Assembly: GCA_044432805.1 (NCBI GenBank)
Contig: JAWXUI010000005.1
Span: forward strand, 1 to 53,995
Direction: 5' to 3'
DNA: 53,995 nucleotides
Source of the DNA: Mycoplasmatota bacterium
Lineage (GTDB): Bacteria > Bacillota_I > Bacilli_A > RF39 > UBA660
Shown here: positions 1 to 53,995 of the stretch, piece by piece
Position numbering within the stretch: the stretch's first letter is position 1
Layout: every line of letters begins with the position of its first letter
Notes under the pieces: model-generated
The model's input: the letters and a program-made list of their open reading frames with translations, nothing else
The model's database searches: none
What the model was told of the DNA's origin: nothing
Translations under genes and position numbers: made by a program

Positions 1-1
1 A

Positions 2-175
2 TTAATAAATGATAAAAATGTAATTTTAAATTATAAGGAATTAACAAACAAAACATATTTTCTAAAAGAAAATGATGTGTTTAGTGTAAGAAAATATGGA
101 AAGTTTGTTTATAATAAAATCATAAAAACGACAAAGAAAGACACGTATATTATTGAATTAAAAAAGTACATTTAA
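2..175 (+). CDS. ylmH: C-terminal fragment of a YlmH-family S4-domain RNA-binding protein (truncated by the window edge)
   Basis: Frame 2 reads LINDKNVILNYKELTNKTYFLKENDVFSVRKYGKF...TTKKDTYIIELKKYI*, which fits the S4 / 'DxxSxRxxGKF...TKK' end of YlmH. Not in the ORF track. Confidence 0.75.
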   Translation, partial: LINDKNVILNYKELTNKTYFLKENDVFSVRKYGKFVYNKIIKTTKKDTYIIELKKYI

Positions 176-185
176 GTACTTTTTT
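160..185. terminator. Bidirectional intrinsic terminator between convergent genes
   Basis: AAAAAAGTAC-ATTTAA-GTACTTTTTT inverted repeat at the ylmH / coat F junction. Confidence 0.6.
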
Positions 186-478
186 TACATATCTTTTTTT
201 AATTTAGTTAAAGTTTCATTTATTTTTTTAGTTTCAGCTTCTTCTAACTGATACCATCCTAGACTAAATGATAATTCATATATTCTTCTTTGTGAATTTC
301 TAACATCATTAAAAATTTTTAATATTTTTTTATAATGTTGTTCACAAGAACACTCATTTAAGGCAATATTTAAATCAGTACTCATATTCTTTTCTACATT
401 TAAAATAGAACTTAAAATTGTTTGGTCGTTCAATCCATCCGTTTTTGGAACTTCTACTTTTTTATTACTAATTTTCAT
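185..478 (-). CDS. Spore coat protein, Coat F domain
   Basis: LNDQTILSSILNVEK...LNECS...QRRIYELSFSLGWY pattern typical of Coat F proteins. Confidence 0.8.
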   Translation of the reverse strand: MKISNKKVEVPKTDGLNDQTILSSILNVEKNMSTDLNIALNECSCEQHYKKILKIFNDVRNSQRRIYELSFSLGWYQLEEAETKKINETLTKLKKDM

Positions 479-674
479 TAAATCCTCCTAAAATTTCAAT
501 AATACTTTCACATATTTTAGTGTGCATTTTTAAAGTTTCTTCTAATTCTTTTTTTACTTCTTTTAATTCGGTCATATCTATAAATGAAATAATTTGCTTT
601 CTAGCAATGTGGTTCCATCCAAAAATATCTTCTAAATAAGATAAGTCTTTAGTTGATAACATATCTGGTGTCAT
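468..674 (-). CDS. Small spore-coat-associated protein, partner of the Coat F gene
   Basis: STKDLSYLEDIFGWN motif resembles the small helical protein found upstream of Coat F genes in Bacilli. Has an AGGAG RBS and overlaps the next gene. Confidence 0.6.
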   Translation of the reverse strand: MTPDMLSTKDLSYLEDIFGWNHIARKQIISFIDMTELKEVKKELEETLKMHTKICESIIEILGGFNEN

Positions 675-696
675 AAATCTATTCTCCTTTCTTTTT

Positions 697-725
697 TATT
701 TTGAGTTAATAATAAAAAAATATAC
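697..725 (-). promoter_or_regulatory. Candidate sigma-G (forespore) promoter of the coat F pair
   Basis: Minus strand GTATA-N17-CAAAATA fits the sigma-G consensus GHATA-N17/18-MAWAMTA. The AT-rich background lowers certainty. Confidence 0.45.
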
Positions 726-737
726 AAAAAAAAGAAA

Positions 738-1286
738 TTAAATTAATCTAATTTCATCTTCTGTATAAAATTGTTTCTTTTTATCGATATGATCATAAAA
801 TAAAATCCCATTTAAATGATCAATCTCATGTTGGAAGGCAATTGATAAATCTTCTCTAGCACGAAACTTTATTTCATTACCATCTTCATCAAAACCTTCA
901 ATAGTAACTCTTGCAAATCTTTTAACGTGTCCTTCAACTTCGCGATTAACAGATAAACATCCTTCTCCCATTTCTGCCGCTATAATTTCAGTAGAGTTAG
1001 AGATGATTTTAGGGTTGATAACTACATAATTATCAAATAATCCTTCTTCAGCTTCGTGAACCACAACTATTATTCGTTTATTTCTTCCTAATTGTGGAAA
1101 CGCTAAACCCATACCAGGTCTTAATTTATACTTTTTAGCGTAATCATCGATTTGACTATAAGTTAGGTGATCTATGATATTTTGAATTATATCTTTTTCT
1201 TCTTTTGATAAAGGAAAAATTACATCTTTACTAATAGTTCTTAATCTCTCATCATTATCCTCTAAAATTTTTAACTTTTTAAACAT
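738..1286 (-). CDS. def: Peptide deformylase
   Basis: GMGLAFPQLG, EGCLSV and QHEIDHLNG motifs. Confidence 0.97.
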   Translation of the reverse strand: MFKKLKILEDNDERLRTISKDVIFPLSKEEKDIIQNIIDHLTYSQIDDYAKKYKLRPGMGLAFPQLGRNKRIIVVVHEAEEGLFDNYVVINPKIISNSTEIIAAEMGEGCLSVNREVEGHVKRFARVTIEGFDEDGNEIKFRAREDLSIAFQHEIDHLNGILFYDHIDKKKQFYTEDEIRLI

Positions 1287-1447
1287 ACATTCACCTCAAA
1301 ACATATATATATTAACATAAAATATGAAATAAATCAAACTTAGTAGTTTTTGTCTGTTTTTGTCTATTCTATTGAAGTCTTCGTAATTTTATAGTAATAT
1401 ATAACATATAGTAGATGATTAATTTACAACTTAATAGGAGATAAAAT

Positions 1448-3220
1448 ATGAACGATAATAAAAAAGAAAGAATAACTGAAATTGATGAAGTTTTAAATAT
1501 AATATTAAATGCTAGTGACAATAATTCTAAAAATGGAATAACTGATTCAATTGGTAGAACAACTAAAGATACAAATAATTATGTCCAAAATGGTGATGCT
1601 GATTTAAAAAATCACCAAATAAATTTAAATGACTTAAAAGATGATGAGGTAAAAGTTAATAATAATATTTCAAGAAATAGATTATCAAAAAAGAAGAAAG
1701 TTATTTTTATTGTAATTCCTATTTTATTTGTTTTAAGCATGATAATTTTTATTTTGGTAAGTAACAATGATTTTTTTTGCAAGTCAGAAGAAATAAATAA
1801 TTTTTTAATTAGTAATGGCGAAAAATATGCTTTATTTAATTCAAATGGTGAACAATTAACTGAATTTATATATGATTCTTCTTATAACTCATATATAAAT
1901 GGAGGAATAATACTCTCAAGAGATAATATTGATGTATTAATTGATAAAGAAGGAAAAGAAGTTTTGGTTGGCAATGAAGATTCTTATTTATTTATAAAAG
2001 GTATACTTTATTCGTTTTTAAATAATGATGAAAATGACGAAATAATATCGGGATTATATGCTGGAAATGGAGAATTAATATATAGTAATGAATATAATGT
2101 ATTAAGTTTTTTGGGGTCTGTAACCAATTATTATGATGATGATTATGCAATTATAACAGATGATTTAAATATTATTGTTTTAAATTATAAATATGAAGAA
2201 ATTTTAGAAATTGAAAAACCTGATTCAAGCGATAATATATACGCTTATAGTGATGATGGATATCTTTCTTTAAATAGTAACAATTATTTTTATTTAATTG
2301 ATTTAGAAAACGCAAAAGTAGTTTTTGAAGAAGAAACGGAAATACAATATGATGTAAATGTTGATGATGTTGGAAATATATTTTTAAGCCAACGCTACAT
2401 ATATGGCGAAAATAATGAATCGTTTATTTTTCTTGATAATGATTATAATAAAATAAATTATGATGAGAAATGTTTTTCTTTTTCTACAATATCTGGAAGT
2501 AATTCTTTGTATCAATGTAAAACATCTACCGGAACTTATTATTTAACAGAAAAATTTTTAATAAATGAATTAAATGTAGTATATGAATATTCTTATAATA
2601 GTTATGTATATTTACAAGATGATAATTATTATATTTATCATAATGGAAAAACAACAGAAATAATAGGCGCTGATTCTTTTATTTCAAATAATACCTCAGG
2701 TTATTATCAATTTAAATATAATGGAATAGATAAAAAAACTATTTTATATAACCATGATGGAACATTAATAGCAGAATTAGAAGGAAATATATCAAGCATT
2801 GATATAACTGATAATGATATGTTTATAATAAAAGAATATATTAGTGGAGGTGAATATGAATATAGTATTTTATCATCTTCTGGAGATTTAATAGTCAAAT
2901 CCAATGACATTTTATCAGCATTCAAAACTAATGTCTTCTACGCAAGAACTAATAACACAATTGATAATTATGATTCATATTTAATTAATAGTAATGGTGA
3001 TGTTATAACCGATCTATACCTAAGAATAACAAATGTAACTTCTGATTACTACTACGCAGAAGGGGAAGTGAACTGTCTAATTAATGAAGTTGGGGAAGTA
3101 ATAGTCAATGAAGTTGATAATTATGTGACATACAATAATTATATAAAAATTGAAAAGAACAATGGTGACATTGAATATTACACATTAGATTTTAAATTGT
3201 TTTACACATTAACAAAATAA
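1448..3220 (+). CDS. Membrane-anchored extracellular beta-repeat protein (WG-repeat-like)
   Basis: Single TM helix near aa 85-105, then repeated [YF]xLIxxxGxxI units (KYALFNSNGEQL, YSILSSSGDLI, YLINSNGDVI). Confidence 0.6.
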   Translation: MNDNKKERITEIDEVLNIILNASDNNSKNGITDSIGRTTKDTNNYVQNGDADLKNHQINLNDLKDDEVKVNNNISRNRLSKKKKVIFIVIPILFVLSMIIFILVSNNDFFCKSEEINNFLISNGEKYALFNSNGEQLTEFIYDSSYNSYINGGIILSRDNIDVLIDKEGKEVLVGNEDSYLFIKGILYSFLNNDENDEIISGLYAGNGELIYSNEYNVLSFLGSVTNYYDDDYAIITDDLNIIVLNYKYEEILEIEKPDSSDNIYAYSDDGYLSLNSNNYFYLIDLENAKVVFEEETEIQYDVNVDDVGNIFLSQRYIYGENNESFIFLDNDYNKINYDEKCFSFSTISGSNSLYQCKTSTGTYYLTEKFLINELNVVYEYSYNSYVYLQDDNYYIYHNGKTTEIIGADSFISNNTSGYYQFKYNGIDKKTILYNHDGTLIAELEGNISSIDITDNDMFIIKEYISGGEYEYSILSSSGDLIVKSNDILSAFKTNVFYARTNNTIDNYDSYLINSNGDVITDLYLRITNVTSDYYYAEGEVNCLINEVGEVIVNEVDNYVTYNNYIKIEKNNGDIEYYTLDFKLFYTLTK

Positions 3221-3270
3221 ATATATAAAAAAAAGAAAATAATTTCTTTTTTCTTTTTATTTAAAAAATA

Positions 3271-3417
3271 TTAATTATTACAAGCTCGAGCTCCAATTAT
3301 TATAACAAGTAATATAAATAATACTAAGATAATAGCAGCACCATTATTTCCACATCCTGTGTTACAGCAACCATTTTGACCACAACCATATCCTTGATAT
3401 CCTCCGTAGTAATACAT
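3271..3417 (-). CDS. YjcZ/SscA-family sporulation peptide, 48 aa
   Basis: Manual translation MYYYGGYQGYGCGQNGCCNTGCGNNGAAIILVLFILLVIIIGARACNN with the hallmark 'LVLFILLVIIG' segment and a strong AGGAGG RBS. Not in the ORF track. Confidence 0.9.
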   Translation of the reverse strand: MYYYGGYQGYGCGQNGCCNTGCGNNGAAIILVLFILLVIIIGARACNN

Positions 3418-3546
3418 AATTTTCCCTCCTTTTATAATATAGTTTATTATATTAATGTAAATGTGTTTATAAAATCAGTCTATTTTAATAAATTTATTTA
3501 TTAAATAAATTAAATATGTTATGCTATATAAGAGAGTAGGGGTAAG

Positions 3547-4689
3547 ATGATAAAAAAAACTTTACAAAATATGGATAAGACACTATTATTTTTTACTTTA
3601 TTCATGGTAATTTTAGGAACTTTTAACTTAGTTACAGCATCAAGTAGAGAAGCTGTTGGCTTAGATGTTTCGCTTTATTATTATTTTTATAGACAGTTAA
3701 TTTTTTTAGGAATTTGTCTAATTGCGAGTTTTTTTATCTTTGCCATTCCTACATCATCATATAAAAAATTTGTTAAATACGCCTTTATTGCAATTTTATC
3801 ATTGCTATTATATGCGCTACTTTCTTCCAATAGAGGAGCCGGAAACTGGGTAGATTTTATTATAACGTTTCAACCAAGTGAATTAGGAAAACCGGTAATT
3901 ATAATCACTCTTGCTTGTTTCTTTGAAAAATATTATAAAAAACTAAAAAAGCCACCAAAAACAGATGATGAGAAGCGAAATTATTTATATTTAATTGGTT
4001 CGGCTGTCTTTATTTCATTAATATTTCCGACTGTTATCTTCTTGCAAAAAGACTTTGGAACAATGTTAATAATGTGTGGAATAATTTTTACAATATTTGC
4101 TGCAAGTCCAATAGTATTTTATTATAAAATAAGGATGTTTTTGTTGATTATTGTGTCAGTTGTAATTGGATTTGTTATGATATTTGTCCTTGATTTACCA
4201 ATATTATCAGAAGAACAACTTTCAAGATTTGATTTTTTTAATCCATGTGAAAGTTATGAATCTGATGGATATCAAACATGTAATGGATACATTGCTATAA
4301 ATGATGGTGGCTTACTTGGATTAGGAATTGGTAAGAGTAAACAAAAATATTCATATATACCAGAACCTCATACTGACTCTGTATTTGCCATTTTTGTAGA
4401 AGAATGGGGAGTATTAATGGGTGTTATAGTATTAATAATCTATTTAATAATTTTAAAAAGAGTTTTATTAATTTCTGGAAAAGCAAAAACTGTAAGAGGT
4501 GAATTAATCGCGCTAGGCGTCGCCGTATATATATTCTTGCATATATTGATTAATTTAGGTGGACTTTTTGGTATTATGCCACTTACTGGAGTTCCGCTTC
4601 CATTTTTATCGTATGGTGGAACATTTACAGTTTCAATGATATGTATGATAATGATCGTGCAAAAAATCAATATTGAATCAAAAAAATAA
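3547..4689 (+). CDS. SEDS family peptidoglycan glycosyltransferase (FtsW/RodA/SpoVE)
   Basis: FQPSELGK, QKDFGT, PEPHTDSVF and TGVPLPFLSYGG motifs; polytopic membrane protein. Confidence 0.95.
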   Translation: MIKKTLQNMDKTLLFFTLFMVILGTFNLVTASSREAVGLDVSLYYYFYRQLIFLGICLIASFFIFAIPTSSYKKFVKYAFIAILSLLLYALLSSNRGAGNWVDFIITFQPSELGKPVIIITLACFFEKYYKKLKKPPKTDDEKRNYLYLIGSAVFISLIFPTVIFLQKDFGTMLIMCGIIFTIFAASPIVFYYKIRMFLLIIVSVVIGFVMIFVLDLPILSEEQLSRFDFFNPCESYESDGYQTCNGYIAINDGGLLGLGIGKSKQKYSYIPEPHTDSVFAIFVEEWGVLMGVIVLIIYLIILKRVLLISGKAKTVRGELIALGVAVYIFLHILINLGGLFGIMPLTGVPLPFLSYGGTFTVSMICMIMIVQKINIESKK

Positions 4690-4755
4690 ATTTAATATGT
4701 AAAAAAAATAAAAACAATGATATAATTAATTTATAATATATTAGGAGGTAACATT

Positions 4756-6105
4756 ATGAGATGTTTAAAATGTAATTATGAAAATCAAAATGGTAGTCGA
4801 TTTTGTGAAAACTGTGGTTCACCGATAGACATAAACCAACAACCAATGCAAGAAAACAATATGCAACAACCTGTTCAACAACCTATGCAACAACCTATAC
4901 AAGAAAACAATATGCAACAACCTGTTCAAAATAATTATTCGGTATTAAATCAACCAAATAATATTCAAAATTCTAATAAAAAACCTAATGATTTAGTTGA
5001 AAAAATAAAAAAAATACCAATGCAAGTAAAAATAATTATAATATTAATTATAGCAATTGCAGGAGGATTAATTTATTATTTAAATTATTTAAAACCAGAA
5101 AATACTGCTCTTAGATGTTTAAATTATACAGATGTAGAAGATGCAGATAAATTAATTGCTTGTTTTAGCGGTGGAGAATATATTGAAAATCCATACACAA
5201 CAAAAGAAGAGTTTGATGCTTTATATGAAGCAGAAAAAGAAGATATAATGTATATGTTTGATTATTCAAGTTATGGAGTTGCAACTTCTTACTCTGTTTT
5301 AGATGCTGAAGTAAATGATGATATTGCTACATTAACTGTAAAAATGACTTATACATATGATGACGAAACAGAAACAGAAACTGAAACGATAACTATGATA
5401 AAATCAAAAGAATTTTTAATTTTTGAAACATGGATATTTGAAGAATCTATATTAGATTTATATGAAACTGATATTGAAGTAACAGTACCATCAGGTACAG
5501 AACTTTATATTAATGATGTTTTAGTAAGTGATAGTTTAAAAACAGAGGAAGAAAGTTACGATTTATATACAATAGAATCTCTTCTTGATACTGAACATAA
5601 TTTTAAAGTTAAATCAAACGGTACGACATTAATTGATGAAGATAAAGATTATTTCTATTATTTAGATTTTACATCAATATCTACTTCTGATTTTGAAGAT
5701 TTAGATCTTATGGAAGAAAATATACTAGATATAGTAAATGACTTATATAGTGGTATTCTAGATGAAAAAGCATTTTCTGATTTAAAAGATAACTTTTCTG
5801 ATATCGAAATTGATAGTTTAGAAGATAATTATGATGAATTATATGAAGATATATCAACATATTATTATGGAACATTAACATACTTTAATGCTACTGATGT
5901 AATAGTTTCATCAATTGAATTTAAAAATAGTTATTATTTAGTAACATTTAAATTAGAACATGATTATACTGTTGAGTATAAAGAAGAAGTTTATGAAAAA
6001 ACTGATGAAATTGATTATTATCAATCATTATACATAGTAAAAGAAGGAAATAGCTATGTATTAGTTGATATTGACGATATTCCATCATATTTTACAAGAT
6101 ATTAA
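4756..6105 (+). CDS. Zinc-ribbon membrane protein, TcaA-like architecture
   Basis: N-terminal CxxC-x10-FCxxCG, Q/P/N-rich linker, one TM helix, acidic extracellular region. Confidence 0.7.
   Translation: MRCLKCNYENQNGSRFCENCGSPIDINQQPMQENNMQQPVQQPMQQPIQENNMQQPVQNNYSVLNQPNNIQNSNKKPNDLVEKIKKIPMQVKIIIILIIAIAGGLIYYLNYLKPENTALRCLNYTDVEDADKLIACFSGGEYIENPYTTKEEFDALYEAEKEDIMYMFDYSSYGVATSYSVLDAEVNDDIATLTVKMTYTYDDETETETETITMIKSKEFLIFETWIFEESILDLYETDIEVTVPSGTELYINDVLVSDSLKTEEESYDLYTIESLLDTEHNFKVKSNGTTLIDEDKDYFYYLDFTSISTSDFEDLDLMEENILDIVNDLYSGILDEKAFSDLKDNFSDIEIDSLEDNYDELYEDISTYYYGTLTYFNATDVIVSSIEFKNSYYLVTFKLEHDYTVEYKEEVYEKTDEIDYYQSLYIVKEGNSYVLVDIDDIPSYFTRY
4837..4929 (+). repeat. Intragenic direct repeat, 2 x 42 bp (period 51), encoding QQPxQENNMQQPVQ
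   Basis: caacaaccaatgcaagaaaacaatatgcaacaacctgttcaa at 4837 and a near-identical copy at 4888. Confidence 0.85.
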
Positions 6106-6118
6106 TTTCAAAATAAAC

Positions 6119-6142
6119 AAAAAGATGGATTTCCATCTTTTT
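6119..6142 (+). terminator. Intrinsic terminator
   Basis: AAAAAGATGGA-TT-TCCATCTTTTT followed by a T tract. Confidence 0.75.
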
Positions 6143-6210
6143 TTATTTATTATTATTTAATATTAAATAAATTTAATATATAATAGTATAAATGTAATTA
6201 GGAGAAAAAT

Positions 6211-6687
6211 ATGTCTAAAGTAAGTAATGTTTTATTAATGATTCAATATTTAAGTACTGGTAAAAAATACAATATAAATGAACTATCAGAATTACTCGAG
6301 GTAAGTCCAAGAATGATAAGAGTATACAAAAACGAACTAGAATTAGCAGGTATATATATACGAACTTTAAAAGGACCTTATGGAGGATATGTGCTCGAGC
6401 AAAATATTAGAATTCCTCAAAGATTTATTGTCCCAAAAGATATTAATATTGAAAATAAAAATGTATTTAACACAATTAATGTAGCAATCAAAGAAAAAAG
6501 AAAATGCACAATTGAATATCAAACAAAAGATAAAAAAATAAAAAAAAGAACAATTCATCCGTATGATTTAATTCTTTTCGGAAACGAATGGGGAGTAGCC
6601 GCGTACTGTGAATTAAAAGAAGAAATTAGACACTTTTATTTAAATCGTATAATCAGTATTAAAATTATAAACAAATATTTTAACTGA
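6211..6687 (+). CDS. Compact HTH-WYL transcriptional regulator (no WCX domain)
   Basis: N-terminal wHTH (ELSELLEVSPRMIR...GPYGGY) and WYL domain (RTIHPYDL...WGVAAYCELKEEIRHFYLNRI). Confidence 0.88.
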   Translation: MSKVSNVLLMIQYLSTGKKYNINELSELLEVSPRMIRVYKNELELAGIYIRTLKGPYGGYVLEQNIRIPQRFIVPKDINIENKNVFNTINVAIKEKRKCTIEYQTKDKKIKKRTIHPYDLILFGNEWGVAAYCELKEEIRHFYLNRIISIKIINKYFN

Positions 6688-6750
6688 CATAAATACTTCC
6701 TATACTATTGATATAATTAATTTGTCTTAGAAGACCTATAAAGGAGTAGT

Positions 6751-7368
6751 ATGGAAAAAATAGTTTATGTAACAGGAAATTATGGAAAATATATTTCTGT
6801 AAAAGAAAAATTTGAACAAGAAAATATAGAAATCGATTTTTATAATTACGATTTCCAAGAACCAAATATAAATGATATTGAATTTGTATCAAAAAGTAAA
6901 GCAATTGAAATATATAATATATTAAAAAAACCTTGCTTTGTAGCTGACACAGGATTTTATATCAATGATTACCCTGAAATGCCGGGATATCCGGGAGCTT
7001 TTGTAAAAAGGAGCGGTGTTAGTACAGATATAGATAGTTTGCTTGAAAAACTAAAGGATACGAAAAATCGTAGCTGTTATTTTTTAGATTGTTTAACATT
7101 TTATGATGGAATAAATTTTTACGTGTTTTATGGAAAAAGCGAAGGTGACTTATCATATACACAAAAAGGAGAATATACAAAAAAAAGCAAATCAAAATTA
7201 TGGCATATATTTATTCCTAAAGGACAAAATAAAACTTTAGCGCAAATGAATGACGAAGAAAGAAATAGTTTGAATAAACATCATACATCAGCAACAATAG
7301 AATTTATTAATTGGTATAAAAATGTATATTTAAAACCAAAACAAATGAAAGTATATACTAAAAAATAA
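6751..7368 (+). CDS. Non-canonical purine NTP pyrophosphatase (Ham1/RdgB/ITPase family)
   Basis: VTGNYGK, ADTGFYI, GYPGAFVK and FIPKGQNKTLAQM motifs. The terminal SHR motif is degenerate. Confidence 0.85.
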   Translation: MEKIVYVTGNYGKYISVKEKFEQENIEIDFYNYDFQEPNINDIEFVSKSKAIEIYNILKKPCFVADTGFYINDYPEMPGYPGAFVKRSGVSTDIDSLLEKLKDTKNRSCYFLDCLTFYDGINFYVFYGKSEGDLSYTQKGEYTKKSKSKLWHIFIPKGQNKTLAQMNDEERNSLNKHHTSATIEFINWYKNVYLKPKQMKVYTKK

Positions 7369-7410
7369 TAAATATGATAAAATAGAAATCAAATGAAAAG
7401 AGGATTTAAA

Positions 7411-8148
7411 ATGGACAAAGACGTTATTGGAATAATTATAGCAATGGAAGAAGAACTGAATGAAATTCAAAAAGTTGTAGAAAATAAAGAAACTATTAAA
7501 ATATATGATTTAGAATTTATAAAAGGGACAATTAATAATACAAACTGTATAATGGTTAAATGTGGTGTTGGAAAAGTAAATGCAGGACGTGTAACCCAAA
7601 TTTTAATTGATAAATTTAGTCCATTATATATATTAAATTTAGGAACTGCAGGTGCTATTAATGAATCATTAAATATCGGAGATGTCATTATTGCACATAA
7701 AGTAGTTCAACACGATTTTGATATAACAGCATTCAATCATCAAAAAGGATATATTCCAAATGTAGGAGTATTTATGGAATCTGATGAAGAATTAATAAAA
7801 AAATCAAAAACATTAATAAATCAATTTAAAAAAGAAAAAGATTATATAAATGACGAAATTAATAAGAGAAATTCCGATTTTTCTATTGATTTGGGAGTTG
7901 TAGCGTCAGGTGATATATTCTGTGAATCAAAAAAAATGAAAGAAAAAATTTATACAAAATTTAATGCTGATGTCGTTGACATGGAATGTGCTGCCATATC
8001 GCAAGTAGCTAAACTATGTGGTATACCATTTTTAACAATAAGATGTATTTCAGATATTCCAAATGGGAAAAATAATTATACGTTCGATGAAAATTTAGAG
8101 TTTGCATCTTATAGATGTTCACTTATACTAAAAAAAATATGTGAGTAA
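7411..8148 (+). CDS. mtnN: 5'-methylthioadenosine/S-adenosylhomocysteine nucleosidase
   Basis: IGIIIAMEEE, CGVGKVNA, SGDIF, DMECAAI, RCISD motifs. Start moved to the ATG after the GAGG RBS. Confidence 0.95.
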   Translation: MDKDVIGIIIAMEEELNEIQKVVENKETIKIYDLEFIKGTINNTNCIMVKCGVGKVNAGRVTQILIDKFSPLYILNLGTAGAINESLNIGDVIIAHKVVQHDFDITAFNHQKGYIPNVGVFMESDEELIKKSKTLINQFKKEKDYINDEINKRNSDFSIDLGVVASGDIFCESKKMKEKIYTKFNADVVDMECAAISQVAKLCGIPFLTIRCISDIPNGKNNYTFDENLEFASYRCSLILKKICE

Positions 8149-8187
8149 CATATTTTTTAATTATATAAATATAAAAAAATTAACAAC

Positions 8188-8286
8188 CTAAATAGTTATT
8201 AATCCTGCTATAAATGAAAAAATCATTGCAAATAACATAATAGAGACAACAATTCTTTTTCTTCTTAATGCTTTTTTCTTGTTCAT
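8188..8286 (-). CDS. Small membrane peptide, 32 aa (DUF4044/Prli42-like architecture)
   Basis: MNKKKALRRKRIVVSIMLFAMIFSFIAGLITI: basic N-terminus plus one TM helix, GAGGTG RBS. Not in the ORF track. Confidence 0.65.
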   Translation of the reverse strand: MNKKKALRRKRIVVSIMLFAMIFSFIAGLITI

Positions 8287-8373
8287 GATATACACCTCAC
8301 TATAATTATAATATATTTTATAAAAATTTGGAATAAAAATAATCTTTTTTAATAATATTTATTGAGGTGACTT

Positions 8374-9003
8374 ATGAAAAAAATTATGGACAAGTTTATA
8401 AAAATAAGTAAAACTAGTAAAAATTACAGAATATTTTTCATAACTTTCTTAATAATTGGATTGTTATTTGGATCAATATTTGCTCTTTTAATTAGTAATA
8501 ATGATAGTATTTTAGTTAATGAATATTTAGTAAGCTACTTTGATAATTTATTAAATAATGATTTAGATATTCTAAACTTTATGATTTCAAATAACTTAAA
8601 CTACCTAGTAATAATAATATCATTATGGATATTAGGATATTCAATAATTGGAATACCGATAAGTATATTTATATTATTTGCTAAAAATTTTATTCTAGGT
8701 TTTTCCGTTTGTTCAATATTAATTAATTATGGATTTAAAGGGATATTGTTATCATTATTTTATATAATACCTTGTCAATTAATCTATCTATTTATTATTT
8801 ATATCTTATTTTATTATTCTAATATTATATCTAAAAAATTTATAAAAGCTTTTATAAAAAAAGAAACAATAAATTTTAAACATATAAATAATATATATAT
8901 ATACGTTTTAATAATATGTATAATTTTTAACTTTATAAACTCAATTTTATTATTAATACAAAATCAAATAATATTTAAAAATCTTTTAACATTACTTTTT
9001 TAG
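8374..9003 (+). CDS. spoIIM: Stage II sporulation protein M
   Basis: WILGYSIIGIPI...KNFILGFSV...IIP pattern, about 210 aa, polytopic membrane protein. Confidence 0.85.
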   Translation: MKKIMDKFIKISKTSKNYRIFFITFLIIGLLFGSIFALLISNNDSILVNEYLVSYFDNLLNNDLDILNFMISNNLNYLVIIISLWILGYSIIGIPISIFILFAKNFILGFSVCSILINYGFKGILLSLFYIIPCQLIYLFIIYILFYYSNIISKKFIKAFIKKETINFKHINNIYIYVLIICIIFNFINSILLLIQNQIIFKNLLTLLF

Positions 9004-9028
9004 TGGTATAATTAACTAAGGTGATTTT

Positions 9029-10135
9029 ATGAAAAATGTTGTAATAGGTATGAGTGGAGGAGTAGACTCAAGTGTAGCTGCTATCTTATTAAAAAAGCAA
9101 GGATATAATGTAATTGGTTTATTCATGCGTAATTGGGATAGTTCAATAAATAATGATGTAATGGGGAATCCTGATTTTAATAATACGGATATATGTCCAC
9201 AAGAAAAAGATTATAATGATGCACTTAAGGTTTGTCAAAAGTTAGATATACCACTTCATCGTGTCGATTTTATAAAAGAATATTGGGATTATGTATTTTC
9301 TTATTTTTTAGAAGAATTAAAAATAGGAAGAACTCCTAATCCAGATATAATGTGTAATAAATATATCAAATTTGATATGTTTGCAAAAAAAGCAGAAGAA
9401 TTAGGCGCTGATTATATAGCTACTGGTCATTATGCCAGAATAATCGATAATAAATTATATAAAGGTATAGATAGTAATAAAGATCAAACTTATTTCTTAT
9501 CACAAGTTAGTAAAGAGCAATTAAAAAACGTTTTATTTCCTATAGGTGAATTGGAAAAGTCAGAAGTAAGAAAAATTGCTTTAGAATATGATTTAATAAC
9601 AGCTGATAAAAAAGATTCAACAGGCATTTGCTTTATTGGCGAAAGAAACTTTTCAAAATTTTTAAGCAACTATTTACCAAATCAAGAAGGTAATATAATT
9701 AATATTAAAACATCTGAAATTATAGGAAAACATATTGGTTTAATGCATTATACAATTGGACAAAGAAAAGGTTTAAATATAGGTGGTTCAACTGATAAAA
9801 TATTTGTAGTTGGTAAAAATTTAGATAAAAATATTTTATATGTTGATTTTGGAGAAGACTCTAAATATTTATATAGTGACTCTTGTCTAATTGATAACTT
9901 AAATTTACTTACAGATAAAAAAAATGATAAGTGCAGTGCTAAATTTAGATATAGACAACAAGATTGTGAAGTTTTCTTAGAGTATAGCGAAAATGAAATA
10001 TTGGTAAAATATCCAAACAAAGTTAAATCAGTAACGCCAGGACAAGCCTGTGTATTATATGATAATGATGAATGTATTGGTGGAGGAATCATAAAAGAAG
10101 TATATAACGATAATAAAAAACTTGATTATTTATAG
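9029..10135 (+). CDS. mnmA: tRNA 2-thiouridylase
   Basis: GMSGGVDSSV, TPNPDIMCN, ATGHYA, KDQTYFL, DSTGICFIG, TPGQ. Confidence 0.98.
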   Translation: MKNVVIGMSGGVDSSVAAILLKKQGYNVIGLFMRNWDSSINNDVMGNPDFNNTDICPQEKDYNDALKVCQKLDIPLHRVDFIKEYWDYVFSYFLEELKIGRTPNPDIMCNKYIKFDMFAKKAEELGADYIATGHYARIIDNKLYKGIDSNKDQTYFLSQVSKEQLKNVLFPIGELEKSEVRKIALEYDLITADKKDSTGICFIGERNFSKFLSNYLPNQEGNIINIKTSEIIGKHIGLMHYTIGQRKGLNIGGSTDKIFVVGKNLDKNILYVDFGEDSKYLYSDSCLIDNLNLLTDKKNDKCSAKFRYRQQDCEVFLEYSENEILVKYPNKVKSVTPGQACVLYDNDECIGGGIIKEVYNDNKKLDYL

Positions 10136-10150
10136 GATTGGGGTATATTT

Positions 10151-11869
10151 ATGAATATAATTAAAAAAAATATAATTTACTTTGGAATAGTTTTAATTTC
10201 TTTTTTTACATTTAATTATAGTGTATTAGCAAATAGCATTTATGATATTGAAATGGATATTTATATTGATGAAAATGGAGATGCTTTTGTTACAGAAACA
10301 TGGAATACTTATTTAACAACTGGTACAGAAGGATATAGAGCGTTTAGTGATTTAAAAGATTCTAATATAACTAATTTCATAGTTACGGATGATAATAATT
10401 TTACCTATGAATTAGTGTCTTATTGGAACACTTCTAATTCATTTGAAGAAAAGTCATATAAAAATGGATATAACTATATTAGTAATGGCGTTGAATTATG
10501 TTGGGGAATTTCAAATTATGGTTCTAATACATATATTTTAGAATATGAAATATCAAATATAGTAACAAATTATACTGATTATCAAGGAATATATTTTAAT
10601 TTTTTAAATATTTCTCAAAATGTTGATAATGCTAAAATAGTTATACAATCTTATTTTGATCTTTCTTCTGCAAATTCACAAATATGGGCTTTTGGATATG
10701 AAGGAAATATATTATTTGAAGAAAATACAGTTATACTTTCTACAAATAATGGATTAATGTCAAGTGATTATATGGTAGGATTATTAAAGTTTGAAGATAA
10801 TTATTTTAATTCTACTAGTGATTCAACTCAAAGCTTTGATGAAGTATATGAGGAAGCAACATCTCCATCCGTTGAAGATCCAATGACTGTTATGCGCATG
10901 ATTATGTTTGTGATTTTCATATTTTTATCATTCATACCTTATTATGTATTATATTTAATATTCTCTAAATCATTTAAAAAAGGTGGATCATTATCTTTAT
11001 TATCAAAATTAGACTTTTCTCCTAAAGGAAATTGTTTACCAAAAAACAATATAAATTATTGGCGAGAGGTTCCAATGTATGAAGACATTGAATGCCTTTA
11101 CTGGATTGCTAATAAATATAATATTTCTACATATACTCAATTATCATCAAACATTATCGGTGTTTATTTATTAAAATTAGTTTTAGATAAAAAAATAATT
11201 ATTGAAAAAGAATCTACAACATTCTTTTCAAAAAATAAATTTAAAATTTATTTAAAAGCAAAATATACAGAAAAAAATGATTCGGCAAATAGTTTATTAT
11301 TAATTTTAAATAATGTTTTAGGAAATGATAATTATATTTCATCAAAAAAATTAAAAAAATGGTGTAAAAGAAACAGTTCACAAATTATGAATTGGAATCA
11401 AAAAATACTATTAAATGCTCAATTAAAATTAGAACAAAAAAATATGATTACTACTCATACTATCGAGAAAGTAAAACTATTACATATTACGCAAAAAGTT
11501 AGCAAAGTAAGCGTGGATGTATATGATGAAGCATTGAAATTATTAGGGTTAAAGAAATTTTTAGATGAAATTAGTTTAATAAAAGATAAATCATATATTG
11601 AAGTTCATATGTGGGAAAAATATTTGATTGTAGCACAGTTACTTGGTGTTGCTGATAAAGTTGAAAAAGAATTTTCTTCTTTATACCCTAACTATTTTGA
11701 AAATAGTGGAATACAAGAGTCAGTTAGAAGTGTTAGTTATGTAAGTGATTTTACATATCATAGCTATCACGTTAGCCAATCATCTTCTAGTTCTTCTGGG
11801 AGTGGAGGTTCATCTAGTAGAAGCGGTGGAGGTTCTTCACGAGGTTCTTCTGGCGGTGGATTTAGATAA
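10151..11869 (+). CDS. DUF2207-family membrane protein, copy 1
   Basis: Signal peptide, 'DIYIDENGDAFVTETW' N-domain, TM helix, 'GLKKFL...WEKYLIVAQLLGVADKV' and Ser/Gly tail ending GGGFR. Confidence 0.88.
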   Translation: MNIIKKNIIYFGIVLISFFTFNYSVLANSIYDIEMDIYIDENGDAFVTETWNTYLTTGTEGYRAFSDLKDSNITNFIVTDDNNFTYELVSYWNTSNSFEEKSYKNGYNYISNGVELCWGISNYGSNTYILEYEISNIVTNYTDYQGIYFNFLNISQNVDNAKIVIQSYFDLSSANSQIWAFGYEGNILFEENTVILSTNNGLMSSDYMVGLLKFEDNYFNSTSDSTQSFDEVYEEATSPSVEDPMTVMRMIMFVIFIFLSFIPYYVLYLIFSKSFKKGGSLSLLSKLDFSPKGNCLPKNNINYWREVPMYEDIECLYWIANKYNISTYTQLSSNIIGVYLLKLVLDKKIIIEKESTTFFSKNKFKIYLKAKYTEKNDSANSLLLILNNVLGNDNYISSKKLKKWCKRNSSQIMNWNQKILLNAQLKLEQKNMITTHTIEKVKLLHITQKVSKVSVDVYDEALKLLGLKKFLDEISLIKDKSYIEVHMWEKYLIVAQLLGVADKVEKEFSSLYPNYFENSGIQESVRSVSYVSDFTYHSYHVSQSSSSSSGSGGSSSRSGGGSSRGSSGGGFR

Positions 11870-11897
11870 AAAAATTATTTGTAGGATTGGGGTATTT

Positions 11898-13652
11898 ATG
11901 AACATAATTAAAAAAAATATAATTTACTTTGGATTAATTTTAATTTCTTTTTTTACATTTAATGATAATGTATTAGCTAATAGCATTTATGATATTGAAA
12001 TGAATATTTATATTGATGAATTTGGAGATGCATATATTACAGAAACATGGAATACTTATTTAACTTCTGGAAATGAAGGATATAGGTCTTTTAGTGACTT
12101 AGGTGATTCACAAGTAATTGATTTTATAGTTACAGATGGTAATGGTACTACTTATACTTTTGAATCATATTGGGATCACAATATTACTTTTAATACTAAA
12201 GCATATAAAAATGGATATAACTATACAGATACTGGTATTGAATTGTGTTGGGGAATTTCTAATTATGGCAATAATACTTATATTCTAGAATATAAAATAT
12301 CAAATTTAATTACAAATTATACTGATTATCAAGGAATATATTTTAATTTTTTAAACATTTCTCAAAATATTGATAATGTTAATATTGTAATTACATCTTA
12401 TTTTGACTTGAATTCTTCTAACACACAAATATGGGGATTTGGATATGAAGGAGATATTTTATTTGAAAATAATACTGTTACTCTTTCAACTACTTCTGGA
12501 TTAGAAGAAGAAGATTATATGGTTGGATTATTAAAATTTGAAGATGATTATTTTAACACTACTAGTTCGTCAAATAAAAGTTTTGATGAAATATATGATG
12601 AAACATATGACGAATCAACAACAACTTTTTTAGAAATAATTTTAGAACCAGAATTATTAACTAAAGCATTTACTATAATAATGGGTGGTTTTTGTGTATA
12701 CCTAATGATTTCATTAATCTTTATAGAAATAAGAAAAAGTAGTTTTCAAAAAACAAAAATTAAAACTAGATTAGATTTTTCTACTAAAGGAAATATTTTA
12801 CCTAAAAATACTATCAATTATTATAGAGAGATACCGATGGAAGAAGATATAGAATGCCTATATTGGATTGCTAACAAATATTTTATTTCTACATCTAACG
12901 AATTAAGATCAAACATTATGGGAGTTTATTTACTTAAATTAATTTTAAATAAAAAAATAACAATAGAAAATAACAGTTCAAAAAAATTATTTTCAAACAA
13001 AGAAGAATTTACAATATATTTTAAATCAAAAAATACTGATAAAAAAGATGTTGAAAATAATCTGTTATCGTTGTTAATTAGCGCGTCTGGATACAATGAA
13101 TTTACAACGTCAACTTCCCTGAAGTTGTGGTGTGAAGATAATTATGATCTACTAGAGGAATGGTATCAAAGCGTACTATATAGTGGACAACAAAAGTTAG
13201 AACAAAAGAAAATGATTACAATATATACAAAAGAAAGTAAAAGTATTTTTAGAACAATTAAAATAATATGTAAAGTATCGTCTCAATTATATGACGAAGC
13301 TTTAAAATTAGCTGGATTAAAGAAATTTTTAAGTGAAATAAGTTTGATAAACGATAAGTCATATATTGATGTTCATTTGTGGGAAAAATATTTAATAATT
13401 GCTCAGTTACTTGGTGTTGCAGATAAAGTAGAAAAAGAATTTTCTTCTATATACCCAAATTATTTCGAAAATCAAAGTATAGACAATTCAATTAGAAATG
13501 TTGAAACTGTAAGTAAATTTGCACATAAACCACTTTATTCAAAAACAACATCTAAATCTTCTTCATATAAAATTTCTAGTGGTTCTGGAGGATCATCTAG
13601 TAGGAGTGGTGGAAGTTCTTCACGAGGTTCATCTGGAGGCGGATTTAGATAA
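11898..13652 (+). CDS. DUF2207-family membrane protein, copy 2 (tandem paralog)
   Basis: Colinear with copy 1 from MNIIKKNIIYFG. The true start is 11898 rather than 11745, judged by the duplicated leader and RBS. Confidence 0.88.
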   Translation: MNIIKKNIIYFGLILISFFTFNDNVLANSIYDIEMNIYIDEFGDAYITETWNTYLTSGNEGYRSFSDLGDSQVIDFIVTDGNGTTYTFESYWDHNITFNTKAYKNGYNYTDTGIELCWGISNYGNNTYILEYKISNLITNYTDYQGIYFNFLNISQNIDNVNIVITSYFDLNSSNTQIWGFGYEGDILFENNTVTLSTTSGLEEEDYMVGLLKFEDDYFNTTSSSNKSFDEIYDETYDESTTTFLEIILEPELLTKAFTIIMGGFCVYLMISLIFIEIRKSSFQKTKIKTRLDFSTKGNILPKNTINYYREIPMEEDIECLYWIANKYFISTSNELRSNIMGVYLLKLILNKKITIENNSSKKLFSNKEEFTIYFKSKNTDKKDVENNLLSLLISASGYNEFTTSTSLKLWCEDNYDLLEEWYQSVLYSGQQKLEQKKMITIYTKESKSIFRTIKIICKVSSQLYDEALKLAGLKKFLSEISLINDKSYIDVHLWEKYLIIAQLLGVADKVEKEFSSIYPNYFENQSIDNSIRNVETVSKFAHKPLYSKTTSKSSSYKISSGSGGSSSRSGGSSSRGSSGGGFR

Positions 13653-13752
13653 TAAAAAAAAGAATATAATGTTCTTTTTTTATAAAGTGTAACTATACTT
13701 TTACTTGACAATTTTACAAATAATGATAAAATTATTATAGGAGGTCTAACAT

Positions 13753-14529
13753 ATGAAAAGATTAAATGAACTATTACATGAATTAGGAATATCTAAAGTA
13801 AAATTAGCTAAATTTTTAGGCGTTTCTAGACAAATGGTTTATAACTATTTAGAATTAGATGATATTAATAAATTACCAAAGGATAAAAAGGTTTTACTGT
13901 TAAACTTATTAGGGGTAAAGACAGTAGATGAAATAAAAAAAATAAAGGTAAATACTGACTATATAATGGATGTAGAAACACGTTTAAATAGCCTAATTAT
14001 TCCAACAAAAACATCTAGTGTAAACAGCGGGGATTTATTTACAAATATAAGTGAAAAAAACAAAATATTATTGATTAATATTTTAGAGTTATTAAAAGAT
14101 AATTTAGAGGACGATAGAGAAGGGGAGAAGGTATTAAAGTATCTTTATCACTATTTACAAGCTATGGACTCTACTGTTGAATTAAAATATGTACTCGCCT
14201 ACTTTTCTAAGGCTACAGGATTTGTTAAGCCACTAGAATTTGCATTTGATGAAGATCAACAATTTATCTTTGAAAGCATTTTATTTTCAGCTATGACTTT
14301 ATATAATAATGGAACAGTTTCTAAATCTAGAATTGCAGAATCACACAAAAGATTTGTAAACTATATAGATCAAAAAATTGAAGAAAAATTAAGTCGTACA
14401 GTTGAATTAAATAAAGTTAAAACTCAAGCTTTAAAAGAATTAAATATATCAGAAGTAAATGAAAATAACTTATCAGAAGTGTTAGAAAAAATGGTAGAAA
14501 TAGAATCAAGAAAGATATTAGATAAATAA
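13753..14529 (+). CDS. XRE/Cro-like HTH protein with an uncharacterised helical C-terminal domain
   Basis: ISKVKLAKFLGVSRQMVYNYL helix-turn-helix; GGAGG RBS; upstream TTGACA-N16-TAAAAT. Confidence 0.75.
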   Translation: MKRLNELLHELGISKVKLAKFLGVSRQMVYNYLELDDINKLPKDKKVLLLNLLGVKTVDEIKKIKVNTDYIMDVETRLNSLIIPTKTSSVNSGDLFTNISEKNKILLINILELLKDNLEDDREGEKVLKYLYHYLQAMDSTVELKYVLAYFSKATGFVKPLEFAFDEDQQFIFESILFSAMTLYNNGTVSKSRIAESHKRFVNYIDQKIEEKLSRTVELNKVKTQALKELNISEVNENNLSEVLEKMVEIESRKILDK

Positions 14530-14555
14530 CTATATCTTTTTTATATTATAATAAA

Positions 14556-14583
14556 CATTCGCATAATATATATTATGTTAACT
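14556..14583. other. dif: dif site (Xer chromosome-dimer resolution site)
   Basis: CATTCGCATAA-TATATA-TTATGTTAACT in 11-6-11 layout. Compare E. coli GGTGCGCATAA-TGTATA-TTATGTTAAAT and B. subtilis ACTTCCTAGAA-TATATA-TTATGTAAACT. Intergenic, close to the gene-orientation switch and to xerD. Confidence 0.9.
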
Positions 14584-14648
14584 TCTTTAAATTTATATAA
14601 AATTGAATATATTATTATTTTTTGTAAATGTTATTAAAGGGTGAAAAA

Positions 14649-14834
14649 ATGAACAATAATTATAATAATAGAAATTGTAATAAGGTTAATGATTGTAAAA
14701 ATCAAGTAATTGATTGTAATAATGTTAATTCAAAATATAATAATAATGTAAATGATTCAAATGATATTGGTTTTAATAATTCTAAATCATTTAAATTAGA
14801 TAAAAACGACAATCATTCATTTAAAATGAACTAA
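14649..14834 (+). CDS. Small Asn-rich hypothetical protein, 61 aa
   Basis: AAGGGTGA RBS before the ATG at 14649; repeated V[NI]D[CS] and SFK[LM] units; a hairpin follows the stop. Confidence 0.55.
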   Translation: MNNNYNNRNCNKVNDCKNQVIDCNNVNSKYNNNVNDSNDIGFNNSKSFKLDKNDNHSFKMN

Positions 14835-14907
14835 GAAGCTAATTGCTTCTTTTTTATTGACAAACATATTATATATGTTATGATACTTTAGTAAATTAGG
14901 TGATGTA

Positions 14908-15765
14908 ATGAGACAAGGACAAACAATTGATGATATTGAATTTTTTGTATCTAAATTAAAAATTAAAAGAAGTGGTATTGATTTTTCATATTTTAAAGAT
15001 AGACTTTCTACTTTAAATATTTTTTTTTCTAACTACTCTACTTATTTTATAGAAAATTTAGAAATTCCTTTAGAGTACTCTTTAGGATTTTTTCAACCTG
15101 ATACTAACAATATTAATTTATATTTAAGATATGATAAAGCTAGTTTATATCATGAATTATTTCATCTTCTATCCTCCCCTATTTATTGTGAAGAAAATAA
15201 AAAGATTATTAAATCTGGATTTGCGATTAAAGATTATGAAAGGCGTATCTTTACTTTTGAAAATTTTAATGAAGGATATACTGAATATTTAACTCGTAAG
15301 TATTTTACTAGGAATGTAGAAGTATGTTCAAGTTATGGAATATTTGTATTTTTAGCTGGAGAAGTTAATAATTTGGTTGGTAGTAAACAAATGGAAGAAT
15401 GGTATTCAACGGCTGATCTTGAAAGTTTAATTAATGAATTATCTAATTTTATTCCATTAGATGAAGTTAAAAAGTTATTAAGTAGTTTTGATAAATTAAT
15501 AGATAGTGATGGTCATTTTGATCATGTTGTATTTGATGAAATTTTAAAATTAATTGAAAAAGCAAAGAGTGTTAAAGAAAATATTGAAATAAAAGATTCA
15601 ACTTATTATGAAGATAAGAAAAAAGCATTTTATTCTTTAGCAAAAAACAAATATTCTTTATTTAAATTTAGCGCTGCATATACGCTGCAGATACAAAATT
15701 TAAAATTTTATAAAGCATTTCATTTAGAAAAAATAATACCAGCAAAAAGAAAAAAGTATTTTTAA
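14908..15765 (+). CDS. Putative gluzincin-type zinc metallopeptidase
   Basis: HELFH (HExxH) plus downstream NEGYTE third-ligand motif; upstream TTGACA-N16-TATGAT promoter. Confidence 0.7.
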   Translation: MRQGQTIDDIEFFVSKLKIKRSGIDFSYFKDRLSTLNIFFSNYSTYFIENLEIPLEYSLGFFQPDTNNINLYLRYDKASLYHELFHLLSSPIYCEENKKIIKSGFAIKDYERRIFTFENFNEGYTEYLTRKYFTRNVEVCSSYGIFVFLAGEVNNLVGSKQMEEWYSTADLESLINELSNFIPLDEVKKLLSSFDKLIDSDGHFDHVVFDEILKLIEKAKSVKENIEIKDSTYYEDKKKAFYSLAKNKYSLFKFSAAYTLQIQNLKFYKAFHLEKIIPAKRKKYF

Positions 15766-15778
15766 ATAAATACTTTTT
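15751..15778. terminator. Bidirectional terminator at a convergent junction
   Basis: AAAAAGTATTT-TTAAAT-AAATACTTTTT. Confidence 0.55.
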
Positions 15779-16027
15779 TTATGATTTAATTGTTATTATT
15801 TCTTCTAAAGCTTTCGCTAATTGATCTGGACATGAAGTACTTCTCATACCACATTTAGTACCTTTAAATTTATCTATTACTTCCCTAGCGTCCATTCCAA
15901 TAACTAATTTAGATATACCTAATAAGTTACCTGGACAACCACCTGTAAAAGAAACTTTTTTAATAATATTATCCTCTACTTCAATATCTATTTTTTTACT
16001 ACAAACTCCTGTTGGTATATATTCCAT
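15779..16027 (-). CDS. TSCPD-domain protein (TIGR03905 family)
   Basis: GVCS...FTGGCPGNL...CGMRSTSCPDQLA. Confidence 0.93.
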   Translation of the reverse strand: MEYIPTGVCSKKIDIEVEDNIIKKVSFTGGCPGNLLGISKLVIGMDAREVIDKFKGTKCGMRSTSCPDQLAKALEEIITIKS

Positions 16028-16037
16028 AATATCACTC

Positions 16038-17195
16038 CTATTTAATTTTATCTAAAAAACTATCGCCTGGTAAATCATTTTCTATATTAAAATTATCTAA
16101 TATAGTTTTTCCAATATCGCTAAAAGTTTTTAAATCTTCTATTTTTCCAAATTTTTGGAAATATTGATTATACATCAATACCGGTATTTGTTCTCTTGTA
16201 TGATCTGTTCCTTTAAATGTCGGGTCATTACCATGATCGGCTGTTAAAATAAGTAAATCATTTTCTCCTACCCTACTTAATAATTCATCTAAATTATCAT
16301 CAAATTGTTTTAAACAATTTAAATACCCAATAGGATTTCTTCTGTGTCCATATAATGAATCAAAATCGTTTAAATTAGCAAAACATAATCCTTCAAAATC
16401 AGAATCTAATGTATCAATAATTTTTAAAATTCCATCCATATTATTTTTTGTTTTAATAGTTTCAGTTATTCCATTATTATTAAAAACATCTGCAATTTTA
16501 CCTATTGATATCACATCAAGAAAGTTTTCTTTTAAATAGTCTAATACTGTATCTGATGCTGGATCAAGTGCGTAATCATGTCTGTTTTCAGTACGTTTAA
16601 AGTCATTGTTTTTTCCAATAAATGGTCTTGCAATAATTCTTCCAACTTTATATTTACCTTCTTTAGTAAGTTCTCTTACTTTACTACATATATCATATAA
16701 TTCTTCTAAAGGCACTACTTCTTCATGTGCCGCTATTTGTAAAACAGAATCTGCTGAAGTATATACAATTATAGAACCTGTTTTCATGTGTTCTTCACCT
16801 AAATTTTTAATGATTTCTGTACCGGATGCATTGATATTTCCGATTACTTTTCTATTAGAAATTTCTTCTATTTTTTCTATTAACTCATTTGGAAAACCAT
16901 CAAGATAAGTGATAAAAGGTTTTTTTGTAATAACTCCCATCATCTCTAAATGTCCTGTTAAGGTGTCTTTACCATTAGAAACTTCATTTGCAACAGTATA
17001 AATACTATTGGCATTTTCTTTTTCACCAATTAAATTTAAAAATCCTAATTTTTTTAAATTTGGTAATTCTATATTATCAGCATTTACAGTATGTAATAAA
17101 GTATTAGCGCCTTTGTCATTAAACTTATCTGCATCGTGTGCGTTTCCAACTCCTACTGAATCTAAAACGACTAAAAATATTCTTCTGTATTTCAT
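16038..17195 (-). CDS. deoB: Phosphopentomutase
   Basis: LDSVGVG, GKDTLTGH, YTSADSV, GHRRN, TADHGNDP, TDHTRE. Confidence 0.97.
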   Translation of the reverse strand: MKYRRIFLVVLDSVGVGNAHDADKFNDKGANTLLHTVNADNIELPNLKKLGFLNLIGEKENANSIYTVANEVSNGKDTLTGHLEMMGVITKKPFITYLDGFPNELIEKIEEISNRKVIGNINASGTEIIKNLGEEHMKTGSIIVYTSADSVLQIAAHEEVVPLEELYDICSKVRELTKEGKYKVGRIIARPFIGKNNDFKRTENRHDYALDPASDTVLDYLKENFLDVISIGKIADVFNNNGITETIKTKNNMDGILKIIDTLDSDFEGLCFANLNDFDSLYGHRRNPIGYLNCLKQFDDNLDELLSRVGENDLLILTADHGNDPTFKGTDHTREQIPVLMYNQYFQKFGKIEDLKTFSDIGKTILDNFNIENDLPGDSFLDKIK

Positions 17196-17196
17196 A

Positions 17197-18066
17197 TTAT
17201 TCTCCTTTATTATGTGGATGTAAGCTATAGCTATCCACTAGATGTTCTTTTGAAACATGTGTATATATTTGTGTTGTTGAAATAAAACTATGTCCTAACA
17301 TCTCTTGTATTGTTCTTAAATCAGCACCATAATCTAATAGATGTGTCGCAAATGAATGCCTTAATACGTGTGGTGATATTTCTTTTAAGTTTTTTTCTTT
17401 TGTTAACTTTTTTAATATTTTAAAAAATCCTTGTCTGCTTATTTGTTTGCCATGGTTATTTAAAAATAAATAATCACACATATATCCTTTTAACATATAT
17501 TGACGAATGTTTAAATAGTCACTTATTGCATCTATAGCGTATTCTCCAATTGGAATTATTCTAAATTTATCACCTTTACCAATTACTTTAACACTTTTAT
17601 TTTCCATATCAACGTCATTAGGCATTAAATTAATTAGTTCTGATACTCTAAGACCAGATGCATACATTAACTCGAGCATTGCCTTGTTTCTAATGTTAAA
17701 ATGGCTATTACTTTCAATATCTAATAATATAGCTACATCTTCTATTGATAGAATATCTGGAATGTGTTTTTTTGTTTTTGCCAATTCTAAGCTAGATGTA
17801 ATATTATTTGATATAATCCCTTCAATTAATAAATATTTATAAAAACTTTTTATAATACTTATAAAGTGATTAATGCTTATAGATTGATTTGTTTTTTTTA
17901 AATGATAAATATATTGCATTAAATCATCTTGTGTTATAAAATTAATATCTTTTTTTATATATTTATCAAATTGAACAAGAGATAATTTATAAGAACTTAT
18001 AGTATGAATACTGTATCCTTTATCAATTTGTAAATAATCAAGAAAATCAGCTATATAGTCCGACAT
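17197..18066 (-). CDS. xerD: Site-specific tyrosine recombinase, XerD-like
   Basis: YASGLRVSEL, GKGDK, SPHVLRHSFATH, MLGH, TTQIYTHV; xerD-deoB order as in Bacillus. Confidence 0.9.
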   Translation of the reverse strand: MSDYIADFLDYLQIDKGYSIHTISSYKLSLVQFDKYIKKDINFITQDDLMQYIYHLKKTNQSISINHFISIIKSFYKYLLIEGIISNNITSSLELAKTKKHIPDILSIEDVAILLDIESNSHFNIRNKAMLELMYASGLRVSELINLMPNDVDMENKSVKVIGKGDKFRIIPIGEYAIDAISDYLNIRQYMLKGYMCDYLFLNNHGKQISRQGFFKILKKLTKEKNLKEISPHVLRHSFATHLLDYGADLRTIQEMLGHSFISTTQIYTHVSKEHLVDSYSLHPHNKGE

Positions 18067-18128
18067 ATTATCACCTATATAAATTATATCATATTTATAC
18101 TATATAAGCATTTAAATAAATATTTATA

Positions 18129-18704
18129 TTATTGTTGTGATAATTTTTCACGTTTTCTCTTTTTTGATACTTTTCTTTTTTCTATTAACGATAAAATGAA
18201 CAAGATAAATATAATATCAGTCATAAGAGGTATACTTATTAATTCAATATCATTTGAAAGTAAAGGTACTAAAATTAATGTGAAAATAATAATTAATATC
18301 GTATTTGCTAAAAATTTTGTTATTTTATTTTTACTATTAGTAATTCTAATTGAGTTATATATGCTAAGATAAAAATGATTTGCATATATAAGACAATAAA
18401 GAGCACCTAATATTGCCATCATTGTATATGATATGCTTTCTAAATTATACAAATATATAAATGACCCCATAATTAAAAAGTGAGATATTATTGATACAGT
18501 AAGCAAGAATAATTCCTTTTTTGTTTTTTTTGTTTCAAACGATAATGATGAGCATAAGCAAATAAGTGATCCTAAAAGCATAATAATTGCCATTGGAAGA
18601 ATTATTAACGACATTAAATTTGATAAGTTTGTACATAGTAAAACTATAAAAATAAAATAAGTAACAATACATATTGTTTTTATTTGTTTTGAAATGTTTT
18701 TCAT
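18129..18704 (-). CDS. Hypothetical polytopic membrane protein
   Basis: About 6 hydrophobic segments and a basic C-terminal tail. Confidence 0.6.
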   Translation of the reverse strand: MKNISKQIKTICIVTYFIFIVLLCTNLSNLMSLIILPMAIIMLLGSLICLCSSLSFETKKTKKELFLLTVSIISHFLIMGSFIYLYNLESISYTMMAILGALYCLIYANHFYLSIYNSIRITNSKNKITKFLANTILIIIFTLILVPLLSNDIELISIPLMTDIIFILFILSLIEKRKVSKKRKREKLSQQ

Positions 18705-18832
18705 TTTAAATACACCATCCTAGTATCATAATATCATATATATATTTATTAAATCAAAGAAAATTTATTTTTTTAAAAAAAATTTTTATTTTTATTAATT
18801 ATTTGGTAGAATATATAACAGGAGTGATAATT

Positions 18833-20041
18833 ATGCATACACCTTTAGCGATTAATTTAAGACCTTTAAAAATAGAAGATATTATAGGACAAGTTCATTT
18901 GGTTGGAGAAAATGCTGTTTTATATAATTTAGTTAAAAACAATAAATTATTTTCTATGATTTTATATGGTAAACCTGGAATTGGAAAAACATCTATTGCA
19001 AATGCAATCGCGAATAGTTTAAATATGCGTTATAGATTGTTAAATGCTGTTATAAACAACAAAAAAGATTTTGATATAGTTATAGAAGAAGCTAAATTAT
19101 ATGATGGTATGGTTGTTATTATGGATGAAATTCATAGATTAAATAAAGATAAGCAAGATTTACTACTTCCTTATTTAGAAAGTGGATTAATTACTTTAAT
19201 AGGTATGACTACATCAAATCCATATCATAAAATAAATCCAGCTATTCGTAGTAGATGTAATATATATGAGTTAAAAGAACTAACAGATGACGATATTTTA
19301 AAAGGTTTAAAAAAAGCAATTAAATCTCAATATTTAAATGAGATAAAAATAGATGATCAATGTTTAGAATATATTACTAATCTGTCTGGTGGAGATTTAA
19401 GATTTGCATATAATTTTTTAGAATTAGCATATTATTCTAGTAATGATTTTAATATTAGTATTGATTTTTTAAAAACACTTAATTCTAAACCTGTATTTTT
19501 TCATGATAAAGATGATGATGGACATTATGATGTTATTTCAGCATTTCAAAAAAGTATCCGTGGTAGTGATGCTGATGCTGCTATTTATTATTTAGCAAGA
19601 TTAATTGAAGCTGGTGATTTAGATATTTTATACAGAAGAATGACTGTTATTGCATATGAAGATATTGGACTAGCTAATCCTAGTATTGGTCCTAGAGTAG
19701 ATGCGGCTATTAATGCATGTGAGCGTTTAGGACTTCCAGAAGGAAGGATTCCTTTATCTTGTGTTGTTATAGACATGGCTTTATCACCTAAAACTAATAG
19801 TAGTGAAGCTACAATTGATTTAGCCTTAAATGATATTAGAAGTGGTAATACTGGTAATGTTCCAGATCATATTAAGACACATGCAAAAGATTATAAATAT
19901 CCTCATGATTATCCCCATGCATTTGTAAAACAACAATATTTACCTGAAAAAATGAAGAACAGACATTATTATAATCCTCGAATTACAAGTAAATATGAAG
20001 AACAATTAAAAAAAGTATATGATAATGTAAAAAAAGATTAA
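18833..20041 (+). CDS. rarA: Replication-associated recombination protein A (AAA+)
   Basis: PLAINLRP, GKPGIGKT, DEIHR, SAFQKSIRGSD, EDIGLA, YKYPHDY. Start set at the ATG after GGAG. Confidence 0.96.
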   Translation: MHTPLAINLRPLKIEDIIGQVHLVGENAVLYNLVKNNKLFSMILYGKPGIGKTSIANAIANSLNMRYRLLNAVINNKKDFDIVIEEAKLYDGMVVIMDEIHRLNKDKQDLLLPYLESGLITLIGMTTSNPYHKINPAIRSRCNIYELKELTDDDILKGLKKAIKSQYLNEIKIDDQCLEYITNLSGGDLRFAYNFLELAYYSSNDFNISIDFLKTLNSKPVFFHDKDDDGHYDVISAFQKSIRGSDADAAIYYLARLIEAGDLDILYRRMTVIAYEDIGLANPSIGPRVDAAINACERLGLPEGRIPLSCVVIDMALSPKTNSSEATIDLALNDIRSGNTGNVPDHIKTHAKDYKYPHDYPHAFVKQQYLPEKMKNRHYYNPRITSKYEEQLKKVYDNVKKD

Positions 20042-20061
20042 GTTTTAAAACTTAGTCTTTT
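20031..20061. terminator. Bidirectional terminator between rarA and holA
   Basis: AAAAAGATTAAGTTTT/AAAACTTAGTCTTTT near-perfect inverted repeat. Confidence 0.7.
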
Positions 20062-21002
20062 TATAAATTTATAATAAATAATTCAATCGCTAATTCTTTA
20101 TTTATTTTACCACTTTTTATTTCGATATCTAAATTTGCTAATTTATTTAAATTGTTTAGTAATTCATTATTTGTATATTTTTTTGATTTTATATTTGCTA
20201 ATTTTATCGAATATGGATGCGCACCTAATTCAATAGCTATATCTTTTTCACTGTATCCTTGTGACATAAAATATTTTACTTGATACATCAATCTTATTTG
20301 ATTAGAAAGCATGACTATTATTTTTATTGGTTCTTCATTTAATTTCATTAATTCATAATAAGTTTCCATGGCTTCTAATTTATTTTTTAAAATAATATTT
20401 TCTATAAATTTAAAGAAATCAACAGATACCAGTTTTGTTACTATATTATCAATATCATCTTTTGTTATCAATAAGTTTTCGTCTTTATAAATTTTTAATT
20501 TTTCAATTTCATTAAATAATATTTCTAAATTATTATTTGTTCTATTTATTAAATAATTAATTAAATTATTTTCAATTTTATAATCTTTTAATTGATCCTT
20601 TACAATATTAACTAAATTAATAGAATTAACTTCAATTAACTTTGATTTGGATTTTAATAATTTTACAATTTTTTTTCTTTCATCTAATTTTTCGCTTTCA
20701 ACAACAAATATTAAAATACAGTCTTGATTGTCAAAATTTAAATATTTTTCTAATTCTAATATATCGTGTTCAAGTCCACCTTTTTTTATAGTTCCTGTAA
20801 ATATATAAGCATCATTAACAATAATTAATTTTTTATCATTAAACATAGATAAAGATAAACAATCAATTAAAACATCGTCTATTTTTGTATCAAGTAGACT
20901 ATATTGTGTTATATCTTCTTGATTGAAGTTATATTTTTCTTTTATTTTATTAATATTTTCTTTTATTAATAAAGATTGCAGTCCAACTATTGTATAAATC
21001 AT
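20061..21002 (-). CDS. holA: DNA polymerase III delta subunit
   Basis: SLSMFNDKKLIIV, KLDERKKIVK, NEIEKL, HPY, DIEIKSG motifs. Confidence 0.93.
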   Translation of the reverse strand: MIYTIVGLQSLLIKENINKIKEKYNFNQEDITQYSLLDTKIDDVLIDCLSLSMFNDKKLIIVNDAYIFTGTIKKGGLEHDILELEKYLNFDNQDCILIFVVESEKLDERKKIVKLLKSKSKLIEVNSINLVNIVKDQLKDYKIENNLINYLINRTNNNLEILFNEIEKLKIYKDENLLITKDDIDNIVTKLVSVDFFKFIENIILKNKLEAMETYYELMKLNEEPIKIIVMLSNQIRLMYQVKYFMSQGYSEKDIAIELGAHPYSIKLANIKSKKYTNNELLNNLNKLANLDIEIKSGKINKELAIELFIINL

Positions 21003-21030
21003 AAAATCACCTGTTACAATTATATCATAT

Positions 21031-22362
21031 TTATTTTTTAAAAACTGAATTTTGCGCTAAATAATACCATGTTAACGCTCCAACATTACCACTTACTTCT
21101 AAACCATTATCCGATTGTATTTTTTTTATTGATTCTTTTGTTAATTGATCAAAATAGCCGCTTACTTTTACACCAGGTATAGATTTTGTGGTAATACAGA
21201 TATTATATAAAAAATTTTGTAATATTAATATATCTTCTCCAATCATCCCTTTTGATAGTATATATCCAGGATAAAGACTTTCAACTGGTATTGATTTAAT
21301 AGTTTCATCATATATTTTTTTTATTTCTAACCAAGTATTACTATCCACTACTCCATTTTGATTTAATTTGTATTTTTTTTGAAATGATGTTACTAAGCTT
21401 TTTGTGTTTTCATTAAATGTTTCTCCCTTTGATTGGCCAATTATTTCATCATCAAAATAAGCTATTGTATTTAAAAAGTAATTTAATACTTTTACTTGTG
21501 TGCCAAAATCATTAAGTTTTAATTCTTTACTAAATTTTAAGCTAGCATCGTCAATTGATATACCTTCTGAATAAATATTTGTTATTTGTAAAACACTGTT
21601 ATAAATATATTTTATTTTATACCAAGTTGCTTCGTTTATAATTCCTGTTATAGGTAAATTAAAAACATTTTGAAAATCTTTTATTGCTTCTTCTAATTGT
21701 GTATCAAAATATTCATCTATAGTTATTCTTAATAGCGAAGGATAACTTCTTTTTATTCTATTTAATTGCCTTTTTATTATTAATATATCATTTCCAGCAT
21801 CTCCTATTTTTAGTTCATAACCAGGATAACTTTTTACCACTTCTTCTTGTTTTGCATTATTAACAATATATATATTATCACCATAATAAATTTTTAAAAT
21901 TTCTTCATAATTTTTTCCTTGGTTAGCTAATTCAAAACTTCCCCATTGTTTTAATCCAGAACAATCAGCTATTTGTCCATCACAATATTGTGCGAATAAT
22001 GGTTGTACTTGGTTTTCTCTTACTAAATATTTATTAAAATATTCATCTACTATTATTGATATTGATTCATAAATATTACTGTTTTTTTTAAATTTTTGAT
22101 CGTATTTTGGGTCACTTGTAATATCATAATCATAACCTAGTGATTTATACCATTCATTATATATTCTATTTAATGCAAAAGAGATTTGCGCTAAAACGTT
22201 TGCTATTATCGTTTCAGTTGGCCACGTTGGATAAATTTCATTACTTGCAACATTTTTAATATAGTCAATAAAGTTAACTGTTATATTTTCTGAATTACTA
22301 TCAGGTATTCCTAAATGAACCGTTATGTTTTTTGGAATAATGGGTAAATTTATATTATTCAT
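21031..22362 (-). CDS. SleC-like spore cortex-lytic enzyme (SpoIID/LytB-type catalytic domain plus peptidoglycan-binding domains)
   Basis: IPKNITVHLG, FIDYIKNVASNEIYPTWP, YCDG...GLKQWGS match clostridial SleC; three PG_binding_1-like repeats follow. Confidence 0.88.
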   Translation of the reverse strand: MNNINLPIIPKNITVHLGIPDSNSENITVNFIDYIKNVASNEIYPTWPTETIIANVLAQISFALNRIYNEWYKSLGYDYDITSDPKYDQKFKKNSNIYESISIIVDEYFNKYLVRENQVQPLFAQYCDGQIADCSGLKQWGSFELANQGKNYEEILKIYYGDNIYIVNNAKQEEVVKSYPGYELKIGDAGNDILIIKRQLNRIKRSYPSLLRITIDEYFDTQLEEAIKDFQNVFNLPITGIINEATWYKIKYIYNSVLQITNIYSEGISIDDASLKFSKELKLNDFGTQVKVLNYFLNTIAYFDDEIIGQSKGETFNENTKSLVTSFQKKYKLNQNGVVDSNTWLEIKKIYDETIKSIPVESLYPGYILSKGMIGEDILILQNFLYNICITTKSIPGVKVSGYFDQLTKESIKKIQSDNGLEVSGNVGALTWYYLAQNSVFKK

Positions 22363-22744
22363 CTAATACCTCATTTATTTTAATATTTTGAATTGTTTTT
22401 TGACCATCAAATATTTTAACGTTATAATTATTATTTAATTTATATTCATTGTTTATCGCTATTATATCATAATCATTATAAGTTGGTAATTTATAAATAT
22501 CTTGTGTTTTTATACTTGGGGTATTTAATAAAATTTCATTAATCATACCGTCGCCATTTGTATAGCCATCATAAAAAATTACTTCTTCATTATCTATTGT
22601 TTTTTTTACTAATATTTTTGTATTAGGTATTGGTAATCCTTGATTTACTAGAAATGTTTGTATTTTTAAAGTGCCTATCGAATCATTTTTTTTGATAAAT
22701 ACTTCATAATTTTTTGTTTTTATAAATTCGTTTAAAGAAATCAT
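22355..22744 (-). CDS. Stand-alone SleC N-terminal (pre/pro-region-like) beta-sandwich protein
   Basis: GTLKIQ...PIPNTKILV...TNGDG...LPTYNDYDI resembles the N-terminal region of clostridial SleC; overlaps the downstream gene by 8 bp. Confidence 0.65.
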   Translation of the reverse strand: MISLNEFIKTKNYEVFIKKNDSIGTLKIQTFLVNQGLPIPNTKILVKKTIDNEEVIFYDGYTNGDGMINEILLNTPSIKTQDIYKLPTYNDYDIIAINNEYKLNNNYNVKIFDGQKTIQNIKINEVLDE

Positions 22745-23223
22745 TATATCTCCTTTATTTTTAATAATTGATTAATTTGTAAATTATTATTTGATAGATT
22801 ATTTAATTTTTTAATATTATCAACATTTGTGCCATATATGATCGCTAAATCATATAAATTATCTCCTTGTTTTACTGTGTGCATTATATAATTTAATTCA
22901 TCAGGCCCAAAACATTCTTTTATTATTTTTAATGGTATAAATAATTTTTGATTAGTTGATATGATATTATTATCTAATTTGTTTATTTCTTTTAAATTAT
23001 CAATATTTACATCAAATTTATTAGCTATTTCATATAAATTTTCATTTTCTTTTACTATGTATGTTTCTAATGCAGGTTTTATATATTCTTCTATTTGTAA
23101 TACTTGATCTTTTTTTAATTCTATATTATCTAAATTATTTAATTCTTTTATGCTTTCAACTGTTGAGTTATATTGTTTTGCGATTCCAAAAATAGAATCT
23201 CCTTCTTTTACTATATATTCCAT
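22744..23223 (-). CDS. Protein made of three LysM domains
   Basis: YIVKEGDS, YIVKENEN and HTVKQGDN repeats; no catalytic domain or signal peptide. Confidence 0.92.
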   Translation of the reverse strand: MEYIVKEGDSIFGIAKQYNSTVESIKELNNLDNIELKKDQVLQIEEYIKPALETYIVKENENLYEIANKFDVNIDNLKEINKLDNNIISTNQKLFIPLKIIKECFGPDELNYIMHTVKQGDNLYDLAIIYGTNVDNIKKLNNLSNNNLQINQLLKIKEI

Positions 23224-23267
23224 TATTCACCTCAATAAAGTATATTTTTGTAATAAAAAAAAATGAT

Positions 23268-24662
23268 TTATTTATCATTTTTAATTAATTCAAAGTAAAA
23301 TGTTGTTCCTTTGTTTTTTTCGCTATCAACACCATAATTAACATTGTGTTTTTCTAAGATGTTTTTTACTATTGATAATCCTAAACCTGTTCCAACTGCA
23401 TTTCTTTGATGTAATTTTTTATTTTTATAATAACGATCCCAGATATGACTTATATCTTTTTTTGATATTCCTCTACCGGTATCAATGATTTTAACTAAGA
23501 CATTTTTTTTGTTGTTTATAACTTCTATTGTTACTGTTTTGTCTTCTCCTACATAATTAATGGCATTGTTTACTAAGTTATAAATAACTTGATATATTCT
23601 TTTTTTGTCTGCTTTTACTTCAATGGATTTATCACATTTTATGACAAATTTATAATTTTCTTTTTCTTTTAATATTTCGTAGTTTGTTATTATTTCATTA
23701 ATTAGGTTATATAAATTAAAATCAGTTATATCTATTAAGTCATTAGTTTGTAATAATGATAGTTCTAAAATATCATTGACTAGATAACTTAATCGATTAC
23801 TTTCATCTATTATAATGTTTAAATGTTCTTCTCTTTTTGTTTTATTTTTATAACTAATATCTTTTATCATTTCTGCATATGCGGATATCATCGTTAAAGG
23901 TGTTTTTAAATCATGACTTACATTAGCCATTAAATCTCTTCTTAGTTCCTCTGTACGCTTTAATTCATCTGCAGCTTTGTTTAGGGTGTCTTCTAGCTCT
24001 AATAGTTCTGTAATATTTGTTTTAAGAGTTAAGTCTTCTGTTTTTGTTGATAAATTTTTAGTAAATTTGTTTATTTTTAAAATTGGTGATGATATTTTTT
24101 TAGAAATATAAAAAGAAATAATGAACGAAATAAATGAAATTATTATTATAATCATGCTTAATTGTTCACTTAAAATATCTTTTGTTTCTGAAGTTGGCTC
24201 TAAAGTAGCATTTATGTATATGTAAGTGTCTCCAATATTTATAGCTTTTACTAAAGTGTTTATATCATATTTTTGATTGATTACTTTATAACTTTGAGTA
24301 AATTCCCCACTGTCAATAAAAACTTCTTTATAAGTGGTTTCATCTCTTACATCACTTCCTATAATACACCCAACGCCAAAAGCATTAGAAGAATATATTA
24401 CAGAGTCTGTTTTTGTTATTTCAATACATACTTCATACTCTAAGGCGATGTTGTCTAAATAAATTGGTAATTCATTATATTCAATGGATTCAATATTTAA
24501 AACTAATGATGCTGCTTCGTTTATGATATTTGTTTTTCTATATTCATAATATTCATCTAATAAAATAACTTGAAATGCCCAGATAAAAAATATAATTACT
24601 AATGCAAATGCCGTTAAGCATATCCACATTTTAAAAACTAGACTTTTAGTTAGTTTCTTCAA
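23268..24662 (-). CDS. Sensor histidine kinase (2 TM, HAMP, HisKA, HATPase)
   Basis: NVSHDLKTPL, NLVNNAINY, DTGRGI, GTGLGLSI. Confidence 0.96.
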   Translation of the reverse strand: MKKLTKSLVFKMWICLTAFALVIIFFIWAFQVILLDEYYEYRKTNIINEAASLVLNIESIEYNELPIYLDNIALEYEVCIEITKTDSVIYSSNAFGVGCIIGSDVRDETTYKEVFIDSGEFTQSYKVINQKYDINTLVKAINIGDTYIYINATLEPTSETKDILSEQLSMIIIIISFISFIISFYISKKISSPILKINKFTKNLSTKTEDLTLKTNITELLELEDTLNKAADELKRTEELRRDLMANVSHDLKTPLTMISAYAEMIKDISYKNKTKREEHLNIIIDESNRLSYLVNDILELSLLQTNDLIDITDFNLYNLINEIITNYEILKEKENYKFVIKCDKSIEVKADKKRIYQVIYNLVNNAINYVGEDKTVTIEVINNKKNVLVKIIDTGRGISKKDISHIWDRYYKNKKLHQRNAVGTGLGLSIVKNILEKHNVNYGVDSEKNKGTTFYFELIKNDK

Positions 24663-25305
24663 ATTTATACCCTACACCTCTAATTGTAACAATATTACTT
24701 TTATATTCTAATATATTATTTCTAAGCATTTTTATATGTGTGTCAATAGTTCTATCATCTCCAAAAAAATCATATCCCCAAATTTTTGTTAACAATTGTT
24801 CTCTTGATAATGCAATATTTTTATTTTCTAAAAAATAAATTAATAAATCATATTCTTTAGGTGTTAATTTAATTACATTTTCTCTTATTGTTACTGTATG
24901 TGCAATTTTATTAATTTCAAGATATTTATATTTTAAAATATCTTTATCTTTTTTATTTCTTTTAGTCACTGTTTTAATTCTTGCCATTAATTCTTTTGGG
25001 CTAAAAGGTTTAGAAACATAATCATCTATTCCTAATTCAAATCCTACTAATTTATCATATTCTGTGTCTCTTGCAGATAGCATTATTACAGGAGTATCAT
25101 ATTCTTTCCTTATTTCTTTAACTGCCGAAAAACCATCCATTACTGGCATCATTATATCCATAATTATTATGTCAGTCTCACTATTCACCTTTTCTATTGC
25201 TTCTTTTCCGTTATTCGCTGTTGTTACATTATATTTATTTAATAAACAATATTCTTTTACAACTTCAACTATTAATTTTTCGTCATCCACTATTAAAACG
25301 TTCAT
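24646..25305 (-). CDS. OmpR-family response regulator
   Basis: VLIVDDE, DIMMP, KPFSP, RTIDTHIK, RGVGY. Start set at the ATG after GAGGTG. Confidence 0.96.
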   Translation of the reverse strand: MNVLIVDDEKLIVEVVKEYCLLNKYNVTTANNGKEAIEKVNSETDIIIMDIMMPVMDGFSAVKEIRKEYDTPVIMLSARDTEYDKLVGFELGIDDYVSKPFSPKELMARIKTVTKRNKKDKDILKYKYLEINKIAHTVTIRENVIKLTPKEYDLLIYFLENKNIALSREQLLTKIWGYDFFGDDRTIDTHIKMLRNNILEYKSNIVTIRGVGYKFEETN

Positions 25306-25367
25306 AGAATCACCTCGTATATAAATTATATCAAATATTTGTGAAAAATACATGAAAAAAGAAGTTA

Positions 25368-27182
25368 TTAAACTTCTTCAAATTGTGAATTATATAGATT
25401 TGCATAAAAACCATTTTTCTTAAGTAAGTCTTTATGATTACCAGTTTCTACAATATCACCATTATTCATAACTAATATTAAATCAGCATTTTTAATAGTT
25501 GATAGTCTATGAGCAATTATAAAACTAGTTCTATTTTCCATTAATTTATCCATTCCTTGTTGTATTAATATTTCTGTTCTTGTATCAACACTAGATGTAG
25601 CTTCATCCAAAATTAATATTTTTGGATCAGCTAATATTACTCTTGCAATAGTTAGTAATTGTTTTTGACCTAATGAAACATTATCTGATTCTTCATTTAT
25701 AATCATATCATAACCTTCTGGTAATGTTTTAATAAAATGGTGTACACATGCTGCTTTTGATGCATTTTTAACTTCTTCATCATTTGCATCTAATTTACCA
25801 TATTTAATATTATTTAAAACAGTATCTGAATACAACCAAGCGTCTTGTAAAACCATTCCAAATAAACTTCTTAACTCTTCTCTTTTAAATTTAGTTATAT
25901 CTTTTCCATCTATTAAAATAGAACCTCTATTTAAATCATAGAAACGCATTAATAACTTTACAATTGTTGTTTTTCCAGCTCCAGTTGGACCTACAATAGC
26001 TATTTTTTGTCCTTTTTTAACTGTAGCAGAAAAGTCATTGATTATTATTTTATTTTCGTTATAACCAAATACAACATCTTTAAACTCAACATCACCTTTT
26101 ATATTTTTTATTGAAAGTGCATCTTTTATATTTGGTGTTTCTTCTTCTTCATCTAAAAATTCAAATATACGTTCTGCTGCAGCCATAGTTGATTGTATCA
26201 TTGTGATTATTTGAGCAATTTGTGAGATTGATGAATTTAAACTTCTACTATATTGTGAGAACGTAATAATACTTCCCACTTCTAATTTATCTTTTATTAT
26301 TAATAAACTACCTAATAAGCAAATAACAACATAACCTAAATTACCAATAAATTGCATTAAAGGTTGCATGGCAGTTGAAATAACTTGGCTTTTCCAACCA
26401 CTTTTATATAATTTATTATTTACTTCATTAAATTGATCTAGTGATTTTTCTTCACCATTAAATACTTTTACAATATTATGTCCACCATATATTTCTTCAA
26501 CGATACCATTAATTTCACCTAAATTTTGTTGTTGTTGTAAGAAATATTTTTGAGATTTTTTAACTATTAAACCCATTCCAAATATTGATATTGGAAGTAT
26601 TAATAAAGTTACTAAAGACATTGTTATATCAATTGAAAACATCATTATTAATATACCAATAATAGTCGCAACAGATGTGATTGATGATGATACAGCTTGC
26701 GATAAATTTTGGCTTAATGTATCAACATCATTTGTTATTTTTGATAATATTTCACCATGATTATATTTATCAAAGAAACTCATTGGGACTTTATTTAATT
26801 TAATTGAAATATTTTTTCTGAATTTATATGCTATATCATTAGTTATTGTATTTGATATTATGTTTACTATAAATGTTGAAATAGCACTTATTATATAAAT
26901 TCCTATTAATAATAATAATGTACTTTGAATAGAATCAAAATCTATTCCACCAGTATTTGTTATTTTACCAATTAAACCATTGTATAACTCAGTTACTACA
27001 TCTCCAGCCATACTTGGCCCTACTATAGAAAAAATAGTTGAAATAGTAGTAAAGAACAAAACAATAATAAACCATTTTTTATAATTTTTAAAATGACTAA
27101 TTAGAGTTTTAAATGTTCCTTTAAAATCTTTGGCAGATTCTATTTTTCCATTTGCCATTGGACCACCTGGACCTCTATTCAT
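25368..27182 (-). CDS. ABC exporter TMD-NBD subunit (heterodimer, consensus site)
   Basis: GPTGAGKT, SLGQKQ, ILDEATS, AHRL. Confidence 0.96.
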   Translation of the reverse strand: MNRGPGGPMANGKIESAKDFKGTFKTLISHFKNYKKWFIIVLFFTTISTIFSIVGPSMAGDVVTELYNGLIGKITNTGGIDFDSIQSTLLLLIGIYIISAISTFIVNIISNTITNDIAYKFRKNISIKLNKVPMSFFDKYNHGEILSKITNDVDTLSQNLSQAVSSSITSVATIIGILIMMFSIDITMSLVTLLILPISIFGMGLIVKKSQKYFLQQQQNLGEINGIVEEIYGGHNIVKVFNGEEKSLDQFNEVNNKLYKSGWKSQVISTAMQPLMQFIGNLGYVVICLLGSLLIIKDKLEVGSIITFSQYSRSLNSSISQIAQIITMIQSTMAAAERIFEFLDEEEETPNIKDALSIKNIKGDVEFKDVVFGYNENKIIINDFSATVKKGQKIAIVGPTGAGKTTIVKLLMRFYDLNRGSILIDGKDITKFKREELRSLFGMVLQDAWLYSDTVLNNIKYGKLDANDEEVKNASKAACVHHFIKTLPEGYDMIINEESDNVSLGQKQLLTIARVILADPKILILDEATSSVDTRTEILIQQGMDKLMENRTSFIIAHRLSTIKNADLILVMNNGDIVETGNHKDLLKKNGFYANLYNSQFEEV

Positions 27183-29382
27183 TGTCTAATTCCTCCTGAC
27201 TTAATTGTGATGATGCAATTTCTTTATACACTTTGCATGTTTTTAATAATTCTTTATGGGTTCCAATACCTTCAATTATTCCGTCATTTAATACGACTAT
27301 TTGATCGGCATTCATAATAGTTGAAACTCTTTGTGCAACAATTAGCATTATTTTATCTTTTGTAATTTTTCCTAATTCTTTTCTTAGGGTTGCATCAGTT
27401 TTAAAATCTAATGCTGAAAATGAATCATCAAAAATATAAATGTCTGGGTCGATAGCGATTGCTCTTGCTATTGATAATCTTTGTCTTTGACCACCAGATA
27501 CATTTGTACCACCTTGTGCTATATCAAAACTATATTGGTTTTCTAATTTTGAAACAAAATTATCTGCTTGCGCTATTTTTGAAGCTTCAACAACTGATTT
27601 ATTATTTAATGTATCATCACCATATTTTATATTTGATAAAACACTTCCTGAAAATAAAATTCCTTTTTGTGGTACATATCCAATTTTTTCTCTTAATTGT
27701 TTCATTTCTAAATCTAAAATGTTAATATCATTTATTTTAATACTACCTTTTGTTACATCGTAAAATCTTGGTATTAAATTTATTAATGTTGATTTACCAG
27801 AACCAGTAGATCCTATAAACGCTGTTGTCATTCCAGCAGATGTTTTAAAGTTTATATTTGTTATAACATCTTCTTGTGCTTCAGGATATCTAAATGATAC
27901 ATTATCAAATTCTAAAGTTTTTATTTTTGATTTTAATTTTTTTGTTTTTTCTTTATTTTTAATACTACTATCTGTGTTAATAACTTCTAATATTCTTTTT
28001 GCAGATACAGAAGCTCTTGGTAAAATAATAGAAATAATTGCTATCATTAAAAATGACATTATAATTTGCATAGCATATTGAATATATGCCATCATATCTC
28101 CAACTTGTATAGTTCCAGCATCAACACCTACTGAACCATACCAAAGAATTGCCACAGTAGTTAAATTCATTATTAATAACATTATTGGCATCATGCAAGA
28201 CATTGTTCTATTAATAAATAAATTTGTTTTTGTTAAATTTTTATTAGCTTCTTCAAAACGTTGTTCTTCATGTTTTTCATTACTAAATGCACGAATTACT
28301 GGGATTCCAGTTAATATTTCTCTAGATACTAAATTTAATTTATCAATTAATTTTTGTAATTTACTAAACTTAGGCATTACGAAAGTAAATAATAAAGTTA
28401 TTACAAACATTAAAGTACCAACTGCACCGATAATTATAAATAACATAGAACTATCAGATTGTGTACTTTTTATTATTCCTCCAATTGCTATAATTGGTGC
28501 ATAAAATACAACTCTAAACATCATTATGATAACTTGTTGAACTTGTTGAATATCATTTGTTGTTCTTGTAATCAATGATGCTGTTCCAAATTTTTTAACT
28601 TCTTTTTCTGAAAATTCTAATACATTTTTAAATACTTTTTCTCTTAGTGTTTTAGCTAGTTTAGCAGCCATTCTTGCTCCAACAAATAGTATCAACAATG
28701 CATCAGCCATTATCAATAAAGAAATACAAACCATTTTAGCTCCTGCTATTAAAATGTATTGTGTTTGTATTGAATCAATATCAATACCGATTTTTTCATA
28801 TTCTACTTGTACAGTTGAAATAGCAAGTTGTTCTAAAATTGATTCTGGATATTCATTTAACATCTCGGCTAAAGGAGTTACAATTTCACTTAACTGTTCT
28901 TCTGTTAAAATAGATAAAATTGTAAATATATTTTCACTGTTTACTTCCATATTTAAAGAAGTTGATAATGCTTCAAATATTCCATCTGTCATTTCACCTT
29001 CTGTTGCAAGTAAATAAGAAAGTATTCCAGTTTCATATATTACATCTCTTGCTTCTTCACTATAGTTTTCGTTTAATAGATAAATATCTTCTTCTAATAA
29101 TAAAGGATATTCTTCTAAATAGTCACCTAGAGAAGTTATAACGGTATAACTATCTAATAATAATTCATCTTTATCAGTAAGTAATAGCATTTTATCTAAT
29201 GTAGTATCTGATAATGTTTCATATACCCCATCTTGTATTCCTTTTTGTTGAATACCTACATTTACAATATCAGAAGTATATTCTGGTAGTGATAAATCTA
29301 AATAAGCTTGTGCGACTAAAAGAATTATAATTAATATAATCTTTGGAAAGTCATTTTTTAAATATTTTAATAATTTTAACAT
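27175..29382 (-). CDS. ABC exporter TMD-NBD subunit (heterodimer, degenerate site) with large extracellular insert
   Basis: GSTGSGKS, SGGQRQ, degenerate IFDDS and AQR; acidic insertion after TM1. Confidence 0.95.
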   Translation of the reverse strand: MLKLLKYLKNDFPKIILIIILLVAQAYLDLSLPEYTSDIVNVGIQQKGIQDGVYETLSDTTLDKMLLLTDKDELLLDSYTVITSLGDYLEEYPLLLEEDIYLLNENYSEEARDVIYETGILSYLLATEGEMTDGIFEALSTSLNMEVNSENIFTILSILTEEQLSEIVTPLAEMLNEYPESILEQLAISTVQVEYEKIGIDIDSIQTQYILIAGAKMVCISLLIMADALLILFVGARMAAKLAKTLREKVFKNVLEFSEKEVKKFGTASLITRTTNDIQQVQQVIIMMFRVVFYAPIIAIGGIIKSTQSDSSMLFIIIGAVGTLMFVITLLFTFVMPKFSKLQKLIDKLNLVSREILTGIPVIRAFSNEKHEEQRFEEANKNLTKTNLFINRTMSCMMPIMLLIMNLTTVAILWYGSVGVDAGTIQVGDMMAYIQYAMQIIMSFLMIAIISIILPRASVSAKRILEVINTDSSIKNKEKTKKLKSKIKTLEFDNVSFRYPEAQEDVITNINFKTSAGMTTAFIGSTGSGKSTLINLIPRFYDVTKGSIKINDINILDLEMKQLREKIGYVPQKGILFSGSVLSNIKYGDDTLNNKSVVEASKIAQADNFVSKLENQYSFDIAQGGTNVSGGQRQRLSIARAIAIDPDIYIFDDSFSALDFKTDATLRKELGKITKDKIMLIVAQRVSTIMNADQIVVLNDGIIEGIGTHKELLKTCKVYKEIASSQLSQEELDNE

Positions 29383-29969
29383 GTATATATTCCTTTCATA
29401 ACTAAGTTTAATTTATTTATATATTTATTTCTAACTAGTTCATAATCTACGCCTTTTTCAAAAATAAGCACTAAATGATGAAAAGTTATTATATTTAATA
29501 TACTAACTAAATCTTTTAAATCTTTTTCTTTTAAATTCAATTTTTTCATATCAATCAAACCTAAAATTTGATGTCTTACTTCTAATTTTTCTTTTTTTAT
29601 ACTATCATTCATCATTTGACCATTAATGTTTTTGATACCATTTTTTACAAATTCTTTATTTGGTGCATTAGATTGATAAATATAATCAAATATTTCTTTA
29701 TAAGTGATTAAAAGATCCCCTTTGTTTTTCTTTAATATAAAAATAAATTCCAAGGTTATCTTTTCTATTACATCTTTTAATAATTCCAAATATAATTCTT
29801 CAATATTATTAAAATATAAATAAAAAGTTCCACGTGGCATATTTATGTCTTTAATTATTCTATTTATACTTGCTTTTATAAGTTGATGTTCACTAAATTC
29901 TTTTATAGCGGCTTGTTTTATATTTTCTTGTTTTTCTATTGATAATTTATAAAATAACGGACTTGCCAT
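29376..29969 (-). CDS. TetR/AcrR family regulator
   Basis: ASINRIIKDINMPRGTFYLYF helix-turn-helix; heads the ABC operon. Confidence 0.92.
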   Translation of the reverse strand: MASPLFYKLSIEKQENIKQAAIKEFSEHQLIKASINRIIKDINMPRGTFYLYFNNIEELYLELLKDVIEKITLEFIFILKKNKGDLLITYKEIFDYIYQSNAPNKEFVKNGIKNINGQMMNDSIKKEKLEVRHQILGLIDMKKLNLKEKDLKDLVSILNIITFHHLVLIFEKGVDYELVRNKYINKLNLVMKGIYTC

Positions 29970-29995
29970 AAATATCCTCCTTAACCTTCTTATTC

Positions 29996-30024
29996 ATTAT
30001 ATTCAATTACTGACAAATTGTCAA
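29996..30024 (-). promoter_or_regulatory. Sigma-A promoter of the tetR-ABC operon with an overlapping operator
   Basis: Perfect TTGACA-N17-TATAAT; palindrome TGACA-AAT-TGTCA (30011-30023) covers the -35 box. Confidence 0.8.
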
Positions 30025-30047
30025 TAAAATAATAAAAAAAATATTAT

Positions 30048-30644
30048 TTAAATATTTTCTTCTTTACATTCCATTATTTTAACTTTCTTTTTTAATAAAT
30101 CAAGACCTTCTTTTTTTAATGATTGTGCCATTTTCTTATTACTTACGACTTCGTATTGATGTATATACATTTTGGCTAATATATCTGAGTATGCACGTAA
30201 TAAATTAACTTGCATAGCCTCTTTTAAAGCTAAACCATCTTCTTCTGCTATCGAATAAACACCATTTGAAATATCATTATATTCACTTAATAATGATGAT
30301 AAATATGGAACTTCTTGATTTATTGGAATAAAAGAATTATTTACCTGATTAAAAAACCAACTATCCGTATATTGTTGTAACGAATTAACGATAACCATTC
30401 TCAGTTCATAACCACTTAAATTTAGTGATTTAGCATCACTTTTAAATCCTCTTTTGTCTTTGTGATAACTATAAAAATATAGTGCTTTATAAATATAATC
30501 TTTTGCTTTTTTTTCACCATATTCTTCACCATAAAATCTAGCCATTGAAGGACTACAACTAAAGGCTCCTTTTTCATAATGAGAATCTATTATATCTAAA
30601 GTTTCAAATAAATCATCTTTTAATTGAATACTATTTTTTTCCAT
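30048..30644 (-). CDS. Orphan paralog family member 5 (most divergent)
   Basis: ELRMVIVNSLQQYTDS...VPYL...AYSDILA aligns by eye to the family core. Confidence 0.65.
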   Translation of the reverse strand: MEKNSIQLKDDLFETLDIIDSHYEKGAFSCSPSMARFYGEEYGEKKAKDYIYKALYFYSYHKDKRGFKSDAKSLNLSGYELRMVIVNSLQQYTDSWFFNQVNNSFIPINQEVPYLSSLLSEYNDISNGVYSIAEEDGLALKEAMQVNLLRAYSDILAKMYIHQYEVVSNKKMAQSLKKEGLDLLKKKVKIMECKEENI

Positions 30645-30660
30645 TTTTATTTCTCCTTAA

Positions 30661-31260
30661 TTATATATAATAAGCGGTTTTTCCTGTTATTTTTTCAGTT
30701 AATTTTTCATTATATGCAAGTTGTTTTCTTTTTGCATTTCTTTCTTTTTTCTCTAATTCTTTTACAAATCTACGTTTAAAACTAATTTTATAAGTACTAA
30801 TAATACTTGCAGGTTCTTTTAGTTCAATGTTGTTTTTTAATTGCCAAGCAGTTATTCTAGAATATATTTGAATTAATCGTGTAACATGGAAAAAAGCTTT
30901 TTCTTTTTCACAATTCGCAAATGCTTCCAATTCAATAATTAACTCTGGAAATTGATCTTTTATTCCTATGATTTCTTTTCCCTCTTTTACAAATCTAGAT
31001 TGTGATATTTTTGTAAGCGAAAAAATCAATGTTTGCATTATTTCAGGTGTTGTATAGGACTCTGAAAAAGTGCATTGTGGTGGAAAGTATCCAGGAAATT
31101 CATCTCCTGATACTATCCTTTCAAAAATCATATTTGAAATTGTGTCCTCCACTTCATAAACGTGAATATCTGTTATTGTTACAAGTTTAAAACGTAACCC
31201 ATCTTCAACGGCTTTTTCTAAATATATTTTTGCAGCTTCTAATGTTTTTTCATCTTTCAT
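30661..31260 (-). CDS. Orphan paralog family member 4
   Basis: SYTTPEIMQTLIFSLTKISQS...FPELIIELEAFANC...IYSRI. Confidence 0.75.
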   Translation of the reverse strand: MKDEKTLEAAKIYLEKAVEDGLRFKLVTITDIHVYEVEDTISNMIFERIVSGDEFPGYFPPQCTFSESYTTPEIMQTLIFSLTKISQSRFVKEGKEIIGIKDQFPELIIELEAFANCEKEKAFFHVTRLIQIYSRITAWQLKNNIELKEPASIISTYKISFKRRFVKELEKKERNAKRKQLAYNEKLTEKITGKTAYYI

Positions 31261-31273
31261 ATTTTTTCTCCTT

Positions 31274-31867
31274 TTATTCTATTACTATTTTTTGTGTCAA
31301 TTTTTCAGTATAAGCTAGTTGTTTTCTTTTAACTTGATTTTCTTTTCTTTGCATTTCTTCAATAAAACGACGTTTTAAACTAACTTTATATGTATCAGTA
31401 ATGCTTGTTGGTTCAGAAAATTTTAAACATTCTGACATTTCCCAAGCAAATATTTGACAATATTTTTTAAGTAAACCTATTGAAATAAATCCAGCGTCTT
31501 CACCTTTACAATTTGCAAACGCTTCTAGTTCAAGAATTAATCGAGGATATTTATCTTTTACTTCTTGAATCTCTCCATTTTCATCTACATAGCTAGACTG
31601 TGCATATTTTGTTAATGCAAAAATTACTGTTTGTAGTATTTCTGCTGAGGTATGTTTTACGATAAATGATTCTTGATGTAAATTTATTGAACCATAAAAA
31701 TCATATGAGTTATTTCTAATTACATTTTCAAACAATAAAGTTAAAATAAATTGTTCTAACTTTAATTGATTATATGCAGTACTATGTCTTGTTACATCAT
31801 CATGTGCTTTTTTAATAAATAATTTTAACTCTTGTCTTGCTTCTTTTAATTTTTTTTCATCCTTCAT
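31274..31867 (-). CDS. Orphan paralog family member 3
   Basis: KHTSAEILQTVIFALTKYAQS...YPRLILELEAFANC...KYCQI. Confidence 0.75.
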   Translation of the reverse strand: MKDEKKLKEARQELKLFIKKAHDDVTRHSTAYNQLKLEQFILTLLFENVIRNNSYDFYGSINLHQESFIVKHTSAEILQTVIFALTKYAQSSYVDENGEIQEVKDKYPRLILELEAFANCKGEDAGFISIGLLKKYCQIFAWEMSECLKFSEPTSITDTYKVSLKRRFIEEMQRKENQVKRKQLAYTEKLTQKIVIE

Positions 31868-31872
31868 TTTTA

Positions 31873-32499
31873 TTACCCCTTTAATTTAATAACTTGCGCT
31901 ATTTTTCTTTCTGCATCAATATATTTTTTTTGTTTTAGCTTATATGTTTCTTTTGCTTCTTCTATTTGTTCTTCTGTAGCTGTATCTAGAGTAATAGATG
32001 CCATCATTTTTTCTAAAATAATACTTTCTGGATCATTTACAATTCTTAAATTGTTAAAATGCACTGAACCTACTATTTGTGAATAAATAGCTATTGCTTT
32101 ATCTAAAACACATTTTGTTTGTTCTTTAGTACTATAAGAAAATTCATACACACAACTAGTTAAACTTGATGAAAAAAGAACTAACGGAAAGAGTGGCTTA
32201 GATAATTCTGATTCATCACTGTCTTTATTAATTGCATAAGCTTTTGAATACGAAAGCAATGAATACATAATTATTTCTAAAAGTTCTCGTTTTGTATATT
32301 TTGAAACTGATGTAGAAGATAAATTTTCATCATAACCTTCATTAATTAATTTTTTTAATGAAAGAAATATTCCCATAATATAATTATATTCACTATCAAT
32401 CGGGAAATCTTCATAAGGAATTTTTATATTTTCAGCTACACTTGAAACACATTCCTCTAATTCTATTTTAGCCTTACTTAATTTAATTGGATCATTCAT
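31873..32499 (-). CDS. Orphan paralog family member 2
   Basis: KYTKRELLEIIMYSLLSYSKA...FPL...IYSQI. Confidence 0.7.
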   Translation of the reverse strand: MNDPIKLSKAKIELEECVSSVAENIKIPYEDFPIDSEYNYIMGIFLSLKKLINEGYDENLSSTSVSKYTKRELLEIIMYSLLSYSKAYAINKDSDESELSKPLFPLVLFSSSLTSCVYEFSYSTKEQTKCVLDKAIAIYSQIVGSVHFNNLRIVNDPESIILEKMMASITLDTATEEQIEEAKETYKLKQKKYIDAERKIAQVIKLKG

Positions 32500-33037
32500 A
32501 AATCTCTTCTCCTTTTTTTAATGTTTTTTCTAATTTTTTTAATTCTGTTTTAATTTTCTTTTTTGTTATTAATTTTTTGCTTTTTTCTTTTGTAATATTA
32601 AAATTATTTCTTTTTATAATATGCAATTTATTATAATTTAAATATACACTTATTTTAACATATAAAGTAATACAATATAATATACTAAAGATTATTTCTT
32701 TACCATTACTATTTAAAAAATATTCAATTGTATCTTCTAATTCAGGGAAAATTTCATTTAAATATTTACCATCTTCTCTTATTAATGATTGGTTATATAT
32801 AGCAAGTGAGTGAATTATAATTTGTAATGTTTCAGATGGCTTATATTTTTTTAGTAATTTAACTAATTCTCCATCAGATTCATTTTGAAAAATGTATTTA
32901 TTTAAACTTTTCATAATTTGATTAGTTAAATCTTCAATATTAATTTTTTTGTTATCTTTTATTTGTTTATGAATATAATTTTTTATAATTAGTTCAAAGT
33001 CAGAAATTCCTGATTCTACTTTCAAATCATTTTTCAT
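32492..33037 (-). CDS. Orphan paralog family member 1
   Basis: KYKPSETLQIIIHSLAIYNQS...FPEL...YFLNS...LYVKI. Confidence 0.7.
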   Translation of the reverse strand: MKNDLKVESGISDFELIIKNYIHKQIKDNKKINIEDLTNQIMKSLNKYIFQNESDGELVKLLKKYKPSETLQIIIHSLAIYNQSLIREDGKYLNEIFPELEDTIEYFLNSNGKEIIFSILYCITLYVKISVYLNYNKLHIIKRNNFNITKEKSKKLITKKKIKTELKKLEKTLKKGEEIYE

Positions 33038-33062
33038 AAAAGTCTCCCTTTTTTGTGAGGTT

Positions 33063-33091
33063 ATAGTACTACAAAAGGCTTAGTTTGTCAA
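33063..33091 (-). promoter_or_regulatory. Sigma-A promoter of the five-paralog operon
   Basis: TTGACA-N17-TACTAT, followed by an AAGGGAG RBS. Confidence 0.7.
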
Positions 33092-33159
33092 ATTTAAGCA
33101 TTAAAAAAGACTTATTTAAATAAATCCTTTATTACCTTTTTCATTGTGCGAATTAAAAT

Positions 33160-34089
33160 TTACTTTGTTTTATTAGACTTTTCTTCTTTTTTAAAATAGT
33201 TCAATACATCAATTGTTTCAAATCCTGATTTATTATAAAAGTTAACTCTCCAATCATACGAATTAACGTAACAACTTGTAATTCCAAGGTCCTTACATCT
33301 ATTTATAATTGTGTGCATCATAGCTTTTCCTAACCCAGTTTTTTGATATTTGTTTCTAGTTGATACTGGTTCTATAAAAGCAGTCTTTAGTTCTAAATTA
33401 ACATAACAAAATGCATAAGAACATAATTCATCAGTGCTTCTAATAATAACTTCAAAACTGTCTTTAAAATAATTTGATTTTTTTCTACTATTATAGCTTT
33501 CTAAATTAGGTATATAATCTATTTCTTCAGCATCCGGATGGAATCCTAAATGGCAGACAATAGATTTTGCAGTGTCATCTAAAATTTCTTCTCCGTATGC
33601 AATATAAAATCCATCGGGTAATTCTACATTATAACTTCCTAATTGTGGATTTACAAAATTATCAAAATCATGTTCATTTTGCAATATATATGAATTATTA
33701 CTTAAAAAATTATTTTGGTTTGAAATTGACTCATGAGTTATTATTAATATGTCATCTGGATTTTCAAAATCAGGAGCAATTTTTTCTTCTAAAAATTTTA
33801 CCATATCGTCAAATAAATATTCATATCCTTTTGATGTGTAAGGATACATAGCTTCTCCATCAGGCAATAACACTGCGACTACATTACCATTTTCTTCCCA
33901 ATAATGAAGATAATTTTGTGAAGGGATTTTTCCATTTTCTTTTTCTAACCATACATCAATTCTAAATACCACATCTTCAAATCTTTCTGGTAACCAACAA
34001 TTTAAATTTTGATTTTTTTGATATTCTTGCATTAAAAACATTTTTATTTTATCAAAATCAATACCTTTTTTATACTTAACTATTTCCAT
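33160..34089 (-). CDS. GNAT family N-acetyltransferase
   Basis: IEPVSTRNKYQKTGLGKAM (motif A) and FYNKSGF. Start set at the ATG after GAGGTG. Confidence 0.9.
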   Translation of the reverse strand: MEIVKYKKGIDFDKIKMFLMQEYQKNQNLNCWLPERFEDVVFRIDVWLEKENGKIPSQNYLHYWEENGNVVAVLLPDGEAMYPYTSKGYEYLFDDMVKFLEEKIAPDFENPDDILIITHESISNQNNFLSNNSYILQNEHDFDNFVNPQLGSYNVELPDGFYIAYGEEILDDTAKSIVCHLGFHPDAEEIDYIPNLESYNSRKKSNYFKDSFEVIIRSTDELCSYAFCYVNLELKTAFIEPVSTRNKYQKTGLGKAMMHTIINRCKDLGITSCYVNSYDWRVNFYNKSGFETIDVLNYFKKEEKSNKTK

Positions 34090-34187
34090 TATTTTCACCT
34101 CTAATACAATTTTAACATAATTTTAATTATTATCAAAAAAAAAGAAAATTTTATCTTTTCTTGTTAATACTAATAAAGGTGATTTAA

Positions 34188-35111
34188 ATGAAAATAAATT
34201 TAGGATATGCTTGTGTATCAAAAACTTTAAACGTGACTTCCTCTACTCCATTTACTTATACAGAATTTTTAAAAACAAACGATTTTAATAAATTAGATAG
34301 AATTATTAATTCTAATTTAGAAGATTTAGAAAAAATTTTATATTACAATATAAAAAATAATATTACATTTTTTAGACTTACTTCAAAGCTAATACCACTT
34401 GCTACAAAAAAAGATGTTGTATTTGACTATGTAAATAATTACAAAGAAGAATTTAACAAATTAAAACCATTAATTAAACAATTAAGAGTTGATGTACATC
34501 CAGATCAATTTACTGTTTTAAATAGTGTCTCGAGTGAAGTAGTGAAAAATTCAATTGATAATTTAGAATATCATTATAACATTTTAAATCTTTTAGGTAT
34601 TGAAAATAAAATAATTATTTTACACGTTGGATCAAGTACTTTTGGTAAAAAAAATAGTATAACAAGATTCATAAATAATTTTAATTTGTTACCAGACCAT
34701 TTAAAAAAAAGCATTGCTATTGAAAACGATGATAAGGTATTTAATATAAAAGATTGTTTATATATTGCAAATACATTAAATATCCCTTTTGTATTAGATT
34801 ATCATCATTACATATGTAATAACGATAAAGAAAATTTATATGAATATATGGAAAAAATTTTTAATACTTGGAAAATAAAACCTAAGATTCATTTTTCTTC
34901 TCCAAAAAGCAAATTAAAAAAAGAGTTTAGAAGCCATCATGATTATATAGACGTAAACTCTTTTATTAACTTTTTAGAAAATATTAAATTTCTAAATAAA
35001 GATTTTGATATTATGTTAGAAGTAAAAGCAAAAGATGAAGCATTATTTAAATTAATAAGGCAATTAAAATATAATAATTATACTATAAAAGGTACGACTA
35101 TATATTTATAG
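34188..35111 (+). CDS. uvsE: UV DNA damage endonuclease
   Basis: LGYAC, HPDQFTVLNS, IENDDK, DYHH, PKIHFSSP, HHDY, MLEVKAKD. Confidence 0.96.
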   Translation: MKINLGYACVSKTLNVTSSTPFTYTEFLKTNDFNKLDRIINSNLEDLEKILYYNIKNNITFFRLTSKLIPLATKKDVVFDYVNNYKEEFNKLKPLIKQLRVDVHPDQFTVLNSVSSEVVKNSIDNLEYHYNILNLLGIENKIIILHVGSSTFGKKNSITRFINNFNLLPDHLKKSIAIENDDKVFNIKDCLYIANTLNIPFVLDYHHYICNNDKENLYEYMEKIFNTWKIKPKIHFSSPKSKLKKEFRSHHDYIDVNSFINFLENIKFLNKDFDIMLEVKAKDEALFKLIRQLKYNNYTIKGTTIYL

Positions 35112-35112
35112 T

Positions 35113-35649
35113 TTAAATGTATCTACTAATTAACTCTGTTTTATCAATTCGTTTTTGTTTTTGCTTACCTACTTCTTGTTGTATTAATACATTATATTTT
35201 GGATTAAGATTTGTTTTTATAGTTTGTGGGTATTCAACAACATTAATTTTTGCTGATATTTTACAAGCTAGTATATTAGAATATATAAATATAACTTGAG
35301 AAGCACAAAGTGATAAATCTTTTTTTTCGCAATTTAAAAATCTATCTACACATCCTTTTAGTCCAGGGAAAGCAGTTGTCATAGGAACTTCTACTTCACC
35401 ATCAACTAAAGTAGAATTACTATCTTTAGATAATGAATATATTAATATTTGTAATAATTCTGCTGGTGTATATTTATTTGTTAAACTATCTTTTTGTTTC
35501 TCAGAAATTGCTTTATATAATCTGTTTTTAACATAAAACTTTACCTCCAACAAAGTTGTTTGACTTTTTTTATTTTGTTTTAAAAAATCTTTTTCTAAAA
35601 TTTGTTCTAGTTCATTTAGTCCATTTAATAAGTCTATTTCATTTCTCAT
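35113..35649 (-). CDS. Orphan paralog family member 6 (solitary copy)
   Basis: KYTPAELLQILIYSLSKDSNS...FPGL...RFLNC...IYSNILA. Confidence 0.75.
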   Translation of the reverse strand: MRNEIDLLNGLNELEQILEKDFLKQNKKSQTTLLEVKFYVKNRLYKAISEKQKDSLTNKYTPAELLQILIYSLSKDSNSTLVDGEVEVPMTTAFPGLKGCVDRFLNCEKKDLSLCASQVIFIYSNILACKISAKINVVEYPQTIKTNLNPKYNVLIQQEVGKQKQKRIDKTELISRYI

Positions 35650-35791
35650 AATTCTCTTCCTTCTTCTAAATTTATAATACTATAAATAAATTAAAAAAGC
35701 AAAAGAAAAATATATGTTTTTTTTGATAACTTGTTGATTTTTAATAATAAAAAGAGTATAGTATAAGTACAAACATGAGGAGGTTTGAAAT

Positions 35792-36712
35792 ATGGGTTTA
35801 ATCAAACATGGAATAGCTTTGATAATAGAAAAAGCACTAAAAAAGCACGGATATAATGTTACAAGAATTGGAAGTAAAGTTTTTACTATTCAAACAGGTA
35901 ATATAGATTTAAGCGCTACATTACAAGGAACTTATACATATGACGAAGTTATGGAATTTAATGACGAGATTGGATATTCATCTCGCTTAGGTCATTCTAA
36001 TGGAACACCTATAGCAATAATAGGGATTCCAAATGATAATTATGAAGTTGGTTCCTTTAAAGATGTATGGGAATACGGAAAAGCTTCACCAGAAAAAGAA
36101 TATCCTTTTACATTATACGATGAAGAAACTGCAAAACAAATTGGTAATTATACTGTAGGGTTTAATAGTTATTTTGAAAGAATAAAAAAAGATTTAAAAT
36201 TTGATAAATTAAATCAAGTATATGAACAAACAAAAAGCAACAAAATAAGACATCTAGCAATAGAAACACCATTTGTATTAGATGCAGAATATAAAATGAA
36301 TGGAACTTATTCATTTAAAGAAATTAAAAAAATGTTAGCGCAAGATAAATTTAGAATGACATCATTTGCATCATATGCATTAAAAGATGGTAAACCAATT
36401 GCTATAATTGGGGTTGGTTATAGAAAAGATGGCTCAATTTGTGGGTTTAGAGATGTATGGGAATATGGTAAAGATGAACCCGAAGTATCTACTTATGAAC
36501 CTATAAGCATAGAAGATGCACAACATATTACTAATTTTGAAGTATATGGATGTGATTGTACTACTGCTGATATCGATATAGTTGATATGGATGTAGAAAA
36601 ATACGACAGAAGATTTGATAAACGTTTTGATTATTATTCTGAAGGTGTTGATTATCGAATGAGTTATAAGAATCCAAAAAAAGATAAAGTTAAAACATTA
36701 GATACTCCATAA
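35792..36712 (+). CDS. Hypothetical protein with two internal ~90-aa repeats
   Basis: GTYxxxE...GxPIAIIG...FxDVWEYGKxxPE occurs twice; AGGAGG RBS. Confidence 0.75.
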   Translation: MGLIKHGIALIIEKALKKHGYNVTRIGSKVFTIQTGNIDLSATLQGTYTYDEVMEFNDEIGYSSRLGHSNGTPIAIIGIPNDNYEVGSFKDVWEYGKASPEKEYPFTLYDEETAKQIGNYTVGFNSYFERIKKDLKFDKLNQVYEQTKSNKIRHLAIETPFVLDAEYKMNGTYSFKEIKKMLAQDKFRMTSFASYALKDGKPIAIIGVGYRKDGSICGFRDVWEYGKDEPEVSTYEPISIEDAQHITNFEVYGCDCTTADIDIVDMDVEKYDRRFDKRFDYYSEGVDYRMSYKNPKKDKVKTLDTP

Positions 36713-36737
36713 ATCATAAATTATATATTTAAATATA

Positions 36738-36768
36738 AAAAAACTTATCCAATATAGATAAGTTTTTT
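36738..36768. terminator. Bidirectional terminator downstream of tRNA-Met
   Basis: AAAAAACTTATC-CAATATA-GATAAGTTTTTT. Confidence 0.75.
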
Positions 36769-36778
36769 AATGTCTTTT

Positions 36779-36855
36779 TGGTAGCGACGAATGGATTCGA
36801 ACCATCGACCTAACGGGTATGAACCGTTTGCTCTAGCCAACTGAGCTACATCGCC
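36779..36855 (-). tRNA. tRNA-Met(CAT), elongator type
   Basis: GGCGATGTAGCTCAGTTGGCTAGAGCAAACGGTTCATACCCGTTAGGTCGATGGTTCGAATCCATTCGTCGCTACCA: 77-nt cloverleaf, CAT anticodon, paired G1-C72, encoded CCA. Confidence 0.95.
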
Positions 36856-36937
36856 ATTTATGAACAAAATAATTATAACATTTTAATTTATATTAAATCA
36901 AGTCTTTTTATAAAAAAAAACAAAGATTTAACTTTGT

Positions 36938-38527
36938 TTAAAATAATCCAGATATTATATTATTACTTATTTTCATATTTTCATAAGCTGGAGTTTTATT
37001 AAGTCCAGGTAAAGTCATTATATTCCCTAATAAAACAACAATAAAACCAGCACCATTATTTAAATATATATCTTTTATTGTTAATTCAAAATTAGTAGGC
37101 GCTCCTAAACTTTTTTGATTATCTGTAAAAGAATATTGTGTTTTAGCAATGCATATTGGTAAATTAGAATTAATGCTTTCAATAAATTTGATTTTTTCTT
37201 TTATTTCATCACTAATAACAATATCATTACTTCTGTATATTTTTGTAGCGATACTATTTATTTTATTATAAATGGTATCAGTTAATTCATAAGTAAAAAT
37301 AGGACTTGGTTTAGTATCAAAAGAAACTATTATTTTAGCTAAATCTTTTGCTCCCCTACTGCCTTGTTCAAAAGATGAAGAAATCGCATATAACACATTA
37401 TTACTAATTAAATAATTTTCTAAATATTCAATATCTTCTTTTTTATCTTTAGAAAAATGATTAATACAAACAACTATATTTTTATTAAACTGTTGCATAT
37501 TTTCAATATGTCTGTTTAAATTTTCTATTCCTTTTTTTAAATCATCGTACCCATTATATAACAAACTTCTAATAGTAGTATTAATTACAATAACATCTGG
37601 ATATATATTAGCTTTTCTGCATTTAATATTAATAAATTTCTCAGCACCTAAATCAGATCCAAACCCTGCTTCAGTCACAACGTAATCAGTTAAAGATAAA
37701 CCTAGCTTTGTAGCAATTACACTATTGCATCCATGAGCTATATTAGCAAATGGACCACCATGAATAATAGCTGGATTATTTTCTAACGTTTGCACTAAAT
37801 TAGGCTTTATTGCATCTTTTAATATAATTGTAAGTGAATCTTCTATTTTTAATTCAAAAGCAAAAACAGGTTTGTTATCTTCATTAACACCTATAATTAT
37901 ATTACCAATTTTTTCTTTTAAATCATTAATATCTTCGGCTAAACAAACAATAGCCATTATTTCGCTTGCAACACTTATATTAAATTTTTCTTCTCGATTA
38001 TAACTTGAATTAATTGTAATATTTCTTAATGCACGATCATTTAAATCTAAACATCTTCTAAATAAAACATTTTTAATCTTTAAATCATTTCCTTGAAATA
38101 TATGATTATCTATAGCAGCACACAATAAATTATTTGCTGATGTAATAGCATGAATATCTCCCGTAAAATGAAGATTTATATCCTCCATTGGAATTACTTG
38201 ACTATATCCTCCACCTGTTGCTCCACCTTTAATACCAAATACTGGACCCATTGAAGGTTCTCTTAAAACAACTAAACTATCTTTTCCTATACTATTAAGT
38301 GCATCATTTATACCAATACTCATAGTTGTTTTTCCCTCTCCATAAGGAGTTGGAGATGTCGAAGTAACTAAAATTAATTTACCTTTTTTATTTTCTATCT
38401 TTTTATTTATTTTAGCTTTATAATTTCCATATAGCTCTAATTCGTCTTCTTGTATATTTAATTTGTTTGCAATGTCTTTAATATTTAACATTTTAGACTC
38501 TTGTGATATTTCTATATCTGTTTTCAT
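36938..38527 (-). CDS. fhs: Formate--tetrahydrofolate ligase
   Basis: PTPYGEGKTT, KGGATGGGYSQV, HGGPFANIAHGCNS, TEAGFGSDLGAEKF. Confidence 0.98.
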   Translation of the reverse strand: MKTDIEISQESKMLNIKDIANKLNIQEDELELYGNYKAKINKKIENKKGKLILVTSTSPTPYGEGKTTMSIGINDALNSIGKDSLVVLREPSMGPVFGIKGGATGGGYSQVIPMEDINLHFTGDIHAITSANNLLCAAIDNHIFQGNDLKIKNVLFRRCLDLNDRALRNITINSSYNREEKFNISVASEIMAIVCLAEDINDLKEKIGNIIIGVNEDNKPVFAFELKIEDSLTIILKDAIKPNLVQTLENNPAIIHGGPFANIAHGCNSVIATKLGLSLTDYVVTEAGFGSDLGAEKFINIKCRKANIYPDVIVINTTIRSLLYNGYDDLKKGIENLNRHIENMQQFNKNIVVCINHFSKDKKEDIEYLENYLISNNVLYAISSSFEQGSRGAKDLAKIIVSFDTKPSPIFTYELTDTIYNKINSIATKIYRSNDIVISDEIKEKIKFIESINSNLPICIAKTQYSFTDNQKSLGAPTNFELTIKDIYLNNGAGFIVVLLGNIMTLPGLNKTPAYENMKISNNIISGLF

Positions 38528-38580
38528 ATTTATCACCTCTAATACAATTATAACAAAAAAAGACTATAAAAGTCTTCTTT

Positions 38581-39120
38581 TTAATAATTTTCTGCTCTTA
38601 ATTCAAAATATGCTTTAGGATGTGCACATACTGGGCATAAAGCGATTGCTTCTTCTCCGAAATGTACATGTCCACAATTTCTACAAATCCACATTTTTTT
38701 CTCATCTTTTTTAAATACTTTTTCTTCTTTTATATTATTTAATAAAGAAGTGTATCTTTCTTCATGTTCTTTTTCAATTTTACCAACTTCTGTAAATAAG
38801 AATGATAATTTAGTAAATCCTTCTTCTTTAGCAGTTTTAGCAAATTCTGCATACATATCTGTCCATTCGAAATTTTCACCATTTGCAGCAGCTAATAAAT
38901 TTTCTTCAGTAGTTCCAATTTCCCCACCATTAAGTTCTTTAAACCACATTTTAGCATGTTCTTTTTCATTGTTAGCAGTTTCTAAAAATATAGCAGCTAT
39001 TTGTTCATAACCTTCTTTTTTAGCTTTTGATGCAAAGTAAGTATATTTATTTCTTGCTTGGCTTTCTCCTGCAAATGCAGTCATTAAATTTTGTTCTGTT
39101 TTACTTCCTTTAAGTTCCAT
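38581..39120 (-). CDS. rbr: Rubrerythrin
   Basis: [18 protein letters not shown]-terminal CRNCG...CPVCAHP. Confidence 0.97.
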
Positions 39121-39485
39121 TATTTTCTCCTTCTAGCACATTCTTTGCATATTCCACTTACCACGACTTCGATATTATTAACAATCAAATCTTCGTCAAA
39201 TAATTTTTCGTAATTAACTTCTTCTAAATCAACTAAACAATTACAACATTCGCAATAAAAATGACTATGATGATTTAATGTCTTATCAAATCTATCTCCA
39301 CTTTTAAGACTTATTTTGTTTATCTTGTTGTTCTTAACTAAATCAGCTAAATTACGATATACTGTTCCAAGACTTATGTTTGGTAATATTTCTTTTGCCT
39401 GTAAGTAAATTTGATTGGCATCTGGATGATCACATCTATTTGCAACAATTTCAAATATAACTTCTCTTTGTTTGGAATATCTCAT
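39120..39485 (-). CDS. perR: Fur-family regulator, probably PerR
   Basis: [27 protein letters not shown]; translationally coupled to rubrerythrin. Confidence 0.85.
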
Positions 39486-39498
39486 ATATGCTCCCTAA

Positions 39499-39513
39499 TA
39501 GTAATCATTACTA
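39499..39513. promoter_or_regulatory. Per/Fur-type operator (7-1-7 inverted repeat)
   Basis: TAGTAAT-C-ATTACTA between the TTGACT-N18-TACAAT promoter and the RBS of perR. Confidence 0.75.
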
Positions 39514-39564
39514 ATTACACTATAATTGTACTACTTATATTTATATAAAGTCAATAAAAAAGAA

Positions 39565-40110
39565 CTATTTAGTTCCTTTATAAAATCTAGATATAACTTT
39601 AGCAAATTGATATAAAATATCATCGCTATTATTGATTGCAATAAATTTACCATATGCTTTACCACCAATTGTAAGTGACGCTATCAAAGCTGTTGTAATT
39701 AAAGTAATAATTAATACATTAAAATTTAATAATTCAGATATCTTAGATGCAATTATAACACCAGCAGTACCCGAAACTATTCCACATATATCTCCAATAA
39801 CATCGTTACAAAAAGATGAAACTTTATCAGCTTTTTTTATTAAATTAACTCCTGTTGAACCACCTTTTACTTTTTTAGAACTCATAGAGTTAAATGTATT
39901 TATATTAGCCGCTGTTACTGCAACTCCAATCATATCAAAAATAACACCAAATGTAATAAATAATATTACTAATATAATCCCAAGTAAAATATTAACATTA
40001 GGGATTATTAATTCTGATAAAAATGAAAATATTAATGATATAAAAAAAGCACATATTGATATAATAATAATCCATTTTATATTTTCTTTGTTTTTTTGTT
40101 TTTTCTTCAT
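39565..40110 (-). CDS. oapA: OLE-associated protein A (DUF21-like membrane protein)
   Basis: About 180 aa, 4 TM helices, FDMIGVAVTAA and KVSSFCNDVIGDICGIVSG motifs; directly downstream of OLE RNA; AGGAG RBS before the ATG at 40110. Confidence 0.9.
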   Translation of the reverse strand: MKKKQKNKENIKWIIIISICAFFISLIFSFLSELIIPNVNILLGIILVILFITFGVIFDMIGVAVTAANINTFNSMSSKKVKGGSTGVNLIKKADKVSSFCNDVIGDICGIVSGTAGVIIASKISELLNFNVLIITLITTALIASLTIGGKAYGKFIAINNSDDILYQFAKVISRFYKGTK

Positions 40111-40123
40111 ATTTCTCCTAAAT

Positions 40124-40146
40124 AAAAAAAGGTAAAAACCTTTTTT
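40124..40146 (-). terminator. Terminator-like hairpin between ole and oapA
   Basis: Minus strand AAAAAAGGT-TTTT-ACCTTTTTTT; short stem with only two GC pairs. Confidence 0.5.
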
Positions 40147-40148
40147 GT

Positions 40149-40700
40149 TTGGCATTTTAAAAAGTAAACTTTACGCCATAGGTCAAGTAGGATTTCCCTT
40201 ATTTCTACTCACCGTTACCAGTGTAGTGGTTCCCCTTTAAAGAAATAAATATATTGTTTCCAATTATATGACTTGATTACCACTTAGTGCGTACTGCAAT
40301 CCTTTTAAAAAATACATTCTAGGAGATTTCCTCCCCAACTTTCATTACTAATTCTTTTTTGCAGTAATAATTTCAAATTGCGATATTAAATTAATTCTAG
40401 CTATAAACTAATTTAATTGGATCAATTATCCCAAATTACCACTCAAGACAAGCTACACTACTCATAACTTTCGCCACCTAGTAGGTTTAATCCCAAGTCG
40501 TACATTATGCACAAGATTAGGTCTCCATAAATGCGGGGTCGTTTGCCGTATGCCATTACGATCGCCCTTCATTCTATCTTCCAGCATCCACCCCAAACTG
40601 GGCGTAAGAAGCAGACACCAGAAGCTTCACAGATATGCTCTTTAGTGGATTTTTAGCCCCACCTTCGTAATAAATTAAGTTGACTAGAATAATGCGCCAA
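40149..40700 (-). ncRNA. ole: OLE RNA (ornate, large, extremophilic), about 550 nt
   Basis: GC-richer ORF-free block. Minus strand carries OLE signature segments GGGGCUAAAAAUCCACUAAAG, AGUGUAGCUUGUCUUGAGUGGUA, GAGGAAAUCUCCUAGA, GGAUUGCAGU, UUAAAGGGAA and GACCUAUGGCGUAA. The 5' UUGGCGCAUU can pair with the 3' AAUGCCAA. oapA lies immediately downstream. Confidence 0.93.
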
Positions 40701-40717
40701 AATAAATTACAAGAAAA

Positions 40718-40746
40718 ATTATAACAAAAAATTATCATTTTGTCAA
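40718..40746 (-). promoter_or_regulatory. Sigma-A promoter of ole
   Basis: Perfect TTGACA-N17-TATAAT with extended -10 (TGTTATAAT), 18 bp above the first helix. Confidence 0.85.
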
Positions 40747-40791
40747 ATTACATTACATTATATTCAAAAACTATATTTTTATTTAATTTAT

Positions 40792-41433
40792 TTATATCTC
40801 TTCAAAATAAGTTTTTTCTTTTATTAAAACAATACTTTTACCAGAACTAATTTCATTTACTAATTTAATAAATTCATCTGTTTTTTTAAATGGAATAATT
40901 ATATTTGAAATAATTTTTTCGTCATATGAAATATTTTCTTTTATATACTTATTTTTATTTATTTCATAAAGAATAGGATTAATAAAATTATAGTCAGTAA
41001 TAATTTCTAATCTGTCACCTAAAACCATAGTTGATATTTCAACTTTCTTTAAAACTTCTTTCACTGCATCTTTATATGCATGACATAATCCACCAGTTCC
41101 AAGTAAAATACCGCCAAAGTATCTTGTAACAACACAAGCAACATTTACTAACCCACTAGAGGTTAAAATTTCTAGCATTGGTAATCCTGCAGTTCCACTT
41201 GGCTCTCTATCATCACTACATCTAAGTATTTCTTTTTTACTTCCAATTATAAATGCACTACAATTATGTTTCGCATCATAATGTTTTTTCTTTATTTTAT
41301 TCACAAAATCAATTGCTTCTTCTTCTGTAGACACTTTTTTTAAATGCGCTATAAAACGAGATTTTTTAATAACAATTTCGTTATATATTATTGTTTCATT
41401 ACTACATTTTATTGTTTTATATTCATCAGTCAT
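40792..41433 (-). CDS. yigZ: YigZ/IMPACT family protein
   Basis: IKKSRFI, AKHNCSAF, SDDREPSGTAG, VTRYFGGILLGTGGL. Confidence 0.95.
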   Translation of the reverse strand: MTDEYKTIKCSNETIIYNEIVIKKSRFIAHLKKVSTEEEAIDFVNKIKKKHYDAKHNCSAFIIGSKKEILRCSDDREPSGTAGLPMLEILTSSGLVNVACVVTRYFGGILLGTGGLCHAYKDAVKEVLKKVEISTMVLGDRLEIITDYNFINPILYEINKNKYIKENISYDEKIISNIIIPFKKTDEFIKLVNEISSGKSIVLIKEKTYFEEI

Positions 41434-41550
41434 AAGCACCTCTGTTTTTTTATTATAACAAAATATTTTTTTTTATACAATTAACAATTTTAATATAATT
41501 TATCTAGACTTTTTTTAAAATTATGCTATAATCTTTTAAAGGAGAAAGTT

Positions 41551-42207
41551 ATGAGTATATTAAAAACAAATAAAGACGGTACATTAATAGTTTTGTCTGG
41601 TCCATCAGGAGTAGGAAAAGGAACAATTGTAAAAGAAATTTTAAAAACAAACAAAGATATTTGGGTATCTATATCTGCAACAACTAGAAAACCTCGTGGT
41701 AAAGAACAAAATGGTGTAGAATATTTTTTCCTTAGTAAAGAAGAATTTGAAAGTGGAATAAAAGACAATAAATTTTTAGAATACGCGATTGTTCATAATA
41801 ATGATTATTATGGAACACCAAAAGAAAAAATTGATGAAAAGTTAAGCCAAGGTATTGATGTAATATTAGAAATTGATATCCAAGGAGCTTTAAAAATTAA
41901 TGATTTAGTTAAAGATGCATTATTTATTTTTATTATGCCACCTACTATGGACATTTTAATAAATAGATTAATTGAAAGAAATACTGAAAATAAAGAAAAA
42001 ATAATTAAACGATTTAAAGCAGCATATAAAGAAATAAATGAAGTTAAAAAATATAATTATGTTGTTATAAATGATGAATTATATTTAGCAGTTAAAAAAG
42101 TTGAATCAATTCTTTTATCAGAAAAATGTCGTGTTGATAGAATTGAAGAAGTTACATTAGATAATACTGAAGAATTTATTCATGAAAAATTAGTTGATAT
42201 GCAATAA
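41551..42207 (+). CDS. gmk: Guanylate kinase
   Basis: SGPSGVGKGT, SATTRKPR, YYGTP, LEIDIQGA. Confidence 0.98.
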   Translation: MSILKTNKDGTLIVLSGPSGVGKGTIVKEILKTNKDIWVSISATTRKPRGKEQNGVEYFFLSKEEFESGIKDNKFLEYAIVHNNDYYGTPKEKIDEKLSQGIDVILEIDIQGALKINDLVKDALFIFIMPPTMDILINRLIERNTENKEKIIKRFKAAYKEINEVKKYNYVVINDELYLAVKKVESILLSEKCRVDRIEEVTLDNTEEFIHEKLVDMQ

Positions 42208-42228
42208 AAAAAACCTTATGGTTTTTTT
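42207..42228. terminator. Bidirectional terminator
   Basis: AAAAAAACC-TTAT-GGTTTTTTT between convergent genes. Confidence 0.6.
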
Positions 42229-43291
42229 ATTTTAATATTTTTTTCCATTTGCTTAAAAATAAATCGATATTATATTTTTCTGCTTTTTTTCTGGCTTGTG
42301 AAGACATTATGCTTCTTCTACTTTCATTATCAATTAAATCAAGTATTCTGCTAGTCATTTTATCATAATTTCTATCAGGTATTAAATAACCATCCCAATT
42401 ATTAGAAATAATTTCTCTAGCTCCTTGGGCACTATCAAATGCAACACAAGGTAACCCGTGAGAAAATGCCTCTAAAATAGATATACCAAATGATTCTTCT
42501 AAAGATGTCATTACAAAGATAGATGAATTATCTAATATTTTAGAAACAGAATATGGTGTTTTATAACCATGTAAAGTAACATTCTTTGCTAAATTAAAAG
42601 CTTCTATTCTATTTTGAATATTTTCTTTTTCTGGTCCATCGCCGATTATATCTAATTTTACTTCTGGTATTTTTAAACTTACTAATTTAAATACTTCTAT
42701 CAATTCATCAAAACCTTTAATCTTTGTTAATTTCCCTACCGATACTATTCTTAAATTATTTTTCTTTTCACTTATTTCTGGAAATTCATCTAAGACATTA
42801 GGTATATGAATACATTTAACATTTAATAAATCTTTATATAGACTTAAATATTCATTATTTACTACAACGAAGTAATCAAAAAATTTAACTTTTCGTTCTA
42901 GTTGACTTATAAATTTTTTAGTATTTTGATGGTATTCATGATCCCAAGCAATTTTTTTTGCTTTTGTTTTTTTAAAAATAGAACCATACTTAGAATTAAT
43001 AGATATAATAAAATCAAAATTATCATTTAAAACAATTTTTTTTAATTTATTTTTTGCTAATATCTTGTCTTTTGTTATTTTTTGTATATAGTTACTATTA
43101 ATTTCAAGATTATTAATCAAATATTGTACATCCACATTTTTAGGTATTTTATAAGCTGGTCTTTTTGTTGTTTTATTTTCAACAATTAAAGTGATTTTAT
43201 ACGAGTCACTAAAAGTTTTTAAAAAAGTCATTATAGACTTTTGTATTCCGCCATATCCTAAATGTGGTGCTAAAATCATAATTTCTTTCAT
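42227..43291 (-). CDS. Glycosyltransferase family 4 (GT-B)
   Basis: GYGG, VGKLTKIKG, ESFGISILEA (E-x7-E). Confidence 0.93.
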   Translation of the reverse strand: MKEIMILAPHLGYGGIQKSIMTFLKTFSDSYKITLIVENKTTKRPAYKIPKNVDVQYLINNLEINSNYIQKITKDKILAKNKLKKIVLNDNFDFIISINSKYGSIFKKTKAKKIAWDHEYHQNTKKFISQLERKVKFFDYFVVVNNEYLSLYKDLLNVKCIHIPNVLDEFPEISEKKNNLRIVSVGKLTKIKGFDELIEVFKLVSLKIPEVKLDIIGDGPEKENIQNRIEAFNLAKNVTLHGYKTPYSVSKILDNSSIFVMTSLEESFGISILEAFSHGLPCVAFDSAQGAREIISNNWDGYLIPDRNYDKMTSRILDLIDNESRRSIMSSQARKKAEKYNIDLFLSKWKKILK

Positions 43292-43549
43292 TTAATCACC
43301 TGCAAGCATAATAACATATTTCTTTTTTTTTGTCAAAATTTGCAATTGTAATTCATTACTTAAAAAGTTAATTGCACTTTTTATAGTCTAATTTTAAAGA
43401 GTATATTTAGTTTTTGAATAGAAGAAGCAATTTTTTATTAGCAAATTCACTTTCCATTTCACTATTATAATAATAATTAAAAAAAAGCAAGTACAAAATT
43501 GCCTTTACCCTTTTAAATAACCATATTTATATTTTTTTATTTATAAATT

Positions 43550-45619
43550 TTAATTATATGTTTTTTCTATTTGTTTTGATAAAACTTCTAAAAGCATAGA
43601 TTTATTAACTAAATTAAAGTCAACAACAGTCTCATTTCCAGTTAAATCATGGTCTAATACTATTTGTTCCATAAAAATTAAATTACTATAGGCATCAACC
43701 AACGATTGATGCCAATCTATATTAGTTTGTTTTTCCAATTCCATATTATTTACAGCCCAAACTAAATCACCGGTCTCTTGACAATATTTTTCTAAATCAA
43801 ATACTCTCTCTGAATTAACGTATCCACCTGCGTTTAAATAACTTGCTGCTTTTGCATCAGTATATATGAATGTTTCTTCAATTCCTTGTTCTTTTAAGAG
43901 CTCAGATAATTTTATTTTAGCATTTGTTACTTCTTCCATACTATAACCTAACTGTCTATCTGTTGAATTAGCAACTTCAACATCAATTGTAAATGGCAAA
44001 ACATTTCCAGTTAATTCTTTTCCACCGTTTTTATATACTAATTCTTGTAGTCTACCATTTATCCATTCTAATTCTAGTTTTGCTTCTTCTTCTGTTGCAC
44101 AAGTAGAATAATAATAAAAACCATAAGGTATTCCATATTCTTCTAGTTTTGTTATTTGATTATATGCATTATCAATTGAAAAATCATCTGATAAAGCGAA
44201 AGTACCATAACCACTTGCTCCAATTTTAATCATAGCTCCCGAAATTTGTTCATTAGGAACATATGAAAAATTATCAATACTATTAGAATTTCCAGAGATA
44301 ATTAATTTTTCTAAATTATCTGGAGTTAATTCCCATATATCAATCAATAATATTTTTCCTTCATCTGTTGTGTCAATTGTTTTTATATTCTCAATTGCAG
44401 CAGAAATATATTCAGATTTACTTTCAGTAGTTTGAATAGTTGTTCCGTTAGATAAATTATCTGATTTCATAATATATTGAATATCGATATATCCACATTT
44501 TACTTCTCCGTCTTCCATATATCTTATTTCTGTAAATTTTTCATTTATTGTATTTGTACCATATACAACAAAAATTTCAGTTTCCTTAGGAAGAATTGAG
44601 ATAGTTTGTGAATCATCCATCGCTCTTAATTTTACCTCTGTATTTTCATCGGTTGTAAAATAATTATAATTAAGGTTATTATCGTACTGATAATTTAATT
44701 CTGGATTTGGAGTTACATATCTTTCAGATATATATCCATTAATTTCTTTTCCGTCAGAACTTATTATACTGGCTAAAAGCCAACCATTATTAACATCGTT
44801 TTCAGCATTTATTATAGTTAATTCTTGACCGCTTTCTAATTTTGCAATTATATTATCAGCCATTTCTGCCGAACTTCTAAAATTAATCGTTTCTCCATTT
44901 GCTTCAGCAATATAATTATTTAAAAAATTTATTGTCAAACAACCATCAAAGTTTGCAATTAAATCTTTGTTATTTCCATCTTTATCAAGGTCACTTGATA
45001 AAAACGGAATATTACAATATCCTTCTTGAAGATTTCCATTTGAATCGAAGTAATTTATATAACCATAGTTAAATTTATATGCTTCTTTGTTTTGGTCGTT
45101 TGTGTCAATGTAAAAAGAATCTTCATTTAACAGCACAATACTTCCTGTTGGAATAGTGTCAATTAACTCACTATTAGAAGACCCCTCAGCTCTAATGTTT
45201 ATGTAATTATTATATCCATCACCAACTACATAGCAAACTCTTTGTTGAGATTTATTAAAAAGTACTTGATTGTCAAAGTTAAAAGATGAAGAAACAAATC
45301 CATTAATTAATTTATTGCTTTCTCCTGAATCTCTTACAATACAGATTTCTTCTACTCCATATTTTTTACTGTAATCACTATCGTTTACTTGTAAAACAAC
45401 ATCACCTTCAAGCATCTCTAAAATCTCTCCATTTTTAGAAACATAACTAGTTGTATCATTGATTTGCTCTGCTTTAGTACTTATAGTTTCAATATCTATT
45501 GATTCAGTTGAATGTTTAAAACAACCAGTTAAAGTAGATGAGCTTAGTGCTATTGTACCGGAAAGCAATACCGGTAGTATATTTTTTGTAATATAAAGTT
45601 TAATATTTTTAATATCCAT
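43550..45619 (-). CDS. Lipoprotein with SH3b repeats and a C-terminal GH25-like muramidase domain
   Basis: Lipobox LTGC; INIR/INFR/VKLR...GY SH3b units; GAMIKIGASGYG, GIPYGFYYYS and LPFTIDVE (DxE) motifs. Confidence 0.75.
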   Translation of the reverse strand: MDIKNIKLYITKNILPVLLSGTIALSSSTLTGCFKHSTESIDIETISTKAEQINDTTSYVSKNGEILEMLEGDVVLQVNDSDYSKKYGVEEICIVRDSGESNKLINGFVSSSFNFDNQVLFNKSQQRVCYVVGDGYNNYINIRAEGSSNSELIDTIPTGSIVLLNEDSFYIDTNDQNKEAYKFNYGYINYFDSNGNLQEGYCNIPFLSSDLDKDGNNKDLIANFDGCLTINFLNNYIAEANGETINFRSSAEMADNIIAKLESGQELTIINAENDVNNGWLLASIISSDGKEINGYISERYVTPNPELNYQYDNNLNYNYFTTDENTEVKLRAMDDSQTISILPKETEIFVVYGTNTINEKFTEIRYMEDGEVKCGYIDIQYIMKSDNLSNGTTIQTTESKSEYISAAIENIKTIDTTDEGKILLIDIWELTPDNLEKLIISGNSNSIDNFSYVPNEQISGAMIKIGASGYGTFALSDDFSIDNAYNQITKLEEYGIPYGFYYYSTCATEEEAKLELEWINGRLQELVYKNGGKELTGNVLPFTIDVEVANSTDRQLGYSMEEVTNAKIKLSELLKEQGIEETFIYTDAKAASYLNAGGYVNSERVFDLEKYCQETGDLVWAVNNMELEKQTNIDWHQSLVDAYSNLIFMEQIVLDHDLTGNETVVDFNLVNKSMLLEVLSKQIEKTYN

Positions 45620-45816
45620 TAAAAACCCCTCTTTTCTTAATATCGGTTACATTAACATAATTTTTTAAATATGTCAATTATTTATTAATTTATAACTATT
45701 ATCACCAAAAATATTAAAAAAAGCTTAGTCAATAACCAAGCTAATAGAAAAATAAACATTTTATTTATTATTGATATAAGTCAAATAAATTAGCATGATT
45801 AATATATTAATTTATT

Positions 45817-47610
45817 TTAAAAATTATTTATGCTAAAGTATTTATCTTCTTTTAATTGATTTTTCCATTTTTTTTCTAAGTAAAGTTGTTCTTTATTATA
45901 TCTAATTTGTTTTTCTTTAGTTACTTCATAACCTCTAGATTTAGATTCATAGTGATACATTGTTACATAACTAAGATTAACATTATAATAACCTTTATCT
46001 AATAATTTTAAATTAAAATCAACATCATTAAGCGCAACTTTTAATGATTCATCAAATCCTTTTACTTCTTCATATTTACTTTTTTTAACCATTAAACAAG
46101 CGGCTGTCACAGCAGAATAGTTAAAAGGCATTACAAGTCTTCCCATTAGTCCTGTATCATCTTTTTTTCTAGTTACATAAATATGTCCGGCTAGACCAGC
46201 ATATCCTAACACTACTCCTGCATGTTGTACTAAATTATCTTTATATAATAATTTTATTCCAACGGCACCTACATGTTCTAATGAAGCATGTCCAACCATT
46301 TTAAATAAAAAATCTTCATCTATTACTTCAGTATCGTTATTTAACAAAAGTAAATATTCACCTTTTGCTTTTTTAACACCTTCATTGTTTAATTTAGAAT
46401 AATTAAATTCTTCATCAACTCTAACAACTTTAAAATTTTTATTTTTCTTGTATTCTTCAAATAAATTAAGTGTATATTCTTCATCACTTCCATTATCAAC
46501 TACAATAATTTCAAAATTTTTATATGTGTTTTTATTATATAAAGAATCAATACAAACTTTTAATAATTTTCCATAATTTCTTGTAGGAATAATAATTGAA
46601 ATTAAAGGATTATTTGTTTTATAATCAATTAAATAAGTCGATACAAAAGGATTGTGATAAACTCTTCCTTTTAATTTTCTTCTTTTTAAAGCATCTTCTA
46701 ACAATTTAATAGAAGCATCTTTTGTATATTCTTTGTTTCCTAAAAAACCAGCTGTTGAAGTTGCACTCATTCTCCAATGATATAATATTTTATTAACGTG
46801 ATATATATTATTTGTTTTTTCCAAGACCCTTAAAAACAAATCCCAATCTTGTGAACCATCATATTTAGATCTAAATCCACCAACTTCTTCTACTAAAGAT
46901 TTCCTAATCATTGTAAGATGACAAATATAATTTACAGCCATTATAGTATCAGGTGAATAATCCGGCTTAAAATGTGGTTCGCATCTTCTTCCATTAAAAT
47001 CTAGTTTATCTTCATCAGAATAAATAAAATCTAATTTTTTATTAATATTCAATTGTTCTACAAAATAATAAAGTGCATCTTTTGCTATTAAATCATCATT
47101 ATCGACCAAAACAATAAATTCACCTTTAGCGCTTTTAATAGCTGTATTAGAAGCTTGTGAAATCATACCGTTTTTTTCTCTGAAAGTAACTTTTATTTTT
47201 TTGTTTTTACTATATTTTTTTAAACACTCGATAGTTTCTTTATTTGTCGAACAATCATCAGCTATACAAATTTCAAAATTATCATATGATTGATTTAATA
47301 TTGAATCAATACATTCTGTCAATAATTTTTCACTAACGTTATAAGTTGGAATTATAAATGAAATTAAAGGATTATATTTAAATTTTTTTACCTTTACATC
47401 AATTTCATTTTCTAAAATCCATTTATGATATGCTTTTTGGTTTATTACTAAAGAAGATGTTGTTCCACTTCTTTTAAGTACTCTAAAAAAGGACTTAATA
47501 TAGTTTTTTAAAGCTGATGGTGGAATTAAAAATTTATGCCTGTGCCATGCAAAATAAACAGATTTTTTTATTAAATAAATTACTTTTTCAAATTTTTCAA
47601 TTATTTTCAT
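45817..47610 (-). CDS. Double-domain glycosyltransferase family 2
   Basis: Two GT-A domains: ISFIIPTYN...DNDD...YSDEDK and ISIIIPTRN...LLNNDTEV...AVTAACL. Confidence 0.95.
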   Translation of the reverse strand: MKIIEKFEKVIYLIKKSVYFAWHRHKFLIPPSALKNYIKSFFRVLKRSGTTSSLVINQKAYHKWILENEIDVKVKKFKYNPLISFIIPTYNVSEKLLTECIDSILNQSYDNFEICIADDCSTNKETIECLKKYSKNKKIKVTFREKNGMISQASNTAIKSAKGEFIVLVDNDDLIAKDALYYFVEQLNINKKLDFIYSDEDKLDFNGRRCEPHFKPDYSPDTIMAVNYICHLTMIRKSLVEEVGGFRSKYDGSQDWDLFLRVLEKTNNIYHVNKILYHWRMSATSTAGFLGNKEYTKDASIKLLEDALKRRKLKGRVYHNPFVSTYLIDYKTNNPLISIIIPTRNYGKLLKVCIDSLYNKNTYKNFEIIVVDNGSDEEYTLNLFEEYKKNKNFKVVRVDEEFNYSKLNNEGVKKAKGEYLLLLNNDTEVIDEDFLFKMVGHASLEHVGAVGIKLLYKDNLVQHAGVVLGYAGLAGHIYVTRKKDDTGLMGRLVMPFNYSAVTAACLMVKKSKYEEVKGFDESLKVALNDVDFNLKLLDKGYYNVNLSYVTMYHYESKSRGYEVTKEKQIRYNKEQLYLEKKWKNQLKEDKYFSINNF

Positions 47611-47624
47611 TTTGTGCCTCCAAT

Positions 47625-48761
47625 TTATTTAAATACTTTTTCATATTTGTTTACGATATATTCCCAAGTATATTCATCACTTATTCTTTGTTTTGCTAAT
47701 TTTCCCAATTTATTTTTATAGCTTTTTAATTTTTTATCATTTAATACTTTTCTTAAATCATTGTTTTTATCACTAAAATAAAGACAACTATTTAAACCAA
47801 CTTGTTTATTAAAATTAACATTATATAATATATTTAAATCGGTTAAAGATAATGCTTCAAGTAATGATGGATTAGTCCCGCCAACACTATGACCATGAAT
47901 ATATAAAAAAGCGTTTTTTCTAATTGTACTTAAATACTCTTCGTTATAAATACCTGGTAATATTCTAATTCTTTTATCGATTTGACAATTAGTTATTTGT
48001 TTTAATTGTTCATAGTAAGGAGAACCAGTTATATTAGAAATTATAACTAATTCTTTTTTAATATTTGATTTCATAAATTCTTTTATAATTAATTCAAAAT
48101 TGTTTTCAGGAACACATCTACCTACTACTAAACAATAATTATCTTTAACTAAATTATATTTTTCCAAGATTAAATCTTGATTTATATTATTAAAATCAAA
48201 TGTTTTAGTACCATATGCAATAAAGTGTTTTTTCACTTTGTTTTTTGGATAAGCTTTTTCAAAATAAGTTTTAATTCCATTTGAGTCACATATTATTCCA
48301 TCACAATTTAAAGCCATTACCTTCTCACAATATAAAAAGTATTTTTTTATATATTTATTCCATTTAGATCTTTTCCATTCTAAACCATCTGGATTTAAAT
48401 AAACTTTTATATTATTCTTTTTAAAATATGGATAAAGAAGTTGTAAGAATATACCTTGTCTTAATCCTAAAATATAAATAATACAATTATCCATTTTATT
48501 TGTTTTTATATATTTTTTTATATCAAATAACGCTTTAATTGAATAAATCATCATTGTTGCACTTCCACATTTTTTTGTTTTTATTGGAAGACAATTTATT
48601 TTGTTTTTTTTGTAATTTTTTTTCTTTTCATAACTAACTTCAGTAACAAAAATATTAGCTTTAGTTTTGTCATAATAGTCACAGAAATTTTTTACGAATG
48701 TTTCCCATCCACCATAATTTTTTTGGTATCCATGACTTCCTATTATAAATATATTTTTCAT
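47625..48761 (-). CDS. Rhamnosyltransferase-like GT4 (DUF1972, RgpA/WchF-like)
   Basis: IIGSHG...YGGWETF, NPDGLEWKRSKW, HGHSVGGTNPSLLEAL. Confidence 0.9.
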   Translation of the reverse strand: MKNIFIIGSHGYQKNYGGWETFVKNFCDYYDKTKANIFVTEVSYEKKKNYKKNKINCLPIKTKKCGSATMMIYSIKALFDIKKYIKTNKMDNCIIYILGLRQGIFLQLLYPYFKKNNIKVYLNPDGLEWKRSKWNKYIKKYFLYCEKVMALNCDGIICDSNGIKTYFEKAYPKNKVKKHFIAYGTKTFDFNNINQDLILEKYNLVKDNYCLVVGRCVPENNFELIIKEFMKSNIKKELVIISNITGSPYYEQLKQITNCQIDKRIRILPGIYNEEYLSTIRKNAFLYIHGHSVGGTNPSLLEALSLTDLNILYNVNFNKQVGLNSCLYFSDKNNDLRKVLNDKKLKSYKNKLGKLAKQRISDEYTWEYIVNKYEKVFK

Positions 48762-48845
48762 ATTATCACCTAATTAAGTATAACAAAAAAAACAATTTGT
48801 TACAATTGTTTAAAAGTATATAGTACTAAATATATAAAGTTAAAA

Positions 48846-49358
48846 CTATATAGCTGAACTTTTACCTTTTTGCTCCTTAAGTTCTTCATTTATTGAATTT
48901 GTAAGAATATCATAAAATTCTTGTTCTTCTGGTGTAATTGGTGCGTCACCAGATTCTTGTTCTTCTGGTGTAATTGGTGCGTCACCAGATTCTTGTTCTT
49001 CTGGTGTAATTGGTGCATCATTAGAACCACTATTTCTAGAAAAATTCATTTCAGAAAGTAAACTTTCTTTTTGTGCTAAAGATAATGATGATAAAAATTC
49101 TTCTTGTGTTCCCGATACCACAGCTGTTTTAAATCTTTGAATCTTTTCTTCTGATAATAATGAAATTGCACTTCTAAATTTATTTATGACATTTTCATCA
49201 CCCATACTTATAGCAGCATTCAAAATTCCCAACTGTGTTGCACTTTCAAATTGACCTAATAAAATTTTTGTTTGTCCAAGAGACACATCTTTGAACATAT
49301 CAAATGCATTTTTATACATTGCTTCTAGACTTACATCTAAATTCGCTTCCTTATCCAT
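48846..49358 (-). CDS. Hypothetical protein with a 12-aa tandem repeat
   Basis: Helical N-terminal part, then DAPITPEEQE(SG) three times. Confidence 0.65.
   Translation of the reverse strand: MDKEANLDVSLEAMYKNAFDMFKDVSLGQTKILLGQFESATQLGILNAAISMGDENVINKFRSAISLLSEEKIQRFKTAVVSGTQEEFLSSLSLAQKESLLSEMNFSRNSGSNDAPITPEEQESGDAPITPEEQESGDAPITPEEQEFYDILTNSINEELKEQKGKSSAI
48917..49020. repeat. 36-bp in-frame tandem repeat, about 2.9 copies
   Basis: attcttgttcttctggtgtaattggtgcgtcaccag at 48917 and 48953, partial copy at 48989. Confidence 0.95.
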
Positions 49359-49444
49359 TTTAATTACCTACTTTCTTATTTAAGAATACAAAATATAAAC
49401 TGTTTTGTCAACTATAATATTATCAGTTTACACGTAAAAATTTA

Positions 49445-51496
49445 TTAATCACATATTGTTTTATAAATATAACTTCCATCTTCTTCATAGATTTTAAAAT
49501 ATTTATCATTTTCTAATAATTCAGTTAATGTCGCTAAATAATCTATTTCAAGTAAGCAAATATCGTTATAATTTAAATTTATAGTAAAAGTATCTGTTTG
49601 ATTTAAATTAAAAGATGTTTCTTCATTAGTTAATATTATTGCAACATGTGCATATCGATTATAAACGCCATCATATTCTAGTAATGGATCTAACATGTAA
49701 TATAGTTCTAAATTAGGGACAAAATTAACACTATTAATCGTTCTTGCACCGTTAGCAATCAAATAGTTTTGCAAGATAGTTCCACTATCAACTGCTGCAA
49801 AAATTGAATCACTATCTTCCTTTACAATTTTTTGTATTTCTAAAGCTAAAGGTTTTTCAGCTAATACGCCATATCCTTTAGTAATGGGAAAAATTAATAT
49901 ACAGCTAAATAAGCTTAATGCAATTAGCAATATAGATAATATTATATTCATTTTTTCATTATTTAATATAAATAAATAAAATAACGGTAAGAATATAACA
50001 AAAGAAACTAATTGTTTAATTAAATCAAAATAATTTAAAAATATTTCATTATGAATATAAGTCGATATCGCTAAAACGGATAATGTTGCAAAAATTGTAT
50101 ATAAGAATGTTTTCAAATTAAATATTTTATTTTTTGTTTCATATTTTGATAATATATAAATAAATACAAACACTGTCGCATAATTTATAACTGGTGCAAT
50201 TCTTCCAATTGTTGTATAACTTAATAAAGTTATTTTAGATATGAATTCAATTGGTACTATAGTCCATAAAAAGTAAAATATAATTATAAAATTTAAAATG
50301 TTTAAAAATACATCATTAAACTTCTTCTTAAAAGATAAATATATGGAAATAATTATAGGTATTGGAAATAGAGAATAAAATTGCGAAAATTCACACGGAT
50401 TAGCTATATCTGTATACGCATATAATGGATTACCAATATAAGTGAAAATCATTTGAAAAAATCCGCCCTCTGAGCTAGTTCTATTTCCAGGATAAACTGT
50501 ATTTACCATTGTATTTATAGCATCCATATTATTAAGAAAAATCGGAACTAAAATTATTAAAGCAGTTATTGCTGTTATAATTAAATATAAAATATCTTTT
50601 ACTTTTATTTTCTCATTTTGATTAACTAATAAGTAAATAAATAGTCCAACAAACACATATCCATAAGGAACTTGCCATGCTGGATATAAACATAATATAT
50701 AAGAAGATGCTATAATTCCTAATGCGCAGCTTAATAGTATTCTTTTAATTATATCTTTGTTATTTATGAAATAATAAATACATAATAGTGCTGCTTCACC
50801 ATATAAGATTATTGTCGCAGAATTCCACCAGAATACCGCTGGCGATATTGCAATTAAAAATGCACCTAAAGTAGAATATAATTTATTCTTTTTTGTTATT
50901 ATCATAAATAATTCTAAAGTTACAAAAAATAGTGCAAAATAATTAAAATACCAATTAAAAGAAAAGGCCATTTCATTATTAAAAAATAAATATCCTAAAG
51001 TGGAAGGATAAACAATCATTGTTAAATCCTTTATGACTAATCTGGGAAACATCGTTACATTTGTTTCTTTTGCATTTAATAAATTGCTAACTGATGAAAA
51101 ATTAGAATTTTCAGATGTTTGGGATAATATATGTGGTGTTGTAACCAACCATTCATCACTTCTAATTCCCCTACTGATTCCAATTATATTGTTTGAATAT
51201 TCTACATTTGAATTTGGTTGGATATATTGATTCCAAAAATTAAGCGATGATCCATTATATTCACCTATAACTAAAAACATAAAAATAAATATCCCAACAA
51301 TATATCTGTTCTTAAAAAGAAAATTATACATTTTTTTTATATCTAAGAATATATGACATTCTAAAAATGCAATAGCGATTGCTACAAATAACATTAAATC
51401 ATAAGAAAAATAAAAATATTCACTTGCTCTTATCACAAAAAAAACAAACAAATAAATAATTGGAATTAATAATACCCCTAGAATTTTTTTTAACAT
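49445..51496 (-). CDS. Polytopic membrane protein, probable GT-C-type glycosyltransferase of a cell-wall polysaccharide locus
   Basis: Many TM helices, IRSDEW loop motif, YPAWQVP, TVYPG, YNRYAH; sits among glycosyltransferase genes. Confidence 0.7.
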   Translation of the reverse strand: MLKKILGVLLIPIIYLFVFFVIRASEYFYFSYDLMLFVAIAIAFLECHIFLDIKKMYNFLFKNRYIVGIFIFMFLVIGEYNGSSLNFWNQYIQPNSNVEYSNNIIGISRGIRSDEWLVTTPHILSQTSENSNFSSVSNLLNAKETNVTMFPRLVIKDLTMIVYPSTLGYLFFNNEMAFSFNWYFNYFALFFVTLELFMIITKKNKLYSTLGAFLIAISPAVFWWNSATIILYGEAALLCIYYFINNKDIIKRILLSCALGIIASSYILCLYPAWQVPYGYVFVGLFIYLLVNQNEKIKVKDILYLIITAITALIILVPIFLNNMDAINTMVNTVYPGNRTSSEGGFFQMIFTYIGNPLYAYTDIANPCEFSQFYSLFPIPIIISIYLSFKKKFNDVFLNILNFIIIFYFLWTIVPIEFISKITLLSYTTIGRIAPVINYATVFVFIYILSKYETKNKIFNLKTFLYTIFATLSVLAISTYIHNEIFLNYFDLIKQLVSFVIFLPLFYLFILNNEKMNIILSILLIALSLFSCILIFPITKGYGVLAEKPLALEIQKIVKEDSDSIFAAVDSGTILQNYLIANGARTINSVNFVPNLELYYMLDPLLEYDGVYNRYAHVAIILTNEETSFNLNQTDTFTINLNYNDICLLEIDYLATLTELLENDKYFKIYEEDGSYIYKTICD

Positions 51497-51522
51497 ACAT
51501 ACTCCTATTTTTTTAACAAGTT

Positions 51523-52710
51523 TTATTTGCAAACTTTCTTTAAAAAATCTATCATTTCATTTATACATTTTTCTTTTTTAAAATTTTCTTGATAATATTT
51601 TTCGGCATTTTTACCCCATTTGTTTAAGTCTTTATGTGTACTTGCTTCTTTTATTATCTTTGCAAGATTTTTGTAATCTAATGACTTACAAGTTAAGCCA
51701 CAATTAGCTTCTTTTATTACATCACTTACTTCACCGCTAATTGCACCTATAATAGGTCTTTTTGCAACCATATATGATTGTACTTTAGCCGGAAGTGTGT
51801 TGTTTACAACTTCATTATCCACCATCGTTATTAAAAATGCATCTGCCAATTTATAAAAATCAGGCATTTTATCTACGCTATGATATCCGTAAAAAACAAT
51901 ATTTTTTAATTTATATTTTTTTGCTAAGTCTTCACATTCTTTTTTACTAAGTCCATCTCCTACAATATGGAATTTAATATTTGTTTCTTTTTTTAATAAA
52001 TTAGCAGCTTCTACTATTGTTTCAACACTTTGTGCTGGACCAATATTCCCTGCAAATAATAAATCAAAATTTTTATCTTTAAGATATTTTATATTAGAAT
52101 AATTATCTTCTGCATAAGAAGGGAAATATAAAAACTTTTTTTCTTTTGTTAACTTTAATTCTTTAACAAAATATTTTTTAAATGATTTTGATGATGTTGT
52201 TATAATATCTGCTTGATTATAAATAAATCTGCTTATTTTCTCTAATAGCTTATAAATAAAACTAGTTTTTTTAATATCGGCAGTTGTTATGCTAATGGGC
52301 CATTGATCTAGACAATGAATTACTAGTGGTATCTTTTTAATTTTTGACACTATAATAGCCGGAATAGCCATTGTGATAGGCGATAATTGATATACGTAAA
52401 CAACATCGAAATCTTTTTTCATAAACAATGCTTTTATACTAGCAAAAATCATAAACCATAAATAATTAATGATCATCATAAATGTAGAGTTCCCACGGCC
52501 AATTAAAGAACATCTTTTTACTTTTACTCCATTTATAACTTCATTTCTATTTTTAAACCATTTATACTCTTTTAATACTTTTCCCTTTGGATAGTTTGGC
52601 AAGCCTGTTAAAACAGTTACATCAATGCCTTTTTTTACTAATTCAAAACTTATATCATTTATTCTAAAGTTTTCCGGATAAAAATGTTGACACACTATTA
52701 ATACTTTCAT
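51523..52710 (-). CDS. Glycosyltransferase family 4 (WbuB/CapL-like)
   Basis: QHFYPE, TGLPNYPKG, FAGNIGPAQ, LPAKVQSYM. Confidence 0.92.
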   Translation of the reverse strand: MKVLIVCQHFYPENFRINDISFELVKKGIDVTVLTGLPNYPKGKVLKEYKWFKNRNEVINGVKVKRCSLIGRGNSTFMMIINYLWFMIFASIKALFMKKDFDVVYVYQLSPITMAIPAIIVSKIKKIPLVIHCLDQWPISITTADIKKTSFIYKLLEKISRFIYNQADIITTSSKSFKKYFVKELKLTKEKKFLYFPSYAEDNYSNIKYLKDKNFDLLFAGNIGPAQSVETIVEAANLLKKETNIKFHIVGDGLSKKECEDLAKKYKLKNIVFYGYHSVDKMPDFYKLADAFLITMVDNEVVNNTLPAKVQSYMVAKRPIIGAISGEVSDVIKEANCGLTCKSLDYKNLAKIIKEASTHKDLNKWGKNAEKYYQENFKKEKCINEMIDFLKKVCK

Positions 52711-52755
52711 ATATACCCTACTCCCTGATAAAATTATAACAAAAAAAACAATTAC

Positions 52756-53958
52756 TTACAATTGCTTTCCATTGTATAAATCAATATATTCCATAAATTT
52801 ATTATCACGATTATATTCTTTTGCTCTTTTTATACAATCTTTTTTATTATATTTTTTATTTTCAATGACACTATATATTTCTTTTTCTAAAGCATCAATA
52901 TTGTTATATTCAACAACACTTCCACTTTTTGTATCAAAACATTCAGGACTACCACCAGTGTTAAAAGTAATACCGGGAGTACCACAAGCTAAAGATTCCA
53001 AATTTACTAATCCTAAAACTTCTTCTCTTGTAGGATTTATAAATAAATCAGCAGTTGTATAAATCTTTGCAAGATCAATTTGTGAGTCAGTTTTATGAAT
53101 TGAAATTATATTAGCAGGTAATTGTTTATCTATCTTTTTATTTGTACCTACTAAAACTATTTGATATTTTGAGTTTAATCTCTTTGATAATTCAATAAAT
53201 ATATCTAAACCTTTTCTTTCTCCCCAGTCAAAAGCAACACCTAATAAAATAATTTTATTTTCTAAATGATATTTTTTTCTAAAATCACTTTTAGTTGGTT
53301 TAAAAACATTTAAATTTATTCTATTATTAACAACATTGATTTTATATTTTTTTAAATATGATTTTTCTACTTCTTCTTTTAACCAAACAGAAGGAGTAAT
53401 AATAGTCATATCTTTAACACTAGTAAACAACTTTTTCTTTAGTTGATATTCATATTTAGATGTATCAAAAAACAAACTAATAGGATATTTATTTCTTTGT
53501 TTGCAATTTAAGCATTCTTTTTCCCATTTATTACAATTAATCATTGAATAATGAGCACAGTGCCCTGTAAATGCCCAACAGTCGTGTAATGTCCAAAATA
53601 CTTTCCCTTTATATTCATTATTTAAATAATTAAATAAAATTTCATAGTTTAAATAATAACCATGTATATTATGGAGATGTATTATATCAGGATTTATTTT
53701 TTTTAATTTTTTTATCATTTTCTTAGTATGATATTTTGAATATCTGCCATGATTATTGAATATAAAAGTAAATAATACATGTGATAAAAAAGAAAAATTG
53801 TTACCTAGTTTTATACAGGTTTCATCATCTGGTCCATTTCTTCTTCCGTAAATACAATAAGATTTAAAATTATTTTCTTTTGCTAACTTATGTATAGAAA
53901 GCATTATTTTTCCTGTGCTTCCATTACACACACTGTTAATTAATACTATCTTTTTCAT
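52756..53958 (-). CDS. Glycosyltransferase family 4 (WcaC-like)
   Basis: GSTGKI, HLHNIHG, WTLHDCWAFTGHC, EVLGLVNLES. Confidence 0.92.
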   Translation of the reverse strand: MKKIVLINSVCNGSTGKIMLSIHKLAKENNFKSYCIYGRRNGPDDETCIKLGNNFSFLSHVLFTFIFNNHGRYSKYHTKKMIKKLKKINPDIIHLHNIHGYYLNYEILFNYLNNEYKGKVFWTLHDCWAFTGHCAHYSMINCNKWEKECLNCKQRNKYPISLFFDTSKYEYQLKKKLFTSVKDMTIITPSVWLKEEVEKSYLKKYKINVVNNRINLNVFKPTKSDFRKKYHLENKIILLGVAFDWGERKGLDIFIELSKRLNSKYQIVLVGTNKKIDKQLPANIISIHKTDSQIDLAKIYTTADLFINPTREEVLGLVNLESLACGTPGITFNTGGSPECFDTKSGSVVEYNNIDALEKEIYSVIENKKYNKKDCIKRAKEYNRDNKFMEYIDLYNGKQL

Positions 53959-53995
53959 TTAAAATCCTCCTTAAATTAAAGAAATTATTTATTGC

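Follow-up and report, generated by a model that had tools for sequence, protein, structure and literature searches.

Gene content and organization of the locus

The window analysed here (the whole stretch of 53,995 nucleotides from contig JAWXUI010000005.1 of a Mycoplasmatota bacterium, a fish-gut inhabitant with a small genome) carries, among others, six open reading frames of a putative paralog family, five of them in an operon (M1 to M5) and the sixth solitary (M6), which are listed with the neighbouring features in Table 1. The coordinates, the common orientation (minus strand) and the close packing of the operon, with gaps of at most 16 bp and one overlap, had been described in a sequence-only reading of this DNA and were all verified; from M1 to M5 the spacing is -8 (overlap), 5, 13 and 16 bp. 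An ATG start and an AGGAG/GGGAG-type ribosome-binding site are found in 6/6 genes. The single TTGACA-N17-TACTAT promoter that had been proposed upstream of M1 is present as a sequence; as a functional start site it is a consensus match only, because promoter-like sites are no commoner in this region than in shuffles (71 found vs 65.8 +/- 7.9).

Table 1. Features of the locus and of its surroundings, in window coordinates
Feature	Coordinates	Strand	Description
Tyrosine recombinase	17197-18066		nearest to the locus
TetR-family regulator	29376..29969	-	first backbone gene downstream of the operon; own perfect promoter at 30024..29996
M5	30048-30644	-	198 aa; last operon gene; very diverged, probable member
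M4	30661-31260	-	199 aa; close paralog of M3; 3 sequence variants on record
M3	31274-31867	-	197 aa; close paralog of M4
M2	31873-32499	-	208 aa; acidic, pI 5.07; most diverged of the five certain members
M1	32492-33037	-	181 aa; pI 9.25; first operon gene; stop TGA overlaps M2 start by 8 bp
Promoter-like TTGACA-N17-TACTAT	33091..33063	-	upstream of M1; consensus match only
GNAT acetyltransferase gene	33160..34098	-	312 aa; GNAT domain at residues 212-293; 122 bp upstream of M1
uvdE (UV endonuclease)	34188..35111	+	conserved backbone gene between two accessory slots
M6	35113-35649	-	178 aa; solitary; closest of all members to the rest; basis of structure model
306-aa ORF	35792..36712	+	internal duplication; divergent from M6; same tRNA-side slot as M6
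tRNA-Met	36779..36855	-	3' side borders the slot holding M6 and the 306-aa ORF

Evidence that the frames are genes

At a G+C content of 24%, about 9.4% of random codons are stops, so that the chance of an open frame of 178-208 codons is 1e-9 to 2e-8. The family genes have a codon-position G+C bias (GC3 0.08-0.14 vs GC1 0.26-0.40), and the five adjacent operon genes share a conserved core at pairwise identities of 17-45%. That the core is kept between copies of 19-45% identity indicates selection. Metatranscriptome contigs (two libraries, one study) span the operon, and one contig of 3165 nt covers positions 29492-32632 without indels; because DNA can occur in such libraries and only contigs were compared, presence in them is no proof of transcription. 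Chance frames or drifting pseudogenes without function would agree with the lack of homologs everywhere and with the M5 strain differences listed, which are nonsynonymous in 3/3 cases. Against the low chance of each open frame, the codon bias and ribosome-binding sites, the conserved core, the confident structure models (M6 and M5) and the occurrence in RNA-library contigs, such a reading is hardly credible.

Paralogy and family membership

M1 to M4 and M6 (five proteins) are significant paralogs. M6 connects M1, M2, M3 and M4 at phmmer E-values of 5e-5 to 5e-10, the match between M2 and M6 being at 5e-5, and M3 and M4, which had already been singled out as close, share 43% identity (E 1e-47). 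The core motifs described earlier are visible in the alignment of the family, in which E, L, P, L, Y and I are invariant, and divergence is strongest where it had been placed, with a mean pairwise identity of 19% in the N-terminal region vs 30% in the core and 24% in the tail.

M5 has no significant pairwise match to the other members. An HMM built from the remaining members gives it 7.9-8.1 bits (E 0.42, rank 9 among 4178 six-frame ORFs), a score reached by 7 of 2000 shuffles of M5, and it is the top non-member for this five-protein HMM among 368 ORFs of 150-260 aa. Comparison with the family by hhalign extends over 111 collinear columns at P 0.064, and the M5 model has its helices and strands in the same order as the family. 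M5 was considered a probable member, and the six-member family of the sequence-only reading is better described as five certain members and one probable.

Repeated duplication with copies retained and diverged, as had been proposed, is supported: the family, which is restricted to this species, was built by serial tandem duplication in accessory DNA on both sides of uvdE. It is one of the larger paralog groups among 1001 ORFs and, in the list of 25 clusters, the largest run of neighbouring paralogs.

Searches for relatives outside the locus

A search of 1,835,955,588 representative proteins with the family profile returned only the five query proteins, and word-index searches with M6 and M5 returned only the query itself or a 98% variant. 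No member was at or above any cut-off in Pfam (at E up to 1), NCBIfam, PADLOC or PHROGs, tblastn with M6 matched none of 50,697 phage and 72,556 plasmid records, and M3 had no match in IMG/VR. The orphan status claimed for the family is thus confirmed across the 1.84 billion representatives, the word-index searches and the genomes of relatives; for 5/6 members, significant similarity within the family goes together with a core that maps to no characterised family. At the level of the protein family the group would be categorically new, a novelty reached purely by exclusion; orphan families are common in uncultured lineages. That the genes are at once real, paralogous and orphan is regarded as highly probable.

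In the six-frame search of relatives' genomes, weak matches that were rejected appeared in 1/40 and 2/300 same-family genomes, all three being one HsdM ortholog. These are the sole non-self profile matches in the 340 relatives' genomes (E 3.5e-4 to 1.5e-3 per genome), and they raise the question whether the family could be a diverged fragment of HsdM (type I methylase), made up of the end of its N-terminal domain and the 'YTP' helix at the start of the methylase domain. Comparison of the family with the three orthologs by hhalign gives a probability of 47% (P 2e-4, 51 columns) and aligns the family's K-Y-T-P-x-E-L to H-Y-T-P-R-E-V of HsdM. The match was however chosen post hoc, and with a diverse profile of 25 HsdM sequences the profile-profile similarity is lost (probability 5.3%, P 0.0074). 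The genome's own HsdM is unmatched by the family HMM, the Pfam models HsdM_N and N6_Mtase match 0 members, and HsdM is absent from the PDB sequence search and from both fold searches. Identity with HsdM is therefore largely refuted, and descent from it is judged very improbable.

Three further candidates scored below their cut-offs. The uncharacterised family DUF3837 (PF12939) matches M1 at residues 29-71 (E 0.0056, 17.6 bits vs a gathering cut-off of 25 bits); the match is below cut-off, concerns 1/6 members and lies outside the conserved core, and DUF3837 had 0 matches in 121 genomes of the class in a search whose control likewise gave 0. The type II antitoxin HP0895 family (NCBIfam NF050800) matches M4 only, in the Lys-rich tail, at 20.7 bits vs a cut-off of 200. 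Among the PADLOC-DB defence models, a type II restriction-enzyme model matches M1 only (17.5 bits over 41 residues), with none for the other five proteins.

Genomic context and accessory slots

In the same-genus genome G001, the genes for rubrerythrin, FTHFS, tRNA-Met, uvdE, TetR, ABC and ABC are kept in order, and the operon, the GNAT gene, M6 and the 306-aa ORF are missing. Since the flanks are kept without the family, the latter occupies two accessory slots, one on either side of uvdE, of which one lies beside tRNA-Met. None of 40 relatives yielded the operon, M6, the 306-aa ORF or the GNAT gene, the last of which shares its accessory slot with the operon. The 306-aa ORF has 31%-identical relatives in Clostridia MAGs, without an M-family neighbour. 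No integrase or transposase is present at 29-37 kb, no repeat of the tRNA-Met end is found at the slots, and the G+C content of the family region is like that of the rest of the window. Toxin, secretion-system and phage genes are all lacking nearby, the window being ordinary chromosome.

The genes might be remnants: a mobile element or prophage would have inserted next to tRNA-Met and uvdE and then decayed, leaving behind cargo that now benefits the host little. The position of M6 and the 306-aa ORF directly 3' of tRNA-Met, where the same-genus genome is empty, and the fact that none of the four accessory elements was found in the 40 relatives would fit such an origin, as would the distribution of the 306-aa ORF, whose relatives only in distant Clostridia MAGs suggest horizontal movement. 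Mobile-element genes and tRNA-end repeats are nevertheless lacking at the slots, the base composition matches the surroundings, M6 and M3 have no counterpart in the phage, plasmid and IMG/VR records searched, and PHROGs and BFVD fold matches are both 0. Six intact frames with good ribosome-binding sites point, moreover, to a maintained function, and we consider the cargo explanation improbable. Superinfection-exclusion or anti-defence genes are examples of such cargo.

Protein architecture and fold comparison

Each protein is soluble, mostly alpha-helical and tripartite. The N-terminal part is a helical hairpin of variable sequence; the core, conserved over about 75 residues, consists of a helix, a small beta-hairpin and two helices and carries the motifs E..L.Q..I.SL, FP.L, F.NC and YS.I; and the C-terminal helix, which is Lys- and Glu-rich, is poorly predicted. 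The AlphaFold model of M6 has a pLDDT of 77.4 and a pTM of 0.71, and its core blocks reach around 90 or higher. As had been noted, N-terminal signal sequences are lacking in all members and the conserved positions form no catalytic constellation, the invariant residues being mostly hydrophobic or structural. Strong hydrophobicity is limited to the conserved core helix of M1 (Kyte-Doolittle value of 1.97 in a 19-residue window, vs 0.6-1.4 in the others). Fold comparison, which effectively covered the core region, gave no Foldseek match to PDB or BFVD at E <= 0.001; for VIA-align, likewise effectively a comparison of the core, the best Z were 6.7 (M6 model) and 6.5 (M5 model), to generic helical bundles, with none at Z >= 8 among 48,161 chains.

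A single assembly or regulator particular to this lineage might be built from the paralogs as subunits, with the operon supplying them in fixed proportion and the basic, Lys-rich tails contacting nucleic acid or another polyanion. The spacing of the operon genes fits translational coupling, 4/6 proteins are basic (pI 8.3-9.25), Lys makes up 22% of the last 40 residues vs 9% genome-wide, and the core scaffold is conserved; within the species, M1, M2, M3 and M6 each have one single sequence across 9-10 contigs, a near-invariance expected of structural parts. On the other side, M6 stands by itself in another slot, two of the proteins (M2 and M5) are acidic, families that bind DNA or RNA give no match, and a same-genus relative does without the whole set, so that the family is not a core function. 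Taken together, these observations leave the assembly or regulator explanation unlikely.

Comparison with known immunity gene arrays

The array had been proposed in the sequence-only reading to consist of immunity, antitoxin or anti-phage proteins, and this proposal was not supported: a toxin gene, WXG100, LXG and any PADLOC or Pfam immunity family were all looked for and not found, homologs elsewhere number 0, four members are invariant across the 9-10 contigs on which they were seen, M5 is only a probable member and the single promoter is a consensus match. The searches for WXG100 (PF06013) and LXG (PF04740) gave 0 matches each in this 88.3%-complete genome, with positive controls. A role in immunity to toxins of other bacteria is further weakened because the producers should then hold homologous cognate immunity genes, and none was found among the 1.84 billion representatives.

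EsaG is a member of a Pfam DUF family; the M proteins differ from the T7SS immunity families in matching no Pfam family at cut-off. As far as the account in PMC9484751 goes, esaG and tsaI of Staphylococcus aureus and tipC of streptococci form strings of non-identical immunity paralogs, orphan ones in toxin-less strains included, which are similar to the present array in the head-to-tail order of diverged paralogs with shared core regions, in the orphan sets of toxin-less strains and in their location in a variable genome region. In contrast with these arrays, the genome examined here has no toxin gene, WXG100 or LXG found, and the M family has no relatives in other species and almost no variation inside the species. 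High-identity nucleotide blocks allowing recombination, described in the same account for esaG and tipC, are lacking between the M copies, for which the best direct repeat is 129 nt at 76% (M3/M4) and the others are at most 70 nt at 72-79%.

Orphan immunity gene arrays are also present in gut bacteria, according to bioRxiv 10.1101/471110. Like the present locus, the acquired interbacterial defence (AID) clusters of gut Bacteroidales group small genes within the accessory DNA of a gut bacterium, and no toxin lies next to them. They are described there as containing homologs of known immunity genes, whereas the M array is made up of paralogs from a single orphan family, and as lying on mobile elements and possibly having a recombinase, neither of which is found in the M slots.

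Proposed role and significance

As a tentative interpretation, and no more than a guess, the family may consist of cytoplasmic binding proteins that have diversified and protect the cell much as immunity proteins do. Its members would act through binding and not catalysis, with the conserved core as a scaffold and with a separate specificity conferred on every paralog by its diverged N-terminal third; every copy of such a protective array would neutralise another variant of an incoming protein, for example a polymorphic toxin or a phage factor. The array would in this resemble the strings of non-identical immunity genes of Firmicutes; the family itself belongs to none of those families. If the protective role is true, a new protein family would be added to the bacterial immunity and defence repertoire, and even minimal gut symbionts would invest in such arrays.

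The family is without relative among about 15 billion predicted proteins and, as far as the comparison of the core goes, without recognisable fold. In a more speculative and rather doubtful extension, fold and family would have been born in a single lineage of fish-gut Bacilli with small genomes, or have diverged there past recognition, and then have grown to six copies, as an undescribed protective or assembly system with its specificity in the variable N-terminal helical hairpin. A lineage-born fold, if true, would provide a compact case for how new proteins arise and duplicate. The six copies represent about 0.6% of roughly 1000 genes, and a reduced genome of about 1000 genes seldom retains six copies of anything lacking use.

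Gene layout and coding signals

The M family comprises a five-gene operon (M1 to M5) and a solitary copy on the other side of uvdE (M6), and all six are minus-strand ORFs lying exactly where the sequence-only reading had placed them. Spacers between successive operon genes measure -8, 5, 13 and 16 bp, and every M gene has an ATG start with an upstream AGGAG/GGGAG-like ribosome-binding site. Stops represent about 9.4% of random codons at the composition of the window, so the chance of each M open frame is 1e-9 to 2e-8; the frames also display a coding-type G + C bias (GC3 0.08-0.14). The M genes are real, maintained and paralogous, and the idea that these ORFs are non-genes is hardly credible.

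Coordinates of the features (window positions unless a residue range or another genome is named)
Feature	Position	Strand	Description
M1	32492-33037	-	181 aa, operon position 1
M2	31873-32499	-	208 aa, operon position 2
M3	31274-31867	-	197 aa, operon position 3
M4	30661-31260	-	199 aa, operon position 4
M5	30048-30644	-	198 aa, operon position 5
M6	35113-35649	-	178 aa, solitary
GNAT acetyltransferase	33160-34098	-	recognisable domain at residues 212-293 only
306-aa ORF	35792-36712	+	two similar halves
HD/HDIG-type phosphohydrolase gene	8349-8972 of L016 (G001:C13)	+	
M6 model, N-terminal helices	residues 4-25, 33-48		predicted
M6 model, core	helix 62-77, beta-hairpin 80-89, helix 97-105, long helix 109-131		predicted
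M6 model, C-terminal part	linker, then helix 150-177		both low-confidence

The TTGACA-N17-TACTAT site that had been proposed as the single promoter of the operon is present at 33091..33063, but its promoter status is unproven and it is a candidate only, because such sites are equally common in shuffled sequence (71 in the scanned region versus 65.8 +/- 7.9). No intrinsic terminators were called by a scan over 29.0-36.9 kb. The TetR gene downstream of the operon has its own perfect TTGACA-N17-TATAAT promoter (30024..29996, minus strand). The -35 box of this promoter is part of a palindrome, TTGACAATTTGTCA (30010-30024), which is likely a TetR operator for an operon formed by TetR and a two-gene ABC exporter (25368-29969).

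Family membership

M1-M4 and M6 were recognised as paralogs by significant phmmer links, with M6 as the hub of the family (E 5e-5 to 5e-10 to M1, M2, M3 and M4), but the sixth member of the family as originally described, M5, is only a probable one. Pairwise identities within the matrix range from 17% to 45%, and the closeness reported for M3 and M4 is borne out (43% identity, E 1e-47). An HMM built from the five certain members, used for the genome search that had been suggested, matched only those five (E 1e-64 to 2e-80) when all 4178 six-frame ORFs of the genome were compared with it; there is therefore no further copy in the assembled genome.

M5 gave no significant match in pairwise comparison with the other members, and scored 7.9-8.1 bits against the five-member HMM (E 0.42, rank 9). 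Outside the certain members it scored highest of 368 ORFs of comparable length, its score was attained by 7 of 2000 shuffled M5 sequences, and hhalign placed it collinearly with the family across 111 core columns (P 0.064). In its AlphaFold model (pLDDT 72.9, core blocks 85-94), helices and strands succeed one another as they do in that of M6; the model is not independent, because the family alignment was used to build it. M5 is probably a highly diverged family member.

When the 1001 ORFs of at least 100 aa were compared, the M family ranked with the larger paralog groups and was, among the 25 clusters listed, the longest run of adjacent paralogs, a striking expansion given a total of only about 1000 genes. 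An all-against-all comparison also revealed, in genome G000, another paralog family, whose seven members (ORFs of 117-133 aa) are scattered over seven contigs (for instance C10:25408-25782 and C13:12246-12608).

Homology searches

The family had been presented as an orphan, and the five-member profile, searched against 1,835,955,588 representative proteins, retrieved five matches, which were the queries themselves. Word-index searches with M6 and M5 yielded nothing beyond self or a 98% strain variant, and no M protein attained any family cut-off in Pfam, NCBIfam, PADLOC or PHROGs. M6 had no match in phage records, plasmid records or JGI metagenome contigs, nor M3 in IMG/VR, and the best E of a profile search of PDB sequences was only 0.15. 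An ESM Atlas feature search with M6 and the 306-aa ORF (the divergent neighbour of M6) gave no usable match. The structural matches had TM values of at most 0.40 and were based on poor Atlas models.

Several sub-threshold candidates were rejected: DUF3837 (M1 alone among the members, 17.6 bits for a cut-off of 25; DUF3837 matched 0 of 121 class genomes, the control likewise 0), the HP0895 antitoxin (M4 tail, 20.7 bits versus a cut-off of 200), and PADLOC REase_II and the PHROGs matches of M5, both far under any threshold.

Six-frame searches of relatives produced weak matches in 1 of 40 relatives and 2 of 300 same-family genomes, all three corresponding to one orthologous type I methylase, HsdM. 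An origin of the M family as an HsdM-derived fragment would agree with the hhalign probability obtained with the three orthologs (47%), but this value dropped to 5.3% once 25 diverse sequences made up the profile; the resemblance, in which three matches amount to one ortholog, was dismissed as a motif-level coincidence, and such an origin is very improbable. The M family is an orphan as far as the tools used can see. Uncultured lineages commonly harbour orphan families.

Predicted structure and sequence features

The AlphaFold model of M6, obtained from a five-sequence alignment, had a mean pLDDT of 77.4 and a pTM of 0.71. With an E limit of 0.001, Foldseek returned no match from PDB or BFVD. 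Exhaustive VIA-align comparison with 48,161 chains gave best Z values of 6.7 (M6) and 6.5 (M5), which by the standard of VIA-align itself are background for helical models, and all matches were generic three-helix bundles or designed proteins spanning the core only. The models permit no confident fold assignment, and the fold is at most a candidate for a new one. What appears to be new, by exclusion and as judged from sequence searches and predicted models, is a protein family for which neither relatives nor an assignable fold could be detected.

The features read directly from the proteins were recovered: mean pairwise identity is lowest in the N-terminal region (19%) and highest in the core (30%), the invariant residues (E, L, P, L, Y, I) are not a catalytic set, and none of the M proteins has a signal peptide. 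A strongly hydrophobic core helix occurs in M1 alone. The M proteins are soluble, helical and devoid of conserved catalytic residues. Their tails are Lys-rich as described (22% Lys versus 9% over the whole genome), and four of the six members are basic. A rival reading, in which the family supplies the subunits of an assembly specific to the lineage or a set of nucleic-acid-binding proteins, is unlikely.

Genomic setting

The window consists of AT-rich chromosomal DNA (about 24% G + C) from a genome of 1.11 Mb (74 contigs, 88% complete), and apart from the region studied it carries housekeeping genes. In G001, a genome of the same genus, the flanking genes share 65-73% protein identity with their window counterparts and the backbone order is kept (rubrerythrin, formate-THF ligase, tRNA-Met, uvdE, TetR, ABC, ABC). 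Between uvdE and TetR, the window has the five-gene operon and the GNAT acetyltransferase gene upstream of M1, where G001 has a single HD/HDIG-type phosphohydrolase gene, so this slot is a gene-turnover site. Between tRNA-Met and uvdE, the window has M6 and the 306-aa ORF, and G001 no ORF of at least 70 aa. The M family therefore fills two accessory slots flanking uvdE, and the M genes are encoded in species-specific accessory DNA.

One of these slots adjoins the 3' side of tRNA-Met, a setting in which the M genes might be the cargo of a decayed mobile element. The slots contain no integrase, duplicated tRNA-Met 3' end or composition shift, no informative direct repeats were found at the island boundaries, and no Rfam family except the tRNA was detected in the region. 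The negative phage, plasmid, IMG/VR and JGI searches with M6 or M3 also speak against a mobile origin, which is quite unlikely.

Searches of 40 relatives detected no counterpart of GNAT or of the 306-aa ORF. The N-terminal 200 or so residues of GNAT have no assigned domain, and its true start is probably the ATG three codons downstream of the listed GTG, because GAGGTG precedes this ATG and the GTG has no good ribosome-binding site. Each half of the 306-aa ORF has an 'IAIIG ... [FR]DVWEYGK' motif, and the repetition is visible in the DNA (36056-36094 / 36446-36484, 82% identity). Pfam, NCBIfam and PADLOC place this ORF in no family, and its sole relatives, at 31% identity, come from Clostridia MAGs of the rabbit and mouse gut, among which the protein is 75-83% conserved. 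It was rejected as an obligate partner of the M family, because the surroundings of eight such MAG loci contain no ORF of that family (best HMM E 0.1).

Occurrence in metagenomes and strain variation

A single fish-gut metagenome study contains the stretch in four runs, of which two are DNA runs (one of them may be its source) and two are metatranscriptome libraries. The RNA data consist of assembled contigs only, from which no expression level, transcript ends or strand can be derived, and in run X4 the uncovered parts of M6 and GNAT carry no meaning. RNA-library contigs cover the operon; one of 3165 nt, over 29492-32632 with 13 substitutions and 0 indels, is compatible with transcription and with a second strain of the same gene order, although contigs prove neither transcription nor an operon. 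The joints listed in the RNA-library contigs have sides of 20-22 letters and probably come from other organisms. One contig of RNA run X3 (depth 109) joins 32671 to 36905 via 21 foreign letters; the shorter side has only 22 letters, so the contig is probably chimeric or derived from another organism.

Each M member was found on 9-10 contigs of the protein collection, with one sequence variant each for M1, M2, M3 and M6, two for M5 and three for M4. Among the differences listed between strains, 3 of 3 were nonsynonymous in M5, 1 of 3 in M4, 2 of 8 in TetR and 5 of 11 in GNAT, counts too few for a selection test; 11 further rows lie outside this listing.

Possible function

Strings of non-identical immunity paralogs (esaG, tsaI, tipC) are described for Firmicutes (PMC9484751), and arrays of orphan immunity genes for gut bacteria (bioRxiv 10.1101/471110). 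In its working the M array would most resemble these systems, yet it is not a member of them: the tandem arrangement of diverged paralogs is the sole shared feature, and all sequence-based tests of membership were negative. By analogy, the leading guess among the functions considered is a protective array of this kind, a possible but doubtful role. The M proteins are inferred to act by binding; the conserved core would serve as scaffold, and specificity would be set by the diverged N-terminal hairpin, perhaps also by the tail. The main argument against a protective role is the missing homologs in other organisms, because toxin producers should carry cognate immunity genes. Such a role is further opposed by an almost nil variation within the species, by searches of the genome (88% complete) that turned up neither a toxin nor a T7SS marker, and by copies between which no recombination blocks were detected. 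The immunity or anti-phage-like role first suggested for the family is hypothetical.

Additional observations

A pair of DUF2207 membrane-protein paralogs, 572 and 635 aa long, lies side by side at 10151-13652 on the plus strand, the listed GTG start of the second overlapping the first by about 125 bp. Several same-class genomes (e.g. those with loci L054 and L059) have one to five TGA codons within the reading frame of a conserved methylase and therefore presumably read TGA as sense, like mycoplasma-like lineages; in the genome of the window TGA is a stop, as at the end of M1.
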